Source of the DNA: Cyanophora paradoxa CCMP329
Lineage: Eukaryota; Plantae; Glaucophyta
Length of the DNA stretch: 64,000 bases
Assembly: GCA_004431415.1 (NCBI GenBank)
Contig: QPMI01000133.1
Location: 186,001-250,000, forward strand
Reading direction: 5' to 3'
Shown: in pieces, positions 1 through 64,000 of the stretch
Layout: each line of letters begins with the position of its first letter
How positions within the stretch are numbered: the first letter of the stretch is position 1
Position numbers and translations under genes: made by a program
Notes under the pieces: model-generated
The model's database searches: none
The model's input: only the letters and a program-made list of their open reading frames with translations
What the model was told of the DNA's origin: nothing

Positions 1-255
1 GCCTTTGCTGCCGGAGTCCTATTTAATTTCAGCATTCTGACCAATTTAGGATATTTACGAGACGGGTCACTATTTGAAAACACGGTCCTAGCAAATGTGC
101 TTGCTGCGAACCCAACTATGACAGGCTTCGATCTAATGCATAGTGACTCGCATTTAATCACCCCACAGGCGTATAACTATGTGCAAATTATAACAAACGA
201 ATTTATAAATGTAAATGCATTCCGGCTTGATTTCCGGGGACGTTACCTAAACTAA
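1..255 (+). CDS. 3' end of an unknown viral ORF (partial)
   Basis: Frame 1 is open from base 1 to TAA at 253-255 (AFAAGVLFNFS...FRLDFRGRYLN*). It overlaps the stop of the convergent gene by 9 nt. Confidence 0.6.
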   Translation, partial: AFAAGVLFNFSILTNLGYLRDGSLFENTVLANVLAANPTMTGFDLMHSDSHLITPQAYNYVQIITNEFINVNAFRLDFRGRYLN

Positions 256-1137
256 AAATTGCAGTTCACCAGACCAAGGCAGGCCATTCAGTGATACATC
301 ATCACCATCTCTGTCGACAATGCGCAGTCGAAGAGAGGTCAGCACCAGGCGCTCTTCGATGGGGATCCACTCGCCGTCATTTTCCTGATTTATATAAACG
401 AACTTGCCAACATCCTGGCTCATCTGGATTCGAGCGAGCCCGTAATTACACATTGATTTAGCCCCACGGCGAAGCTTCGAAGCAAACGGCCGTAGCTCTT
501 CGCAGACAAGGAAGAGGTACTGGTCGCTGTTCATGTCGATTATCTTTGGAAATTCGACCGCGTAACCAAGTGCTATACTCTGCATTCTTCCGGTGAAATC
601 GACGCCGTACTCAGGGTGTGCAGGTGTTACTGGAATGCCAGCAACCTCGAGGTACCGCTCAGCTGCAGTTGCTGGTCTTTGCGGCCCTTCAAGCACAATA
701 GGAGACAGCTGGAGGGGCTCATTTCGGTTAAGCCCGAGCAGATTCGATAGAGCTTTAAACTGGCACGTCAGTGTGCAGGAACGGTTGCAATAGGCAGACA
801 TTTTCAGCGTCTCTGGGTCCCGAAATAGTTTAAAATACGCAATTGAGATCCCTTCTAGCTCAATATTGAATGATAGGCCAAAGTTGTAAATATCTGTTTC
901 GCCCAGATTTGCAGTCGTAATTATGCCAGGCTCAAACACCTCCACGTTTTGCGTTCCAAGGTAGGGAAAGGTGATGGAAAGATACTCAGCTTTAATGCTG
1001 GTGTAAAGGCTGTTTGCGAACTCACACTGGGTTAGTCGAACAGCAACTGGATTGATTATCGGTTCATTGATTTCGAGCACAAAGTTTGCCTCTGAATCGA
1101 TTGGCCTTCTGTCTCTGCTGTCAAACGTAAGCCGCAT
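247..1137 (-). CDS. Minor capsid (penton-like, single jelly-roll) protein 1
   Basis: N-terminal FDSRDR..NFVLEI..VAVRL..FANSLY and C-terminal LTSLRLRIVDRDG..LNGLPWSGELQF match the PLV/NCLDV minor capsid pattern. Lies next to the MCP. Confidence 0.8.
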   Translation of the reverse strand: MRLTFDSRDRRPIDSEANFVLEINEPIINPVAVRLTQCEFANSLYTSIKAEYLSITFPYLGTQNVEVFEPGIITTANLGETDIYNFGLSFNIELEGISIAYFKLFRDPETLKMSAYCNRSCTLTCQFKALSNLLGLNRNEPLQLSPIVLEGPQRPATAAERYLEVAGIPVTPAHPEYGVDFTGRMQSIALGYAVEFPKIIDMNSDQYLFLVCEELRPFASKLRRGAKSMCNYGLARIQMSQDVGKFVYINQENDGEWIPIEERLVLTSLRLRIVDRDGDDVSLNGLPWSGELQFLV

Positions 1138-1165
1138 TTTTATTCTCTAACTGATATAAAAAAAG

Positions 1166-2122
1166 ATGCCTACGGACTACGTCTGCATTGCAAGTCACCA
1201 AGCGGAGGAGCTGACATCCACCTCGAAATTTAAAGTAAGACTGCCTAAAGTTTATCAGGATGTGAAAGCCGTGCGCTTGGTATCAGCTGAGATCCCCAAC
1301 ACTATGAGCACAATTGATGTACTCGATCCGGCAGAGGATTTAGTCTTTAACACCTATATATATTGGTGCAAATATGATCCCACTAATGAAGGACCCGACC
1401 CACCTCAGGCCGGATTTGGAGCGTGGAATAACATTGCAATTCCACCTGGAAATTACGACGTCACCTCACTTGTGACAGAGATAAACGAAAGGTTGACGGG
1501 AACAGGAATCACGTGCACGTATAATTCAGCGATCAAATTAATAGGGTTCACAGCTAACTTCGAGTTCTTTATTGCTCTGATGTTGCCAACGAACCAGGGT
1601 GGGCGGGAAGTCAGAAACTACCAGGCCGTTGCAAGGGCTCAGCGAACTGCAAAGCTTCTAGGGCTGCGATCAATTCTACCGATTCGGTCAAAGACATTAT
1701 CTATAAATACTGAATATATAGCAGGCGCTTATGAGCCTGATGTCACTCCTGATGATCATGTGCTCTTACGAATTCCTGAAATTGGTGACCTTGTCAGTAT
1801 GCCGAACACGTCAATACCTGGCTTCTTCTCGAAGCTGAGCATTCCAAGCGTACTTCGTCCAGGCGAGATAGCATACTATGATTCAACTGAAGCACATCCT
1901 TTGTACAAGTATATTTATTCAAAGCTGGACCTCTACTCTGTGACTATTGAGATTTATGATTTTATGCAGCGAATTGCTGATTTAAATGGAGGTCCTGTCT
2001 CATTTATACTCGAAATTCGTTATGGCCCAGATGAACCCAATGGTGATGTTGTCTACGAGCTCGCCAAGCTTCAGCTCCAGAAAAGGTCAAAGACATATCC
2101 TTGGATCAATTCGTCAAACTGA
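1166..2122 (+). CDS. Minor capsid (penton-like) protein 2
   Basis: FKVRLPKVYQDVKAVRLVSAEIPNT, IPPGNY..L..EIN and LYSVTIEIYD..DLNGGPVSFILEI follow the same penton pattern. Confidence 0.85.
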   Translation: MPTDYVCIASHQAEELTSTSKFKVRLPKVYQDVKAVRLVSAEIPNTMSTIDVLDPAEDLVFNTYIYWCKYDPTNEGPDPPQAGFGAWNNIAIPPGNYDVTSLVTEINERLTGTGITCTYNSAIKLIGFTANFEFFIALMLPTNQGGREVRNYQAVARAQRTAKLLGLRSILPIRSKTLSINTEYIAGAYEPDVTPDDHVLLRIPEIGDLVSMPNTSIPGFFSKLSIPSVLRPGEIAYYDSTEAHPLYKYIYSKLDLYSVTIEIYDFMQRIADLNGGPVSFILEIRYGPDEPNGDVVYELAKLQLQKRSKTYPWINSSN

Positions 2123-2164
2123 GTCCCCGAATTATTTTCTTCCATTTGAATTATAAACACTTCA

Positions 2165-3553
2165 ATGGATGTTACCCAAAACTTGCAACGTCTTGGTCTA
2201 AAGGAGCTGCTCACAACTCCGCAGGAAGCTAAGGATTTCTTTATGAATAACGAGCTCATGCTGGGGATGACAAGCCAAACCAAACCGGTAAGGGTCGTCG
2301 TAAACCCGAGCAATGACTATGGAGACTGCTTCGGAAAGAGGGTTACTTATTTCCTGCCCCGTTACAATTTCCTTCAGGGGCTTGAACTCCAGTTTACCCT
2401 GCCCGAGCTGACCGCTTTTACTGGTGACACTGACCTGGTTCGCACTGGTTATCTGCGGTCTGTTGGTGCTCTTGTAAAGCGAATTGAAATAAAATATGCT
2501 TCCTACAGCTACATCGTCCCTGAAGACTGGCTTGTTCACAGCGCTCTGATTTTCAATGATGATGCACAGCTCAAAAAGAAATACCGGTCTGGTGGCTGGC
2601 TCCATGGAACCCCACCTCAGGGGACCAATCGCGCTGGAGGTATTTTCAGCGTAAAGATCCCCTGCCCCTGGGAGGGCTCAGTGCTTCCAATTGGTGCGCT
2701 CTCCGGCGAGGTGTCTGTCGAGGTTTGGTTCCGTGACCGCGCCCAGGGCTTCGTTGAGACCAGCTATGGTGGTAGGTTTGTATCAGAATATGCCGCAAAC
2801 GGTGATGCCTCTAAAGACGATGGCCTCGGAAGCGTAGGTGCTGCCGCTGCATCCCCTGCAAACATTGGCCAGAATATAACTCCCAATGTCCTCACTGTCA
2901 CTCCTGAAAAACCCGAGCTTTCGAATCCGAAGATTATAGCTCACTGCATCAACGTTGATGAGGCCACTTTTGCCCAGGTGATTGAGAAAGTCAAATCTTC
3001 GGGGATTGCGATTCCTGCAACTGAAGTTGGTTGGGTTGATGCTGACTCAATTACCTATGCAGGTGCTGGTGCGCCTACCCGGATTAATCTGTCTCAAATC
3101 AGTGGGCTCTGCTATGGCCTTTTTGTTAGCATTCGCAAGCAGACAAATATGAACCAAACTGATGGAAAACACAGCGTCCTGAAAACGGAGGCCAATGCTC
3201 GTGATATAACTATTTCCTGCGAATTGAATGGCCAGCGTCTCTATTCTAACGAGCCAGTGCCACTCCTTCAAGGTGCAGAACTCATTGCTGATGTGTTCAA
3301 ATGCTCAAATCTCGATGCACCTCTTAACAGATATGTGCTGAGTGGATTGCCATTTTGCATTAGTGGAGATCAATCGATCCGAAATGCAGCTCAAACTGGT
3401 TTCGTGGATCTCACCAACAGTAGCAGTTGCTTCTTGAATATAATGAACCCTGCCGCTTATGATGCAGCCAACAAGATTTACGTTCAAGTCCGCGCTCTCC
3501 TGCACACTGTCCTGATTGTGGATGCTGCAGGCCTCCGCAAGGTGAACCTCTAA
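2165..3553 (+). CDS. Double jelly-roll major capsid protein with NCLDV-like motifs
   Basis: 462 aa. FGKRVTYFLPR..L.LQFTLPEL, VGALVKRIEIK, KIPCPW..LPIGAL..EVSVEVWFR, GFVDLTN and a terminal VRALLHTVLIV..G parallel NCLDV MCP motifs. Sits between penton and ATPase genes. Confidence 0.85.
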   Translation: MDVTQNLQRLGLKELLTTPQEAKDFFMNNELMLGMTSQTKPVRVVVNPSNDYGDCFGKRVTYFLPRYNFLQGLELQFTLPELTAFTGDTDLVRTGYLRSVGALVKRIEIKYASYSYIVPEDWLVHSALIFNDDAQLKKKYRSGGWLHGTPPQGTNRAGGIFSVKIPCPWEGSVLPIGALSGEVSVEVWFRDRAQGFVETSYGGRFVSEYAANGDASKDDGLGSVGAAAASPANIGQNITPNVLTVTPEKPELSNPKIIAHCINVDEATFAQVIEKVKSSGIAIPATEVGWVDADSITYAGAGAPTRINLSQISGLCYGLFVSIRKQTNMNQTDGKHSVLKTEANARDITISCELNGQRLYSNEPVPLLQGAELIADVFKCSNLDAPLNRYVLSGLPFCISGDQSIRNAAQTGFVDLTNSSSCFLNIMNPAAYDAANKIYVQVRALLHTVLIVDAAGLRKVNL

Positions 3554-3573
3554 TTTCACCGACTATCTTTTTG

Positions 3574-4326
3574 ATGGATGGGTCAGACGAGCTCGCACAG
3601 TTCCAGCCGGGAGATATAAGGGTTCCATTCAAAGCCCTATTTATTTCAAAGTCTAATAGCGGCAAGTCTTTCTATTGCACCAAACATCTGCTAAGACTGC
3701 TGTATCCAAAGATCAATCGAGTCGTCGTGTTTACGGCCACCAAATTCAATGGTGAATATGCTGGAATAACAAATGAGCTTTACGACGATTTTCAGCCCTC
3801 TATCGTTGCAGAGATAATTGACTCACAGCGCAAGCTGATCGAAAACAAAAAGAAAGCGCCACAGATATTGCTTGTATTGGATGACCTCGTTGCTGCATCT
3901 GAAACTGTTGATCTTCGAAACAGCAAGGTTGTTAATCGACTTTTTATGCAGTGCCGCCATTTTTGCATTTCTACGATTTTAATGTCGCAAAAACTGACTG
4001 CTTTGAGTCAATCTATAAGATCGAACTCCGACTATTGTTTTTTCTTCAGTTACTCTAATCACACGGAGCTGGAGGCCATTTATAGAGAGTTTAGCCATCT
4101 CCCAAAAGAAGAATTTATAGCTTTATTTGAAACCTGGGCGCACGATTATCAGTGCCTAGTCCTGGATGGAACTAAATATGATACTGCCTGGTACGTTGAC
4201 AAGGCTGCAGAAGATAAGAGCTTTCGCTTCTCTAAATGGCTAAGACAAAAAGAAGAAGAAGGCCCTAAGACGGAAGAGTCTCTTGTAAGCTCTAAGAAGA
4301 AACGCCGATTTAAAATATCAGTATAA
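3574..4326 (+). CDS. A32-like (FtsK/HerA) genome packaging ATPase
   Basis: Walker A SKSNSGKS, Walker B LLVLDD, and A32 signature CRHFCISTILMSQ..IRSNSDY. Confidence 0.92.
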   Translation: MDGSDELAQFQPGDIRVPFKALFISKSNSGKSFYCTKHLLRLLYPKINRVVVFTATKFNGEYAGITNELYDDFQPSIVAEIIDSQRKLIENKKKAPQILLVLDDLVAASETVDLRNSKVVNRLFMQCRHFCISTILMSQKLTALSQSIRSNSDYCFFFSYSNHTELEAIYREFSHLPKEEFIALFETWAHDYQCLVLDGTKYDTAWYVDKAAEDKSFRFSKWLRQKEEEGPKTEESLVSSKKKRRFKISV

Positions 4327-4335
4327 GAGTATTAG

Positions 4336-4974
4336 ATGGGTCGCGGGATTCCTAAGAAGGGCTATCGTGAACGACGCAAGGTTAATATATCTGAGCCGAA
4401 TGCCCCGCTGATTGAGAGCGGTGCCACAGAGGGCGCAGCTGTTGCTGAACCTAGCGGGGAGCTTGCAAGCGACCCCCAACTAAATGCCCCTGTGGCGAAA
4501 ACAATTGCCTCTGCAGCTGCTGGGGCCAGTGCAACCGACGATCGTCACGCCCAGGCTAAAACTGTAAACGAAATGCAGTCCGATATCGACGCCGACGCGG
4601 CAAGGATACTGCAGGCACTGGCTAGCGAGCCGCGGTACTCTGGACCTAAAATAAAAGCGCCAACCGTAAGCAAAACACAGTTCGATGAGCTTGCAGCGAA
4701 ATTGCGCGATCTAGAAGCTAGGTCATCGAATATTGAATCGTATGTGAAGGAAAAGCAAGAGAGAGCAAAGATCCGCGACATGTTGCGCAGCGAAATGTTT
4801 AAGCACAGACCCATGGACGTGCCGGATTTGCGGTATCTGAAAAACGAAAAAGAGAAGGCCTCACAAGCTCTCGATGACGCTGCTGTGAAGCCCGCAACGC
4901 CTTATGTGTCTGAGCCCAATTCTACAAGCTCTCAATTGAAGGGAGCGATGGGTGGCCGGAGGATTCGACTGTAA
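4336..4974 (+). CDS. Hypothetical viral protein with basic termini and a central coiled coil
   Basis: 212-aa ORF packed 9 nt after the ATPase. No recognisable family. Confidence 0.7.
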   Translation: MGRGIPKKGYRERRKVNISEPNAPLIESGATEGAAVAEPSGELASDPQLNAPVAKTIASAAAGASATDDRHAQAKTVNEMQSDIDADAARILQALASEPRYSGPKIKAPTVSKTQFDELAAKLRDLEARSSNIESYVKEKQERAKIRDMLRSEMFKHRPMDVPDLRYLKNEKEKASQALDDAAVKPATPYVSEPNSTSSQLKGAMGGRRIRL

Positions 4975-5230
4975 AGTCCGGCAGATCAGGCAGATCGACG
5001 TGGCTCGACGCAAGCAAGTCTTGGCTTGCGCCCTCTTCAACTGTAGGACGTCGCTGATGCAAAGTCGCATCATCTAATTGACAGACTTCGAAAGCGTGCT
5101 GCAGTTCACGCTTGTCGTATTCACGCAGATGCGGCCAAGACAGTAGCCATTCAGCATATTTCGGATCGCTTACAACAACCTTAAGATGAGTCTCTCCTCG
5201 GTACTTCCCAAATCGAATTGTTCCTGGCAT
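4922..5230 (-). CDS. Small FGKYxG-motif protein (exodeoxyribonuclease X C-terminal/DUF3820-like)
   Basis: IRFGKYRGET..V..DPKYAEWLL motif. TATAA lies just upstream of the ATG. Confidence 0.65.
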   Translation of the reverse strand: MPGTIRFGKYRGETHLKVVVSDPKYAEWLLSWPHLREYDKRELQHAFEVCQLDDATLHQRRPTVEEGASQDLLASSHVDLPDLPDFTVESSGHPSLPSIESL

Positions 5231-5335
5231 TCTTTGAATTATATCTCGGATTTATTTTCGGAATTTAACGCACCCCACTGCGATTGATGTCTTAAAATTA
5301 TTTCGCTCATCATATATAACGAGAGCCGCGCGCAA

Positions 5336-5611
5336 ATGGACACTTATTCATCACCCAAACGTCCCGGGCGGAAACCAATTGTCGTCACCCCTGAGATCGC
5401 CGCAGCTCGGAAGGCTAAGCGTGCCGAGAACCATCGCCGCAGATATAATGAGGATCCGGAGTACCGTCGGCGCCACATCGAAGCCAGTCTGAAATATCAA
5501 CGCAATAATACCGAGAATCATCTGCAGGCTAATCGCCGGTATCGCAATCGAATTTACGAAAAATTAGCTCTGCTCGAGTCCCTGCAAAACAGCGTAGTTA
5601 TAGCGCTTTAA
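5336..5611 (+). CDS. Small basic putative DNA-binding protein
   Basis: KRPGRKP AT-hook-like motif followed by an Arg/Lys/Tyr-rich helix. Confidence 0.6.
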   Translation: MDTYSSPKRPGRKPIVVTPEIAAARKAKRAENHRRRYNEDPEYRRRHIEASLKYQRNNTENHLQANRRYRNRIYEKLALLESLQNSVVIAL

Positions 5612-5627
5612 AGGATGGCAATAAGCC

Positions 5628-5664
5628 AAAGGAAAGGAGCCGCGGGCGGGCGGCCTTTCTTTTT
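5628..5664. terminator. Hairpin between convergent genes
   Basis: AAAGGAAAGG-AGCCGC..GCGGC-CTTTCTTTT stem-loop between the stops at 5611 (+) and 5664 (-). Confidence 0.45.
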
Positions 5665-6851
5665 CACGCTCGCGGTCGCAGCGTTCGCGTATTGCTAGGG
5701 GCTGAGTACGCTGCAGTTTTATTCTGGAACGACGAATACCAGCGCCTTGTTACGCCCCCTGGGTTCAGCTTCTCTGTGCCTGCAGTCAACAGTTGCTTCT
5801 GCACACGCTCAAGCTTGCGTGCCCTCTCGATATCGCTCTTGTCTAAATTCTCCTGCATCAGATTAATCTCTTTCTTCCTGCGCTGCTGCGCTCGCTGTGC
5901 TGCATTGCCCGCACGACGTTCCTCTGAATCTGCCGCTACTTTTAATAGTCGCTGGTAGGTCACAGCTTTGTCGTAGCCCGAAAGCGTAAATTTGAGCAGC
6001 GGCCCAAAGCCACCTATCTCCGTAATCGTATAGATTTCTTTAGAATACGTCGGCTTTGATGACTTGTCGAATCGCTGACGCTCTAGCTGCACACGCACTC
6101 GATCACCTATCTTGAAGTCCGCTTGCGCAAAGTAATGCTGCTGCTCGTAAGCCTCTCGCTGATAATCGTTGCGAGCAATCGTCTCCTTTGGATTCTCGGC
6201 TGCTGCGTTCGGCGACGTACCGATTGACCTATGCTCTGATGAATTATAATTGCGCAAGAAAGCAGGCAGCTTATCGATATATCTGTCCGTGTCGTACGCA
6301 TCCATGTACTTTGCAATGATGCGCTTAAGCGTACCATTAAATCTCTCTATTTTGCCGTTCGCTTGCGGGCGATGCGCCTCCACTGCATTATGCTTGATTC
6401 CCATACTCGCCAGCATTGCTGCTGCGGTTCCCTTAAACTCCTGATCGGTCTGAATGACGTCCGGCTTCGAGGGGAGCTCATCAATCAATTTCTTCAAACT
6501 CGCTAGCAGAGTGCTTTCCGATTTCGTCTTCATAGGAATGCTATACGCTTTACGCGTCGTCACATCAATACCGTTCATAATAAAAGTAATCCCTCGATTT
6601 GTTCTTGCATACGGGGTCACATCAATCAGATCAACTTCGTAGTACTTTTCGGGCTCCTCGTAAATAATGCTGGTGGACGGCTTTTCCTTCACGGGTTTCG
6701 CAAAACGCTGTGCCGTCGTTAATTTCGAAAGCACGTCCTGCACTTTTGATAGCGGTAAATTGAGCCGCTTAGCTATCCGCGCCGCAGACTGAAAGCCAGT
6801 TTCCGGATCGTAATAAGCTTGTTTAATTCGACTCGCCTGCTCGGTACTCAT
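5664..6851 (-). CDS. Polinton-type retroviral-like (rve, DDE) integrase
   Basis: YYDPETGF N-terminus. Catalytic D (EVDLID), D (IQTDQEF) and E (NGKIERFNGTLK). YNSSEHRSIGTSP and FKIGDRVRV..FDK..YSKEIYTI C-terminal block. Confidence 0.95.
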   Translation of the reverse strand: MSTEQASRIKQAYYDPETGFQSAARIAKRLNLPLSKVQDVLSKLTTAQRFAKPVKEKPSTSIIYEEPEKYYEVDLIDVTPYARTNRGITFIMNGIDVTTRKAYSIPMKTKSESTLLASLKKLIDELPSKPDVIQTDQEFKGTAAAMLASMGIKHNAVEAHRPQANGKIERFNGTLKRIIAKYMDAYDTDRYIDKLPAFLRNYNSSEHRSIGTSPNAAAENPKETIARNDYQREAYEQQHYFAQADFKIGDRVRVQLERQRFDKSSKPTYSKEIYTITEIGGFGPLLKFTLSGYDKAVTYQRLLKVAADSEERRAGNAAQRAQQRRKKEINLMQENLDKSDIERARKLERVQKQLLTAGTEKLNPGGVTRRWYSSFQNKTAAYSAPSNTRTLRPRA

Positions 6852-9800
6852 GGGGGACGCTACTATAGTACTCGTCCGAAATTATCTTGCGCTTTGTATA
6901 CTGCGACCTGTTCAGCTGTCGAGCAAACGGAATTTGGATCATGGAACTAAAGCTGATTCCGCTCTCCCGTTGCCGCCCGTTCGGTTTATAAACACGGGCC
7001 AGCTTTGATTCGATTGTGCATTTGGGTTGGTACGCGGGATCCTCGAGCATGCACCTGTAAGCTTCCAGAGCGATCCTGCGGTCGAGGGCCCCCTTCCTCG
7101 CCTCTGGTTCGTCTGGCAGCCAGTGCTCCTGGATCCACGATTGCGGAATCCCCTTTGCGCGTACATGCAGATCAAACTGCGCGTCGCTGTCCCGTACAAA
7201 TAAACAAGTATAAAGCTTCGGCCCAATAAAGTACGCTTCCACAATCCGCCCTTTAATGTCACAGTCAAGTTTCCCTAGTTCCTGCCTGCAAATGTCCGCA
7301 TCTGTTGCTGTCGCTATATCATATGCTGGCTTCATATAACCCTTTGCCCGCAGCAGATCGGCGTATTTTCGATGGACAATCAAAGAGTCCGTATCAGTAT
7401 AAAACGGCATTGCATCAATGTTCCAGTATGCGCCTATTTCAATTAGAAACCTGTCCATGATCTCCCGCGAATATGACAGAATAAATGCGCCAATAAAGCA
7501 CGGTTTAGAGACAGCTCTATCACGCTTGGACTCCTCAATCTCGTACGTGACAAACATCCGCGTGTCTGACTCGATCGAAATGTCTGTGATCTGCGCTGAT
7601 CGCTGAATTTCTCGAAATCGCTTGTACGATGTGACTAGATCCGAGGTGGTGATGACAGGCCGCTGGCAATATTTACCGTAAAGGCCATTCATGGAAATCT
7701 TTGACGTCGCGTACTGAGCTGTCCCCTTGCGAGATCTAGCTTTCTGGCAGTACATACGCTCCATGTAGGTCTTGAATATTTGATCTTTTCCGTCAAACAG
7801 GTAGACCTCGTGCACCTTTGTCACCTCGCACCCCAGCTTAATTGCACGATTAATATCGACTGACGTATACCAGCCGCGCTCAATCGGCTTAAGATTAGAC
7901 CAGCCTAGATTTGATTCATGCCGCGGCAGCGGAGAGAGCAGCAGATTTTGCGGAATTGTCACGTCCACGCACGCAATAAACATCAGCGAACGCTGACTCG
8001 ATTGGACAAATTTGCAGAATCTGTCCAGTGCATCGGGCGACGTAATATGCTTGTACTTACCAGTCGGAAACCAATTCTCGTACATTGCCGTCGGATACAA
8101 GCTTACGACATCCAAGTCGACTAAATAATCATCCGGGCCCGATGAGACGAATTTGCGTTTAAACGGGAGACACCGCCCACCGTATATTGCCTGGCGCAGC
8201 ACCTGATCATCCTTGTAGGTCGGCAGCGAAATTGGATTGATCAACGTCTGCCGATGAATCTGGAACGCCATTGCCGAAGCTGTGGTTGTTTGCGTTGTGT
8301 TAACGTTTAAGCCGTACAGATCGAAGACTGCTGTCGAATATTTAATGTAAAGCTCTGTCATTGCCTTAACGTCGTCTTCCACGTACGGCTCCCATTCAGA
8401 TTTAAAGCGCTCAACGTCCTCCCACGTTTTAATCTTGCTATGATCAAAATCTCCCTTTACGTTAGTGCAGCCGTAGTCCTTGCAGGCCTGTTTGAGCGAA
8501 GCCTGGATGTGCAGGCACGGATCAAACGTACTTATAGGCCCGCCTGCAGCCGTTTTCCACGACATATTCTTGATCTTGCCGTTCGACCGCAGAACGTTCA
8601 CAGCTGCATTCGGTCGATTTATCACGAGCCATTTGTAGACAAATATATAATCGAAACCAGATCCATTGTAGAACACCAGCGTCGTCTTCTCGCTGCGGCG
8701 CTCGAGCCAGCGCATGAATATATCCAGCGTTTGCTCGCCATAAATTAACTCGCACGAGGACACCCCTCCTCTCTCAATCGTGCAATAGCTGACAGCGTAC
8801 GGGACGTGCGTTTTACCATCGGCAGCAAACGTTTCGAAGTCCGCGCAGACGACGCTGTCCAACGCTGTAAATTCTGTCTCCGGTTTGCAGGGCTTGATCT
8901 GCCGCCCGATCACGTTTTGACGGCGCGTCATCTCCTGGCACTCTGATGAATGATCTTTTCTGGGGTCGTACGCGCGTTTGCAGTTATTGCAGAACGTGCA
9001 TTGCTCCGCATGTGTCGCCAAATCAAACATCTTACCGCAGCAAGGGCACCGCTCCAGACCTAGTGTCGCCTCCTTTTTAATCAGATAGCAATGCCCATCG
9101 ATGTTGCAGAGAATTGCACGCTTCGAATAATCAAACTGGGTTCGAAAAAGCTCCTTGAATTTCGTGTTTGTCCACTCCGTCACAGTTGCATCTATCGAAT
9201 AAAATCCGCAGATCGCTTCCACTGTGCTGCGATCAAGAGATATCATGCCCTTTCCCAATCCGAGCCGCTCTCGAATAGATGCATAGGGTGCCTTTGCCAG
9301 CTTTTCGATTACTGTCTTCAGGCTCAGTCCGCGTGGATCTAATTTAACGTACTCAAAGCATTCGAGCACGCAGTCATTCGCTGGGGACATCGGGCAGTAT
9401 AGCTTATCGACTGTCCTATGATAAAATGGCAATTTCGGAACATTGCCCAGGGCGCCAGCCGCGTTGTCTGCAATTAACACCTCGATCAATATTACCACCC
9501 AAATATCGTCCTCCTGATATGACAATTGCGCTGACATCCACTGCGCAATCCGCTCATCTAAACTCTCAGTCAAAGTCTGCAACCCGTTCTGTCTGATTTG
9601 AATTAGCTGGGTCGTATACATGTGATTATTGTCAAAGCGGAACCGGATTATCACAAATCGCCCTATCATCTCCGCAACGCCCAGCTGCCCGAGGATGTCA
9701 ATCGTTAAATTCTTGACCGACTCAGGATCGAAGTTGGGCTCAATCGCATATACGTGCTTATCAAACAGCAAATTCGGATAGCGGTGATGCCTGTGAGAAA

Positions 9801-10149
9801 GCACACCATCTAGATCTCGCGGCACTGGTATTTCTTCAACGTCTTGAAATATATTCGGGACGTCTTCTAGTATCGCCTCCTCGGCCTGAACGGCGTTTGC
9901 GCGAGCTGCTGCAATTGCGCCAAAATGGCCTGCGAGCTGGCTTTCAAATAATCGGCGAGCTGGGCGAACTGTCCCTCGCAATCGCAGCAGTGTCGCAATA
10001 TAGTTGCGAATCGTGCGGCCCCAGGTCCCGCCGCTAGCGTCTGCTAGGCGCATTAGTTTATTTCGAAATGTCCCGTGAATATATCCACGATCGTAAAGCT
10101 CTGTCGCTAAGTTTCTAAGTTCGGTCTTAAGTGCTGCAGTGGTGGCCAT
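6823..10149 (-). CDS. polB: Protein-primed family B DNA polymerase with N-terminal terminal-protein, OTU-like and Zn-finger regions
   Basis: Exonuclease motifs ADFET, FYNGSGFDY and YVEDDV. Polymerase motifs DVVSLYPTAM, KISMNGLYGK, YTDTDSL, GPKLY and KGI. First ATG is at 10149. Confidence 0.95.
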   Translation of the reverse strand: MATTAALKTELRNLATELYDRGYIHGTFRNKLMRLADASGGTWGRTIRNYIATLLRLRGTVRPARRLFESQLAGHFGAIAAARANAVQAEEAILEDVPNIFQDVEEIPVPRDLDGVLSHRHHRYPNLLFDKHVYAIEPNFDPESVKNLTIDILGQLGVAEMIGRFVIIRFRFDNNHMYTTQLIQIRQNGLQTLTESLDERIAQWMSAQLSYQEDDIWVVILIEVLIADNAAGALGNVPKLPFYHRTVDKLYCPMSPANDCVLECFEYVKLDPRGLSLKTVIEKLAKAPYASIRERLGLGKGMISLDRSTVEAICGFYSIDATVTEWTNTKFKELFRTQFDYSKRAILCNIDGHCYLIKKEATLGLERCPCCGKMFDLATHAEQCTFCNNCKRAYDPRKDHSSECQEMTRRQNVIGRQIKPCKPETEFTALDSVVCADFETFAADGKTHVPYAVSYCTIERGGVSSCELIYGEQTLDIFMRWLERRSEKTTLVFYNGSGFDYIFVYKWLVINRPNAAVNVLRSNGKIKNMSWKTAAGGPISTFDPCLHIQASLKQACKDYGCTNVKGDFDHSKIKTWEDVERFKSEWEPYVEDDVKAMTELYIKYSTAVFDLYGLNVNTTQTTTASAMAFQIHRQTLINPISLPTYKDDQVLRQAIYGGRCLPFKRKFVSSGPDDYLVDLDVVSLYPTAMYENWFPTGKYKHITSPDALDRFCKFVQSSQRSLMFIACVDVTIPQNLLLSPLPRHESNLGWSNLKPIERGWYTSVDINRAIKLGCEVTKVHEVYLFDGKDQIFKTYMERMYCQKARSRKGTAQYATSKISMNGLYGKYCQRPVITTSDLVTSYKRFREIQRSAQITDISIESDTRMFVTYEIEESKRDRAVSKPCFIGAFILSYSREIMDRFLIEIGAYWNIDAMPFYTDTDSLIVHRKYADLLRAKGYMKPAYDIATATDADICRQELGKLDCDIKGRIVEAYFIGPKLYTCLFVRDSDAQFDLHVRAKGIPQSWIQEHWLPDEPEARKGALDRRIALEAYRCMLEDPAYQPKCTIESKLARVYKPNGRQRESGISFSSMIQIPFARQLNRSQYTKRKIISDEYYSSVPHEYRAGESN

Positions 10150-10251
10150 TGCAATCGCTTTCAAGAAGAGGGACTGAAATTATTTTTGGATTTCAACGCA
10201 ACAATCTCTGACTGTCAGTTAAACTGAGAGGAACCTTTAAGCCATAGCTCA

Positions 10252-10764
10252 GACGTTCGCGACTTTGGACAAAAGTTCACGTCGACGTTCGCGACTTTGG
10301 ACAAAAGTTCACGTCGACGTTCGCGACTTTGGACAAAAGTTCACGTCCAAAATCCTCAAGCATGCTGGCGCACCCCCGCGCATGTCTCGCGCAATCTAGA
10401 CGCTAATATAGCCTCAATTACACTATAAGAGACGACTAGACTAGCTGCTAGCCAATTTGGGCGACGTTCTGAAGTTCGTGACTTTGGACAAAAGTTCACG
10501 TCCAAAATCCTCAAGCATGCTGGCGCATCCCCACGCGTGTGTGGCATGATCAAAGCGCTAGTATAGCCTCAATTACACCACAGGAGACTACTAGACTACT
10601 TGCTAGCCGATTCGGGCGCCGTTCTGAAGTTCGTGACTTTGGACAAAAGTTCACGTCCAAGGTCGCCTAGTGACTTTGGACAAAAGTTCACGTCCAAGGT
10701 CGCCTAGTGACTTTGGACAAAAGTTCACGTCCAAGGTCGCCTAGTGACTTTGGACAAAAGTTCA
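10252..10764. repeat. Array of 8 copies of GACTTTGGACAAAAGTTCA
   Basis: Copies start at 10261, 10293, 10325, 10480, 10635, 10672, 10709 and 10746 (spacings 32, 32, 155, 155, 37, 37, 37). Confidence 0.95.
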
Positions 10765-10774
10765 AGAGCAATCT

Positions 10775-11352
10775 CTAGGCCTTATCGATCTGGCTATCCT
10801 TATCACTGTCAGGCTTGATGATCTTCGAGATCTCTCCGCGAATGCGGCGTGCAAGTTGAATGTCCTTCGGCATGATAGTGACGCTGCAACGGAAAACGAT
10901 TAGAGGATTGCAGGATATGACAAAAAGCAAGTTGGCTCACCGTTTAGCATGAATCGCGCACAGGTTAGCATCTTCGAACACTCCCACCAGGTAAGCCTCG
11001 GCGGCAGTCTGGATCGCCAGCATGGCGTGCGACTGGAAGCGCAAGAGGGGATTAATGTCCTGAGTGATCTCGCGAACGAGTCGCTGGAATGGCAGCTTGC
11101 GAATCAGGAGATCCGTGGTCTTCTGGTACTTGCGGATCTCGCGCAACGCCACAGTGCCTGCAATCGTGATAATTAGATGAAAGCGACGGACGCACAGCTG
11201 CAGGGAATCCGTTGCTTACCTGGGCGATAGCGATACGGTTTCTTGACTGGGCTAGCCGCAATCGCGCGTTTCTTGGCTACAATGCTCAGTCTCGCCTTGC
11301 GTTCAGCGTTGTCTACAGTGCGCTTGGTCGGGTTGGCCTTCACGCGCGCCAT
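10775..11352 (-). CDS. H3: Histone H3 variant, 3 exons (11352-11220, 11157-10941, 10883-10775), 152 aa
   Basis: GT-AG introns 11219-11158 and 10940-10884 restore KKPYRYRPG|[12 protein letters not shown]...AIHAKR|[17 protein letters not shown]. Tail is divergent and the C-terminus is extended. Confidence 0.93.
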
Positions 11353-11449
11353 GTTTGCTGCTCGCACTCTATGTAGCTAGATCTGGAGGAGTGAGCCGCC
11401 TGGGGAAGTTGAGATGGGCACCTTTGATGGAAGCATGGGTACGCTAGCG

Positions 11450-12136
11450 CTGCCTGGGAAGTTGTTTTTCACTTTTTCGGTTCACTTTGAAGCCAGCGGC
11501 GAAGCGACTTGTTTTTCGATTATTTTAACAACTTCGAAGTCATTTTTTGATCATATATATATTCAATGTATCTACTAGTAGCCTAGTAGCAGGTACTATG
11601 GAGGCCTGGAGGCTGGGGCCCGGGGGCCTGGGGCCCGGGCCCCGCGCAGGGCTGCAGCTGGTTTTCAATGATATTCACAACTTCGAAGTCGTTTTTTTGC
11701 CTGCCTGGGAAGTTGTTTTTCACTTTTTCGGTTCACTTTGAAGCCAGTGGCGAAACGACTTGTTTTTCGATTTTTTAACAACTTCGAAGTCATTTTTTGA
11801 TCATATATATATTCAATGTATCTACTAGTAGCCTAGTAGCAGGTACTGGGCCTGGAGGCTGGGGGCCTGGGGCCCGGGCCCCGCGCAGGGCTGCACGCAG
11901 GGCTGCAGCCTCGGGCCTGGCCACAAAAAAATAGCTTGAAAGTGACCGGAAAAACCAAAAAATAACTTCCAAGTCGGACGCTGATTGGCCGATGTGACGT
12001 AACACGAGCCTCGGAGCCAGCCGGCCTGGGGCCCCGGGGCCCGGGCCCCGCGCAGGGCTGCAGCCTCGGGCCTGGCAACAAAAAAATAGCTTGAAAGTGA
12101 CCGGAAAAACCAAAAAATAACTTCCAAGTCGGACGG
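11450..12136. repeat. Nested direct duplications between the H3 and Rep genes
   Basis: About 11450-11658 is repeated at about 11701-11910, and about 11865-11980 at about 12035-12135. ACTTCGAAGT/ACTTCCAAGT motifs recur. Confidence 0.85.
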
Positions 12137-13167
12137 CCTCGGAGCATAATACTGATAAAGTACAGACCTTAATATTCTGCATTACGGTAGCTAGTAGTAT
12201 AGCTATAGCTAGAGCCGGCGCACCGGTGCCATAACACTGCCATTACTGTGCAGTACACTGCCGTACCGCCGGCGCGGTCGACGTCGATATCGCCGAGTCG
12301 ATCCGGTCCCGGGCCTCCCGCGGCCGCCATGCAGACTCCCGGCCCGCCGGCGCCGCCGGGCCGGCGCGGGTCCGCCGCGTACCGTACTAACCGTAGTACT
12401 GTGGCACGCGTACCGTACTAACCGTAGTACTAGCTATACTATGATAGTCAGGTCCGTCGAGATCCGTGGTAAGTTTGCGGCACGGAACCTTGACATGATT
12501 GGCCCGGCCCTGGCAAGCAGCCGGCGCCGCCGGCTCAGCGGCTGGGAAAAACAATGCAAAACCAACTTTGAAGTCATCACTTTGAAATTGGAACTACAAA
12601 TTAAGGTTATATTTGATAGAGTTTCAACTGTACCCTAAAGCTGAACATCACTGTACCACTCCTTCTTTTTTTTCACGAGCAGGAGCGTAGAACTTCTCCA
12701 GCGAGCAGCTGAGCGAGCGGGGTGCACGCCGCCTTTGCGAGCATTCATAGTTCATCATAGAGCACCGTTTCCAGCTGTCCGCGGCGCCCGTACGTGTAGA
12801 ACTTTCCAAGCCTTCCTCATGGCTTGCACTGCTACGTCCTCACCATCGCGCACTCAGATCGCTTGAAACAAGTTTGGAACACGATATATAACACCTTCGA
12901 AGCCTCTAATCCGTGCGCCAGCCGCCCTCGCAGAGCACCCGTTGCTTTCGCCGAGTCGAATTCATTTCATTCACTTTCTTTCGAATTCGAATTCCAACTC
13001 GAACTTCGGAAGCGGTTAAGGCATAATAAGTTTTAATAAAATAACGTTTTAAATTTTAAATTATTGGGTACACGATTATTCAGATATTGATAGTGACCAG
13101 CTACATACTTTTATTTAATTTAATTTTGTAATTTGGCTTACCGTTTGTTATTAACGCAGATCAGACC

Positions 13168-14698
13168 ATGGACAACTTCGAAGTCGGAATGCAATTGGTG
13201 CACGTGAACAATTATGGGCCCGCGCCTGCAGCTGCGGGCGCCGGCGCCGGCGCCGGCGGTCCAGTGCCCGCCGCCGCGCCAGCTGCGCATGCAGCTCCAG
13301 CTGTGACTAGGGTCAAGCCGCCCAAAAAAAGTGTCCTGTTCCACTTCGTGATCACGGTAGAAGTCATCGTCGATCCGGAAACTGGTCGGGACACCTGGAG
13401 AGTCCTGCCAATCACGGGCGAAGATTCATTGTTCAACATGCCCGGGTTCGAGCACCTGCGCTACTGTTGCTACCGCATGCGACGCAACCCTATCAACCCT
13501 GGGACGGTCCTGCTCGAGGTATGCATTCGGATGTCATATTCATATGCATATTCGTGTAGATTATTCATAGATGTGTCTACGCACATTCGCAGGGGATGCT
13601 TTACTACTATGAGCAACGTTACTTCACGAATGTGAAAATGGCCTTTCGAGGCTCCGGATTCAACATCAGTTGGCCTCGCATTGCGAACCTAGACAGGAAC
13701 CGCAACTTGCAGGCTCTGCGTACACGCTACATGTCGGGCGAGCAAATCGCGTTTGCTGAGCACGGCGACATTGTCAACCAGAGAGGCGCTCGGAGGGACC
13801 TTCGAGACATGGAGGAGTGGATCGTGGAAAATCAGGCCACATTTGATCAGGTAGCGATCAATAGCCTATATATCTAGTTAATAGCTAGGCCTTTATAAAA
13901 TAGCTAATCGCATGTGCATATATATATGACAATCGAAAGTCAGAAATTCCTAAGCTTGTAGTTGCAATTGCAGACGTAGTTCATCTTTAATTTTAATTCG
14001 AATTCCTGATCAGGTCGCGGACCACTTCTCACACAAGGCTATCAAATACCGCTCTTTTTTGACGGAACTCTGCTCCTTCAATACCCCACCAAAGCCGGAG
14101 ACGAGCATTACCCTTATTTGGGGAGACGCTGGATCTGCGAAGTCATCTGCCATCAGGAGCCTTCCTGGAGTCTACTTCAAGCCTAAAATCAGCAACAAGC
14201 AGGGTGATAATGACTTCTGGACGACTGATTACAAGGGTGAGAGTATTGTATGCCTGGACGAGTTCACAGGCGAGTACTCCATCGAAACCATCAATGGCTG
14301 GTGCAATCCTGGGAACATACGAGTTCGGGTTCTCTATGGCTGGATCGCGTTGTGCGCCACAGAGATCGTCATTATCTCGAACGACTTCATCAGAAACATG
14401 GCAGCTCTGCAGGGTAATTAGTTATATAATTAATTATGAAAGATGACTTTCGCAACTGATCCTGTAACCTAACTCAGATACTTCTGAGGCCGTTTGGACC
14501 GCCTTTTTCCGCCGTGTTAAGAAAGTGATCCGGATGAATGGCAAGGTCGCTGAGGCCCGCAATGGCGCCGCAATGGCAGGCGCTGCACCCGTAGTGGTCA
14601 ATGCAAACAACCGTCCTGCTCAGGAGGTTATTGCTGAGATTGTGAACGCGACGGGAATCAACCAGGACGACGACCAGGATCAGGACGATCAAGAGTAA
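13168..14698 (+). CDS. rep: Spliced CRESS-DNA-virus (circovirus-like) Rep/SF3 helicase homologue, 4 exons (13168-13518, 13593-13850, 14014-14413, 14478-14698), about 409 aa
   Basis: Three GT-AG introns join frames cleanly. Motifs in order: FHFVIT (I), VLLEGMLY (degenerate II), RYMSG (III-like), EHG..QRGARRDL linker, WGDAGSAKS (Walker A), FWTTDYKGESIVCLDEF (B), IVIISN (C), AFFRRV (Arg finger). Confidence 0.85.
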
Positions 14699-14716
14699 AT
14701 TAAATACATTCATTGT

Positions 14717-14892
14717 GAAAAATCAGCTATAGCTAGGTTTCTTGTGAGCCAAAGGCTACGCAAGCTGGCTATAGTCAACGCTTTTGAAAATCAGCTAGGT
14801 TTCTTGTGAGCCAAAGGCTACGCAAGCTAGCTTTAGTCAGCTTTCGAAAATCAGCTAGGTTTCTTGTGAGCCAAATGCTACGCAAGCTAGCT
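14717..14892. repeat. Three tandem units of about 60-69 bp downstream of Rep
   Basis: AGCTAGGTTTCTTGTGAGCCAAA(G/T)GCTACGCAAGCT occurs three times. Confidence 0.92.
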
Positions 14893-15050
14893 GGCATTCT
14901 CTCCTGAGGCCGCAGCAGACCGCGCGCAAGCAACCGGGGCCCCAAGTACACCCACACACGCCCTCCTAAACTCAGTTCCGATATCTCCCTAAACTAACGC
15001 CTAATCAACACGTCCACTCTAGCTCACTAATTTCGCTCAATGATCACGCT

Positions 15051-15124
15051 TATAGGGGTGGACCCCTGATGGTAAAACCAGACTTTGGGGGGCGGTCTGG
15101 TTTGAGGGGGGGTCCTCCCCTTTA
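15051..15124. repeat. GC-rich nested inverted repeat (hairpin) at a compositional junction
   Basis: Outer arms 15051-15066 and 15109-15124 (14/16 complementary). Inner arms AAACCAGAC 15075-15083 and GTCTGGTTT 15095-15103. Confidence 0.85.
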
Positions 15125-15614
15125 CAACATAGCAGAGACAGAGATAAAATCATTTACACTTTCTCCAACTTGCTATTTGAAAAGGACTTATTGCCCACGA
15201 CTGTGTGTCGCAAGACAGATTCCTAATCAAACAGGATCTTCAACATGTTCAAATGGTCAATCTGTCTTCATTTCACCACCTACTTACGGCACCTATCTTA
15301 TTGACAATGAAGGCAACTTTGGATCTTCACGATTTACAGCACCCGTTGCGGGTGTTTACCGTTTTTTCTATACAACTATGAGGATAGATAATCAGACTTC
15401 TTATGTAACTGTGTTTCGGCTACACATAAATGGAGTTGCATCCAATTACGAATTTAGTTGTTCACATAATGGATATGTTTCGCCGGCAATCACATATGAA
15501 ACATTAATAACTCTGAATACTGGGGACAATGTTTCAGTGGTGAACTCATCTGGTGTTACTATCACACTGGACACACGATCTTTCTTGGGTTGCTATCTGG
15601 TAAGCACCATATAA
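15125..15614 (+). pseudogene. 5'-truncated fibre gene retaining a C1q/TNF-like head domain
   Basis: SFTLSPTCYLK..PRLC and IDNEGNF..RFTAPVAGVYRF align with the C-terminal half of ORF 15637. Homology begins where the hairpin ends, and the annotated ATG lies inside the hairpin. Confidence 0.7.
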
Positions 15615-15636
15615 TATTGTCTGTATAGTATAAAGA

Positions 15637-16662
15637 ATGTCTACACAAATAGCCGTTCCTGTTTTCTGTTATGCCGCCCCAAAAATACATCAACTTAACC
15701 ACACAGTCACAGATGCAACCCCTGGTTTTATTTGCACAGAAACAACAGGAGCCGATTCATTTTCTCAAAACTCTGTGATTAGATGCAAAGAAATACGATG
15801 TGATCGCAATAACGGAAAGGTAAGAACCACAGGTTTAATAGTTTCAAATAAGAACCAAGTTCAATCGGGATCAATTGTCCCAGATTCAGCTATTTATGAT
15901 GATGTGGGAGGGTTCACCACACCTAAAATAGTTACTTTTGATAATACAAGTAATAACTCGGCTCTTGTGGTTAAAAGTGGAGGTGCCTACATTGGAGATG
16001 GAGCAAGGATAAATGGGAATCTCACAACTGAACAAATCACAGTAACAGGAGCAACTACATTTAATGATTTGGTGACAGCCAATGGGGGTGTGTATGTTCC
16101 TGGGGCGCAACAATCTATTGTGACAGCAACTACCAAAATAGTGACACCTGAAATAGACACAGGATCAAGCGCAAATCTGGTTTTGAAACGCAACAGTGAT
16201 GTTATGGCGACCCTGGAAGCCAATAGTTTCACCCTAAATACAGGTTGTTATTTAAAGTATGATTTTCAACCTCGATTCTGTGCGCAACTGGGTTACACAC
16301 ACACTGCAACAAGTGCTGCTGTTCTAATCAATTGGACAACCGTTTTTATTGATAACAGAGGTGCATTCAATACAGGTAATGGAAGATTTACAGCCCCTGT
16401 CGCTGGTCATTACAGACTTACAGCAAACTCTCAATCAACAACCTCATCTGCTGTAAATCTCACAATGCAAGTGAATGACACTAACCCTGGGGGTGTATCC
16501 CTCTTCACCTCAGGAACTTCGACTACAATTGGTGTAAAACCTCTATATATTAATGGTATACTCAATCTTGCCGCGGGAGAATATGTAACACTTGTCACAG
16601 GAACCACAGGTAGTTATTCAAGTCGAACAATGTTTACAGCTGAACTTCTAAGTATCACATAA
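15637..16662 (+). CDS. Fibre/spike protein with shared N-terminal domain, shaft and C1q-like head
   Basis: ALVVKSGGAYIGDG shaft motif. IDNRGAFNTGNGRFTAPVAGHYRL..LNLAAGEYVTL..FTAELL C1q signature. Confidence 0.8.
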   Translation: MSTQIAVPVFCYAAPKIHQLNHTVTDATPGFICTETTGADSFSQNSVIRCKEIRCDRNNGKVRTTGLIVSNKNQVQSGSIVPDSAIYDDVGGFTTPKIVTFDNTSNNSALVVKSGGAYIGDGARINGNLTTEQITVTGATTFNDLVTANGGVYVPGAQQSIVTATTKIVTPEIDTGSSANLVLKRNSDVMATLEANSFTLNTGCYLKYDFQPRFCAQLGYTHTATSAAVLINWTTVFIDNRGAFNTGNGRFTAPVAGHYRLTANSQSTTSSAVNLTMQVNDTNPGGVSLFTSGTSTTIGVKPLYINGILNLAAGEYVTLVTGTTGSYSSRTMFTAELLSIT

Positions 16663-16683
16663 ATTTCTTTCTATTAAGTAGGA

Positions 16684-16950
16684 ATGTCAAATATCTATCA
16701 AGTAGGTCTATCTGATACTGAGAAATTGGGAATGGAATATTGCGCTGCTTCTGTTCAGGATTGGATCGATAATGTGGTTCACAATAGGGCAAGAATTGCA
16801 ATCGATGATATTGTTCAAAAAGAAATTCAATCTTGCATCTCATCAGGAGTTCAAATACCAACCTCAAAGGAAGCGATTGTGTTACAGGCATTCCAAAGGG
16901 GAACTGTAAAGAAAGGCATAGAGTATAATAATCTCACAGAAGAGCAATAA
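16684..16950 (+). CDS. Small helical protein, possible fibre-associated chaperone
   Basis: Clean 88-aa ORF inside the fibre cassette (MEYCAASVQDWIDNVVHNRARIAIDDIV). Function is inferred from context only. Confidence 0.6.
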   Translation: MSNIYQVGLSDTEKLGMEYCAASVQDWIDNVVHNRARIAIDDIVQKEIQSCISSGVQIPTSKEAIVLQAFQRGTVKKGIEYNNLTEEQ

Positions 16951-16985
16951 ACATTATTTTTCTTTCCTTCTTAGTAAAAGAAGCA

Positions 16986-17840
16986 ATGGGCGAATATAAT
17001 CGAGTTCAACTTCCAATATATTCCCTTGGATCCCCAGCAATGCACTTTCGCCAGCATGAAGTTAATGATGAGGTTCGTGGTTTAGAATCCACAGAGAGAC
17101 CCAATTCCAATGGTAACTCCTTTGATAAGAATTCGATTATTCGAGTTAAAGAGCTGAGAGCTGATAAGAACTCAGGTGTGGTGAAAACAACTCGACTCCT
17201 GGTCTCAAATGCGAACTTTTTTCAACCTACTAATGGAGGTCCTGATGCTTACAGTGTTGATCTGAAAGCCCTTGATTTCGATAAGAATTCTGCTGCTGCT
17301 ACAATTCGTTCAGGTGGAGCATTTATTGGTGGTGGCTGTCGAGTTTCAGGTCAACTTTCTTCATCAATTTCGTATAATGATGTCCCAGATACTCTTGAAC
17401 AGAATGTGGAGAACCCACAACGAATTCGGTTCTATACACCAGTTGCACAGCAACCTTTTCTGCATTTCTATGTTGCATCATCTGTCACTCTTGAAAATTC
17501 AGAATTGGTTTCCATTACAGGAACTGATCGAGTGAGAAGGAATATTCCTCTTCCCACAGCAATGCTCTCAATGTGCAGAGCAAATAATAACCAACAGGGT
17601 CACAATTACCTATTCTTTGTTCAAGCATCAAATCATTTCGGTCGGGGATATTGTGTTTATAACAATCTGACATTTACTTATGATTTGTTTGTCACTGAGG
17701 TTGGAGTTTACAATACTATGATTATGGGACTGAGAACAGATATAGCAGCTGTTTCAGCACTTCGTGGGGTAAACATTGCAGATATCTTCACAACAGGGTT
17801 TTACCAGGAACCAGATGTGATTGATAACCCAACCCCATAA
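16986..17840 (+). CDS. Fibre-family paralogue with shared N-terminus and alternative C-terminal domain
   Basis: IIRVKELRADKNSGVVKTTRLLVSN..SGGAFIGGG shared with ORFs 15637 and 17864. Confidence 0.75.
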   Translation: MGEYNRVQLPIYSLGSPAMHFRQHEVNDEVRGLESTERPNSNGNSFDKNSIIRVKELRADKNSGVVKTTRLLVSNANFFQPTNGGPDAYSVDLKALDFDKNSAAATIRSGGAFIGGGCRVSGQLSSSISYNDVPDTLEQNVENPQRIRFYTPVAQQPFLHFYVASSVTLENSELVSITGTDRVRRNIPLPTAMLSMCRANNNQQGHNYLFFVQASNHFGRGYCVYNNLTFTYDLFVTEVGVYNTMIMGLRTDIAAVSALRGVNIADIFTTGFYQEPDVIDNPTP

Positions 17841-17863
17841 ATTATATATCTGTTTAATGTAAA

Positions 17864-18691
17864 ATGGCTGCCCCAGTTGAGAGAATTATTACACCCCAAC
17901 TATCATTAGCAGCACCTGCAAATCACGTTTTGCAGCATGCTACCTTTGATGATGTGGAAGGTCTCCAATCAACAGAAGTCCAACCTACAATGAATACCTT
18001 TGGTTCCACCCACAAACTGAGATTGCAGGAACTCAGGTGTGATAAAAATAATGGTATAGTTAAGACAACGAAACTCCTTGTCACCAATGCAAAGTTTTCT
18101 GCACATTATGGAGACCCAGACAGTTATGGTGATCCTCTTTCTACTTATTCTTTTGAATCTCGGTCGGGAGCTATTAACTGCAAAACGGGGGGAGCATATA
18201 TTGGTGATGGTCTTCGGATTGGTGGAGCTGTGGGTGCGCCTCTTTTCGTAAATGATCAACCCAACCCCATTGATCCCAACACCAGAATTCGCACCTATGT
18301 CCCCAGTATGAATGCACCATATATTATAAAGATCTTCCCAATTGTTGTGAATGAACAGACATCAGTAGTTGATTCTCTTGTTGAGATTGGTGACCACTAC
18401 AAGGTGGTCGTGGATATTCCACCAGATGTTTATGCTGTCTGTCAAGTAGAGGGTGGAACCCCAAATATTGCAGTTGTGATCACCCCATATGACAATTTCG
18501 GAATCGCTTATCATGGAGTGAATTTCGGTCTTGAAGATTACCAGTTCTTGGTGAGAGCCACCAGATTTGGTATCTACAAATGCATTCTCTATGCTGAGAG
18601 AACCGATGCTATTGCAAGACAGAATACATATGCAGAGTATTACGGCACAAATCGATACTTCCCCATTTTCGGGCAGGATACTGCTCCATAG
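17864..18691 (+). CDS. Fibre-family paralogue with shared N-terminus and alternative C-terminal domain
   Basis: LRLQELRCDKNNGIVKTTKLLVTN..TGGAYIGDG. C-terminus (RIRTYVP..NFGIAY..GIYKCILYAERTD) is homologous to that of ORF 16986. Confidence 0.75.
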   Translation: MAAPVERIITPQLSLAAPANHVLQHATFDDVEGLQSTEVQPTMNTFGSTHKLRLQELRCDKNNGIVKTTKLLVTNAKFSAHYGDPDSYGDPLSTYSFESRSGAINCKTGGAYIGDGLRIGGAVGAPLFVNDQPNPIDPNTRIRTYVPSMNAPYIIKIFPIVVNEQTSVVDSLVEIGDHYKVVVDIPPDVYAVCQVEGGTPNIAVVITPYDNFGIAYHGVNFGLEDYQFLVRATRFGIYKCILYAERTDAIARQNTYAEYYGTNRYFPIFGQDTAP

Positions 18692-18716
18692 AAATCTCAG
18701 GTATATATAGAGAGGG

Positions 18717-18989
18717 ATGGATGATAAAACAAAGAAATTCATAGAATCTGCAATGATGGTTCATGGTGATGCTAAATTCGATTATAGTGAGACAGTCTAT
18801 AAGAAAGCGCAAGAGAAGGTCTCTGTTAGATGCCTCAAATGCAACAAGATCCTCCAAACCTACCCATTTAATCATGTAAGGGGAAGTGGATGCAGAGAGT
18901 GCAACAAGAAATCCTCTCATGCTTACAGAAAAAAGACTACATCAGGAATTGTTATAGATGATAAACCAGTGGTATTATATTTCGATTAG
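18717..18989 (+). CDS. Stand-alone zinc-ribbon domain of the HGDKYDYS type (DUF723-like)
   Basis: FIESAMMVHGDAKFDYSETVY..VSVRCLKC..PFNHVRGSGCREC resembles the repeat module found on giant-virus and phage endonucleases. No nuclease domain is attached. Confidence 0.7.
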   Translation: MDDKTKKFIESAMMVHGDAKFDYSETVYKKAQEKVSVRCLKCNKILQTYPFNHVRGSGCRECNKKSSHAYRKKTTSGIVIDDKPVVLYFD

Positions 18990-19135
18990 ATCTTTGAGAG
19001 AGAAATGAGAATCTTTCCCCATTTTCCCTTGGTGATTATGCATGTGTCAAAACAGTTTGGACAGGTCTTGTGGTAGTGCAGCAGAATGATATCCACCAAC
19101 TCATAAGGTAGCACTCTTGCTAAGATGGTTCGCAT
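18986..19135 (-). CDS. 49-aa ORF with an F-box-like start (not in ORF track)
   Basis: MRTILARVLPYELVDIILLHYHKTCPNCFDTC...SKI* fills the gap between neighbouring genes. Confidence 0.4.
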   Translation of the reverse strand: MRTILARVLPYELVDIILLHYHKTCPNCFDTCIITKGKWGKILISLSKI

Positions 19136-19175
19136 TCTACCAATCGCGTTTTTAATTTTTCTAAATTATTCATAA

Positions 19176-19577
19176 ATGAATACTCATCGAGGCTTCCATG
19201 TGATGCTGGATTACAAATTCAGAACCCAATTAGCAGTAGGAGTGGAAAACTTGGAGACAACAACCAGGTGGTTAATGCAGTTCTTGCAAACTATTATTCA
19301 AGAGCAAGGTATTCGAGTAGTTCACAAGCATTGCGAGATTTTCGATGGTGGTATTTCTCCTCCTGGTTTTGCAATGGTTCTTCTGCTGGATGAGAGCCAC
19401 TGCACTGCTCACTGTTACTCAAATGAAGGTATGTTGGCGATTGATATATTCAGTTGTGGATTAGAAGCAGAGAGAAAAACCACGAGAGTATCTCATGAGA
19501 TAGATGAGAGAATAACAGGTGTGTTTTCAGGGTTGGAGAAATCGGAGAAACATAGAGTATTGCGATTTCCGAGTTAG
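19176..19577 (+). CDS. speD: Prokaryotic-type pyruvoyl-dependent S-adenosylmethionine decarboxylase family proenzyme
   Basis: GFHVMLD, PPGFAMVLLLDESHCTAHCY (E/SH self-cleavage site) and AIDIFSCG. 133 aa. Confidence 0.88.
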   Translation: MNTHRGFHVMLDYKFRTQLAVGVENLETTTRWLMQFLQTIIQEQGIRVVHKHCEIFDGGISPPGFAMVLLLDESHCTAHCYSNEGMLAIDIFSCGLEAERKTTRVSHEIDERITGVFSGLEKSEKHRVLRFPS

Positions 19578-19609
19578 TTGACACTGAGAAATTCAGAATT
19601 TCAGATGGT

Positions 19610-20092
19610 CTTACTGAAAATGGTCAGATAATCGGGTGTGACACCTATTTAATTGACTGTGACGCCTCTTTAATTGACTGTGACGCCTGTGACGCCTGTG
19701 ACGCCTACTTTCAAACTTTTTAAAATTTTCAAAAATTACAGACTTCTGAAAACAGCCGTCACAGCCGTCACAGGCGTCACACCCAATTAACAATGGAATC
19801 TCTTTCTCTTACTGAGATTTTCGAGAATATATTCTTGTCTTACTGAAATCCGTCTTGTGACACCTCTGACACCTACAAAACACTATCCATTAATCAACCT
19901 TTTTGAAAATGCGAAGTTGGCTTACTGGAAATGGTCTGCAATTTCGCTGTGACACCTAATTTAATTGAGTGTGACGCCTGTGACGCCTGTGACACCTACT
20001 TTCAAACTTTTTAAAATTTTCAAAAATGACAGACTTCTGAAAACAGGCGTCACAGCCGTCACAGGCGTCACAGACATTCCACCCCTCTTACT
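19610..20092. repeat. Two copies of a roughly 180-bp unit with inverted 9-bp iteron triplets around an AT-rich core
   Basis: (TGTGACGCC)x3, A/T tract, (GSCGTCACA)x3 at about 19610-19790 and about 19921-20092. Confidence 0.9.
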
Positions 20093-20186
20093 GACTTTCT
20101 CAAAAACAAAACTATCTCTTACTGAATATCATTTGAATACTACCTGTCACACTTGATCTCAATTATTCTGTTTTATAGAACATATG

Positions 20187-20443
20187 CAATCTAATCGATT
20201 GTTCAATTGGAGACCATGCAACTCTGTGACACTTTTTTCAATCTAAAATATACATCCGCAATCCCATCGATTGTTCAATTGGACATAATGCAGTTCCGAT
20301 ATATTCCAATAGAAAATCCCGCAATCTAATCGATTGTTTAATTGGAGATAATGCAACTCTGTGACAGTTTTTGGGTGCAAAAATGCAAATCAGCAATCTC
20401 ATCGATTGTTCAATTGGACACAATGCAACTCTGTGACACTTTT
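20187..20443. repeat. Four tandem units of about 63-72 bp near the right end of the viral region
   Basis: GCAATC..ATCGATTGTT(C/T)AATTGGA....ATGCA at about 20187, 20258, 20321 and 20393. Confidence 0.88.
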
Positions 20444-20829
20444 TGCGTTTTTCGATACAGAATGGGCGGTGGTCTACTTCAATACAAGAGAGATATATCG
20501 AGTTTATGCGAATTTATGCAATTTAATCGCGATTATATCGATCTTTAAGTAGTTTAATGCAAATTAATCGCAGTTATATATGTAATCGACAAAGAACATA
20601 ATCAATCGATATAAGATCAATTGATTCAATCGTAAATATGCATAAAATTAAACGCGTTTTTCATTTTTAATACAAAGTTTGCATTAATTTATACAAAGTT
20701 TGCATAAAAAGTTAAAGAATTTAATCGATAAATACGTATTTTAGTATTAATTTTGACACATATGTATAAACTTATTTAAATCCAGGAGCGAAGCGCGAAG
20801 CGCGGAGCGAGGGAGTTACAGTTAGCTAT

Positions 20830-23800
20830 ATATAGACGGGCGAACTCGAACATCGATATCGACGTCGACCGTCGACACCAGCTGCCGGGCGCGGGCGCAC
20901 GGATCGTGTCGAAAGCGGATGCCGGCTTCTGCGGGAGCCGCTCCCCGAGGCCCTCGATGCAGGCGACGGCGAGGGCGCTGGCGCAGGCGTCGTTCCCGCT
21001 GAAGAACTCCGCGTACGCCCAGTGCCGAAGGGCCACCGAGCGCGTCGCCCGCCACCGTTCGTGGTCGGGCTTCTCGCGATCGCCGTGCGCAGAGTCTCCG
21101 GCGCCGGTCGCTCCGTTTTCGGTCCTGGATTTCCAGGCACTCGCGACGACCGCAGCGGTCGAGTTCGATGGGTGGAGCGCCGCGGGGAGCGGGGCGGAGT
21201 GCGGGCCAGCGAGCCCGAGCGCGTCGATTGTCGCGACAAGCTCGCCGAACAGCCTGGGAGCAAGCGAGCGCTGAGCTCAGAGCTGCTTAATATATATATA
21301 TATTTGGCGGACCGCTTCGCCTCGAGGAGCGCGTTCTTGTGGTTGGCCTGCCTCGCCGCCCCCTCGAGGCACTCGGCGAACCGCATCGGCTCGCCCGCCT
21401 CTCGCCAGTGGACCATGAGGACGGCCGGGTCGTATACGTAGCCCTGGGCCCCGGCCGAGGCCTGCGCCTCGGTCCACACCGCCAGCCTCCGGTGCACGCC
21501 GCGCTTCATCGCGCTCGACATCGTCCCGTAAACGGCGTCGCGCACGAGCGCGTGGAGGAAGACGAAGGGCTTGCCCGGGGCCGGCCAGCCGACGGCAGAG
21601 GCGGATCCGGAGGCCGGACCCTCGGGCTCGTTCGGGTTCCCCGCGTTGCCCTCGGGGGCGGGTTCGTGTCCGAGGCCCGAGCCCGAGGACGCGGAGGCGG
21701 AGGAGAGGCGGGATGTCGCCGCCTGCAAACGAAGGCGTTCGGATTCGCGATCGCGGGGCGCGAGGGGATGGACAGGCCGGCGCGCCGCCTGCAAGTTAAA
21801 CGAAGGCGTTCGCGCACCCCGATGAGCTGGGCCCTGCAGAGCTGACGGAAGGACGCGTGGACGGTGGCGGCGTCGAGGCCGCTGGGGTCGGCCGCGAGGA
21901 CCGCCTCGCACGTGAAGTTGGCGCCGATGACGGACATGATCTTGAGCACCGCCTGAGCCGTGCGCGTACGCGTCGTGAGCTCAAGGAGCGGAAAGCTTAA
22001 AGCATGCGCGATCGCGATCGATGTGGACTTGCCTCTGCGGTGGAGGGCAGCTTGTCGACGCGGGAGAGCACAATTTGCTGGATCTAATGCGGATGCATAT
22101 GCCAATGAGTGGCAGCAAGGTAATAACAAGTGAGCCAATTACAATCAGCATTTAAGGCACCGTGTCGGGCACTTGGAAGGCACCATGGTCGGGATTCGAA
22201 CCCAGCGCCACGCCGCCTCCCGCCGCCTGCACGGTTTCCGCATGCATTGAGCCAAACAACATGCATCTCAATTTGTACACGCGGCTCATGATCACCTGCT
22301 GGCGGCAGAGCTCGACGAGGAAGAGCGGAACGCCAGCCGCCTTGGAGAGCACCAGCTCGACGGCGCCCTGCGCGATCGCCGTCGCGATCGCGGAAAGATG
22401 GAACGTTGCCTCATGATCAGCCACGTAGAACACAATATATATATATATATTGAATATATAGATTTGAAAGGCTCGTAGTTATACAAGCACGCACGTCCGG
22501 CCACGAGAGAGACATGTGATCCGACAGGCTCTGCAAAGCGAGCGCGCGCCCGCGCGGTGGACGTGAATAACTTGGAACCGAACCGAACAACTAGAAGGCC
22601 AACGCGACGCACTGTGAGGAGAGCATGGGCTGCCGCCTCCGACAAAGGCTCGAGCTTCAAGAGCGTCACTTGGCCATGGGTCGGCGCTTTCAGCGGCGGC
22701 AGCTGTAGCGCGATAGTCCGCCGCGAGCCGTCCCGCGCCTTGGAAGGCGTCCGCGCGTGCGCGATCACCTCCGGACCCGCCCCCTCCACCGAGTGCGACT
22801 GGGTAACCGACTGATCGTTCGAGCTGGGATTGAGATACTCGACGTCCACTTCGCTCGGAAGCACGGCTTGGCCGGACAGGATGAGGTACTCTTGGGATGG
22901 GTCGAGTTTCGGCCGTGCAGAGATGACCATCTGCGTTGCACGTTTAATTAGTTTAATTTATAAGACCATACAACGCAATCGCTTTCTCTGGTCCCATTTC
23001 TGTATTTGTTTCTGTATTCCTATTATATCCTCTCGGTCAAGCGAAGCCTCTGAGCTCAACGTTAACCGTTTAATTTGCGATCGCAAGCCTTGGAGCGGTT
23101 CGGAGCAGATGCGCATCCATAAATCAAACCGATTAATTATAAGCGGCGAAGAAGCTCAACCGTTTAATTATAATTAATATATTTGCAATCGCAAGCCTTG
23201 GAGCGGAGCAGCTGCGCATGCAGAAATCAAACACGCGCGCACCAGCAAACGCGGACACGTGTCCCGAAGGCAGCGGACAACAAACCAGCTCGCTGAATCC
23301 ATCCTGCAAACAACACATGTGCGTGAACAACAAAAGGATGCGGCAGAAAGCTTAAGTATAATCACGAACCAGTGGGAGTCCTGAGCAAAACCAACAAATC
23401 GTGATCAGCGCTAGCTGCAGTGCAGCCACAGCAAGCTTAAGATGTTGACTCAAGCGTACGCACCTCCAAAACTAGAGCGATCTTTCTCCTGGACTCAATA
23501 TTCTCGCCTTCAAGCGCATGAAAAAGCCTGCACACGCGCACGCGTCACGTTAAAATCTAATACTAGTGACCCGGCATGCGCATGCTTGGATGAGGCAGAG
23601 CAGCTTGCTTATATACGTAATAAATATATAGTGTAAATTAGGCACCGTGAGAAGGCGCTCGAGATGTGGACAATCAGGCCGACGCCGAACAGGCGCCGCG
23701 TGGATTTCGAAGCATACGCCGAGGCGTCGTTGAACTTGAAGGTGTTCTGCAGAGGACCGCGGGACGTTGTGATCGACCCGTGCATGCTCTGGTAGGAGTG

Positions 23801-26800
23801 CCGCCGCCGCTTGAAGCTGGAGTCCTCGTGATCACCGCTGGCCTCCGCTGCCTGAACTTCCGCCTTATCCTTGACTGTGGAAGACTCTGAGAGTAAGCTG
23901 ATATACATACAGGCCAATATCACGTGCTAAGTAAGCATATGGAGGAATAAAATACATTTGCTGAGGTACTAAAGAAGTAATTACACCTAAAGCTGCTAGA
24001 GCTAGACCTAATTGGAAGTGTAAAGAATTATTTACGGTATCATATAATGCCACGTGACCTGCACCTAAGCGTTTCGTGACTTGCGATTGCGAACCTGACA
24101 GCCCGAAAAGGTTCGTCCACAGGAGTTCGACGTCGTCCGGTGAGACGCGGCAGCGAGCCTGGAGGCTCGACCGGAGTGCCTCCATCGCCGACGTGTCCGC
24201 CACGGAGGAGAGGATGCCCCGCAGCGCCCACAGCGGCGTCGACTCCTGGATATATAGAGCGATGACGCGATTAATTAAACATATATTTCATTGGAACTGG
24301 GCCAACTCGACGCCGAGCGTGCGCGCGCGTGCACGGGCGGACCTCGACGGCTCCGGCGGTGGAGTTCAGGACAAGCACGCCGCGGCCTGTGCAGGCGCGC
24401 TCCAGCTCGCGGAGCAGGCGCGACTTGCCGAACCCGGGGTCGCCCTCCACCACGAGCGTCGAGCCGCTGCCGTGCGCCGCGAGCCGCTCGACCGCCCTCA
24501 TCGCCTGCTCCAGCTCGTATTCCCTTCACATGCGCAGGATCGGATGCGGATTTAACAATGGTATCGATCATCATGGTTATCTCATTACATATTATTATAA
24601 ATGGCATGGTTCGAAGGATCCGGAAAGCTTGTCGCGCGGGCGCACCGTCCGATCAAGGATGCAGGGTGGGTCCCTTGCCCGGCCAATCGCGAATGTCTCA
24701 TCTTGTAAGAAGCGCCGGTCGCGCTTGCTTCCCCCGCCCGAGCACAGTATACCGGAATCGGCTCCGCAAACCCTTTTGCACGCATCGCCGGCATCGCGTC
24801 GAATGAGAAGCCGGCGCCCTGAATTCGAATGCGCAAACCGCGTCAACCGGGTCGGGACATATATCGATTGCAGGTCCGAAGAAGCGAAAATTAAATCAGC
24901 CCTCTACTTTGATTATATGCTGAAGCTTACCGATCGCGGGGACCGTCCGCGCGCCTCGACAGCAGACACGATCGACTCGTCGCAGAGCACCGCCTGCCGA
25001 GGCTTGCAATTGGCCGCCGCCGGCGCCGGCGCCGGCGACGAGGAGGAGATCGTCGTCCGCGCCGTCTGCATCAGGCGCGCCGCCAGGTTCTGTGGGTGGG
25101 ATGTCCACGTGTCATCGCGACCATGAGTGAAGTCGATCCGATATACATCGATTATAAATTAAACGCATGCGATGCATGTACGCGCGCGCGCACCACAGAA
25201 TCGCCTGCGCGCCGGCCGTCGGCACCGGTCGCGACCGAGCGCAGCCGCGCGGGCGGGCGGCGGGCGCACCAATCAGAGCGTACTCCTTGCGACAGGGGGC
25301 GCCAAGCGAGCCGCAGAAGGTCCGCCCCGCCGCGATCTGCCGCGAGGCGCCCGAGATCAGATTGAACGGCTTAATTAAGCTTGCTGAAGCCGCTAAAGCT
25401 TGCTGCACATGTTCATGGGGATAAGGGCTGGCTTTCAATTGCCCCTAAATATAACACAGCCCTACGCCCTTCTGGCTTCTGGCTTGCAGACTCCTTATGT
25501 TTCTCTATGCGCAGCGAATTCGAACGGGCGCGGTCGATCACGAACCCCGCATGCGAAGGGCGACGCGCTCTGCTCGAACCAGGACTGCAGGGCCAGGGCT
25601 GCCCGAACGGCGCGCTCCGCGTCTGCGCTAGCGCTCGGGCGGGATAGTAATTGTGATGAAGGCGCCTTTGTTCGCACCGTCTTCGTGCGCGTAGCCGCCA
25701 GGGAGGCCGAAGGCGACAATTGCGGAAGCCCCCTGCGACATTCTTCTAAGCCGAAGCCTAGAAAACGCCAATGGCGCCGGGATTGGCCTGCGCCTACAGG
25801 CTACAGCTGGCTATATATATGTCGACATCGCACGCGTACGTGTACCCGTGAACAGATTTATAATTAGAATCGATTTTCGCCTCACCTTTTCATCTACCAT
25901 TATCTTGTTGACGCTTCCCCCGAACTCAGCCGCGACGTGATGCACAGACCGCGCGACCTGCGCATGCCGCCTTGATAAGCCGCACACGTCCCGATATGTA
26001 GCCCATATATCCTGGCAATTGCAATGCAAACCTGTCCCCAGTGAGCCGCTTGGTCAGAGTCTGGATCCTTCGGGTTGGATGCATCCTGTTGCAATTGCGG
26101 CGTGCTGAGAGCCCCAGCCGCCGCGACAACATCCAGCTCCGGTATGGAAGCTGCAGCCGAAGCGAATTAAAATTCTATATGATGCCGATTAGCGGCGTAG
26201 TGCGTTAAACAGCTAGCTGACTACAGCGACCCATTAAATGTAAACGTTAACGTTGCGACCCCGATTGCAAATTAATTCAAAAGCGCATGCATGTAACTTA
26301 GTAAGCTCATGATCAGATCAAACTCAAGTGCGATGCGCATGTTACAATGAAAGTTTGGGCGCGCCGCGGCGCACCGAACACGACTCACATTTGAAGTTAA
26401 GAAGATTAAACTCGGATTCGAAGCGCGTGTTTAAGCTTAAAAGCTTTGGCGCGGCGCACCGAATTGAACACGACGAAAACGTTGAAAAATTCAAAGGCGC
26501 ATGAAAGCTAAGATAAGATTAAACTTTTGAAACGCAAGATCGATGCGTTATGTTATGTTAAAGTTGTTAAAGATTTGAAACGATGCGCATGTTAAAGTTT
26601 AATTTGGGCGCGCACCGAACACGACGAAAACGTTGCGGATGTCGCTCGCCCAGAACGCGTGCGCGCCGCCGTCAGCGACGAACGCTGCGGACATTGTACG
26701 CTTAAGCTTAGGCGCAAGATATCGTAATTATATATATGCTTAGAGTTAGCGCAAGTGAGCGATCATGCGCACGCGGTGCGAGCATCAGAATCAGGTCTGC

Positions 26801-28129
26801 GAGCGGCAGCAGAGTCGACGCGGCGCCCGCCGCGCGGTTCTGATGCCACAGAAGTGCCGGCGCTCCGCACTGACATGCGCCTGCGTCTGCTGGAGAAGGC
26901 AGGAGCTCGATCTGCAGCTGCTTGAGGTTCGAATTCTGGCCGAAGTACTTGCTCGTCGAGGGGAATAGCAGCCGGTGGAGCCGTTGTAAGACTTCGGTCT
27001 TGAGCTCGAGCTTTTCACGGGTCATTTCGAACACTTCGCGAGTCAAGATTATGTCGTCGTCCTTCGAAGCCCTCTGAGCCTCGCACACTGCGCGCGCGTG
27101 ATCATGAGGGTTCGAGGCTCAAGTGTACCCTCAATCGTTATTCGAAACGGAGTGTACGCGCCCTGTGCAATAACCTCCCCGGAGAACAGAATCTCCGCTC
27201 CGCGCTCGCTCCCCAGGAGGAAATACATTTCAAGCTCGCCGACGCCAACGCCTGCGCACAGCAACCGTTGAACGCGATCGAAAGCATGCCCAACGGAATT
27301 CTAGACAGAAGATACGAAGAAATCGAAGGCTGGGCCGGCGCTATGGGGCTTACCCGTATGAGCTGTTAGCGTTTGTCCGTTTCGCGCGAAAGATATTGCG
27401 CGGACGGCAATCGCAGCCTCCACGGCTAATACTGCCGCAGTCTGAATCGCAATTGGCGCCCCCGCGCCAGCTGCAGCCCGAATGAAGGCCAGCAGAGCAT
27501 CGCCCGCTACCGGTCATGGCGCGTACGTATGAGTGATTAGAAGCGGGGAACTCGCGCATACGCAGTACTACGGTACAGCCGCAGCTGCAGAATGCATGCC
27601 CGCTCACCGAACTGGATGATCTCCGCCCCGTGTCCATGGAGACGGCTGACGAGCTGCAGGAAATACTCATTCAATGTTGACGCAAGCTGCGCATCAAGTC
27701 ATGATCAATGCTTGTTATCAGTATACGTAACCGTCAATATAGGCGGTTCACCTTCTCCGCGGCGCCTTGCGAGTCGGAGCGCGTCAACTTCCGGGCAAGC
27801 GCGCTGAAGCCAGCCACTGCGCATGCCGTGGTGCAGGTTGGTCACATACACATACACGCATATCGTGTAGAGTGTTAAGAGTGTGTTAGAGTGTTAGGGG
27901 CGCGCATTCAGCATATATATGCATGCATATATGCATATTGCGGATGCTCACCGTCGACGAAGAGAGCGGCGCCATGCAACCGCGCAACCGTGGCCCGCGC
28001 TCCATCGCGCAGCTGCTGCAGCTGCGGGAAGGCGTGCCGGAACAGTCCCGCTGGCAAATACGGCAAAGCTCGGGCGAGGGCGCTCGCCGCGTGCACGTGC
28101 CGCTGCTGGGCGCCCGGGACTGCGTTCAT
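20830..28129 (-). CDS. Host soluble adenylyl cyclase-like gene (two class III cyclase domains, STAND/AAA NTPase, helical region), multi-exon, 3' end unclear
   Basis: Spliced motifs ALFVD|VAGFSAL, IIQF|[42 protein letters not shown], Walker [20 protein letters not shown] and [11 protein letters not shown] give an ADCY10-like architecture. Confidence 0.82.
23919..24071 (-). pseudogene. psaB: Nuclear plastid DNA fragment (NUPT) of psaB
   Basis: AT-rich island translating [51 protein letters not shown], matching photosystem I PsaB. Confidence 0.92.
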
Positions 28130-29534
28130 GATCATGACAATGAAGACTTGTACTGCATCTGCGTACTACTGAAGACCGCACGCGCAGCAGCGCCGCGCCG
28201 CCGCTACGCGCCGCGCTGGAGGCGCCGGCTGGAGCTCGTTCCGAAGTTCGGCGCCGGCACGCGCGCGCTAGCGCTTCCAGTTGCCGCCCCGCCGGCGCCT
28301 ATAGCCTACTAGGCTAAGCTTCAAGGCTTCCCGTTGGACCCGCACACCGTGGCACGTCTAAAGCTCAGGCGCCCCGGCGGCTAGGCCGCCCGGGCTAGCG
28401 TCGCATAGCGATCGAGTCGTATACGTAGGCTCGTAGCGAGTCTACTAGCGACTCGCCGACTCCTCAGGGCCTCGTCGATTCCTCGAGCAGCGTCCGACCG
28501 ACTCCGACGTACGCGTCGTGCTCCCTGAAACCATGCCAGCAGGATGGCAGGCTTTGGCAGCAGCTGCAGCGCTCCCTGCATGCATCGCTTGCTCCCCCGG
28601 AGGCGGGTACTGCAAAATACGCGCTATTCGCAGCCATTGGCCCGATCGCCTGGGAACAATAAAAAAAATTGAAGAAGGCCTCATGATCAATTTTCGCTCA
28701 ACTCACACGCGCGTCACTGTGACGCGTGACGCTCCGCCCGCGAAAAAACGTTTTGCGGTCAAGTCAGCGAGCCAATGGCGTGTTGGGCCCCATGGGATGG
28801 GGGGGGAAATCGGGGAAGGCAAGGGCGAGGATGCATGATGAAAAGCCCCTGCAGCTGTACATGTATATGAGGCTAGTACAGTAGTACTAGTAGTATGAGA
28901 TGGCCTATGCATATGCATGATCGTGCATCATGGCATGATGAAATGAAAGCCTGTAAGCCTTACGTACGCTTATAAAAACTTGAAAGGCGCCGACTGCGGC
29001 CTAGTCGCCGAACCACTCACTCTGCAGGGCCTGTACATCATGGCATGAATTAATAACATGAAATTTAAAGCACTGCGGCAGCCTGCGCATGCGGCGGCAG
29101 GGGCCGCAGGGCTCCCGCGATCAGTGAGTATACGTAGCTAGCATAGTATAGCTAGCTAGTAGTAGGCTACTAGTATACGTAGCTGATATATCCTATAAGG
29201 CTGAAGAGGCCCACACCGTGGCACGTGCACCGGCTGGCCCATGGCCGTATACATCTAGACGGTTTAAATTCGAGATTCTGAGACGGTTCATGATCACTGA
29301 GTCGTGATCCGATCAGAGTCCGATGATCGAGCATGATCCGATGATCGAGCATGATCAGCCGCTGAGCTGCTCGCTGCCAGCGAAGGCGCTGGATCCGCAG
29401 GGTAACGTAGACGTAGTACACGCGTATATACTATGATACGTATAGTTAACGTTGGGGGCGGGGGCGGCCGCGGGGGCGCGGGCCGGGCAGGGTGCTCGAG
29501 TTCAAGTGAGCGGGGGAGATCTAGACGGGGGCGC

Positions 29535-31562
29535 GGGCGGACGGCAGGCGAAGGGCAGGAGGCGGTGGCAGACGGCGGTGGCGCGGCGGCAGGAGAGCGA
29601 GTCGGGCCAGACGAGGGCGCCCAGCAGCAGCCGCGCCGACGGCTCCAGCAGCGCCTCGCACGCCAGCCCCGGCGGCAGCGGCGGCGGCGGTGGCGGCGCA
29701 GCTGCAGGCGGCGCGGCCCCGGGCTGCGCGCGCGTGCGGCGTGAGGCGCGGGGGCGGCTTGGGGCGGGGAGGTGCGGCCGGGGGGTACCGGCTGGAGCAG
29801 GTTCTGCTTCTCGGGCGGGGCGGGCGCGGCGGGCACGAGCGCGTCGATCACGCCGATCGCCTCCCGCTCGAGCTGCGAGCGCGGGGGTACGCGGTCAGAG
29901 GCGGGGGGAAGGAGGCGGGCGGGGTACGGGGCGCCTGGCGGAGCATGATGTCGGCGATGATCTCGCGCTGGTCGCCCCCTCGCCACCGGCCCCGGCCCCG
30001 GCGCCGGCGTCGGGCATGCCGGCGAGGGCGGGGCCGTCGGGGCCGGGGCGGGCCTCCATGCGGGGCGCCCACGTGGCGGCGAGGCGGTCGAAGAGGGCGC
30101 GCAGGAAGGGGCCGACGAGCGGCCCCAGCAGCGGGCCCTGCAGCTCCGCCGGGCACCGCGTCAGCGCCTGGTGCACCACCTTCCCTGCGCCGGCCTCAGC
30201 GGCCCCGGCGGCGCTGCCAGCTGCGGGCCGGGAGGGCGCCGGGCGGGGCGCGCACGGGCGAGGGTGCGGAGGCCGCGCTCGGAGGCGTGGGGCACGGCGG
30301 AGGGGCTCAGCAGCGCCGCCAGCGCCGATAGCGTCGGCGAGGCCCCTGCCGCGGCGCTCAGGTGAGAAGGGGGGACGAGGGCCGCGGGGGGTACGCCGGA
30401 CCGGAGAGGGACTCGTAGAACTCGTACGTGCCGAGCGCGAGCCGCAGCACGTCGTACCTGGGGTACAGGGCGACTTCAGAGAGGGGGGGGAAGAAGGCGG
30501 GCCGGGGGGGGGGGGGGTACTAGCGGACCCGAAGTCGAAGGTGGAGGAGACCCAGAGGCGGAGCTCGTGGACGAGGAGGGGCTCGCCCCCCGGCGCCGCG
30601 TTCCGCCCGTGCCCGCCCTTCAGCGGGCTCCCGAAGCCCGGCCGCTCCTCCCCGGCCCCCTCGGGCGCCGGCGAGGCCGACGGGCCGCCCCTGCCCCCGC
30701 CGCCCCCGCCGGGGCCGGAGGGGCCCTCTGTGCGGAGGAGGACGCCAACCTCGTAGGGCGACGGCTCCAGCACGGGCAGCAGCTCCGGCGGGAGCGCGGC
30801 CCGCGCCTCGGGGCTCCACAGCGCCGCCAGCGACCGCAGCAGCGACAGCGTCTGCCCGCTCTGAGGGGGGAGGGGGGGGGGTACGGGGCGCGCGTGCCTG
30901 GGGCAGGACGGCGCCGAGGTGCGGGCCGAAGGGGTGCCGCACGCGGCCCTGGGCGGTGAGGTACCCCCCCGCCCGGCGCTCCTCCAGGGACTGGGGTACG
31001 GAGCTCCGCTTGAAGACGGCGGAGAAAAGGGAGAGGAGGAGGCCGATCTGCGGGCGCCGCCGGTTAAGACCGGGGGTACAAGCGCGGGCGGGCGGGCGGG
31101 CGGGAGGGGAGGGGGTACGTGGTCCTTGGCGCGGCGGAAGTCGGGGAGGGCGGAGTCGAAGGGGGCGCCCTGGCAGCGGGCGCCGGGGGCGGGGGGCGGC
31201 GCCGCCAGGACCCGCAGGTGCACCAGCAGGTGCAGCGCGTCCCCTGCCGGCCCCGTCGCCCCCGTACCCCCCGCGCCCCGGGGGGTACGCCGCACCGGAG
31301 GCGGAGGTCAGCTCGGGGGCGTTCTGCTGCGCCTCGAACCCGGGGAGGAGCTGCGGGGGGGATGAGGCCGGGGGGAGGAAGCGGGGCGGGGGTACGGCGG
31401 ACGACGGCGAGGAGGCCGGCCTGTTGCTCGTAGCTGCGGGCCGCGTTGGAGACGACCGCCAGCGCCTCCAGCAGCGTCCGCTGCGCCCCCGGCTCGCGGG
31501 GGTACGGGATTGGTGTGGGGGTACGTGGCGGGCTTGCCTGGACGAAGGGGAAGGCGGAGCCT
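29535..31562 (-). pseudogene. Inverted partial copy of exportin-5 (exons and introns of about 57972-59978)
   Basis: Near-identical reverse complement, for example QRTLLEALAVVSNAARSYEQQ and DQREIIADIMLRQ, with introns included. Confidence 0.85.
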
Positions 31563-32495
31563 GGTTCGTGAATCTCAGGGGGGTACGAGGGGGGCCGTCG
31601 AGGACGCCCTGAAGCCTGAAGCCTGAACGGGAGCCGGGGGAGGGGGGGGAGGGGGATGGGGGGGGGGGGGCGAAAGCGGCGGGCTGCCAGGCTGCAGAAG
31701 ACGAATGGAGGAATGAAGGATTGCCCCGCGCCGCGGGGGGAGGGCGCGAGTCCTGCGGGGCGCGGCGCAGTCAGTGCGGGGGAGGGGTACGAGGCAGGCG
31801 GGGACGGGCCGGGGCGGGGACCTGCAGGCGGGGTACGAGGGCGAGGGCGATGCTGCTGGAGCGCCCCGCCCCGCCGACCATCGAATCCCCGCGGCCTGTC
31901 GCCCCCAGCCGGGCCGACGAGCTTGATCACGCGAGTTTCAGCAGCGGGGGCCGGGCTGATGGGCGCGGCGGGAGCGAGAGCTCGAGCTGCACTGCCGCAG
32001 TGCGCATGCACGAGCTCGAGCATAGTCCTGGGCGTCCACGCCACGCCAGTGCTGGCCCGTGGGCGCCCACGCCACGGCCCGGCGGTCCGCGCGAAATCGA
32101 GAGCATGCGCAGGCCTAGGCTGTCGATCGAAGCTGGGCGAGCGTGCGTCCGCGCTCGCGGATCGGCACGCGAGCTCCTGCTTCGCTCGGCGCGCGAGACT
32201 CCGCTCCGCTCCGCGCGCGAGCCTCCGCTCCGCGACGGATCAGGAGGGGTTGCTCGTCGCGAGAAGTTGCTCAAGCTTACCTGTGACAGACGACCGTCTG
32301 ACAGGAGCACATCAACTTCGACTTAGCGCATATATAGCTTGTCATCAAGCCGCTCCCGAAGGGGCGAGCCGCGAGGCGGCGAGGTCAGGGGGGGGGTACA
32401 CTTCGTCGCCGAATCTTGCGTACGTAGCAGTCAGCTCGAGCAGCTGCAGTTAGCGCAGATCGGGAAGGGATATCGGCTCGCAGCTCGCATATGCG

Positions 32496-35400
32496 ATGGG
32501 CTGCGGCGCCAGCAGCGTTTGCGGGGGCGGGGGAAACGCCCCCCACGCGGTGCAAGAGCAGCTCGAGCCGGTTATCGATCCACCTGCGAACAACAGAAGT
32601 GATACGCGTGATGACGCAGCTGCGGGGAACGGGCATCTGGGCCCTCCGGATTCCGCGCTAGCTATAGCGCTGTCCGCAAAAGAAGCGCAAGCCCCGAAGG
32701 AGCAGCGCCCTAGCGGGCTCTACGGCATGTGCGAGCCGGAGGAGCTGAAGAAGATCCAGCGGGTCGAGCAAGTGCAGACCGCCGCGCAGCTCGCGGGCCT
32801 GCTCCGATCGGAGCTTGTTCGCGCCGCCGCTATCGCGAGCAAGGACCCGGAGAAGGAGGTGCCACCGATGCTTCGCGCGGTCGAAGACCTGGCTCGGAGA
32901 GGAAATGCGGAGCAAGTCCTACGGAACATCTGCGACGAAGGCGCGTACGTACACGTACAAGGACGCGCGGCCGCCGGGCCGGGTGCCCCGGCTGCGGACC
33001 TCGGGCCGCGCCCCCGCACCACGGCTGACCGTTCTAACACGTGCATTTGCTGTGCGCAGTGCTGAGCGCCTTCTCGGCCACCCAGTCGCTCGCGCTCTCG
33101 GGGGACATTGCGGCCCTCGTCCACTCCGGCGACCCCCACCTGTGCCGCAGGGTTCGACCCGCCGCGCCCCGCCCCGCCCGGCGCCCCGCCGCGCCGTCGA
33201 TCCGAGGGGCCGGCGCCGGCTCCTCAGCTGGTGGACGTGCTCCTGCGGAAAGCGAACAGTGCGGAGCTGGCAGACCTCGCGACCCTCTCCGCGCTCGCCT
33301 ACGCCGCGGGGCACCTTCCCCCAGACACGCTCTTCCCCTCCGACTGGACCGCCGTCCTCGACTTCGCATCCGAGCAGGCGAGCCGCCGCGCCGCGCCGCC
33401 CGCCGGCGCCGCCTGAAGCGGCGCGAACGCGCAGGTTGAGCTGCTGAGCGCGGAGGGGCGGGGCCTGGGCCCGAGCGACGCGGAGGCGCAGGTCGCCCTC
33501 GAGCTCACCGCCGCCGTCCTCGCCGCCTACGAGGCCGCCTCCAGCGGCCCCGCCGCCCCGCCGCCCCCGCCGCCGCCGGCGTCGCCGCCGGTGTCGCCGG
33601 CATCGCCGCCCCCGCCGCTGGGGAGGCCGACGACGCCGCCTCTGCCGCCTCGCCGCCCGCCGCCGCCGCCGCCGCCGGCGTCGCCGCGCCGGCTCCGAAA
33701 GGTGCGATATGACTCCCCCAACCCCCCTCCAACATCCAACGCCCCCCTCCCCCCCCTCTCCCTTCGCCTTACCCCTCCCCATCCCCCCCCCCCCAACACC
33801 TCTACTCATTCCTCTTCTCTCCCCAATCCCGCCACCCCTCCCCCTGAGCAGCGATGATCGGCAAATTCGCCCCCCCCTCCCCCCCCCCCGGATTTTTTCG
33901 TTCCTCACGCCCTCCCCCGCCCCCTTCTCCCGAGTCGCGCCCTCCCTTCCCCTTTACCCCTTTAGCCCTCCCCTCGCGCCCCCCTCCGCCCCCCCCCTTC
34001 CCCCACCTCGACAACTCTTCCTCACTTCGCGAAATTCGCGAAATTCCCCGCCTTTTTCCCCGCCCCGTATACGTACCCTTCTCCTCCACTTATCCAGTCG
34101 CGCCATCTTCTCCCCTTCCCCTTCACCCCCTCCCTCTCCTCCCTTTCCCCCCTCGTCCCTCCGTCCCTTTCCCCCCCTCCTCGCCCCCCCCAGCCGAAAG
34201 TCACTGGGTGCCGGCGCACAGGAACTTCGAAGCGGCTGGAAGTCGACGAGAAGCGAATTCAACTGCAGGCGCTGAGCGAGAAGCTTAAGCTCCTGGAGGG
34301 CCACGCCAAGGCCAAGGGGTGGTGGCGGGCGGAGGCGGCGGCGGTGATCGCGGGGCAGGCGCTCACGAGCGTCAGCAGCGGCGGCGAGCGCTTCGGAGAC
34401 GTCGTCCGCCGGTGCAAGGCCGCGGGTTCGACTTTTCATGAGCCTCGGAGCCTCCCAGTCTCCCGACTGAGCTGCACTTGTGACCGCCCAGGGCGAATCG
34501 TGAAGAAACTCTACAAGGCGAGCAAGGTCATCATGGAGGGCGTCTCCTCCATGGGCGCCACGACCGTCATCGACCTCGTCTTCTGGGCCAAGGCGCGCCG
34601 CCGCCGGACCGCCGACCGTGGATTCGAGCAGGGAACCCTGCGGGGCTCGTCGCCACTGACTGGCGAGCCCGCAGGACGTCGTGAGCGACGAAAAGGGGGG
34701 GATACTGGACGCGGCGCGGGAGATGTGGAAGGACGCGCGCATCGTCGTCGGCAAAGGCCCTCAGCTGCAGGGCCAGGGCCCCTGGTCCGCCCTCTCCCTC
34801 GCCCTCGCCCTCGCGACGCGGCCGCGGGGGGCGCGCTGACCGGCGGGGCGGGGCGGCAGGTACGCGCGGGCGAGGCTGATGGGGGCGCTGGCGGCGGGCG
34901 GGCAGCTGGAGGAGCTGGGGACGCTGCTGCGGGACAAGGGCGGGGAGGGGCTCGTGGCCTGCGCGCTGAACCGGCAACTCGCCCTCGTCCTCGCCTCCGC
35001 CCTCGTCCGCGTGCGCACCCACCGTGCCCGGCCAAGGCTCCGCGCATCCCGGCCCCGCCGGTGCATTCGGAATGTTCACATTGGCTCCTTGGAGGCAGGC
35101 GGCGGAGGGGACGGACGCGGCCCAGGCGGCGGCGGCGGTGGGCCTGCTCAAGAGCCTCGCCGAGAAGGCGGGGGAGCTGGGCGGGGCGGACGCGGCGCGG
35201 ATTGCGGCGAGAGCCCTCGGGGACCTGTCGCAGCTCGACGACGGCGGCAGCGGCGCGGCGCGGGCGGGCTGGGAAGCCCTCCAGAGCCTGGCGGAGTTCG
35301 CCAAGCGGGAGGGGGCGAAGCTCCCGGCGGCGGCGCAGGCGGCGGCCTCGGCCAGCGCGGCGGTCGGCTGCCTCGCCGGCTTCCGGCGCGGGGCGGTACG

Positions 35401-38400
35401 CGTCATCGAGGGCGGCGTCGGGCTCGCGGAGGACGTGGCCGAGATCGTCTCGGACGTGCCCGGCCTCGAACGGGCGGCCGGCGTGGCCGGCGAGCTCGCG
35501 GCGGCGGCGCGCCGCGCCAAGGACGCCCCGCTCGTGCAGGGCGCCCTGCGCGTCCTCGCCGCGCCCGAGGAGCTCCTGGGGCTGGCGTCGGCCGCGTCCT
35601 CCGCCGCGCCCCTGCAGCGGGGCTCGGGTTCTCGCGATCGGCCGCCGCCCCGGAAGTCCACGTCGACGTCGAAGTCGGCGCCGCCGGGCACGCTGAAGAG
35701 GGCGCCGCCCCTGCTCCCGACCCTGCTGGGGGCCGGGCAGCAGAGGAACGGCTACCTCGAGGAAGTGCTCAAGAAGTACAAAGTGGCGGTGCGCGCCCCG
35801 GCCGTCCGGATCCACGGCCGCCGCCTGCGCGCCTAAACGCCAACCGGGGCGGGGGTCGGGACTTTGGCGTGGCAGGTGGACGCGGCGCAGAAGGAGCTCG
35901 ATGTGAAGCGGGCGCACGTCCACGGGCGGAAGGAGGACCTGAATGACCCCAGAATCCTCCCGCTGCTCTTCGAGCTCTCCGGTTACGTCGAACTCTGGTT
36001 GCGCCGCCCGCTGTCTGCGGCTCCAGCCGCCCGGCCCGCTTCCCGCCCTCCCCTCTGAGCGTGGCCGCAGCGGGTCGTCGAAGCCATGCCGCAGCTGCCT
36101 GGAGATGGTGTGCGCGAGCCCGGCATTCGTCTTCGTCGCGAGCCGAGAGACGGCGAGCGACGCGGCCTGCCTCAAGGCCCTCGACGAGGGTGCGCCAGCT
36201 CTAGATCGAGACTAGCGCACTCACTGAGCTTCCTTGGCACCATCCGCAGCGATCGAGACGGGGCAGGAGGTCTTCCAGTTCTACTTGAACGGGGTGGAGA
36301 GCGTCCTCGAGGCGATGCCCGTCGGCGTCGACATGCGCCTCAGCCGCTTCGACGACGTGCGGCGGATAATTATAATCCCAATATCCTTCAATCCACCTCT
36401 CCGTCCTCTCCAGCGAGAGTTGCAGTTGATCGAGCGCCGCAGTGGCAGCTGGATGCGGAGGCTCGGTGGAAGCTCGACGTTGCTGAAGCCACCCGAGCCC
36501 GTCTGAATAAGGAAGACCCTCTAGAAAAGTTCGCGCGCGGCATGCAGATGAAGTGCCGCTACCCTCGCTTGCGCGGCGAGCCGGCGGCCAGTCGCCAGCG
36601 GGTCACAGCGCGCTGGTACGGCGGCGCTGAAGGCTCGAGCTCGAGCTCGGAGCCGCGGGCACCGCCGCCCGCCCCCAAATGGGTCGTCGAAGCGACGGCA
36701 ACAGCCGAAGCCTATTTCGGTGCTCGCGTCTTCTTCTGCCACGGCCACACCCCAGAGGACTCGAAGATCGTTCAAACGTACTCGGCTTCCTTGGAGCGCG
36801 TCGCGTCTTGCTGGTACGCCCGCTGGTAAATGCCCGCGCTGCTCATGATCATGGATAAACGCGCGGCGGCGCCGCAGGTCCGAGGCCGAGCACTGGGAGA
36901 AGGGGGAGCGCTGGGTCGACTTGGGTGCGCGTGACGCGTCGCATCGCCGCGCGTCTCTAGGTCTAATGTCGAGCTCACCTCCGCCGCAGTGGCCCGCGCC
37001 ATACGCAACTGCACCCATTTCGTCATCATTGTGTCCCCGGCCGCCGAGCTCGAGGATTCGCAGGTCCGCGGCCCCCGATTGGGTCTGAAAATCGCGACAG
37101 CAGCCTATCGGACCCCGATATATCGCGATATTGATCGACCCCGGTATTATATTAATCGATCACTCATGCACGGCCTCGGCAGCATTTCAAGGAAGAAGTC
37201 GCTTACGCGTGCAGCCGGGACTGCACATGCGCCCTGGTCGCCTTGCACCTGAAGCAGCCTGGGAAATCGACCGAAGACCTGTACCAGTGGATCGAGAAAC
37301 GCCTGGGGCGCGCCGCGCCCGGCCGCGTGCAGAGGATTCAGGTCCCCGTCGACACCAACCCAGTGCACGTAGCGTCCAAGCTCGAGACCGCTTTGAAAAC
37401 GCGACCCCGGGCGATTGCAGAGCGCGCGATCGTTGTGGCCGCACCCGCAGGCGCAGCTGCAGGCGCGGTCCCAGTTGCAGGCCCATCAGCAGCTGCAGCA
37501 GCCCGGCCGTACGCGTGGGCGGGGCCTCAGACGGGCCAGATGCAGCCGGTGCGTTGCGCTCTTCGATCTGTTGGCCCATGTATTTAGAGCTGATGCGGTG
37601 TGCAGGCAAACGCGCTCTTCTGGACGGAGGCGGGTGTCGACAACTGGATCCGATCGCAGGGGCTCCTCGAGCAGTGCGCTGCCTGCAGCCGGCGCCGTGC
37701 ACACGGCCGCGCTGGCTAGCGTTTTTAACTGATCGCGGAATGCACGGATCCCGGAGCAGATTTGCGGAGCGATTATCACACTTGGAAGGGAGGGGCCTCC
37801 TCTCGCTCACCGACTCGGCCCTGAAGCAGCTCGGCATCGACAACGTCGCTGCGCGCAAGCGCCTTCTGCTGAAGATTGCGACCTTGTCCGAGGCCGCACT
37901 GGAGAACTGCGACAAGGAGGTGCCGCGAAGCGATATATATGGAAGTGTTCTTCTGCAGCGATTCACGCCTGTGCAGAATGAGCCGCTGTGCTGGACCGAG
38001 GAGGAGGTCGTGGCCTGGGTCCGCTCAAAGGGGCCCCTCGCAAAGTGCGCGACGCGCAAGCGCTCTTCTCGTCTGCATCTGCCCCCCGCTCTGCTGTTTT
38101 TTTACGGTGGCACCAGGTTCGCCGACCTGTTCGCGTTCACGGGGGGCCCCGAGCTGCTCTCGCTCTCCGACGCGGACCTCGTGGACATGGGCGTGGACAG
38201 CTTCCCGGCGCGGCAGCGGCTCCTCGTCAAGATCGCCGAGCTTGAAGCGAAGGCAATCGCAAAGTCGCTCAAGCTGCACGGCGCGGCAAACGCTACCACA
38301 GAGTCACAGGTTGTCGAGGTGACGGCGCTGATCATGAGGCCATGCAGTCGTGTGTGCGTATTGCAATTGACAGAGATTCGCACCGGCAGGCTCCGGCTCC

Positions 38401-41400
38401 GGCTCCGGCACCAGCCGAGGTCGATGGCATCCGAGCATCGATCTCAAAAGTGCGCTAAGAATCCTATAATTATATAAACTAAAACTAAGGGCTCCTCGAG
38501 TTATTCACATAAATTCAAGCTTGCGGCTCCTTGAGTGTCCTTGAATTGCTTGTGGAGATCTAGAGTACTAGTATGCCCCTTCCTTTAAGATTCGAACATC
38601 ACCATCAGTTTTCGCAATCTTGATTCGTGCAACGGACATGTACAGTTTGCTGTGGAGGTGTCCGACGAGCTCCGCCAGGACCAGGACCTCGCGCTCTACG
38701 TCCCGCCCCTCGCCACCCCGGACCCCAAGCTGCCGCCCAAGGTGGCCCCCGAGCTCCCCGCTCTAGATCTGAAACTAGGCCTGCTGCGTGCACGCGGCTT
38801 CATTGTGACCCCGCCCCCCTCGAACAGCAACACGTGGACCTCCACGAAAGGGCGATGAAGTTTCTTAAGGCGCTGCGGCCCGGCGCCAACACCAACGTCA
38901 ACGCCGGCGACGCTGCAACCGGCCCCGCAAAGCCGAATTCGAAGCGTGTGTTGTTGTTACTGGGCGGCGCGGGCACGTCGAAGAGCACATTCGTCCGCTT
39001 TCTGGAGCGGGACGTCTGCGAGCAATGGGCAAAGTCGGAAGACAGTTTAGACCCGGAGCTGCCTGTCACAGTGCTGGTTTCGCTGCCGCAGCTCGTCAGC
39101 GCCATGGGCGGCGTGCAAAAAGGCCGAGGCCTGCGGCAGCACGTGGCCGCCAAACTCGGCGTGGCTTCAGAGGCGCTTCCAGCTCTCCGAGACAGGTACT
39201 CATGCATCTCGTCTAAATTTGTGTTGTTTCTTCGGATCTGTTTCGCTGATGCATGCGTCAGCTTCGGGCTCGTGCTTCTTCTCGATGGGTATGATGAGAT
39301 GGGCGTAAAAGACGGCGTGAATCTGTGGCAGGAGAACGGCGTTTCGGACTGGGCGAGCGGCGCGCTTCTCACATGCCGAACGGAGTTTCTCGCTTCGCTC
39401 CCCGTTGACAAGCCGCACGAGGTGCTTTCTTTTTCCTCTCCGATGTTCCGCTTTTCTGAGTGCTATCTGAGTCTGTCGATGCTCTCATTAATGATCCGAT
39501 GCTTTTGGAGTCGTGCCATTTGAGTCGCAATCGCGCCTTGCAGGCTTTCTTTGCTCCTGCCGAAAAGGACGGCAAACACGACGAGTCGGCGCTGGCGCAG
39601 CTGCACACTGTCCCCTTCACAATTAAGCAGGTGCACGGTTGCAGAACTTTTTAATGAGAGAACGGGTGTTCCGATTCAGCGCGAGATATTCAAATGCTCC
39701 GGTGCAGCGGGACGACTACCTTGAAAGCTACGTCAAGCACCACAAGGACGATGAAGCGGCATGGACCCTCCAGCAGTACCAGTCGGCCCTCGCAAATACT
39801 CCGGGCCTGGCCGCATTTGCCGAGAACCCTTTCTCCCTGTCAATGGCCGCCCGCGTCCTGCCCACCAAGTCCGCAGCTCGCAAGTAAACAGAGAGACACT
39901 GCACCGATGTGTTGCGCAGGACGACGACAGGAGGACGGCTCGGGATGCGGGACCTGTACCGGCTGTTCCTGCGGGACTGGCTGAGGCGCGAGCTGTATCG
40001 GGGCGGCGCCGAAATTCCGCGGGATGTCGAAGGTGCAGCGCAGAAGCTGAAGCTTGCATGCTTCTAGGGCTTACAGCGCAGCCTGCGGTCGGTTACAGTC
40101 CGGCAGCGGGCTGAGGACAAGTTCGTCGAGGAGGGGACGGAGCTCTGCAGGCGCCTTGCATGCATTCTCTTCCGCGTGCGTTCGGAATTCGGCTTCGATT
40201 TTACTCGATCGGTTTCGGAAACGTTCATTGCGCAGATGTCAGCAAGCCAGGCGACGATCCCGGACCCGCGGGTCCAGGGACAGCAGAAAGCGGATGCTGG
40301 CGCGATTTCGATGTCGAGCCCCGAGCAGGGCGCCCTCTGCGAGCTTCTAGGCGACCGCAGGACGCTCGACGTGCGCAACAGCTGCCCGCTGCGGCGGTGG
40401 CGGGCGGGCGGCTCGCTCGGCTTCTCGTTCGTCCACAAGACCCTCGGCGAGTTCCTCGTCGCCGAGGCCCTCCTCGAGTCGGTGCGCTCGCTCGCAGTCT
40501 GTTGAGGGCGCCGCTGTCCTTTTAATAGCGCCCGCAGCTGTCGGACGGCGGTAAAGAGTCGGCAGAGAAGGACGTGGCGATTAGCTTCGGAACGCGGTAT
40601 GTACATTTTGTTGTGTTTTCCGTGCTCTGTCCGACGCAGGGGGGCGCAGGAGCATCGTGGAGGAGACGACCCTCGTCCGCTTCCTGGCGGAGGCCGTGCA
40701 GCACGAGCCAGCAGCAGCTTTTGGAGACTCGCTGGTGAGCCTCGTGGAGCAGAGCCGCCACGTCGCGGGGGACGGCGACGGCGCGCCGGCGGTCCTCGCA
40801 GCCGCCAACGCCGCGACAGTGCTCGTCGCTGGTGGGCCACGGCCGGACTCTTCAAATGCATTCTCCACTGTCCTTACGCTGTGCAGCGCACTTTTCGCTG
40901 GCGGGGAGAGATCTGCGACGCGTGCGGATCCCGAAGGCGAACCTGTGGCGCCTGGAGGCGGCCGGGGCGAACCTGCAGGGGGCAGACATGCGTGGCTGCT
41001 CACTCGCCGAGGCGTGCCTCGCGGGGGCAGACCTCGGAAGGGCACGCCTCCAGGGCTGCCGAATCCCGCAGTGGCCCGCAATGATGCATCCGGCTCATGT
41101 GACCGCCGTGGCGTGGTTTCCGGTACATCTTTCGATCAGTTCAAAGAGCTCAAACACTCGCGTCCAGTTTCTGAGTGAGGCACAGGACGGGCGGCGTATT
41201 GTGACGGGGAGCGACGACCAGTCAGTGCGGGTGTGGGACGTGGAGACGGGGGCGGAGCTGCTGCAGCTGCAGGGCCCCGCGGCTGCAGCCACTGTCTACT
41301 CGGTGGCAGTCTCAGCGGTGCGCAGGGTGGGGAGCCAGTGCTAGGCTGAGGCAGCCAGATCTAGAGAGCGCGAGGCGATGGCAGTGCGGGGAGCCCCGTA

Positions 41401-44400
41401 CACGTGGGTAGCAATAGCGGCGCAGGCCTGGGGCCGGGGCCCCGAGCCAGGGCCAAGATCTAGAGGCATGCCGGCGGGTCCGGAAGGGAGTGGGGTGGCG
41501 TCGGGGCGCAGCGGAGGGGTGCTGACTCGACGGGGCGCGGTGGCGGGGCGCAGGACGGGCGGCGGATCGTATCAGGGAGCTGGGACGTCGACGACTCGGT
41601 GCGGGTGTGGGACGTGGAGACGCGGGCGGAGCTGCTGCAGCTGCAGAACCGCACATTCTGGGCGGTCTCGGCGGTGCGCAGGGCGGGGAGCCAGTGCAAG
41701 GCTGGGGCAGGCAGAGAGCGCAAGGGGATGGCGGTGCAGGGCGCCCTGCAGGAAGCAAAAAAGGCGAAGGGCCGGGGCCAGGGCCCCAAGCCAGAACCGA
41801 GATCTAGAGGAATGCGGGTCGGTTTGAAGGGGAGTGGGGCAGCGAAGGAGCTTGGCGGAGGGGCGCTGACGCAATGGGGCGTGGCGGCGGGGCGCAGGAC
41901 GGGCAACGGATTGTGTTGGGGAGCGATGACAAGTCGATACGGGTGTGGGACGTGGAGACAGGGGAGGAGCTGCTTCAGCTGCAGGGCTACAGGAGCGGCG
42001 TCACCTCGGTGGCAATCTCGGCGGTGCGCAGGGCTGGGAGCCAGCGCTAGACTGAGGCAGGCAGAGAGCATGAAGGGATGGCAGCGTGGGGTGGCCTGCG
42101 GATAGCAAAAAAGGCGAAGGGCCGGGGCCCGGGCCCCAAGCTTAAGCCAGGACCGAGATGTTGAGGCATGCCAACGGGTTTGATGGGGAGCGGGGCGGCG
42201 TAGAGGCGCGTCGGAGTTGTGCTGACTCAACGGGGCGCTGCGGCGGGGAGCAGGACGGGCGGCGGATTGTGTCGGGGAGCAACGATGACTCGGTGCGGGT
42301 GTGGGACGCGGAGACGGGGGCGGAGCTGCTGCAGCTGCAGGGCCACACACAACGCGTCACCTCGGTGGCAATCACGGTGGTGCGCAGGGCGGGGAGCCAG
42401 TGCTAGGCTGAGGCAGGCAGAGAGCGCAAGGGATGATCATGATGGCGCGTTGTGCTCCCGGAGTCCACGGGAAGCTAAAGAAGCAATGGGCCGGGGCCGG
42501 GGCCCCGAGCCAGGACCGAGGTCTAGAGGCGTGTGGGAAGGCTCAGAGGGGAGCCGGACAGCAAAGTAGCGCGGCGGTGGAGTGCTAACTCGATGGGGCA
42601 TGGCGCCGGGGCGCAGGACGGGCGGCGGATTGTGTCAGGGAGCGACGACAAGTCAGTGCGGGTGTGGGACGTGGAGACGGGGGCGGAGCTGCTGCAGCTG
42701 CAGGGCCACACAGAACACGTCACCTTGGTGGCGGTCTCGGCGGTGCGCAGGGCGGGGAGCAGTGCTAGGCTGAGGCAGGCAGATCTAGAGAGCGGGAGGC
42801 GATGGCAGTGCGGGGATCCCCGTGGGTCGCAATAGCGGCGAAGGGCCAGGGCCGGGGCCCCGAGCCAGGACCGAGGTCTAGATTCTTTACTATGCCGGCG
42901 GGTTCAGAGGGGAGGGAGGCAGTGTCGAGGCGAAGCAGAGGGGTGCTGACGCAATGGGGCGCGGCGGTGGGGCGCAGGACGGGGGACGAATCTTGTCGAG
43001 GAGCAATGACATCACGATATCGATGCGGGTGTGGGACGCGGAGACGGGGGCGGAGCTGCTGCAGCTGGAGGGCCGCACATTCTGGGCGGTCTCGGCGGTG
43101 CGCAGAGCAGGATGCTAGTGCTAGGCTGAGGCAGGCAGAGAGCGTGAGGGGATAGCGGCGGGAGGCGCCCCGCAGGAAGCAAAGAAGGTGAAGGGCCGGG
43201 GCCAAAGCCCCGAGCCAGGACCGGAATCTAGAAGCATGCGGGTTGGTTCCGGAGGGTAGAGGGGCGGCGTCAGACGGCGGCGGAGGGATGCTGACGCGAT
43301 GGGGCACGGCGGCGGGGCACAGGATGGGCGGCGAATCGTGTCGGCGAGCTCCCATGACTCGGTGCAGGTGTGGGACGTGGAGACGGGGGCGGAGCCGCTG
43401 CAGCTGCAGGGCCACACGGATAGCATCAACTCTGTGGCGGTCTCGACGGTACGTAGGGCGGGGAGCCAATGCTAGGCCGAGGCAGGCAAACTCTGAGAGA
43501 GCGCAAGGGGATGGCGGAGCGGGGGGCTCTGCGCAGTGCGGGTAAGAAAAGAGGCAAAGGGCCGGGGTCGCGATCAGGGCCGGGCTGGGGCCCCGAGCCA
43601 GGATCAATATCCAGAGGCATGCAGGCGGGTCGGGAGGGGAGCAGAGCAGTGTCGGAGCGCAGCGAAGGTGCACTGATGCGATGGGGCGGGGTGCCGGGGT
43701 GCAGGACGGGCGGCGGATTGTGTCGGGGAGCGACGACAAGTCAGTGCGGGTGTGGGACGCAGAGACTGGGGCGGAGCTGTTGCAGCTGCATGGCCACGCG
43801 TGGGGAGTCAACTCGGCGGCGGTCTCGGCGGTGCGCAGGGTGGGGAGCCAGTGCTAGTCTGTCACAGGAAGAGAGCGCAAGGGGAAGACAGCGCGGGGTG
43901 CCCAGCGGATAGCAAATTAAAAGAGGCAAAGGGCGGGGGCCGGGCCCCCGGGCCCCGAGCCAGGACCGAGATATAGAGGCATATGTTGCCGGCCGGTCGG
44001 GAGGGGAGCACAGCAGTGTTGGAGCACAGTGGAGGGGTGCTGACTCGATGGGGCGTGGCGGCGGGGCGCAGGACGGGCGGCGGATTGTGTCGGGGAGCCT
44101 CAAAAAGTCGATGCGGGTGTGGGACGCGGAGACGGGGGCGGAGCTGCTGCAGCTGCAGGGCCACAGGGGCACCGTCACATCAGTGGTGTTCTCGGTGGTG
44201 CGCAGGGCGGGGAGCCAGTGCTAGACTGAGGCAGGCAGAGAGCGCAATGGGGTGGCCGTGCGGGGAGCCCCCTGGGTTGCAATAGTGGCGAAGGCCTGGG
44301 GCCGGGGCCCCGAGCCAGGAATGAGATCTAGAGGGTCTAGAGGGGAGCTGGGCGGCGTCAGCGCACAGCCAAGGGGTGCTGACGCGATGGGGCGGGGTGC

Positions 44401-47400
44401 CGGGGCGCAGGACGGGCGGTGGATCGTGTCGGGCGGCTGGGACGACTTGGTACGGGTGTGGGATGCAGAGACAGGGGCGGAGCTGCTGCAGCTGCAGGGC
44501 CACGCGGGCGGCGTCACCTCGGTGGCGGTCTCGGTGGTGCGCAGGGCGGGGAGCCATTTCTAGGCTGAGGCAGGCAGAGAGTGTGAGGGGATGGCGGCGC
44601 AGGGCGGCCTGCGGGTAGCAATAGCGGCAAAGGGCCGGGGCTGTGGCCCCGAGCCAGGTCCAAGATGCATGTGGGCAGGTCCAGAAGAGAGTGGGTTGGC
44701 GTTTGGGGCGCGGTGGAGGGATGCTGACACGATTGGGCACGGTGTCGGGGTGCAGGACGGGCAGCGGATTGTGTCGGGGAGCACCGATGAGTCGGTGCGG
44801 GTGTGGGACGCAGAGACAGGGGCGGAGCTGCTGCAGCTGCATGGCCACACGGGCTTCGTCAACTCAGTGGCGGTCTCGGCGGTGCGCAGGGCGGGGAGCC
44901 AGTGCTAAGCCAAGGCAGGCACTGCGGCAGAGAGCGCAATGGGATGGCGGTGCGGGGAGCCCCCTGGGTAGCAATAGTGGCGAAGGCCTGGGGCCGGGGC
45001 CCCGAGCCAGGACCTAGATCTTGAGGCATGCCAACGGGTCCGATGGGGAGCGGGGCGGCGTAGAGGCGCGTCGGAGTTGTGCTGACTCAACGGGGCGCTG
45101 CGGCGGGGAGCAGGACGGGCGGCGGATTGTGTCGGGGAGCAACGATGACTCGGTGCGGGTGTGGGACGCGGAGACGGGGGCGGAGCTGCTGCAGCTGCAG
45201 GGCCACACACAACGCGTCACCTCGGTGGCAGTCTCGGCGGTGCGCAGGGCGGGGAGCCAGTGCTAGGCTGAGGCAGGCAGAGAGCGCAAGGGATGATCAT
45301 GATGGCGCGTTGTGCTCCCGGAGTCCACGGGAAGCTAAAGAAGCAATGTGCCGGGGCCGGGGCCCCAAGCCAGGACCGAGGTCTAGAGGCGTGTGGGAAG
45401 GCTCAGAGGGGAGCCGGACAGCAAAGTAGCGCGGCGGTGGAGCGCTCACTCGATGGGGCATGGCGCCGGGGCGCAGGACGGGCGGCGGATTGTGTCGGGG
45501 AGCGACGACAAGTCGATACGGTTGTGGGACGTGGAGACGGGGGCGGAGCTGCTGCAGCTGCAGGGCCACACACAACGCGTCACCTCGGTGGCAGTCTCGG
45601 CGGTGCGCAGGGCGGGGAGCAGTGCTAGGCTGAGGCAGGCAGATCTAGAGAGCGGGAGGCGATGGCAGTGCGGGGATCCCCGTGGGTAGCAATAGCGGCG
45701 AAGGGCCAGGGCCGGGGCCCCGAGCCAGGAAAAGGATCTAGAGGCATGCCAACAGCGGAGCGGGGCGGCGTCGGAGCGCAGCCGAGGGGCCCTGACGCGA
45801 TGGGGCGTGGCGGCGGGGTGCAGGATGGGCGGCGGATTGTGTCAGGGAGCGACGACCAGTCAGTGCGGGTGTGGGACGCGGAGACGGGGGCGGAGCTGCT
45901 GCCGCTGCAAGGCCACAGGGGCATTGTCAAATCGGTGGCGGTCCCGGTGGTGCGCATGCGCAGAGCAAGATGCCAGTGCTTCGCCACCGGGCTGAGGCAG
46001 ACAGAGAGCTTATACATAAGGGGATGGCGGGGCAGGGCGGCCCACAGGTAGCAAAAGATCAAGAGGGGAAGGGCCGGGGCCGGGGCCCCAAGCCGGGACC
46101 GGAATCTAGAGGAATGCCGGCGGGTCTGGAGGGAGCGGGGCAGTGGCGGGGCGCAGCAGAGGGGTCCTGACGCGATGGGGCGGGGTGCCGGGGAGCAGGA
46201 CGGGCGGCGAATTGTGTCAGGGAGCGACGACAAGTCGATACGGGTGTGGGACGTGGAGACGGGGGAGGAGCTGCTGCAGCTGCAGGGCCACGCGGGCAGT
46301 GTCAACTCGGTGGCAATCTCGTCGGTGCGCAGGGCAGGGAGCCAGTGCTAGGCTGAGGCAGGCAGAGAGCGCAAGGGGATGGCAGCGCTGGGTGGCCCGC
46401 AGGAAGCAAAAGAGGGGAAGGACCAGGGCGGGGGCCGCAAGCAAGGACCGAGATCTAGAGGCTGCGGGCATGCCGGCAGGTCTGGATAGTAAGAGAGTGG
46501 GGCAGCGTCCAGGGGCGGCAGAGGAGTGCTGACGCAATAGGGCACGGCGGCGGGGCGCAGGACCGACGGCGGATTGTGTCAGGGAGCGATGACAAGTCAG
46601 TGCGGGTGTGGGACGCAGAGATGGGGGCGGAGCTTCTGCAGCTGCAGGGCCACACGGGCAGCGTCAACTCGGTGGCAGTCTCGGCGGTGCGCAGGGCGGG
46701 GAGCCAGTGCTAGGCTGAGGCAGGCAGAGAGCGCAAGGGGATGGCGGAGCGGGGGGCTCTGCGCAGTGCGGGTAGCAAAAGAGGCAAAGGGCCGGGGCCG
46801 GGGCCCCGAGCCAGGACCAATATCTAGAGGCACGCGGGTCGGTCCAGAGGGGAGCGTGGGGGTGGGATGCTGGCACTGATGCGATGAGGTGCGGTCATGA
46901 TCATGGGATGCAGGACCGGCGGTGGATCGTGTCGGGGAGCGATGACTACTCGGTAAGGGTGTGGGACGCGGAGACGGGGGCGGAGCTGCTGCAGCTGCAG
47001 GGCCACACGGGCAGCATCATGTCGGTGGCGGTCTTTGCAGTGCGTGGCGTGGCTGCGGGGAGCCACGGCTAGGTTGCTCTCGCTAACCGATTGGCTTTTA
47101 TGCTTATGATCATAATAAAGCTTCTAGCTGCATTTTCTGACCTGATTGCACGGCACAGGACGGCGTCGTTACGCGCTCAGCTTCGGGCCGTGCACTGGCG
47201 TGGGCGCTCCCCTCTGGAGAGCCCACCGACCCGGCGTCCATCGATCCGGCGTTCAGTGATCCGGAGGAGGAGGAGAGCGAGGAGGAGGAGGAGGGTGAGG
47301 AGGGCGATCGCGCAAGTCGAAGTGTTCCATTCGCCGTCTGTTTGCTTCCCGTGCGCTCAGCCACCGCCATTAAAAATTATAGCTAGCGTCTTCGTTGGGC

Positions 47401-47837
47401 CCCCTCGCTCCGTGTGACGAGGGGAGGCATGCACAGGGCGGGGGGTCGCTGCTTGCTGTCGCGAGCCCGGCGCGCGGTCTCTCCGTCGAGCGCATACCCG
47501 TGCGCCGCCGCCGCCGTCCCGAGAGCCCTTCGGCCTCCGCTGAGCGCCGGCTGCTCGGCGCGCGCAGCCCTTCCGCTGCACGCGGCGCATCGCCCGCATG
47601 GCACCCCTGGAGGCGCGCGGGGCGCGGGTGCGTCGCGTCCGTGGCGCCAGCGCGGCCGGAGCTCTGGGTCGGGCCCCTTGCGAGGCGGGCGGGGCGGGGC
47701 GGCAGGTGGACGCGGGGACGGCGCTGGAGCCGCGGCTGCGGCGGCTGCTGCTGCAGCTCGGCGCCCTCGAGGCCGGCGGGGCCGCGGCGGCTGGTGCGGG
47801 GGCCGAGGGGGGGAAGCCCGTGGGGCAGCAGCGGTGA
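32496..47837 (+). CDS. Putative NLR-like gene: acylation motif, helical region, TIR, SAM x2, NACHT, pentapeptide, WD40 x17 (multi-exon; single-gene model is tentative)
   Basis: MGCGASS start. TIR-like [30 protein letters not shown]. Two SAM motifs. [29 protein letters not shown] and [29 protein letters not shown]40 exons follow. Confidence 0.65.
41186..47039 (+). repeat. Tandem array of 17 WD40 exon-plus-intron units, about 340-380 bp each
   Basis: Exons start at 41186, 41554, 41898, 42254, 42617, 42978, 43323, 43705, 44072, 44411, 44756, 45114, 45477, 45824, 46199, 46561 and 46914 (each within a few bases). Consensus [42 protein letters not shown]. Confidence 0.93.
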
Positions 47838-48108
47838 TTAGAGAACAGCAGCATGGTGATCATTATATTAATTATTACGCCGACCGGTACTCGATTTTGG
47901 TGATGATTACTAGTTCTGTCTTGCATCATGGCACTCAATATTAATGGTTCTGTGGTGTTCGAATATATATTAGCCCTACTGGGGGATCCGGAGGGTCAGG
48001 CGGCGGAGGCGGCCAATTTTTGCAATTGCAAGCTCAAGGGGCCGGGCCGGGGGCCGCGGCAGTATATATATACGTAGCCTAGTAGGTGCGCATGCGGGAC
48101 ACGAGCTC

Positions 48109-48145
<37 letters not shown>

Positions 48146-49621
48146 CGCCGGCGCCGGCGCCCGTACGCGTCCCCCCTCCCCCCCGGCCCCTATAGCTAGG
48201 ACTTTCGATCCGGGCTGCGGGACAGGCCCGGGGCTGCGATGCTCTGCATTTAGATCTGGAGTCTCCGCGCCGGGCCAAGAACCGCAGCGCGGCGGGCGCC
48301 GCGCGCGGTGCTGATATCGATCATGATCAGCCGCGGCTGACTCAGTGATCATGGCCCAAGGCAGGCCTAGGCGCCTCATGATTAGGAGAGGTCAAGGCAG
48401 GCCTAGACTCCTCAGGGCCTGCTTAAGCTTGCAGATCTAGACCGTGCACGTGGCACCGGTACCTCAGCTTGATACTATGATACCAGCTGATCATGCCATG
48501 ATGATCATGGGCTCTATTCTCACATTTTACCAGCGCGGCGCCTGCAGCTGGCAGACCGTGCCGCAGTGCATGTACATGCGCACCTCATGATCAATTGCAA
48601 GCTTAGCCTTCACCTAATTACGCGTGCCGCGGGGGCCAGATCTAGATCTAGATGCATACGCATGCATATGGATCAACATCGGGCCTGCAGCAGGCCTAGC
48701 TATCGGGCCTACGGGCACTGGTCGCGGGGGCGCGAGCACCGCCCGACGGGCAGCAGACGGGCCCGTCCACGGCCGCCGAGTCGCAGACGAGGGAGAAGTA
48801 GCCGCGGACGGGGTCGCAGCCGCAGCGGCCCCCGTAGCACGTCTTCTCCCCCGCTGACCACGGCCATATGCGCACAGAATAACTTAGCTTCCTTTAAATG
48901 CGCCCAGGAGAGCGTTATAATTGAAGGTCTTCGAGATATTCTTCAGTGAGATATGTTGATTAATTATAAGCTTTATGCTCGAGGTCTAGATCTAGATCGA
49001 AGCTTAAGCCCCGGCCCCGTAGCACGTCTTCTCCCCAGCTGCGCCCAGGATAATATTTTTTGGTTTAATATAAGCTTCGAATTCACGCTTAATGCTTGGG
49101 AGTAACAACGAAAAGGAATGCGCCCATGATATATATAGCTTTAAAATCGAAACAAAATGAGAAGTGAAGGTACTTAACAAGCGATAGAAGGAGTGTTGTC
49201 ATAAGCTTGCGCTATGGCTAGAAGCAAACTATGCGGGGCGGGCGGGCGGGCGGGCGCACGGCAGGCGGCGTCGTCGCCGGGGCAGCACTCCTGGCAGTCG
49301 ACGGGCCCGCTGCCCCCGATCACCGAGCTCGCGCAGCACTTCCGCCCGGCCGCTGACCGATGATCATGAGACGCGGCGGGTTAAACGTTAGATTCAGATT
49401 TAGATCTAGATCCCCTAGGAGGAAAGGAAGGGGGGGGGGGGGGGGGGGGGATTCAGGGAGAAAAGAGAGGAACCTCGGAGAAATGAGTTTGTGAGGAGAG
49501 CTTCAAATGCATGGATCCGGAGATTTATAGGAGCGCGAGGAGAGGTAGGGAGCAGAGAAGGCAAGTCAGACTGAGGGAAAGGAGCAGGCCGGAGGTGGGG
49601 AGGGGGGGGGGGGAGGAGGGG

Positions 49622-50212
49622 GCCGCGCACGAGCAGCTCCCGGCGGAGGAACGCTCCCCCGGCGTGCCTCCCCACCTGAGCGGGCGCGGAAGTCAGGCGG
49701 GCAAGGAAAGGAAGGGCCGAAGGGGCGTCCGCCTCCTGCGCCTCGGCGCCGGCCGCGTCGCCCCCGGCGGCCGCCCGCACGACCGCCTCCCCGGGCGCCA
49801 TCCACTGGAACAGCTGCAGCTGCGCCGAACGCGGGGCTGAGCAGATCTGAAAAAAAAGTGGAGGGGGGTACGCGTACGCGGTCCATGACGGGCCCGAGGG
49901 CGGCGGGGTCGCGGCGGAAGTACGGCGAGAGCGCCTCCGCCGCGTGCGAGAGCTGATTCGCCAGCAGCGCCGATTTCTGCCGGGGGGGGGGGGTCAGAGG
50001 GGGTACGCGGTTTCGCGGAGGGGGTCGGGGGTACCGAGGCGTCGAAGGAGAGGAGCATGCGGACGGCGGCGGAGAGCATCTCGAGGACGCCGGGGGCGGG
50101 CGGGGTCGGGGGGTACGACGCGCTTGGCGGGCGTCGAGGGCGAGGTGGGGTTGGGGGATGGCGCGGAGGAGCCCGCCGCTGGCTGCGACGTCGGGTCGGG
50201 CAGCGCCGAGTT
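49622..50212 (-). pseudogene. Second inverted partial copy of exportin-5 (about 57260-57870)
   Basis: GVLEMLSAAVRMLLSFDAS...FQWMAPGEA...VGRHAGGAFLR, with an 18-nt deletion (LCVALA) relative to the intact gene. Confidence 0.85.
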
Positions 50213-51112
50213 AGGGTAGGGGGTCAAACAGCGAAGAGGAGAGGACGGTGATACTTGGGGCTACGTATATACGGCGCGCCTGGGTCCCGCGCGCGCGCCC
50301 GCAGCTCGAAGCTCGAAGCTCAACTCTGTCTCCTGGACCACCCGCCGCCAACGTCTGCGATCCACCGCATGCGCATGCTCGTGAGAAGCGGCGGGGCTGG
50401 GCGTGGCGGGATGGAAGCAACGCAAACGACGTCGACGCGAACCTGCACACGCCACGCGCAAGGGCCAGCTCGCCTGCACTCCGGATCCGAGCGTTTGAAA
50501 GCGCCGCTCAGCACCGCGTCCGGCAGCGCATTGAACGCCCCGGCCGCGGTGCCTGACATCGACATCGCTGCATGCGCTGCTGTCTCGCGCGCTCCAGCGC
50601 TCCACTACGCTGCACCTTGAGCGTTTTTGAAAGCGTCGCTCAGCACCGCGTGCGGCAGCGCTTCGAACGCTGCCGGTGCTTGCGGAGGCGTTGGCAGTCG
50701 CGCGCGGCGCACGCCGCGCGTACGGCGGCGCTGCGCACGCGGGCCCGCGGCCGGCCCGCTTCTCGACGCGGGCCCGCTTCTCCGCGCGCTGTCAGCTTCC
50801 CGACATCGCGAGGCCTATGCCTGCAATCAAATCATGCGATCAGCACACAGCGGAAGGCGGGCGATGCGATGCTAGTTCGCCGAGTCGCACCGGGAGCTCC
50901 TCGGCGAGCGTGGAGCTCCTCGGCGGGCATGGAACTCCTCGTTTCAAGCGAGCGTGCTGGCTGGCGGCTGTCTGGCAGTGGCTGCAGAGCTCAGAAGCGG
51001 GGTACAGTCGTCAAGACCTGCGAGGTAACGCCGTTCCGGCGCACTGAAGCGGCCCTTCGGGAATTCCTGTTGCCTAGCACCGGCCCAACTCGCTCAAACC
51101 GCCGGAGCTGCG

Positions 51113-52290
51113 ATGGCCGACCGCGTGGTGCTCCGAGTTCAGGAGCTCGCGGCCGGCCCCAGCTCGCGACAGACCTCTTACAGAGGTATTGCCGCGGAGG
51201 CACAGCGGAGAGTTCCGCACGAGGTCAGCGATCGCCGCGCCCCGCCTAGGACCCGACCGATACTAACCACTTTCCTCGCGCAGGACGGGTTGATGCCGGC
51301 ACCGAGCGGCAGCAGCGCGGCGCTATCCCCGCGGCGAGAGGGGCCGCTGTACTCGCGCACGACGCTCACCCACGACAGCCTGCCCACGGACCCCTTCCGC
51401 GGCTTTGACCGCGTGCCGAGCGAGCCGTTCCGGGGCTTCGAGTACAGCTCCGGCCCGGCCATCCCGCGCTCGATCAGCTCCGATTTCCCGAAGGCGCCCA
51501 GCGGCGGCTATGCGCAGGCGCCCGGCTCCGCTTTCCCGAAGGCGCCCAGCGGCGGCTACGCGCAGGGGTCGCACGGCGGCTATTCGCGGCCGCCCGGGGT
51601 CCCGGCCGTTCCGCCGCCGGCGCACTGGGAGACGATCGAGAGCGAGCCGCGGCTGCAACTGCGGCCCGGCGGCGGCCCGCCGCCTCCCCCCTTGCCCAAG
51701 ACCTTCGTGCCGGGGGCGGGCCGCGGGCCCGTCCCGCCGCGCTCGACGTCGGCGCCGCCCCGGAGCCGCCTGCAGGAGATGCAGGAGCTGCAAGGACCGC
51801 ACCGGCAGGCGGCGGGCCGCCCCGGACGCTCCCAAAGTATCACGCGGGACCAGGGGTACGACAGCGGCGCGATGGAGCCGGAGGATCTGCGGGTATGGGG
51901 CCTGGCCGACAGCTACGAGCTGTACCCCGAGATGGACGACGACAACGAGCCGGCGATCGGCCTACCCTACCGCCACAAGTCCGGCACCAACCGCCTCAAG
52001 ATCCCGGTACCCCCCTTGCCCCCGCCCCCTCCCTCCCCGCCCCGCCCCGCCCCCGATCCTGAATCGTGAGCGCGCGCAGAACCCCGACAAGAACCCGCGC
52101 GTCCACACCAAGGGCTGCTGCTCCGCGTGCGCCCGATCTCGTACCCCCCAAGACGTCCGTTTCAAATTTAATCCCGTACCCCGGCAGCTGGGACGTGGTC
52201 TGGGACAACTACCTTACGATGCTGACGAAGGTCGGCGCCTGCGCCGAAAAGCCCATACAGCGGCGGATACGCCGAATGCTGCCCTGAGTC
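51113..52290 (+). CDS. Host proline-rich hypothetical protein, multi-exon
   Basis: Long coding-like frame with a FPKAPSGGYAQ duplication and downstream exons NPDKNPRVHTKGCCSAC and WDVVWDNYLTMLTK. Boundaries uncertain. Confidence 0.45.
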
Positions 52291-52436
52291 GATCATACCC
52301 CGCCCCAGTCGATCGTACCCCACCGCCCACCACACACTGCCCCCGCCCCTGCCCGCGCCTCTTGTTCTTCTTCTTCTTCTTTGAAATCATATTTGGATTC
52401 TGCTCAGCGGGAAAGCTCAAGGGCAGTTGGCGCCCC

Positions 52437-54331
52437 TCACATCCACGCTGGCCGGCCCTTGGAGAGGTCCGCCGTGTTCGGGACGCTTCGGAAGGGGGGC
52501 CCCCGGAGCCCCAGCCTCCCTCCTCCCCCGCCTCCGCCTCCTCCGCTGCCAGCGCTGCCGGCGCTGCCGCTCACCGCCGCCACGTGCCCCGGGGGCAGTC
52601 CCTCCAGGCTCGCCAGCCAGCCGGGGAGGGCGCCGGGGCCCAGGGCTGGGCCCCGCGCCAGGGCCTGAAGCGCGCTCTCGAAGGGCCCGCCGAACCGGCT
52701 CGGAGGCGAGGGGGGAGACTCGGGGGCCATGCCGGGGTCGGGGTCCAGCCTGCAGCCGCGCCGGTACCCCTCCGGGAGGGGCGCCGGCCTGGGCGCCGTG
52801 TGCCGGCCCGGGGTAGGCGACCCGTGCGCCAACCGCGCGATCCGATCCCGCAACAGCGCTTCCTGCGCGCACAGGGGGTACAGACTCTTAGTGGGGGTAC
52901 AGATCGTCACGCAGAGGCCGGACGGGTACCAATTCGGAGAGCTGGTAGAACTTCGCCTCGCGCTCCAGTCGCTGCAGGACGTGCGGGTCGTCCGGAAGCA
53001 CCGCCTGCGCCGAAAATACGCTTTCAGAATCAATGGCGTACCCCTACCCCCTGCTCCGGAGACGTTCGAGGGAAGCCTAAGAGCTCACGTCGGTTCCGTC
53101 GCGGAGGTAATTCAAGACGTACTCGAAGCACGTGCCGTCCCGGTCCACGAAAACGGCGCCGTCCGCTTCCCTCTGGGGGTACCGGTGCGCGGTCGGGTTG
53201 GATGGGGGGGGGGAAGAGCAGGGGGTACCGCACCTTGACGGCGAAGTTGCCGCCCAGGAGGCACCCGAAGAACGTGTCCGAGAGGCGCGTGAGGGTGCTC
53301 TTGCTCGTCTCGAATCTAGCGCGGGTTCGAATCGGCGGAGGGCCGCTTTCAGCGCGGCGCGGCGCGGGGCGCACCGCCGGCCGCCGATGTTAAGGACCAC
53401 CTTGTCCTCGTGCCACCCGTTCGCCTGCTGCGTCACCAGCTTCTCCATTTCGTACTCTGCGATGCGAGACGGGTACGGGTTAGCCACAAAGAGGCGGAGG
53501 CCCGGCCCGGCCGGGACGGGTACCGTCGACGAGGCGGCGCAGGTGGGTACGCTCGGCCTCGAGCCGGACGGCGGCCTCGTCCAGGCCCGCCCGCTCCGCC
53601 CGCATGCGCTGCAGAAGCGCGCGCTCTGCTTCCAGGCCCTGCGTCTGGCTGCGGATGCATCCCTGCAGGCTCCGCTGGCACCGCTCCTGGCAGTCTCGGA
53701 GCGCTGCATGCGGGCCGCGCGTTGGCGCCCGCGCTAGGCGGCGGAGAGGGGCGAGCGAGGCGGGCGGGCGGCCCCGGCAGCGCACCGGAGCGCAGATCCG
53801 CGGCGAGTTGGTTCACGAGCTCCTCTGCCGTCGCGAAGGTCCCCTCGATTGACTGCGGCGAAGCTTCAGCGTCGGGCGCGGAGCGGAGCGGTCAATCGGG
53901 GGCGGGAGCGGGCGAGCCTGCTCCATCCCCTTCGCCTCGTGAACGTGCCCCTCAAAGACCTCCAACGCGCTCTGAAGCGCGCGACGGGTCGGGCTGCGTG
54001 TGCCGGCGGCGGAAGGCACGCACAATCAGCTCAGCGATGCCCGAGCTCGGCTGGGCTTCTCGCGGCGGAGGCAGCGGGGGCAGCGAGCTGGAGCTCTCTC
54101 TCGCCTCGGCCGGCTCAGTCCTCGCCTCGCCCGGCGCCTGCTGGAGCACGCGGGCCTGCGGTCACGCTCAGGTTCACCCAGTGCGCAGCGTACGCGACTG
54201 GGGAGGCGGGCGGACCGCACCTGAACAACAACCGGTGACTCATCGTCTGTGTCTTCGGCGTCCAGCGGGTCGAGGAAGTCGTCGGCATAGAGCTGCTCGT
54301 CGTCCGCGTCGTCTCCCCGCGCCGCCATCAT
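52437..54331 (-). CDS. BTB/POZ (KCTD/T1-type) domain protein with N-terminal coiled coil, multi-exon
   Basis: KVVLNIGG|RRFETSKSTLTR..TFFGCLL, VFVDRDGTCFEYVLNYLRDG and LEREAKFYQL. Confidence 0.8.
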
Positions 54332-54472
54332 CCCGGCGGTGCCGCAGCTGTGCGACCCGCTCGAAGAAGCACTCGCTCGTACGCAGCAGGACAGCGGGGC
54401 AGGGCAGCGGGAGAAGCAAAGGAAGGGGGGTACGGCGCCCAGACCAAGCCAAACAGCTAGCGGGGCGTCTCC

Positions 54473-57400
54473 ATGGTGGACGTAGCCCAGCTGCGCGCGG
54501 CGCTGGCCGTGATTCACGCGCCGCAGTCTCCGGCGGACCAGCGCAAGGCGGCTAACGCTGTGCGCGTTCAACGTTCGCGCCGCGCCCGCCGGCTGACACT
54601 CGGGTCGCGCAGTACGCGGATGCGTTCCTCAACCAGCAGGATGCACAGGCCGTCATCGATGCGGGGATGCAGCTGGCGCGCCTCGCCCCCGAGAACACCG
54701 AGCACGTCCGCCACTTCGGCCTCCACGCGCTCGAGCACGTCGTCAAGCGCCACTGGAACTCGTTCCCGGAGCAGTACAAGACGGAGTTCAAGGCGATGTG
54801 CCTCAACCTGCTCTCATCGGTGCGCTGACCGGTGTCGGCGGCCGCCGGCGCGGGCGATTCGAAAGCGGGCGGCAGGGGACGGGCGCGATCGACAAGGAGA
54901 AGCAGTTCATCAAGGAGAAGGCGAGCAAGCTGACGACGGAGGTCGCGCTCCGCGAGTGGCCGCAGCGCTGGCCCGACCTCGTCGACTCGCTCGTCGCAAT
55001 CGCCAACTCCGGGGCGCGTCCGGGCCCCGCCTCTTCCCCGCTTCCTTCATTGTGCCTGCATCTCGCGCACGCGCGTCTTACGCTCGGGCCGCAGGAGCGG
55101 CAGGCCGAAATGGTCTTCCTCGTCCTCCGCTCCCTCCCCGAAGAGGTCATCGCGCTCAGCGACGTGCGCCGTCCCCGTACCCCCCGCAGCCGGCCGCACC
55201 GTACCCCTTAGCTTTCCGCACGCGCGCAGAGCCTGCCGGAGGGCCGCCGGAACGAGCTGATGCAGGCGAGCCCAGTTCCACCCGCCCGCTCGCCCGCCCT
55301 GCCCGCAGCGCCCCGCCCGCCCCTCACTTTTGCCGCAGGGCTTCCACGCCGTCCTCGAGAAGCTCTTCCCCTTCTTCTACCGGGTGCTCGAAAGCAGCTT
55401 CCAGGGGTACCGCGGCGCCGGTGCGCCGTCCCTCCCCCCGGCCTCGGCGGCCCCTCCCGATGCGCCCCGGGCAGCGCCGGGCTCGCGGGAGCGCTCGGCC
55501 GGCGTGGCGCTCATGCGCGCCGTTCTCTCCTGCCTTCTCTCTTACCTGGACTGGATCCCCGTCTCGTGCGCGTACCCCTCCCTCCCTCCCCTGTAGCCCT
55601 CCCGCCGCCTCGCCTCACAGCCGTTCTACCGTAACCCGCCAGGCACATCTTCACGAACAACTTCACGGCGGTCTTCTGCTCGCTGATGGGCGAGCCTGAC
55701 CTTCGCATGGCGCGCCGGGCCGTACCCCCTTGCGCGTGGAGACGCGTACCCCTCCTCATCCCTTCCCCCTCCCCAGATGTGCGCGGACTGTATGCTCCTT
55801 CTGGCGAGCCGCGACAAGGTACCCGCCCAGTTCGGCCCCCAGTTCCAGCAGGTCGGCCCCCCCGGCCCGCGCCCCCGCCCCGCCTTCGTTCGCTTTGGGC
55901 CGCTTTCGCGCGCCGAGCCTCCCGCTTTCGCCGCAGCTGTTCGAGTTCTGCGACAACGCTGCGCCATCGCTCGGCATTGCCCTACCCGGGACCGCCCCCG
56001 CTTCGCCCCCCACCCCGGCCGGCAGGTCAAACCGCCCCGCCCGCCCTCCTCTTTCCCCCCGAATTCAGTACCCCCGCAGCCCCGAGTACGCCTTCGCGAA
56101 GCGCTTCTGCCAGGTACCCTCTTTCCAGTACCCCCTGCCGATCCGGAATCGAACGGCGTACCCCCCGCCCAGATGGCGGCGGCCCTGGGGCAGAACCACG
56201 TCGGAGTCCTCCGCGAGAACAAGGCGCTCCTCGACCGGTACCCCCGAACTCCCAACCCCCCCCCCCCCACCGGACTCGAATCTGATTCCGTACCCCCCCC
56301 CCCAGGACGGTGGACACGCAGCTCGCGGTGCTGGCGCACCCGTCGCTGCTCCTCTCCGCGACCGCCGTACCCTTCTTCGCCGAGGCCCTCCGGGACCCCT
56401 CCGGCCCCGTCGCCCAGGCGCGGCGTACCCCCCTCCCCTGACGTTTCCTGTACCCCCCTCCCCTGAGGCCGCCCGCCGCACCGCAGAGCATCCGGGAGCC
56501 CGCGCGGCTCGCGGTGGCCCTGCAGCTCGCCGCCGAGCGCATCCAGAAGGTCCGTACCCCCAATCTAATATCTCACCGTACCCCCTCCTGATTTGCCCCC
56601 CCCCTCTCAGCTTCCCGAGGAGTCGCACAGGGCGGATAACGTGCAGGACTACGCTGCGGACGACTTCAGTGCCCCTACCCCCCTCCTTTCCCCCCCCCCC
56701 CACGCCCGGCTGAACGCGGTACCCCCCGAAGACGACGAGGAGGAGCTGGAGGAGTTCTTCTCAGCGTTCCGTACCCGGGTGCGGCGCGGCGGGCCTGGCG
56801 CTTTGACCGACCCGGCCACTTTCGAGCTAACTGAGCAAACCCCGCTCCTTCGCCCCCTCTCCAGGTCGCTGACGTGACGAAGAAGCTTGCAACAATCGCG
56901 GTACCTTCTCTCCGCCTCGGCCGCCCGCGCTAGGAGCCGGCTCAAGCACGATCTGACGTCCTTCTCCCCCCCCCCTTCTCCTCTCCCCTCAGCCGGCCCC
57001 CGCCGTCGAGTTCGCTCTGAACCGCCTCTCCGGCGCCCTCACCGCCGCCTCTTCCCACGTCGCCGCCGGCCGCCGCCTCCACCGTACCCCCTCCCCCTCC
57101 CCCCTCTGCTTCCTTCGTTCCCTCGCCGATGCGACGCTTCGCAGAGGCGCGGCCTCCGTACCCCGCCCTCGAAGCATCCGTCTTCTTCCTCTCCTGCGTC
57201 CTCAGGCGCGCCGTACCCCCCCGCCCAGATCCCCCCTCCTCTTTTTGATTTTTTACTGCAGCTCGGCGCTGCCCGACCCGGCGGCGCAGACCGCGGCTGG
57301 CCCCTCCGCTCCCTCCCCCACCCCCACATCGCCCTCGACGCCCGTTAAGCGCGTCGTACCCCCCCTTGCCCCGCCCGCCCCCGGCGTCCTCGAGATGCTC

Positions 57401-60400
57401 TCCGCCGCCGTCCGCATGCTCCTCTCCTTCGACGCCTCGGTACCCCCGACCCCCTCCACGAAACCGCGTACCCCCCTCATCTCCCCCCCCCTCCCTTTAC
57501 AGAAATCGGCGCTGCTGGCGAATCAGCTCTCGCACGCGGTGGAGGCGCTCTCGCCGTACTTCCGCCGCGACCCCGCCGCCCTCGGGCCCGTCATGGACCG
57601 CGTACGCGTACCCCCCTTTCCGTTCATCTCAGCCCCGCTCAGCCCCGCGCTCGGCGCAGCTGTTCCAGTGGATGGCGCCCGGGGAGGCGGCCGTGCGGGC
57701 GGCCGCGGGGGGCGACGCGGCCGGCGCCGAGGCGCAGGAGGCGCGCGCCCCTTCAGCCCTTCCTCCCCCCTCCCCGCCTGACTTATCCCACGCCCGCTCA
57801 GGTGGGGAGGCACGCCGGGGGAGCGTTCCTCCGCCTCTGCGTCGCCCTCGCGCGGGAGCTGCTCGTGCGCCCGCTCCCCCGAAGGACGACCGTTCCTCCG
57901 ATTCGATCCGACGCCGCCGGCGCAGCCGATGTACGAGAAGCTCATGCGGGCCACGGAGGGCGTCGTGGCCTCCGGCTCCGCCTTCCCTTTCGTCCAGGCG
58001 CGCCCGCCACGTACCCCCACACCAATCCCGTACCCCCGCGAGCCTGCGGCGCAGCGGACGCTGCTGGAGGCGCTGGCGGTCGTCTCCAACGCGGCCCGCA
58101 GCTACGAGCAGCAGGCCGGCCTCCTCGCCGTCGTCCGCCGTACCCCCGCCCCGCTTCCTCCCCCCGGCCTCATCCCCCCCCCGCAGCTCCTCCCCGGGTT
58201 CGAGGCGCAGTGGAACGCCCCCGAGCTGACCTCCGCCTTCGGTGCGGTGTACCCCCTTCGGGGCGCGGGGGGTACGGGGCGACGGGGCCGGCAGGGGACG
58301 CGTTGCACCTGCTGGTGCACCTGCGGGTCCTGGCGGCGCCGCCCCCCGCCCCCGGCGCCCGCTGCCAGGGCGCCCCCTTCGACTCCGCCCTCCCCGACTT
58401 CCGCCGCGCCAAGGACCACGTACCCCCCTCCCCTCCCGCCCGCCCGCCCGCGCTTGTACCCCCCCAACCCGACCGGCGGCGCCCGCAGATCGGCCTCCTC
58501 CTCTCCCTTTTCTCCGCCGTCTTCAAGCGGAGCTCCGTACCCCCGTCCCTGGAGGAGCGCCAGGCGGGGGGGTACCTCACCGCCCAGGGCCGCGTGCGGC
58601 ACCCCTTCGGCCCGCACCTCGGTGCCGTCCTGCCCCAGGCACGCGAACCCCGTACCCCGCCCCCTCCCTCTCTCCCCCTCAGAGCGGGCAGACGCTGTCG
58701 CTGCTGCGGTCGCTGGCGGCGCTGTGGAGCCCCGAGGCGCGGGCCGCGCTCCCGCCGGAGCTGCTGCCGGTCCTTGAGCCGTCGCCCTACGAGGTCGGCG
58801 TGCTGCTCCGCACCGAGGGCCCCTCGGGCCCCGGGGGGGGCGGGGGCGGCCCGTCGGCCTCGCCGGCGCCCGAGGGGGCCGGGGAGGAGCGGCCGGGCTT
58901 CGGGAGCCCGCTGAAGGGCGGGCACGGGCGGAACGCGGCGCCGGGCGGCGAGCCCCTCCTCGTCCACGAGCTCCGCCTCTGGGTCTCCTCCACCTTCGAC
59001 TTCGGGTCGGCCCGTACCCCCCCGGCACGCCTTCTCCCCTTACTGAAGTCGCCCTGTACCCCAGGTACGACGTGCTGCGGCTCGCGCTCGGCACGTACGA
59101 GTTCTACGAGTCCCTCTCCGGTCCGGCGTACCCCCCGCGGCCTCCATCCCCCTCCTCACCTGAGCGCGGGGGCAGGGACCTCGCCAACGCTGTCGGCGCT
59201 GGCGGCGCTGCTGAGCCCCTCCGCCGTGCCCCACGCCTCCGAGCGCGGCCTCCGCACCCTCGCCCGTGCGCGCCCCGCCCTGCGCCCCCCCGACCTGGCA
59301 GCGCCGCCTCGGACGCTGAGGCCGGCGCAGGGAAGGTGGTGCACCAGGCGCTGACGCGGTGCCCGCCGGAGCTGCAGGCCCCGCTGCTGGGGCCGCTCGT
59401 GGGCCCCTTCCTGCGCGCCCTCTTCGACCGCCTCGCCGCCGCGTGGGCGCCCCGCATGGAGGCCCGCCCCGGCCCCGACGGCCCCGCCCTCGCCGGCATG
59501 CCCGACGCCGGCGCCGGGGCCGGGGCCGGGGGCGAGGGGGGCGACCAGCGCGAGATCATCGCCGACATCATGCTCCGCCAGGCGCCCCGTACCCCCGCCC
59601 GCCTCCTTCCCCCCGCCTCTGACCGCGTACCCCCCGCGCTCGCAGCTCGAGCGGGAGGCGATCGGCGTGATCGACGCGCTCGTGCCCGCCGCGCCCGCCC
59701 CGCCCGAGAAGCAGAACCTGCTCCAGCCGGTACCCCCCGGCCGCACCTCCCCGCACCCAGGCCGCCCCAGCGCCTCACGCCGCACGCGCGCGCAGCCCGG
59801 GGCCGCGCCGCCAGCGCCGCCACCGCCGCCGCCGCTGCCGCCGGGGCTGGCGTGCGAGGCGCTGCTGGAGCCGGCGGCGCGGCTGCTGCTGGGCGCCCTC
59901 GTCTGGCCCGACTCGCTCTCCTGCCGCCGCGCCACCGCCCTCTGCCACCGCCTCCTGCCCTTCGCCTGCCGTCCGCCCCCGCCCCGCCACCGCCCGCGCG
60001 CGTACCCCCCGCTCACCTCGCCCCCCGCAGCGGACGCACGCCTCCAGGGGCTCGTCATCGAGGTCCGCGGCCCCGGCTCGAATCCGCGCGGGGCCCTTTC
60101 CGCAACGCTGAATCCCGTACCCCGGACGGGGCCGCAGATCCTCGTGACCGTCCTCAAGACCCTCACCTCCCGCCACCCCGTGCGCCTCCCCCGCGCCCCG
60201 TACCCCCCTCGCCCTCACGTACCCCGCAGGCCCTCGCGGAGAACTACACGGACCTCATCGCCGTCGTGCAGGACGCCTACACCCGCATGCTCCAGGCCCG
60301 ACCCCGTAAACCCCCCCCGGGATACCGCGTACCCCCTGAGCCGCGCGCAGGCGGGCCAGCAGCAGGCGGACGCCGTACGGTCCGTCCTCCTCTCCATCCC

Positions 60401-60776
60401 CGGGGCCACCCCCGAGAAGCTCCAGGTGCCGTACCCCTCCCCGGCCCGGGACGCGGTACCCCCCCCCAACCTTCGTTCGCAGGCGGTGGAGCGGGACGTG
60501 GGGGCGAAGGCGTTCAGCGAGAAGAAGGCGCGCGTCGCCGTCCGCCGCTTCCTCGAGGAGAACCTCAAGGTACCCCCCGCCCGCTGTCCCGCCCCGCCGC
60601 CGCCGGCCGCCGCTCAGATTTCGCAGATTTCGGCGGAGCGGAAGGCGGGGGCGCGGCCGGCGGGGATCCTGAACCTGCCGGAGCGGCTGCTGATCCTGCG
60701 GGGCGAGGCGGGGGGCGAGGGGGCCCACGCCCCCCTCCACGGCCTTGCCGAGTTCTTCGCCGCCCTCGACCGCTAG
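54473..60776 (+). CDS. XPO5: Exportin-5 (importin-beta family), many short introns
   Basis: VRHFGLHALEHVVKRHWN, EKQFIKEKASKL..EVALREWPQRWPD, LVLRSLPEEV and YAFAKRFCQ. TAG at 60774-60776. Confidence 0.85.
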
Positions 60777-61944
60777 CGCCAGGCCCCTCCCGCCCTATGC
60801 CCGGCTCCTTGCTGGCGCTCTATATCTAGATCCCATGAATTGAAATCGCAGTGAACTCGCCCACCTGCGCATGCGCCTCGGTGATGGGTCAGCGTGGGGG
60901 CCTAGTGGCGAGGCGCTCGCCGATCGGACGCCGACGACGAGTGCACGTGCACGTGCCATGCACGTGGGACGTGGGGGAGCCGCCGAGCGGTTCGGGATCC
61001 CCCGGACTCCGGGAGCCGCGCCGCGCCGCCTGCGAACCTCCGGCCCTCGGTGTTTCAGCCCCGGCCCTGATCATGACCTGATCATATGGTCAGGCCCTCT
61101 TATGCCTGGGCTCTGGCCTCTGGGGCCGGGGCGGGCCGCCGGCCCGGCGGGGCCAGGTCCGGGTCCAGCCCGGGCCACTGGCTACCTGGGTCGCGCGGCT
61201 CGCGCCGGGCCCCGGCCCCCGGCCCCCCGGGCCCGCGCGGCCCGCGGGGCCGGTTGCGCAGCTTATACAGCGATGCCGCCGATGAGGCTCTTAGTCGCTT
61301 GCAAGCTTGGCCTCCTTTCGATTGATAGCATACCAGGTATTTTTGCCACCGGCCGTGAATGATTGAAAACGCCCCGATCGGAAGTCTCCTACGTGCGATA
61401 TCGATCGCGTACCCGGCGCCGGGCCGCGGCCGGGCGGCGCTGCGGAGCCTGCGGGCCGCCGGGGCCGGGGCGCCTGCGGCGCGCGCGGCGCACGCGCGCG
61501 GAGAGTCGCCGGAGACTCCGGCGTACGTACGCTCCAGTTGACCGAACGGCCGTTTTAGCCGCTAGCTAGTAGCGCCGGTTCGGTCGTACGGTTCGTACCT
61601 GCACTGTGTGGAGACAGTGGAGCTCGCCGAGTACTATAGCTACTAGGCTAGTCGACGTCGAGACATGAACGTCGAACTTTTCGGAAAGCTGATCATGATC
61701 GCCATCGGCCGCCGCGGCCGGGCGCATCCGATAATCGATCGCTGCATTATCGCAGCTGCAGGCTTTGAAATTTAGCCGGCTACAGAGCGCTAGCACGGCA
61801 CGCGGCGTACGCGCGCGTGGAGCTCGATCGAGAGGCCTAGGCAAGCGAGCAGCGCACAGCGAGCGGCCAGCAGCATGAGGTGGAGCGCAGGCCTTGGCTT
61901 CTAACGCGTACGCGCGCGCGCGATCAACGGCTGCGGCCGCCAGG

Positions 61945-64000
61945 ATGAGCCACTCGAGCTCGCACGATACATCTGCAGCTGCGCATGCACATGCAGCTGG
62001 CCATGGGGAGGCCCGCGGGCGCTTCGGCGGCCGCTTCGGCCGCGGGTTCGCCGGCATGCGGAGCCTCGTGTCGGCGATGGTCGTTGCGGGAACGGCCTCG
62101 GGCGCGGCCGTGCTCCCCTCCGACGGGCCCGCGGAGGCGCGCGAGGGGCCCGTCTCCGTCCCCTCCTTCCACCACCGCCGCCGCCGCGGCATGGACCTCT
62201 CCCGCTGGACGCTCCGCTTCGTCCCCGCCGGCGCCGGCGCCGGCGCGAAGCGCGTGCCCCACTCCCGCGCCGACGGCGACGCCTCGTGCGTCGCCGCTGA
62301 CGGGTTGGACGTCGGCGCCCGCCCCGCGGCCGCCGCCCTCGAGCGGTGCGGCCGCGGCCGCGCTCCCCTCTCTTCTAGATCCTCTCCGCCGCGCGCGCGC
62401 CCTTGACCCGCGGCCCTCGCAGGCGCTATTTGGAGCAGACCGCTCTGAGCAGCGCGGTCAGCGCCCGCGTCGCGTCCATCCTCCTCCTTCTGGAGAACAT
62501 CGTCATCGCCTTTACGGTCCCAAAGGACCCTCGCTTTGGCCTCATTCCCTGGATCCAGCTTGCGGTCTCGGCCCCCTTCCAGCTCGCCCTCTTCGGCGCG
62601 TCCTTCTCCCGGGCCGCCCTCCCGCGCCTCTTCGAGCCCCTCGTGTCCCTCTCCGTCCTTTCCTTCTCCATCTCCCAGGTCCCCCCCCCCTCGCCGCCCG
62701 AATCGCCGTACCCCTCCGTAAGCGCGACGGGGGTACAGCGTTTCCTGTTCGAAATTCTGGTGGTCCACAACGTGGCGATCGGGGGCGACCGCTGCGCGTA
62801 CCACACCGCGATCATCTGCGTCATCATGCTCTGGGTACGGCTTTTTCAAGCCTTTTTTTCTTCAACCCGCCCGACGTACCCCCAGTTGGCGTGCACGTAC
62901 TCTAACTTGCGCTTCCACGTGTCCGTCATCGTATCCCTCCTCCTCGTTCTTGAGGTACCCCCTCCCCAGCCCTTCTCCCCTCCCTCCCGGGTCCCTCCCT
63001 TCGCGCCCTGCCGCCCCCAACACAACGGCTCCCGTGCAGTCCTTTCTGCCGATCCCGCTCGTCCTGGGGCTCGGCCTCCCCGGCTCGCCCTGCCTCTCCC
63101 TCGAGCAGCACGGCACGGTGCGCCCGTACCCCCCTTGTCTCCTTCCCTGTACCCCCGCTCCAACGCGGGCGCAGTGCGCGCTGAGCGGCGTGCTGGCGGT
63201 TGCTGCATCGTACCTCCGCGAGCGCGGCGAGCGCCGCCTGTTCCTCCAAGTCCTGGTACCCCCCGCCCGCCCGCCTCCCGACGCGGTACCCCTGCCCGAG
63301 CCTCTGGCCGCAGGCGGCGGAACGTCGGACGAGCCCCCTCCCGGTTTCGAACCCGTCCGAGACGCGCGAGCCTGCGCCTCTTCAGTCGCTGAATCCCTTC
63401 CGGCGGACGGCGCTTCAAGCGTCGGCCGGAGGCGACTCGGCCGACGAGGAGCGGCCAGCGGAGCGCGCCGCGCCGGCCCCCGCCGGCGACACCCCCCGCC
63501 ACTCCGGAGGCTCCCCCCGCCGGGTCTCCTTTGGTTCGGGGTCCGGATCCGGGTCTCGCGCCCTAGCTACGGAGGCGGGCCCGCGGCGGACGTCGGGCGG
63601 CGCCGATCGATCTTCCGGCCGCTCGAGCTCGTTCGCAAGCCTGGTGCCCCCCTCTACTTCCAGCCCGCGCCCGCCTCCTGCAGCTGGCTCCGCCGCGCGC
63701 TCTGAGCTTCGTCGCCGCAGCGCGCGCTGCGGCTCACGCCCTCAGGTATCGTGCCGGAGTGGAGCGCAGGCGGCTCTACCCCCGGCCCCGACACCCCTTC
63801 CTCGCGGGACCCCCTTACCGGCCCCGAGGGGGGTACCGGCAACTCGGCGGCCGTGTGGCCGGAGGGCAGCCACGAAGAGGCGGCGCGCGTCGCGCCGCGC
63901 GGGCGGCTGCGGCGGCTCCTGCGCTGGCTTGTCGCGGGCAGCCCCTTCCCCTCCCCCGAGGCCGAGCGGGGGTACCAGATCTTCTACTGCTACCGCGCCT
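61945..64000 (+). CDS. Multi-pass membrane protein resembling the membrane region of transmembrane nucleotidyl cyclases (partial)
   Basis: WTLRF..LER..YL, about six hydrophobic segments, LRF motif and YLRERGERRLF. No catalytic domain inside the window. Confidence 0.5.

Follow-up and report, generated by a model that had tools for sequence, protein, structure and literature searches.

The replication initiators of polyomaviruses (large T) and papillomaviruses (E1) derive from inactivated endonucleases and are held to rest on nuclease-dead Rep derivatives, and bidnaviruses are another case in which replication modules have been exchanged between ssDNA viruses and dsDNA elements. Movement of such modules is also described, in the parts of the reports that were available, for avipoxviruses (PMC10193959) and for one virophage family with circovirus Rep-like nickases, in which some genomes carry both a replicase and an initiator (10.64898/2026.10.13.758929), and the wording “inactivated derivatives” is applied to initiators of the large T and E1 type in the accessible text of PMC13595969. 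Mavirus, by the portion of the account at hand (PMC11161782), encodes a protein-primed family B DNA polymerase (pPolB) alongside a separate SF3 helicase. A large survey of endogenous viruses in protists assumed, in its available text, that elements of this kind are intronless (PMC10120064). Our literature search returned no described intermediate in which a dsDNA element carries a CRESS-type Rep that has only recently lost its catalytic residues; supplementary tables may list Rep-bearing Polinton-like elements.

Here we describe a Rep-like gene, predicted to be interrupted by three introns, within the window (the whole 64-kb stretch of Cyanophora paradoxa DNA that was analysed). The host genome is GC-rich. 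The block that contains the gene extends over more than 20 kb and has a GC content of about 45%; the gene is situated between the pPolB gene and fibre-like genes (Table 1), and the neighbouring genes of the element are intact ORFs. From its gene content the setting qualifies as an integrated Polinton/Maverick-like element, as it has both the pPolB and the rve integrase by which such elements are recognised, and with a packaging ATPase also found this bears out the first-pass annotation, which had placed the gene in a protein-primed dsDNA element. No Pfam family was assigned to the ORFs at 1160-2122, 2150-3553 and 4336-4974, and a search of positions 1-24000 for a spanning inverted repeat was negative; the window begins inside the element. 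The histone H3-like gene (GC3 0.70) is divergently oriented to the Rep-like gene and the pair makes up the central, intron-bearing part of the element. Gain of a helicase to offset loss of the pPolB exonuclease, a link which has been published, was considered as an explanation for the Rep-like helicase and rejected, because the exonuclease part of this polymerase is present (profile positions 6-92 and 136-463 were matched).

Pfam, motif and hairpin scans agreed with the earlier statement that the locus has no CRESS capsid gene and no nonanucleotide stem-loop: ssDNA-virus capsid families were absent from the 13 large ORFs scanned, the nonanucleotide NANTATTAC was not found within 10-15 kb (there are 4 copies in the 64 kb, compared to 1.65 expected) and there was no hairpin of note close to the Rep-like gene. 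Nor was a second Rep or HUH ORF detected within the 64-kb window when the Rep profile was run against its 1135 six-frame ORFs.

Table 1. Features of the Rep-like gene and its surroundings (positions in the window)
Feature	Position	Strand	Remarks
A32-like packaging ATPase ORF	3463..4326	+	Pfam Pox_A32, E 3e-8
rve-type integrase ORF	5664..6881	-	Pfam rve_3, E 2.3e-8
Protein-primed family B DNA polymerase ORF	6823..10179	-	1118 aa; Pfam DNA_pol_B_2, E 4.7e-52
Histone H3-like gene	10775..11352	-	two predicted GT-AG introns; divergent N-terminal tail; Pfam Histone, E 1.1e-27 (middle exon)
Palindromic 10-mer ACTTCGAAGT, seven copies	11531..13184		4 exact, 3 with one mismatch; candidate sites
Rep-like gene, predicted four-exon	13168..14698	+	ATG at 13168, TAA at 14696-14698
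Exon 1	13168..13518	+	aa 1-117; head (aa 1-45), then first half of N-terminal domain
Predicted intron 1	13519..13592	+	GT..AG, 74 nt, 38% GC
Exon 2	13593..13850	+	aa 118-203; second half of N-terminal domain, Y163-M-S-G166 at motif III position, linker
Predicted intron 2	13851..14013	+	GT..AG, 163 nt, 33% GC
Exon 3	14014..14413	+	aa 204-337, last codon split; SF3 helicase core
Predicted intron 3	14414..14477	+	GT..AG, 64 nt, 30% GC
Exon 4	14478..14698	+	aa 337-409 and stop; Arg finger R348-R349, then acidic tail
Tandem repeat, 60 nt x 2.6	14731..14892		immediately past the stop codon

Joining the four predicted exons gives a CDS of 1230 nt that encodes an uninterrupted product of 409 amino acids, and the three GT-AG introns and open frame reported in the first-pass annotation agree with this in coordinates and translation, splicing itself being a prediction. 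The exons have 50-61% GC compared to 30-38% for the AT-rich introns, GC3 of the exons is 0.66, and the low-complexity head of the product is rich in Ala, Gly and Pro. The junctions are not uniquely fixed, as ORF logic alone leaves several solutions (9, 9 and 4 frame-keeping GT..AG combinations within 60 nt to either side for introns 1, 2 and 3 respectively, the proposed ones included), and use of an alternative intron 1 donor at 13507 would delete VLLE from the product. The gene model is backed by the alignment to a profile of CRESS-type Reps described below, as this continues unbroken across the exon 2/3 and exon 3/4 junctions, and the three introns would be removed by the host spliceosome. 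Contigs from four presumed-RNA runs under the same species label touched only the GCC-rich stretch at 13220-13257, with no joint, and are uninformative on expression. Four DNA runs (X1, X4, X12 and X20) had 0 differing letters over the Rep-like stretch, and of the 20 data sets in which the stretch is present 19 may derive from the source organism itself; the variants listed for DNA runs were two small insertions and one joint, all at or bordering a GCC-rich stretch at about 13230-13300.

A search of 1.84 billion proteins with exon 3 gave 43 relatives at E ≤ 1e-3, all of them distant (best E 8.5e-7), with identities to the Rep-like product of 33% or less. Pfam RNA_helicase was present in 41 of the 43 and Viral_Rep in 29 (24 of these 29 reaching the curated cut-off), and in three further relatives HxQ and YCxK were visible by eye; nine of 10 relatives whose contigs were looked up came from contigs of 1.7-3.8 kb and the tenth from one of 9.4 kb. 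No longer relatives of exon 3 were obtained in a word-indexed protein search, and relatives were likewise absent from a viral contig collection queried with exon 3, the pPolB and a 467-aa ORF and from a metagenome contig collection queried with exon 3. Since the Rep-like and H3-like genes carry predicted introns they would be overlooked by prokaryote-style gene calling, and intron-blind gene calling may be why protein collections hold no close relative.

A profile built from 27 Viral_Rep-bearing relatives matched residues 164-365 of the spliced product with 118.7 bits and spanned two exon junctions, the exon 3 share of this score being partly circular because the relatives had been picked with exon 3. 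When the 1135 six-frame ORFs of the window were scanned with the same profile, that of exon 3 ranked first (E 3e-28) and its immediate upstream neighbour, the ORF of exon 2, ranked second (E 0.011); the latter had played no part in choosing the relatives behind the profile. Searches against existing collections were weaker: Pfam RNA_helicase scored 15.8 bits on exon 3 against a cut-off of 21.5 bits, the top two hits of exon 3 in a PDB sequence search were helicase chains of porcine circovirus 2 Rep, aligned in the correct register at E 0.08 and 0.15, and a Pfam match of the Rep-like gene to PPV_E1_C had an E of 0.16. Relatives and profile agree with the earlier proposal that the C-terminal two thirds of the product (motif III Tyr, linker and SF3 helicase) is of CRESS-Rep type, and by these comparisons residues 164-365 are of CRESS-type ancestry. 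Kinship with CRESS Reps is upheld by the nearest relatives, most of which carry Viral_Rep, and not by the 44-row tree, which has no outgroup and cannot decide grouping. In that tree no terminal branch is longer than that of the Rep-like gene (2.05 compared to a median of 1.2), a length which fits relaxed constraint as well as changed function.

Tyr163 was identified as the Tyr of motif III, as all 33 relatives compared have Tyr at this position, and the Lys position of YxxK, which holds Lys in 32 of the 33, is occupied by Gly166 to give the reading Y163-M-S-G166. In Walker A (G240-DAGSAKS-247, at 14122-14145) the Gly found in 42 of 43 relatives is replaced by Ala245. The remaining helicase motifs, Walker B (D285-E-F), motif C (S325-N) and the Arg finger (R348-R349), are conserved and aligned with those of the relatives, and a CRESS-type linker, G-A-R-R-D-L, lies in exon 2. 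The loss of the YxxK Lys, the GDAGSAKS reading of Walker A and the intact state of the other three helicase motifs are thus all as first annotated; that reading gave no weight to the Walker A change. Replacement of this near-invariant Gly by Ala may cripple the ATPase, which weakens the “helicase” part of the earlier interpretation of the protein as an origin-binding helicase.

Replacement of two residues which nearly all relatives keep is what might be seen in a decaying relic, that is a CRESS Rep gene which was acquired by the element, directly or by way of the host, and has since drifted without function, losing residues through decay, and both the longest terminal branch in the tree and an N-terminal domain which has passed beyond profile detection would fit with this. 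We consider such a history unlikely, however, as the frame stays open for 409 codons through four exons and each of the three introns is bounded by GT and AG, as the linker is conserved together with Walker B, motif C and the Arg finger, as the GC3 of the exons set against the AT-rich introns indicates that a coding signature has been kept and as the adjoining genes of the element are intact ORFs.

For the N-terminal part, Pfam found no Viral_Rep in exons 1 and 2 and no match at E ≤ 1, and the 27-relative profile in HMMER scored -0.5 bits, within the shuffle distribution, leaving residues 1-162 unaligned. A PDB sequence search gave low-complexity matches only for exon 1 and none for exon 2, the ESM Atlas, queried exon by exon, had no usable match for either N-terminal piece, and a PHROGs search found nothing meaningful. 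With hhalign a colinear, marginal alignment (probability 2%) was obtained that takes in motifs I and II and the beta-2 strand, its score being reached by 2 of 100 shuffles without motif III and by 4 of 200 with it. The motif I-like sequence is FHFVITV (aa 58-64), and V114-L-L-E117|G118, which straddles junction 1, falls at the HxQG position of this marginal alignment with L-L-E for HxQ, so the aligned motif II has no His; there is also no Glu on the preceding strand.

The first-pass annotation had credited the product with all Rep landmarks, and this was overstated, as Viral_Rep is missing from exons 1 and 2 and motifs I and II appear only on the marginal hhalign alignment. Its claim of a dead motif II reading LLEG held for the presence of the string, while the identity of LLEG as that motif is tentative (given the 2 of 100 shuffles) because the HUH nature of this part of the protein is itself tentative. 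Profile evidence for a Rep was similarly divided, the custom profile being positive, RNA_helicase below its cut-off and Viral_Rep negative for these two exons.

A CRESS linker and SF3 helicase might alternatively have been fused to an unrelated, new DNA- or protein-binding domain, in which case no nickase motif would have existed to be inactivated, and the lack of a Viral_Rep signal 5' of Tyr163 and of a usable ESM Atlas match for either half would be in keeping with this. AlphaFold2 predictions on single-exon pieces reached a pLDDT of 43.8 for exon 2 and 62.3 for aa 46-117, and the low-confidence model of the latter places a beta-hairpin after the first strand, where CRESS Reps have a helix. 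We find this origin doubtful nonetheless, as motif III, with Tyr163 where it is expected, is exactly where the significant profile alignment sets in, and the remaining 115 or so residues are of fitting length for an HUH domain and could be aligned colinearly with motifs I and II and beta-2 at a score that so few shuffles reached. Residues 46-160 are likely to be a strongly diverged HUH domain, and the DNA-cutting half of the protein is likely to be degenerate and is predicted to be inactive.

That the protein could still nick DNA by means of an unorthodox active site, working in a rolling-circle or nick-primed mode beside protein priming, seems very improbable. The catalytic Tyr is retained, the uncertainty of the motif II alignment means that other ligands could exist, and HUH endonucleases occur in some small dsDNA viruses (PMC11253617, available part), but the aligned motif II lacks its His, motif III lacks its Lys and no nonanucleotide hairpin origin lies nearby.

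The reading which we tentatively favour, and to which we would give a little short of an even chance, is that this is a CRESS-type Rep gene in a Polinton/Maverick-like element, its N-terminal HUH domain diverged and predicted to be dead, and that its product acts as a DNA-binding, hexamer-forming factor and not as a rolling-circle nickase. Residues 46-160 would have descended from an HUH domain which lost its metal ligands (now L115 and E117, with no Glu on the preceding strand), and since the nuclease domain is predicted to be catalytically dead the protein would serve replication or regulation of the element rather than nicking. Possible targets are provided by copies of ACTTCGAAGT, which lie 5' of the Rep-like gene and within its codons 3-6; the 64 kb contain 11 matches to this 10-mer compared to 0.96 expected, a number reached in 0 of 100 shuffles, and we infer that the copies are candidate binding sites or shared promoter elements. 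The Rep-like protein would bind the seven palindromes between its own gene and the divergent H3-like gene, which would parallel large T and E1, where an inactivated nuclease-derived origin-binding domain is joined to an SF3 helicase, or alternatively would parallel CRESS Reps that bind iterons and repress their own promoter.

Changes in both enzymatic centres also resemble the dominant-negative type of Rep, as such changes do in engineered geminivirus Rep mutants, and a dead Rep could be carried as defensive cargo, poisoning the Rep hexamers or occupying the origin of an ssDNA virus or competing element and so shielding both host and element. That virophages and Polinton-like viruses may carry defence genes is discussed in the available parts of two reports (10.64898/2026.10.13.758929, PMC12220804). 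We hold this role to be highly unlikely for the present protein, as identity of at most 33% to any known Rep makes mixed oligomers with a present-day virus not evident, there is no known target virus, and the palindromes beside the gene suggest that the target lies inside the element itself.

Returning to the favoured DNA-binding, hexamer-forming factor, it would be a bolder and quite unlikely extension that the locus is an independent and still-recognisable repeat of the step held to have produced the polyomavirus and papillomavirus initiators. A circovirus-type Rep would have been captured by a self-synthesising, pPolB-bearing dsDNA element and its nuclease turned off, with the ACTTCGAAGT array serving as an internal origin dependent on the host replisome or as a partition or regulatory site; paired with the element's H3 variant, and both expressed via host splicing, it would form a nuclear “latency module” set apart from the intronless virion and protein-primed genes. 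The Rep-like gene may illustrate how ssDNA-virus Reps are repurposed by dsDNA elements, and should the protein be produced and bind the adjacent palindromes, the locus would open the change from nickase to origin-binding protein to laboratory experiments in a host that can be cultured.

The Rep-like product has the order of parts seen in CRESS Reps (Cressdnaviricota, e.g. porcine circovirus 2 Rep; PF02407 and PF00910), namely an N-terminal domain, the motif III Tyr, a short linker G-x-R-x-D-L and an SF3 helicase. Unlike the genes of CRESS viruses it is not on a circular genome of 2-4 kb with a capsid gene and a nonanucleotide hairpin, and it differs from CRESS Reps in its three predicted spliceosomal introns, its 45-aa low-complexity head, the lack of a detectable Viral_Rep and its low identity (33% at most), as well as in reading L-L-E (on the marginal alignment) for HxQ, YMSG for YxxK and GSAKS in the P-loop.

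The virophages of the Gulliviroviridae (10.64898/2026.10.13.758929) are likewise small dsDNA viruses, within the Polinton/virophage assemblage, that carry a CRESS-type Rep; compared here by description, their Rep-like proteins are called nickases, presumably active ones, and are linked to a virophage capsid lineage, and the available text of that report mentions no introns or motif loss. Avipoxviruses, whose Rep genes came from draupnirviruses, set a precedent for the movement of a cressdnavirus Rep into a dsDNA virus, the recipient there being a poxvirus (PMC10193959, accessible part). Replitron transposases of green algae and plants are, by the available part of their description (PMC10288648), Rep-class enzymes with one Tyr which are weakly linked to CRESS Reps and reside in eukaryotic nuclear genomes. 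Assignment of the present gene to the replitrons was rejected, as that same text describes them as lacking a fused helicase and keeping the HUH and Y motifs, in contrast to the SF3 helicase and absence of an HUH here. The HUH protein of mriyaviruses was rejected as a counterpart too, this being a stand-alone enzyme with active motifs that is most like the rudivirus SIRV1 endonuclease (PMC11253617, in the portion available). In having a pPolB together with a stand-alone SF3 helicase protein, mavirus (PMC11161782, available portion) resembles the Polinton-like element described here.

Large T and E1 serve as a working analogy. Initiators of this type bind repeated origin sites by way of the inactivated nuclease-type domain and unwind DNA as ATP-driven hexamers, and of these features the present locus shows candidate sites. 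There is no sequence kinship with them beyond the weak PPV_E1_C match, the Polinton-like element has a protein-primed polymerase of its own, and the Rep-like protein is of doubtful ATPase competence with DNA binding that is a prediction. What the analogy would hold in common is a nuclease-type domain without catalytic residues, joined to an SF3 helicase and carried by a dsDNA replicon with palindromic repeats.

The Rep-like gene reads as one open frame from an ATG at 13168 to a TAA at 14696-14698 once three GT..AG stretches are taken out, giving a spliced coding sequence of 1230 nt and a product of 409 amino acids, and this frame reconstruction agrees exactly with the coordinates, three (predicted) introns and product proposed in the first-pass annotation. 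The predicted introns have 30-38% GC compared to 50-61% in the four exons. The junctions are not uniquely fixed by ORF logic, with 9, 9 and 4 frame-keeping GT..AG combinations within ±60 nt at introns 1, 2 and 3 respectively (the proposed ones counted in). Junctions 2 and 3 are backed by homology, because a profile of relatives aligns unbroken over both, while the predicted junction 1 is argued for by its donor sequence, composition and a weak alignment only. Codons 1-45 form a GCC-rich Ala/Gly/Pro low-complexity tract (13210-13300, 69% GC). In sequencing runs this tract also matches many of the organism's other contigs.

Exon by exon, Pfam gave RNA_helicase for exon 3 below threshold (E 0.02; 15.8 bits, the cut-off being 21.5) and no family for exons 1, 2 and 4, so that of the two profiles suggested as a check, RNA_helicase was found sub-threshold and Viral_Rep was not found. 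A full HMMER pass with exon 3 against 1.84 billion representative proteins yielded 43 relatives at E<=1e-3 (best E 8.5e-7) and none at E<=1e-10. RNA_helicase is present in 41 of these 43 and Viral_Rep (PF02407) in 29, 24 of them at the curated cut-off; the 14 without it are mostly short and begin at the linker, and in three (P0005, P0014 and P0024) HxQ and YCxK can be seen by eye. Of ten relatives checked, nine come from contigs 1.7-3.8 kb long and the tenth from one of 9.4 kb; none has a protein name except for a single "hypothetical protein". In a PDB sequence search the two top matches were helicase chains of the porcine circovirus 2 Rep, aligned in the right register but weakly (E 0.08 and 0.15). 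A Rep profile was made from 27 of the 29 Viral_Rep-bearing relatives, omitting P0019 and P0041, which are N-terminally cut, as well as the 14 without Viral_Rep. It scored 118.7 bits against the spliced protein, its positions 89-287 aligning to residues 164-365; in this score the share of exon 3 is partly circular and that of exon 2 is not. When the 1135 six-frame ORFs of the window were scanned with this profile, the exon 3 ORF was best (E 3e-28) and the exon 2 ORF second-best (E 0.011), the exon 4 ORF by itself was not significant (E 4.7), and no second Rep-like ORF was found. No relative closer than 33% identity was found, and this is a single locus. Taken at the level of sequence, the helicase-side ancestry of the protein among the Reps of circular ssDNA (CRESS) viruses is shown.

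The 43 relatives were aligned to the Rep profile, 33 of them reaching the motif III columns, and the counts bear out what had been said of motif III and the helicase motifs. The motif III Tyr is kept (Tyr163; 33/33 relatives), whereas the Lys of YxxK is replaced by Gly166 (Lys in 32/33). Walker A, GDAGSAKS, has Ala245 ahead of its Lys where 42/43 relatives have Gly, and keeps Lys-Ser at 246-247 (Lys in 43/43, Ser or Thr in 43/43). Walker B (Asp-Glu-Phe, 285-287; Asp in 41/43, Glu in 30/43 or Asp in 13/43, Phe in 39/43), motif C (Ser-Asn, 325-326; 38/43 at each) and the Arg finger (Arg-Arg, 348-349; 42/43 at each) are intact. The Gly ahead of the P-loop Lys is nearly invariant in P-loop NTPases, and therefore ATPase activity may be impaired as well, a point that the first-pass annotation left unweighed. 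That the gene is a relic without function, carrying these substitutions in a frame that is still open, is unlikely.

The N-terminal domain is the weak point of the dead-nickase finding. Residues 41-185 scored -0.5 bits against the N-terminal part of the Rep profile with HMMER (shuffles: median -1.5, 95th percentile 0.6, maximum 7.8, 738 of 1000 reported), and hmmalign leaves residues 1-162 unaligned. By hhalign the domain aligns colinearly, with FHFVITV (58-64) as motif I, LRYCCYRMRR as the strand normally ending in the metal-binding Glu, GTVLLEG (112-118) at the GTxHxQG position and RYMSG at that of YCxK (probability 2%; P 0.024 local, P 0.15 global; matched by 4/200 shuffles locally and 9/200 globally). 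With motif III and everything downstream removed the same alignment was returned (15.4 compared to 9.8 ± 2.0; 2/100 shuffles match). Given the strong prior from the downstream part, this placement is suggestive and not proof, and the claim that motif II reads LLEG, which hhalign favours and HMMER does not, is a plausible reading rather than an observation, hinging on the predicted donor at 13519. AlphaFold2 fragment models are of low confidence (pLDDT 43.8 for exon 2, 62.3 for residues 46-117), and in the latter the first strand is followed by a hairpin instead of the helix of CRESS Reps. That the domain is unrelated to HUH nucleases is a reading to which we give about one chance in five.

The low-GC block carrying the gene is a Polinton/Maverick-like element, with 40-52% GC over about the first 20 kb of the window compared to 55-79% beyond. 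Its capsid genes may be among the ORFs without family. The left end falls outside the window, and the right terminus is probably formed by arrays of the 9-mer TGTGACGCC at 19.6-20.1 kb; where GC rises (19637-20076) these run in both orientations, with 113-nt direct and 116-nt inverted repeats. GC3 is 0.55-0.57 in the polymerase and integrase genes, 0.42-0.52 in the ATPase-side ORFs and 0.27-0.39 in the right arm (14970-19577), which has a far higher AT content at third codon positions than the polymerase/integrase arm; possibly the element is a mosaic, or two elements lie side by side here. Further along the window, where GC skew is strongly positive, a 363-nt unit is repeated 16.4 times (41179-47034, 73% matches), and its consensus, judged by eye, appears to translate to a WD40-like repeat.

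Features of the Polinton-like element (window coordinates)
Feature	Coordinates	Strand	Remarks
ORFs without family (several, including)	1160-2122, 2150-3553, 4336-4974		beside the ATPase gene
A32-like ATPase	3463-4326	+	
rve integrase	5664-6881	-	
Protein-primed PolB (pPolB)	6823-10179	-	1118 aa; exonuclease part of profile matched
Tandem repeats	10252-10764		
Histone H3-like gene, exons	11352-11220, 11157-10941, 10883-10775	-	two predicted GT-AG introns
Rep-like gene, predicted introns	13519-13592, 13851-14013, 14414-14477	+	GT..AG
C1q-like ORFs (two)	14970-15614, 15634-16662	+	
AdoMet_dc-like (S-adenosylmethionine-decarboxylase-like) ORF	19176-19577	+	Pfam E 6e-11

The element's central part is unlike its arms, and runs from the H3-like gene through a 1.8-kb repeat-rich spacer to the Rep-like gene and a 60-nt tandem repeat. 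At 0.70 (H3-like) and 0.66 (Rep-like), GC3 is higher in these two intron-bearing genes than in any other gene of the element. The middle exon of the H3-like gene matches Pfam Histone (E 1.1e-27); by eye its fold is close to canonical H3, and its N-terminal tail, in which the usual K4, K9 and K27 contexts could not be made out, is divergent. The stretches 10252-10764 and 11450-12140 are densely packed with tandem and dispersed repeats: GACTTTGGACAAAAGTTCACGTC occurs in units 32, 37 and 155 nt long, and a further unit of 251 nt, present 1.8 times, carries GC-rich tracts of GGGCC. The palindrome ACTTCGAAGT, with one mismatch allowed, has 11 matches in the window compared to 0.96 expected, a number reached by 0/100 shuffles; seven (4 exact) lie in the spacer and first Rep codons (11531-13184), the last being codons 3-6 of the coding sequence. 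Nonanucleotide and hairpin scans found no CRESS-type hairpin near the gene, as had been noted.

Beyond the helicase-side ancestry, we tentatively favour, at somewhat below even odds, a Rep derivative that would not nick DNA and would retain the parts for oligomerising and for holding it. Loss of nicking is inferred because motif III lacks its Lys and because, in the tentative alignment, the motif II His and the Glu of the preceding strand are missing; a nickase still active by unorthodox means is very improbable. For the non-nicking derivative the obvious candidate target would be the ACTTCGAAGT array between the divergent intron-bearing genes. That the protein is instead a decoy against other Rep-dependent replicons seems distinctly improbable. 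Among working models the nearest would be initiators such as large T and E1, with which dsDNA replicons join a nuclease-derived origin-binding domain to an SF3 helicase, and the iteron-binding, promoter-repressing activity of CRESS Reps. For the large T/E1 model, PMC13595969 has the wording "inactivated derivatives". Overall, the feature first annotated here is real and its description largely holds, while its interpretation is upheld in part.

The Rep-like protein descends from CRESS Reps and is predicted to work like them, and departs from a CRESS Rep proper in its nuclease domain, in motif III and in the type of genome that encodes it. The combination of a CRESS-type Rep with intact pPolB and integrase, lost catalytic residues, predicted spliceosomal introns and an H3-like neighbour was not found in the literature searched (abstracts and text passages). 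Replitrons are without a helicase (PMC10288648), in contrast to the SF3 helicase here, and the HUH enzymes of mriyaviruses are stand-alone, active and most similar to the rudivirus SIRV1 endonuclease (PMC11253617). Mavirus encodes an SF3 helicase separately from its pPolB (PMC11161782), avipoxviruses have captured a cressdnavirus Rep (PMC10193959), and Gulliviroviridae virophages are reported in a 2026 preprint to have circovirus Rep-like nickases, the same preprint describing genomes with replicase and initiator together (10.64898/2026.10.13.758929). Because of these precedents, the presence of a CRESS-type Rep in a small dsDNA element is not new in kind.

What the first reader, a model, noticed from the sequence alone, without database searches (positions are those of the whole stretch)
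32496..41100. TIR-SAM-SAM-NACHT receptor with a possible lipid anchor
Seen after manual splicing: TIR-like VFFCHGH / [61 protein letters not shown] (about 36724-37260) with a Glu at the catalytic position. Then two SAM domains (about 37760-38255), a NACHT with atypical Walker [10 protein letters not shown], and pentapeptide repeats. MGCGAS at 32496 fits N-myristoylation and palmitoylation. Known: TIR plus tandem SAM drives NADase activation in SARM1, and NACHT-WD40 proteins are fungal non-self receptors. Inference: an unusual hybrid immune receptor in an alga-like protist.
Basis: partly seen in the sequence, partly recalled or inferred. Interest (0 to 1): 0.72.

Follow-up and report, generated by a model that had tools for sequence, protein, structure and literature searches.

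The report
Giant algal TIR-SAM-NACHT-like WD40 receptor gene
One long spliced gene of the glaucophyte alga Cyanophora paradoxa encodes a TIR domain, two SAM domains, a likely NACHT-type ATPase, pentapeptide repeats and 17 WD40 repeats on one protein, which is predicted to act as an intracellular immune-type sensor that would cleave NAD+ when triggered; the proposed lipid anchor is possible but unproven.

Summary
Spliced RNA contigs put the TIR-like segment, both SAM domains and the P-loop NTPase on one transcript. The locus is an annotated but uncharacterised Cyanophora paradoxa gene: EukProt P001918 (P0002) maps exactly onto window 32727-44560.

On that product, Pfam gives TIR_2 at 37.0 bits (cut-off 28) and SAM_1 at 57.4 bits in two stretches. 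The Glu of HFKEEV sits at the catalytic-Glu position in alignments to solved TIR NADases, at weak E-values.

The NTPase is NACHT-like but misses Pfam's cut-off (15-16 bits against 26.7). Support comes from its motifs and its nearest ESM Atlas clusters.

The gene is far longer than reported. My model has 49 exons, CDS 32496-47072 and 2,651 residues, ending in 17 one-repeat WD40 exons.

MGCGAS fits the acylation motif, but which start codon is used is open. Both structure predictions failed. Three paralogues share the architecture. Verdict: a new variant of TIR-STAND-repeat receptors. Any immune or NADase function is inferred.

The parts
32496..47072 (+). Coding region of one gene as modelled: 49 exons, 48 introns, 2,651 codons with no stop.
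   Evidence: Model and frame check. Of the 48 introns:
- 18 are seen directly in RNA contigs.
- 10 are fixed by record-length arithmetic on those contigs.
- 20 come from the exact mapping of annotated protein P0002 and from GT/GC-AG plus frame logic.
32491..32493 (+). Upstream out-of-frame ATG. It has weak context (C at -3, C at +4) and opens a 57-codon ORF that overlaps the MGCGAS start.
   Evidence: Sequence read. The ORF 32428-32661 is listed.
32496..32513 (+). MGCGAS. This is the first in-frame ATG after the stop at 32451-32453, with G at -3 and G at +4. Gly2, Cys3 and Ser6 fit the N-myristoylation plus palmitoylation motif.
   Evidence: RNA contigs reach upstream to 32417. GC3 of codons 1-77 is 0.68, against 0.84 for the coding sequence and 0.55 upstream. 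The motif rule itself is recalled, not tested.
32514..36727 (+). N-terminal region of about 950 residues with no recognisable domain. It includes a proline-rich stretch in exon 33435-33701.
   Evidence: Pfam finds nothing. The ESM Atlas best score is 0.75, within noise. The region is collinear with paralogues P0001, P0003 and P0004.
36728..37401 (+). TIR domain, residues about 958-1099, split over exons 36443-36813, 36878-36924, 36990-37063 and 37183-37548.
   Evidence: Pfam TIR_2 E 5.6e-9, 37.0 bits against a cut-off of 28, profile positions 1-92 of 122. The scanned piece is P0002, which maps exactly here. Joint 36812>36877 is seen in RNA.
37195..37197 (+). Codon of Glu1031, the second E of HFKEEV, at the position of the TIR catalytic glutamate.
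   Evidence: Invariant in 5 of 5 aligned rows. It aligns with the E of Cat1 'WCWDEL' and of TIR-STING 'WSKFEM' in profile-to-PDB alignments. Those matches are weak, E 0.08 and 0.27.
37606..37919 (+). SAM domain 1, in exons 37606-37673 and 37760-37919.
   Evidence: SAM_1 E 1.9e-15, 57.4 bits, two stretches. The exon lengths add up to the 297 nt that the RNA contig leaves between 37547 and 38117.
37977..38249 (+). SAM domain 2, in exons 37977-38044 and 38117-38318.
   Evidence: Second SAM_1/SAM_2 stretch. PDB sequence hits are to SAM domains, for example DGK-delta SAM at E 0.0046. Joint 38044>38117 is seen in RNA.
38828..40481 (+). P-loop STAND NTPase, NACHT-like. Its motifs:
- Walker [10 protein letters not shown], 38963-38989.
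- Walker [11 protein letters not shown], 39269-39298.
- LLTCRTEF, 39365-39388.
- [17 protein letters not shown], 40422-40472.
   Evidence: Pfam NACHT E 0.0087-0.017, 15.4-16.3 bits, below the 26.7 cut-off. The paralogue piece gives E 0.01. The nearest ESM Atlas cluster scores 0.98 and 52% of its members carry NACHT. Four introns here are seen in RNA.
40937..41065 (+). Pentapeptide repeats.
   Evidence: Pfam Pentapeptide E 2.1e-8 on ORF 40739-41344. NCBIfam pentapeptide models hit P0002. RNA contig pieces cover 40886-41121.
41186..47039 (+). 17 WD40 repeats, one per exon. Fourteen exons are 126 nt and the other three are 120, 120 and 132 nt. Each of the first 16 is followed by an intron of 213-256 nt. 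Together they form a tandem DNA array.
   Evidence: Tandem Repeats Finder: 41179-47034, period 363, 16.4 copies, 73% matches. RNA joints 43096>43322 and 43447>43704 are.

Best explanation
This is one large spliced gene of Cyanophora paradoxa. Its product carries a TIR domain, two SAM domains, a likely NACHT-type STAND ATPase, pentapeptide repeats and 17 WD40 repeats, and it is predicted to work as an intracellular sensor-and-executioner protein of the NLR kind.

Shown here:
- the domain order and the single transcript;
- TIR_2 and two SAM domains above Pfam's cut-offs;
- three paralogues with the same layout.

Inferred mechanism:
1. The WD40 propellers, perhaps with the pentapeptide solenoid, would hold the protein off until they bind a trigger such as a viral or other foreign component.
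2. Nucleotide-dependent oligomerisation of the NACHT-like module, probably helped by the tandem SAM domains as in SARM1, would bring the TIR domains together.
3. The clustered TIR domains would cleave NAD+ or make a nucleotide signal through Glu1031, leading to cell death or a defence state.
4. If translation starts at 32496, N-terminal myristate and palmitate would tether the protein to a membrane.
For: One transcript:
- A 2,401-nt contig of run X15 runs from 36324 through the TIR, both SAM domains and the P-loop.
- A 1,674-nt contig of X16 runs on to 40406.
- Contigs link 35322 to 36356 to 36443.
- My exon model reproduces the contig's record positions at four checkpoints.
- The contigs lack introns, so they derive from spliced RNA.

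One gene:
- The frame is open over 2,651 codons.
- There is a single blastp alignment of the model to paralogue P0001: residues 125-1771 to 1-1528, 49% identity.
- The annotated protein P0002 maps exactly onto 32727-44560.

Domains:
- TIR_2 37.0 bits against 28, and SAM_1 57.4 bits in two stretches.
- TIR_2 40 bits in P0001.
- Pentapeptide and WD40.
- NACHT is the best specific NTPase family, though below cut-off.
- In the ESM Atlas, the NTPase part scored 0.98 to a cluster where 52% of members carry NACHT. Of the 10 rows shown, 5 name NACHT clusters, and the tool states that the ten best hits with a family share a family or clan.
- Walker B DGYDE, TCRTE and FxHKTLxEFLxAE match NACHT hallmarks as I recall them.

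Catalytic Glu: invariant in 5 of 5 rows and aligned to the Glu of Cat1 and TIR-STING.

No transmembrane-like segment: the maximum Kyte-Doolittle mean is 1.82.
Against: - NACHT misses Pfam's cut-off, 15-16 bits against 26.7.
- PADLOC and NCBIfam give no NTPase family.
- PDB sequence search finds nothing for the NTPase.
- Walker A has Ser where the canonical P-loop has its last Gly, so nucleotide binding is unproven.
- The profile-to-PDB TIR matches are weak, E 0.08-1, and non-TIR chains sit among them.
- Both AlphaFold models were poor, pLDDT 54.9 and 36.5. Foldseek on the TIR model listed no TIR in its 50 rows, so the fold is not confirmed structurally.
- RNA cover is missing for 33686-34147, and no contig was shown linking 33378 to 34283 or 40406 to 40886.
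- Nothing here bears on NADase activity, on a ligand or on immunity.
- The runs are only guessed to be RNA.
Confidence: 0.6

Rival explanations
1. Same gene and domains, but the TIR is a non-catalytic assembly or adaptor domain. On this reading the protein is a scaffold that signals through protein-protein contacts (TIR-TIR, SAM-SAM) and not through NAD+ cleavage.
For: Many animal TIR domains act as adaptors (established knowledge). The Trp of the usual WxxxE-type context is replaced by His, giving SQHFKEEV. The TIR matches to solved NADases are weak, and MyD88 adaptor TIRs score similarly at E 0.9-1.0.
Against: The Glu at the catalytic position is invariant in 5 of 5 rows. The two best PDB matches, Cat1 and TIR-STING, are NAD+-cleaving TIRs as I recall. 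Passages of bioRxiv 10.64898/2026.04.20.719644 report that many eukaryotic TIRs with this Glu are active.
Confidence: 0.15
2. The architecture is right, but the protein is not an immune sensor. It would be a housekeeping or regulatory STAND protein comparable to animal TEP1/NWD1-type NACHT-WD40 proteins, for example in ribonucleoprotein, cilium or stress biology.
For: Several WD40 Pfam hits are to TEP1 propeller families. NACHT-WD40 proteins with TIR-like N-terminal domains exist outside classical immunity (passages of bioRxiv 10.64898/2026.09.21.753143). RNA contigs from at most three studies hold the gene, and nothing known to me says the cultures were infected.
Against: The gene belongs to a family of at least four diverged paralogues, 46-63% identical. 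Its sensor end is a highly repetitive WD40 array with variation focused at a few repeat positions. As I recall, that pattern is typical of diversifying non-self receptors such as fungal NACHT-WD proteins.
Confidence: 0.15
3. Two genes: a 5' gene (32496 to about 36356, no known domain) and a separate TIR-SAM-NTPase-WD40 gene. In that case the MGCGAS start has nothing to do with the receptor.
For: No RNA cover at 33686-34147. No contig was shown bridging 33378 to 34283.
Against: - Joint 36356>36443 and the chain 35322-36356 are seen in RNA contigs.
- Exon 34194-34425 has no in-frame Met and needs upstream exons.
- Phases fit across the inferred introns.
- P0001-P0004 each carry the N-terminal region and the receptor part on one model.
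Confidence: 0.05

Closest known systems
SARM1 (animal ARM-SAM-SAM-TIR NADase)
   Same: A TIR with a Glu at the catalytic position lies next to exactly two tandem SAM domains. A long N-terminal region precedes them.
   Different: The order is TIR-SAM-SAM, not SAM-SAM-TIR. No ARM repeat was detectable in the N-terminal region. A STAND NTPase, pentapeptide repeats and 17 WD40 repeats follow, which SARM1 lacks. SAM self-association is untested.
Plant TNL receptors (TIR-NB-ARC-LRR)
   Same: The three-part logic is the same: a TIR effector, a central STAND NTPase and a C-terminal repeat sensor.
   Different: The NTPase resembles NACHT and not NB-ARC. The sensor is WD40 plus pentapeptide repeats, not LRR. 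Two SAM domains and about 110 linker residues lie between the TIR and the NTPase. About 950 residues precede the TIR.
TeTIR-NACHT-WD40/TPR proteins (TEP1, NWD1, NWD2; bioRxiv 10.64898/2026.09.21.753143, passages read)
   Same: A TIR-type domain sits upstream of a NACHT-type ATPase with C-terminal WD40 repeats. Some of the WD40 Pfam hits are to TEP1 propeller families.
   Different: TeTIR is an extended domain of 200-350 residues placed directly before the NACHT. Here a TIR of about 140 residues matches Pfam TIR_2 and is separated from the NTPase by two SAM domains.
Fungal and cyanobacterial NACHT-WD40 STAND proteins (fungal NLRs, PMC4986451, search listing only)
   Same: A NACHT-like NTPase followed by highly similar WD40 repeats. 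Pentapeptide repeats are also common in cyanobacterial proteins (NCBIfam HetL and Alr5209 hits).
   Different: Different N-terminal effector domains. Here each repeat is its own exon within a 363-bp exon-plus-intron tandem unit.

Membership tests
TIR domain (Pfam TIR_2, PF13676) | Profile match at or above the curated gathering score. | tested here: met
   37.0 bits against 28, E 5.6e-9, on the P0002 piece, which maps exactly on the window's exons. The paralogue P0001 scores 40 bits. Single exons alone give no hit.
TIR domain | Flavodoxin-like alternating beta/alpha fold. | tested here: inconclusive
   The AlphaFold2 model from a 5-row alignment has mean pLDDT 54.9. Its secondary structure alternates strand and helix. 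Foldseek against the PDB lists no TIR among 50 rows, best E 0.31. The VIA-align search could not be run because the machine was busy.
Catalytic (NADase) TIR | Glutamate at the catalytic position after strand beta-C. | tested here: met
   Glu1031 is invariant in 5 of 5 rows. It aligns with the Glu of Cat1 and TIR-STING, but at weak E-values of 0.08 and 0.27. That those residues are catalytic is recalled.
Catalytic (NADase) TIR | NAD+ cleavage activity. | not testable with these tools
   Needs an enzyme assay.
SAM domain (PF00536 / PF07647) | Profile match above the gathering score, twice. | tested here: met
   SAM_1 57.4 bits against 23, and SAM_2 50.7 bits against 20.5, two stretches each. PDB SAM chains hit both halves.
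SARM1 family | ARM - SAM - SAM - TIR order with an autoinhibitory ARM domain. | tested here: not met
   The order here is TIR-SAM-SAM. No ARM/HEAT family appears in Pfam or in the ESM Atlas.
NACHT NTPase (PF05729) | Profile match at or above the gathering score. | tested here: not met
   15.4-16.3 bits against 26.7 on the window read-through piece. 16.1 bits on the P0001 piece. The spliced domain of this gene could not be scanned as one piece.
NACHT NTPase | Walker A GxxxxGK[ST]; Walker B hhhhDGxDE with a small residue after the Asp; a downstream TxR-type motif; FxHxxxQEFLAA-type winged-helix motif (features as recalled). | tested here: inconclusive
   Walker [19 protein letters not shown] and [17 protein letters not shown] are present. 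Walker A is GGAGTSKST, with Ser in place of the last Gly. The three paralogues carry the same TSKST core. The nearest ESM Atlas clusters are NACHT.
STAND / NLR-type receptor architecture | Effector domain, then a central P-loop NTPase, then C-terminal repeats, all on one polypeptide. | tested here: met
Dually acylated (myristoyl plus palmitoyl) proteins | Mature N-terminus Met-Gly-Cys with a small residue at position 6. | tested here: inconclusive
   The motif is present at 32496. Start-codon use is unknown: there is an out-of-frame ATG at 32491; the annotation starts at Met78; and GC3 of codons 1-77 is intermediate.

The most novel reading that the evidence does not exclude
A glaucophyte alga runs a SARM1-style executioner (a catalytic TIR plus tandem SAM domains) under the control of a NACHT-WD40 sensor, tethered to a membrane by dual acylation. 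On this reading the animal SARM1 module and the plant and bacterial TIR-STAND logic are combined in one protein, at the base of the Archaeplastida. The sensor is built from one-repeat exons in a 363-bp tandem array that could diversify quickly by unequal recombination or exon choice. The gene family may guard against the virus-like elements found nearby.
Probability: 0.25. Interest if true: 0.75.

Novelty: new variant of a known kind. Interest (0 to 1): 0.55.

Why it matters
TIR domains joined to STAND ATPases underlie plant TNL immunity, many bacterial anti-phage systems and, by a recent preprint, animal TEP1-type proteins. SARM1 shows that tandem SAM domains can drive TIR NADase activation. 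A protein that joins a canonical TIR, a SARM1-like SAM pair and a NACHT-like WD40 sensor, in a basal photosynthetic eukaryote, would give a natural test of two questions. First, whether SAM-driven and STAND-driven oligomerisation cooperate. Second, how old TIR-based cell-death switching is in the Archaeplastida.

It also corrects the public gene model: the N-terminus, two internal segments and most of the WD40 array. In my ten searches of the held library I found no paper describing this architecture in Cyanophora or other algae.

Tried and rejected
Searches that found nothing useful:
- No whole genome is held for this window.
- A homologue search with exon 36443-36811 found nothing.
- A search of 1.84 billion representatives with the TIR C-terminal exon found 3 proteins. 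Two are paralogues and one is a repetitive 967-aa protein.
- A PDB search with that exon gave only two designed repeat proteins at E 0.03-0.07, taken as chance.
- Pfam on single exons gave no TIR or NACHT.
- PADLOC gave only two weak TIR rows for P0001 and nothing for the NTPase.
- NCBIfam gave pentapeptide hits only.
- The ESM Atlas gave nothing above noise for the N-terminal 760 residues of P0001.
- Earlier scan notes: none for this genome.

Structure and complex predictions:
- Both structure predictions were poor: TIR pLDDT 54.9, and the NTPase read-through piece 36.5.
- Foldseek on the TIR model found no TIR.
- The VIA-align search was never accepted because the machine was busy.
- Complex prediction on four copies of the SAM pair returned 'no answer', score 0.00.

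RNA evidence that does not count:
- No run is on record as RNA; the RNA label of X15-X18 is the tool's guess.
- No RNA cover was shown for 33686-34147.
- Loose ends at 33399, 33568, 34326, 34860 and 35267 match nothing in the window. I take them as unrelated GC-rich contigs.
- Non-GT-AG 'joints' within 33405-35325, and those reaching 38389 and 49642, lie in low-complexity sequence and were dropped.
- Joint 45238>45823 is not exon skipping. The last 70 nt of the exons ending at 45239 and 45602 are identical.

My own errors:
- My first SAM1 model (exon 37689-37885) was wrong and was replaced.
- I first guessed a haptophyte, but the organism is Cyanophora. PMC12489294 is therefore only context.

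Full report
**What is there.**
The window is GC-rich (0.59-0.79) from about 28 kb onward.

Pfam on the raw stop-to-stop ORFs gave only SAM, Pentapeptide and WD40, because the TIR and NTPase regions are split by introns. No whole genome is held for this window.

**Transcript evidence.**
Twenty public runs hold the stretch. Fourteen, guessed to be DNA, hold 0.91-0.93 of the sampled words. Six, guessed to be RNA, hold 0.12-0.39. I laid four of the latter, X15-X18, which represent at most three samples and three studies. Their contigs lack introns with GT..AG ends, so they derive from spliced RNA.
- A 2,401-nt contig of X15 covers 36324-36356, then 36443-36812, 37179-37547, 38117-38316 and 38826-39192.
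- A 1,674-nt contig of X16 continues through 39259-39419, 39704-39868 and 40236-40406.
- Upstream, contigs join 35322-35787, 35875-35996, 36070-36188, 36249-36356 and 36443.
- The 5' contig joins 32434-32938, 33058-33150 and 33227-33378.

Of the 48 introns in my final model:
- 18 are seen directly;
- 10 are fixed by the lengths the contigs leave between anchored pieces;
- 20 rest on the annotated protein, on splice signals and on frame.

RNA cover was not shown for 33686-34147. That stretch is a C/T-rich tract bounded by GT at 33702 and AG at 34193.

**Identity of the locus.**
A homologue search with the P-loop exon found P0001, and a second search found P0001-P0004. All four carry EukProt 'tig...' names, and P0001 and P0002 were looked up as Cyanophora paradoxa entries. 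P0002 (EP00741_Cyanophora_paradoxa_P001918) maps segment by segment, exactly, onto window 32727-44560. It is therefore the public model of this very gene.

P0002 differs from my model at five places.
- Where the RNA contigs decide, they keep 37363-37548 and 34283-34379, both of which P0002 splices out.
- They agree with P0002, against my first attempt, on the SAM1 exons: 99 codons equal the 297 nt left by the contig.

The other three proteins are paralogues. They are 46-63% identical and collinear from the N-terminal region to the repeats.

**Gene model.**
The model has 49 exons and 45 GT-AG plus 3 GC-AG introns. The CDS is 32496-47072, 2,651 codons with no stop. The finding's end at 41100 is therefore too early.

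**Domains.**
- TIR and SAM. On a 328-residue piece of P0002, identical to the window's spliced product over the TIR_2 match, Pfam gives TIR_2 at E 5.6e-9 (37.0 bits, cut-off 28, profile 1-92 of 122). SAM_1 scores E 1.9e-15 in two stretches. P0001 scores 40 bits for TIR_2.
It kept ten extra residues ([10 protein letters not shown]). The contig length and all the paralogues exclude them.
- Catalytic Glu. The motif [16 protein letters not shown] is shared by the four proteins. Glu1031 is invariant in 5 of 5 rows. A profile of these rows finds TIR chains first in the PDB (Cat1, TIR-STING, Toll-receptor-related 2, MyD88), but weakly, at E 0.08-1. It aligns Glu1031 with the Glu of 'WCWDEL' and 'WSKFEM'.
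- NTPase. The P-loop exon alone gives AAA_16 at E 0.02 and no NACHT hit. NACHT is the best specific Pfam family but lies under its cut-off: 16.1 bits on P0001's piece, and 15.4-16.3 bits on the window's read-through piece, against 26.7. The nearest ESM Atlas clusters are bacterial NACHT proteins, top score 0.98 with 207 of 256 shared features. Walker B ([10 protein letters not shown]), LLTCRTEF and [17 protein letters not shown] match NACHT hallmarks as I recall them. Walker A is atypical (GGAGTSKST), and the three paralogues carry the same TSKST core.
- Repeats. Pentapeptide repeats (E 2.1e-8) are followed by 17 WD40 repeats.

**The WD40 array.**
Each repeat is one exon: fourteen of 126 nt, two of 120 nt and one of 132 nt. 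Each of the first 16 is followed by an intron of 213-256 nt. At DNA level the array is a tandem of period 363, with 16.4 copies and 73% matches. Among the 15 repeats of 42 residues as entered (one of them entered 6 nt too long and out of register, later corrected to 120 nt), variation concentrates at positions 10-12 and 31-35. An apparent exon-skipping joint, 45238>45823, is an artefact of two exon ends that are identical over 70 nt.

**N-terminus.**
- MGCGAS is the first in-frame ATG after a stop. It has G at -3 and +4, and it lies within RNA contigs that reach 32417.
- An out-of-frame ATG with weak context sits 5 nt upstream.
- The public models start at Met78 or later.
- GC3 of codons 1-77 is 0.68, between the coding average of 0.84 and the upstream value of 0.55.
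- No transmembrane-like segment exists.

The lipid anchor is thus plausible, at about even odds, but untested. The first 950 residues have no recognisable domain.

**What failed.**
Both AlphaFold runs, each with only five rows, were of low confidence. Foldseek on the TIR model was uninformative. The complex test of the SAM pair gave no answer. The spliced protein itself could not be given to Pfam or the structure tools.

**Interpretation.**
The architecture is that of a STAND (NLR-type) receptor: a TIR effector, an oligomerising NTPase and a repeat sensor. Its unusual addition is a SARM1-like SAM pair between the TIR and the NTPase. All functional steps are inferred from the families involved: ligand sensing by the WD40 repeats, nucleotide-driven and SAM-assisted oligomerisation, and Glu-dependent NAD+ cleavage.

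The closest described systems are:
- SARM1;
- plant TNLs;
- fungal and cyanobacterial NACHT-WD40 proteins;
- the TeTIR-NACHT-WD40 family (passages of bioRxiv 10.64898/2026.09.21.753143).

This protein differs from each of them in domain order or type. Ten searches of the held library found no description of it. Supplements were not consulted.

**Verdict.**
I class it as a new variant of a known kind.

Noticed in passing
window 1-20000 (ORFs 3463-4326 +, 5664-6881 -, 6823-10179 -, 15634-16662 +): A low-GC block (0.40-0.50, against 0.65-0.79 downstream) lies about 12 kb upstream of the receptor gene. It encodes a Pox_A32-type packaging ATPase (E 3e-8), an rve_3 integrase (E 2.3e-8), a protein-primed family-B DNA polymerase (DNA_pol_B_2, E 4.7e-52) and a C1q-domain ORF. 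That gene set is the one known from Polinton/Maverick-like integrated virus-like elements.
   Followed up: no
window 41179-47034: The WD40 sensor is a 363-bp exon-plus-intron tandem array, so introns are repeated along with the exons. Two exon ends share 70 identical bases. Short-read assemblies and gene predictors are therefore likely to mis-build this part. The public model P0002 reads through some of the introns and stops at 44560.
   Followed up: partly
window 33702-34193: An inferred 492-nt intron made almost entirely of C and T runs. It has no RNA cover and is the longest intron in the model, whose median intron is 86 nt.
   Followed up: partly
window 37363-37548 and 34194-34379: The public annotation P0002 removes these in-frame segments as introns, but RNA contigs keep them: 37179-37547 appears in contigs of four runs, and 34283-34424 in a contig of X15. 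Paralogue P0004 has matching residues for the first segment.
   Followed up: yes
window 32940/32941, 33377/33378, 34592/34593: Three of the 48 introns use GC-AG ends. Two of them are seen directly in RNA contigs.
   Followed up: partly

Follow-up and report, generated by a model that had tools for sequence, protein, structure and literature searches.

The tandem array at 41186-47039 of the window (the whole 64,000-nucleotide stretch that was analysed) is the hypervariable array of a probable NACHT-WD40 receptor, a kind of receptor already known, packaged here one repeat per exon. The gene, in a Cyanophora-like alga, is about 14 kb long, and the array lies at its C-terminal end. Our reading, to which we give a probability of roughly two in three (0.68), is that this gene is an expressed NACHT-type (NLR-like) gene and that the WD40 array at its C-terminal end is a ligand-sensing propeller domain.

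The array comprises 17 phase-0 exons and the 16 homologous GT..AG introns between them. Fourteen exons are 126 nt long, the exceptions being E1 (132 nt), E2 and E6 (120 nt each); all 17 are multiples of three, stop-free, preceded by AG and followed by GT, the start of E6 having been placed at 42978 by eye. Tandem Repeats Finder reports a single array (41179-47034, period 363, 16.4 copies, score 4687), and no comparable tandem array occurs elsewhere in the window. The 363-bp unit is an exon plus an intron. The introns, of 213-256 nt, can be aligned end to end, with a mean pairwise identity of 78%, compared to 82% for the exons. The exon listing and the tandem array thus bear out the initial annotation, which had described 17 phase-0 exons divisible by three and without stops; the whole-length alignment likewise upholds its mutually homologous introns, and every variant peptide that it quoted was found in the translated exons. 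Its central AGATCT/TCTAGA motif fared less well. One or the other hexamer is present, exact, in 12 of the 16 introns, but it is not array-specific: of the 13 copies of AGATCTAGA in the window, six are found outside the array, compared with an expectation of 0.1.

The encoded repeats amount to 17.5 WD40 units, a half-blade (HVTAVAWFP) and E1 together making the complete first repeat. Paralogs read AVAWLPDGRRI without interruption where the window splits the half-blade from E1. E2 and E6 share a variant form, with two additional residues in the b-c loop and four residues absent after the d strand. Contigs from three run sets guessed to be RNA (RNA-like contigs) join neighbouring exons exactly at the predicted borders for seven of the 16 introns (I1, I2, I4, I6, I10, I14 and I15), and contigs from the DNA run X13 read through introns. 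Going by these contigs, the gene is expressed. Among the joints listed from the RNA-like contigs, none matched the predicted 63-nt intron at 41123-41185, I3 or I5, and none was a full joint for I8 or I11. An AATAAA lies at 47114, downstream of the predicted TAG stop. The features of the array are as follows ("side" gives the length in bases of a contig side at a joint).

41096-41122, +, first half-blade (HVTAVAWFP); sequence reading, unbroken in paralogs
41123-41185, +, predicted 63-nt phase-0 GT..AG intron before E1; sequence and paralog proteins
41186-41317, +, E1, 132 nt; joined to E2 in X17 and X18
41318-41553, +, I1, 236 nt; GT..AG joint in X17 (side 70) and X18 (side 48)
41554-41673, +, E2, 120 nt, variant unit SWDVDDS ... 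NRTFWAVSA; within RNA contig E1-E2-E3 (X17 record 16)
41674-41897, +, I2, 224 nt; GT..AG joint in X17 (side 120) and X18 (side 63)
41898-42023, +, E3, 126 nt; sequence and RNA-like contig joint
42024-42253, +, I3, 230 nt; predicted from its GT..AG ends and intron homology
42254-42379, +, E4, 126 nt; 98% identical to E12
42380-42616, +, I4, 237 nt; GT..AG joint in X18 (side 38), 98% identical to I12
42617-42742, +, E5, 126 nt; sequence
42743-42977, +, I5, 235 nt; predicted
42978-43097, +, E6, 120 nt, variant unit of E2 type; joined to E7
43098-43322, +, I6, 225 nt; GT..AG joint in X16 (side 57) and X18 (side 39)
43323-43448, +, E7, 126 nt; sequence and joint
43449-43704, +, I7, 256 nt; donor used (X16), acceptor ambiguous as the 29-base side fits E8 = E13
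43705-43830, +, E8, 126 nt; sequence
43831-44071, +, I8, 241 nt; contig loose ends at 43831 read as DG exon start
44072-44197, +, E9, 126 nt; sequence
44198-44410, +, I9, 213 nt; predicted
44411-44536, +, E10, 126 nt; sequence
44537-44755, +, I10, 219 nt; GT..AG joint in X16 (side 56)
44756-44881, +, E11, 126 nt; sequence
44882-45113, +, I11, 232 nt; contig loose ends at 44882 read as DG exon start
45114-45239, +, E12, 126 nt; Pfam WD40, 33 bits (cutoff 27)
45240-45476, +, I12, 237 nt; predicted
45477-45602, +, E13, 126 nt; sequence
45603-45823, +, I13, 221 nt; predicted, joint 45238>45823 fitting donor E12 or E13
45824-45949, +, E14, 126 nt; sequence
45950-46198, +, I14, 249 nt; GT..AG joint in X16 (side 69)
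46199-46324, +, E15, 126 nt; sequence
46325-46560, +, I15, 236 nt; GT..AG joint in X16 (side 56)
46561-46686, +, E16, 126 nt; sequence
46687-46913, +, I16, 227 nt; predicted
46914-47072, +, E17 (126 nt) and predicted 10-residue tail, TAG at 47070-47072; sequence, 3' end predicted
42182-42870, +, segmental duplicate core, copy A (I3 end, E4, I4, E5, I5 start); match to copy B
45042-45730, +, segmental duplicate core, copy B (I11 end, E12, I12, E13, I13 start); match to copy A

Upstream of the array, the domain order is TIR-like, SAM, SAM, NACHT and pentapeptide. Cyanophora paradoxa proteins that carry TIR_2, SAM, pentapeptide and WD40 domains align collinearly with the gene, whose relatives form a gene family in that species. 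The N-terminal region gave collinear tblastn matches with P0127 (residues 1-858) and P0002, both from Cyanophora paradoxa. On the window itself, SAM (SAM_1, 35.3 bits, cutoff 23, residues 233-266 of ORF 37089-38477), pentapeptide (PF00805, 34 bits, cutoff 20.2, residues 75-106 of ORF 40739-41344) and WD40 pass the Pfam cutoffs, and a second SAM copy is visible through homology to P0002 and P0127. The TIR-like and NACHT assignments are drawn from paralogs and motifs, the window's own TIR-like ORF pieces and NTPase piece having given no match to Pfam. Residues 787-865 of P0002, inside the collinear stretch 694-905, match TIR_2 (40 bits, cutoff 28). Of the relatives of the NTPase stretch, 20 of 22 match Pfam NACHT, as does the NTPase piece of a paralog (28.8 bits, cutoff 26.7), and the best solved match of the NTPase family profile is NLRC4 (E = 2.7e-7). 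By these resemblances the NTPase is of the NACHT class.

32727-36413, +, predicted start MCEPEELKK (32727) and long N-terminal region with no family assigned; collinear tblastn matches
36425-37353, +, TIR-like region split over exons (RVFFCH 36725, IRNCTHFV 37001, EEVAYAC 37192); collinear with P0002 694-905
37737-38321, +, two SAM domains; Pfam SAM_1 and homology
38828-40490, +, NACHT-type NTPase; motifs and Pfam NACHT in relatives
38963-38989, +, NTPase Walker motif
39275-39298, +, NTPase Walker B motif, LLLDGYDE
40428-40472, +, NTPase winged-helix motif
40937-41056, +, pentapeptide repeats; Pfam PF00805
37064-39919, +, span of ten short introns; GT..AG joints in X15-X18 contigs, borders set exactly by the GT..AG rule
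37064-37182, 37920-37976, 38045-38116, 38319-38389 and 38450-38645, +, first five of these
38742-38827, 39196-39261, 39422-39543, 39631-39707 and 39869-39919, +, the other five

Within the array, entropy is highest at codons 10, 12, 32, 33, 34 and 36 of the 42-codon unit, and the same codons are the top six in 15 repeats from paralogs P0003-P0005. Among 121 related WD40 proteins, of fungal, bacterial or metagenomic origin and with at least eight units each, the six most variable positions include 34 in 114 proteins, 10 in 110, 36 in 109, 33 in 93 and 12 in 77. By this comparison the hypervariable pattern is a general property of such arrays. In the fungal HET-E protein, the positively selected pairs, (7, 9) of the d-a loop and (25, 27) of the b-c turn, are described as lying on the top surface of the propeller. 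They are spaced by 18, as are positions 34 and 36 of one unit and positions 10 and 12 of the unit that follows (PMC1805685, consulted in part). Alignment to known WD40 repeats, together with the account in that paper, places the six variable residues of the window on the predicted top face, in the d-a loop and b-c turn. The two clusters of variation noted initially correspond to what the HET-E paper presents as the binding face.

Substitution rates were compared over the 14 canonical units, E1, E2 and E6 being excluded for length. Positions 1 and 2 of the six codons show 3.3-3.5 parsimony steps per site, against 1.4 in introns and 1.3-1.4 at scaffold third positions, all counts being inflated by recombination. 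Resampling supports the excess (P <= 4e-5), in a test that is only semi-independent because the six codons were taken from paralogs that may exchange repeats with the array. The dN/dS check suggested beforehand gave a divided answer: dN at the six codons is 0.71 compared to a scaffold dS of 0.22, whereas Nei-Gojobori dN/dS calculated with the silent sites of these codons themselves is about 1.0, an excess existing only relative to other sites. These codons would be kept diverse by selection for new binding specificities, forming a predicted fast-changing binding surface. The ratio near 1 would also be expected if they encoded unconstrained loop residues of a structural scaffold, with relaxed constraint there, homogenisation elsewhere and no role in recognition; moreover, the same positions vary in nearly all related arrays whatever the partner domain, including bacterial kinase-WD40 proteins. 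We regard this explanation as unlikely. Neutral sites should not outpace introns, yet the six codons evolve about 2.4 times faster, and concerted evolution should homogenise them too, yet 13 of the 14 units carry a distinct six-residue combination. Finally, in the young, 97.5% identical duplicate the differences are concentrated in exons (12 of 252 sites, against 5 of 437 intron sites; Fisher p = 0.0045).

This duplicate, reported initially as a near-duplication of units 4-5 by units 12-13, is confirmed: copies A and B differ at 17 of 689 bases, without gaps. In addition, 42% of the informative pairs of sites are incompatible under the four-gamete test, and compatibility is higher between neighbouring sites than between shuffled ones (P = 0.0002-0.004). 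Duplication and recombination thus pass sequence between units. With symmetric exons throughout and homologous introns, an unequal crossover at any point of a unit would insert or delete complete repeats without shifting the frame. Unequal crossover and exon skipping had both been put forward as sources of diversity; recombination and the recent two-unit duplication agree with the first, and the second lacks support, as all of the non-consecutive junctions are ambiguous.

A layout serving alternative splicing, in which any donor could be joined in frame to any later acceptor to yield many isoforms with differing blade sets, is improbable. Splice signals are nearly identical at the 16 introns, skipping of phase-0 exons stays in frame, and four non-consecutive joints are listed. 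However, the 29-base side of 43447>45476 is the same in E8 and E13, and the donor side of 45238>45823 is the same in E12 and E13; 44534>45476 has TG..CA borders, an additional letter and a side of 23 bases, and 44503>44792 is a GC..AG joint within exons, from a single contig of depth 8. All four are thus either ambiguous (23-34-base sides) or non-canonical on a single low-depth contig, whereas the seven unambiguous joints (sides of at least 38 bases) all link neighbouring exons, in short-read assembled contigs that can neither reveal nor exclude rare isoforms. That the array is a decaying or misassembled repeat without function is very improbable: two units (E2, E6) are degenerate and a few X13 DNA contigs join units otherwise (46667>45584; 42643>43020 with 15 other letters), but all 17 exons are open, spliced RNA-like contigs exist, one of them (E1-E2-E3) including E2, and 85-87% of the words sampled from the 9.9-kb stretch are present in 14 DNA runs.

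For the ligand-sensing propeller that we favour, the expected mechanism is that of other NLR-type receptors: ligand binding would release NACHT oligomerisation, and the TIR-like and SAM domains at the N-terminus would signal. The architecture suggests an immune role.

Compared with units of basidiomycete NACHT-WD40 proteins, the unit of the window shows 60-76% identity. The fungal NWD/HNWD arrays are not known to have such introns between repeats; in the window each repeat is its own exon, separated from the next by a homologous intron. The gene also differs from NWD/HNWD in its host, an alga, in its N-terminus, which is TIR-like with two SAM domains rather than HET, and in the pentapeptide stretch before the array. 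The likening of the array to fungal HNWD and brown-algal exon-per-repeat genes was apt, as far as the consulted parts of the sources go (PMC1805685, PMC3341825). Podospora anserina NWD/HNWD proteins (HET-E, HET-D, HET-R) resemble the window in having a NACHT NTPase and, after it, WD40 units of 42 residues that are highly identical to one another, in exchanging units (there both within and between genes), and in the spacing of their diversifying positions, which lie in the d-a loop and the b-c turn (PMC1805685). In Ectocarpus, the ROCO-LRR and NB-ARC-TPR candidate receptors also have one repeat per phase-0 exon of constant length, with comparable exon shuffling and positively selected surface residues; their repeats are LRR (72-nt exons) or TPR, the NTPase is ROCO or NB-ARC, and the lineage is another (PMC3341825). 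Unlike in Ectocarpus, the window introns are about 78% alike, and the repeated module is the whole exon-plus-intron unit. NOD-like receptors of Mortierellomycota and of Mycoavidus endosymbionts share the order NACHT, pentapeptide repeats, WD40; the similarity is distant, and the part of their description consulted gives neither a TIR/SAM N-terminus nor exon structure (PMC11291939). The Mycoavidus protein P0007 matches the window NTPase weakly (E = 4.9e-4 and 1.6e-4). Finally, the red alga Chondrus crispus, also an archaeplastid, combines TIR, a nucleotide-binding domain and WD40; its survey, as consulted, gives no account of structure at the level of repeats and is based on the NB (NB-ARC) Pfam domain, whereas the window NTPase is assigned to the NACHT class, and it counts NB-WD40 genes as 58 of 61 NB genes, with TIR in 23 of the 58 (PMC7145615).

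The 3′ part of the host gene is a tandem array of WD40 repeats. Tandem Repeats Finder delimits it at 41179-47034, with a period of 363, 16.4 copies and a score of 4687, and no second array of the same kind is found elsewhere in the window. Translation from the AG/GAC starts gives 17 open units, each closing at a GTGCG-type donor.

41186-47039, + strand: array of WD40 repeat exons E1 to E17 and the introns I1 to I16 between them
42978, + strand: start of exon E6, set from the sequence

Fourteen exons are 126 nt long, while E1 measures 132 nt and both E2 and E6 measure 120 nt. All 17 lengths are multiples of three, therefore every intron lies in phase 0. One repeat per phase-0 exon holds for 17 of 17 exons, and the constant length of 126 nt for 14 of 17. 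E2 and E6 represent one shared variant, with two additional residues in the SGS-x-D-x-S loop and four residues fewer after LQLQ. The 16 introns range in length from 213 to 256 nt and start with GTGCGCAG, except for I7 (GTACGTAG) and I14 (GTGCGCAT). Their 3′ ends are GCAG or ACAG, and CTGAC or a one-base variant of it is located about 30 nt upstream of the acceptor in most of them. The introns can be aligned end to end and average 78% identity between pairs, compared with 82% for the exons at the DNA level. The one-repeat-per-exon WD40 array with homologous introns described in the initial annotation is thus recovered as 17 phase-0 exons and 16 alignable introns. Conserved RNA structure in the introns was considered and rejected, the covariation term amounting to only -0.37 kcal/mol.

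The AGATCT/TCTAGA motif that had been read as common to the introns is present as an exact copy in 12 of the 16, but the 9-mer AGATCTAGA is not confined to the array. Of its 13 copies in the window, where 0.1 would be expected, seven lie in the array and six, in unrelated flanks, outside it (window positions 29517, 38556, 48433, 48638, 48988 and 49402). Palindromic hexamers are in excess throughout the window (2072 observed versus 1636 expected under a 4th-order model), and TAGCTA, TCTAGA, AAGCTT, AACGTT and TGATCA are enriched 1.7-4 times across it.

According to the sequencing-run index, 14 DNA runs of one organism contain 85-87% of the sampled words of 37200-47100. The RNA status of X15-X18, several smaller runs, is a guess from the same index and is not on record; these runs were used as RNA because their contigs show GT..AG joints, i.e. 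contig junctions between window positions. Such joints are observed in X15-X18 contigs at ten short upstream introns. Within the array, RNA-like contigs join consecutive exons across I1, I2, I4, I6, I10, I14 and I15, the sides measuring 38-120 bases. The variant exon E2 is retained, one contig reading E1-E2-E3 (X17 record 16). At I7 the donor is used and the 29 bases past the joint match E8 and E13 equally, and at I8 and I11 loose contig ends correspond to the beginning of a DG exon. Contigs of the DNA run X13 pass through introns, for example at 41247-41570. The I5 and I8 bins, which have no RNA cover, were not counted as evidence, and no joint is listed for either intron. The joints show the exon-intron structure for 7 of the 16 introns; for the remaining introns it is predicted by homology.

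Non-consecutive joints were rejected as evidence of exon skipping, their sides being ambiguous or short. The exon skipping suggested earlier from the sequence thus gains no support from the assembled contigs, in which only ambiguous non-consecutive joints were seen. That uniform phase-0 cassettes with interchangeable splice signals mix blades, through regulated exon skipping or somatic recombination between homologous introns, is in our judgement very improbable. Should blade mixing take place, one gene would supply a single-celled alga with a diverse set of receptors.

In the 14 canonical units, the highest entropy falls on codons 10, 12, 32, 33, 34 and 36 of the 42-codon unit. Amino-acid identity is 83% at the 36 scaffold positions versus 29% at these six variable positions, and the six-residue combination is distinct in 13 of the 14 units. 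Fifteen repeats from P0003-P0005, three Cyanophora paradoxa paralog proteins, have identical top-six positions (Spearman 0.57, p = 8e-5). In WDR5 and Fbw7, the residue preceding the conserved Asp and the third and fifth residues after GH are known to make contacts. An HMM of the unit was run over 189 collected proteins, 121 of which contain at least eight near-complete units. By within-protein variability, the six leading positions include 34 in 114 of these 121 proteins, 10 in 110, 36 in 109, 33 in 93 and 12 in 77. The relatives scanned include basidiomycete NACHT-WD40 and bacterial kinase-WD40 proteins. The pattern is common across the 121 proteins and is therefore a property of the whole array class, not of this locus alone. 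For Podospora HET-E/HET-D, an excerpt of the published analysis describes four positively selected codons, all located at the propeller's top interaction surface, with one pair (7, 9) in the strand d-to-a loop and the other (25, 27) in the b-c turn (PMC1805685). As described there, the two pairs agree in their spacing of 18 and in structural location with unit positions 34 and 36 followed by 10 and 12 of the next unit.

Nei-Gojobori counting gave a dN of 0.71 and a dS of 0.69 for the six codons, a ratio of about 1 when set against their own silent sites, and a dN of 0.09 and a dS of 0.22 for the scaffold. E1, E2 and E6 were excluded from the rate analysis, and the six-codon set was derived from paralogs that may exchange repeats with the array. 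Parsimony steps, counted on intron trees and on trees of introns and exons combined and inflated by recombination, reached 3.3-3.5 per site at the first two positions of the six codons, compared with 1.4 at 188 gap-free intron sites, 1.3-1.4 at scaffold third positions and 0.6 at scaffold first and second positions. When 12 random intron sites or 12 scaffold third positions were resampled, the observed mean was reached at P ≤ 4e-5.

The near-duplication of units 4-5 and 12-13 noticed in the initial annotation corresponds to a gapless match of 42182-42870 to 45042-45730, with 17 differences over 689 positions (97.5% identity). Within this duplicate, differences affect 12 of 252 exon positions versus 5 of 437 intron positions (Fisher p = 0.0045), and 9 of the 12 exon differences are non-synonymous, as read from the listed differences. 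As estimated from sequence comparison, the rates favour selection for diversity at the six codons, although they are not a formal site-model test.

When the four-gamete test is applied to 63 biallelic informative sites, 42% of the site pairs fail it. Compatibility between neighbouring sites exceeds that obtained after shuffling (P = 0.0002, 0.0036 and 0.0004 for 5, 10 and 20 neighbours). Unit shuffling and duplication, as in the Ectocarpus-type receptors, is found here in the form of the 689-base duplicate and this neighbour test. E13 has a mosaic appearance, with a first half like that of E5, a short SIR patch as in E3 and E15, and a GH-TQRVT segment identical to that of E12 and E4. Contigs of the DNA run X13 also contain odd joints, namely 46667>45584 (37 shared bases, leading from E16 to the end of E13), 42643>43020 (with 15 other letters) and 42874>43609. 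One X13 contig over 42643-43396 shows unit 6 in a form that resembles unit 2 in its first half and has 15 other letters and 6 substitutions. The odd joints may be strain variants, paralogs or assembly paths.

The domains upstream of the array were assigned from the window and from its Cyanophora paradoxa paralog proteins P0002, P0003 and P0127.

From about 32727, + strand: host gene, about 14 kb, ending in the WD40 array
38963-38989, + strand: Walker A motif GGAGTSKST, read in the window
39275-39298, + strand: Walker B motif LLLDGYDE, read in the window
47070-47072, + strand: TAG stop following a 10-residue tail, predicted 3′ end

In Pfam searches of the window, the single exon E12 scores 33 bits against WD40 (PF00400, cutoff 27), and it can be aligned over its full length to the solved WD40 propellers Tako8, 2YMU, Fbw7 and WDR5. 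Window ORFs on the same strand as the array match SAM_1 (PF00536, 35.3 bits, cutoff 23) and the pentapeptide family (PF00805, 34 bits, cutoff 20.2). Between about 32727 and E1, the window and the proteins P0127 and P0002 are collinear. TIR_2 (PF13676, cutoff 28) is matched in the paralogs P0002 (40 bits, in a part collinear with the window) and P0003 (61.4 bits). The four TIR-like ORF pieces of the window gave no Pfam match to the TIR profile because they are split by introns. GGAGTSKST and LLLDGYDE are presumably typical NACHT forms of the Walker motifs, and the ORF that carries them has relatives solely among the EukProt Cyanophora paradoxa proteins, whose gene names are styled as in the C. 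paradoxa genome paper (PMC6704402). The NTPase ORFs of the window gave no Pfam match to NACHT (PF05729), and a single-sequence search of the paralog NACHT piece against solved structures returned 0 matches. The NTPase is nevertheless predicted to be NACHT-class: the isolated NTPase piece of P0003 scores 28.8 bits against the Pfam NACHT profile (cutoff 26.7), NACHT is matched by 20 of 22 relatives of the window's NTPase, and the best solved match of the family profile is NLRC4 (E 2.7e-7). PADLOC and NCBIfam searches returned weak TIR or pentapeptide matches only. The predicted gene order reads TIR-like, SAM, SAM, NACHT, pentapeptide, WD40 x 17.5.

The nearest relatives are about 50-85% identical outside the repeats, therefore the exact gene is absent from public protein models. 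The pentapeptide and first WD40 part (40937-41317) is nearly identical to P0003 and P0004, and the NTPase part (38828-39418) has its closest matches in P0127 and P0002. This pattern points to exchange or homogenisation of the sensor end among paralogs with different front ends. Peptides such as SQDRSRDLEACGR sit between repeats in the Cyanophora paradoxa paralog models, and several of these models finish in VRRAGSQC, a read-through into a window-type intron after a repeat. Judging from these peptides and not from the DNA of the loci, the same intron family accompanies the repeats elsewhere. Intron read-through or translation of intron pieces affects the models of P0003, P0004, P0005 and P0127, so that their annotated WD40 arrays are truncated or mis-spliced. 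The gene family is probably under-annotated in public models of Cyanophora paradoxa.

The array probably works in the manner of the sensor domain of fungal NWD/HNWD receptors. As in HNWD proteins, it consists of highly similar 42-residue WD40 units with diversifying positions in the d-a loop and the b-c turn. However, no HET domain is found among the Pfam matches listed for the window ORFs, for P0003 and for the best 25 families of P0002 and P0127. The gene thus stands outside the HNWD family, because it has a TIR-like/SAM N-terminus instead of HET. Several of its elements have been described separately in earlier reports. Mortierellomycota and Mycoavidus have the core order NACHT, pentapeptide, WD40 (PMC11291939), a red alga has TIR-NB-WD40 genes (PMC7145615), and brown-algal LRR and TPR receptors place each repeat on one phase-0 exon (PMC3341825). 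The combination itself seems to be new: a hypervariable NLR-type WD40 array built of exon-plus-intron cassettes in a multigene family of a glaucophyte-like alga. Our literature search, confined to one collection of papers, returned no description of the gene family or of one-repeat-per-exon WD40 arrays; supplements of the C. paradoxa genome paper, which lay outside that search, may list such families. An exact scan of metagenomes for the 36-base exon core gave 0 loci and hence no independent arrays.

The hypervariable NACHT-WD40 design of fungi and bacteria is thereby extended to a glaucophyte-like alga, and a WD40 receptor design is joined with the one-repeat-per-exon packaging so far described for brown-algal LRR/TPR receptors. 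The introns are co-amplified with the exons, therefore the locus is a natural test of whether introns make the gain, loss and exchange of repeats frame-safe. Cyanophora can be cultured, and both isoforms and copy number are accessible to long-read RNA and DNA sequencing.

For the C. paradoxa genome, an excerpt of the literature gives 67.6% GC and a mean intron of 86 bp (PMC6704402). In the window, GC is 40-52% over positions 1-20000 versus 60-79% beyond 28 kb (28000-64000), and the low-GC part contains short tandem repeats at 10252-10764, 11450-11909 and 14731-14892. Just 3′ of the gene lie a GGA/GAG triplet run coding an acidic stretch (47263-47303) and then a 33-base C run (48111-48143).
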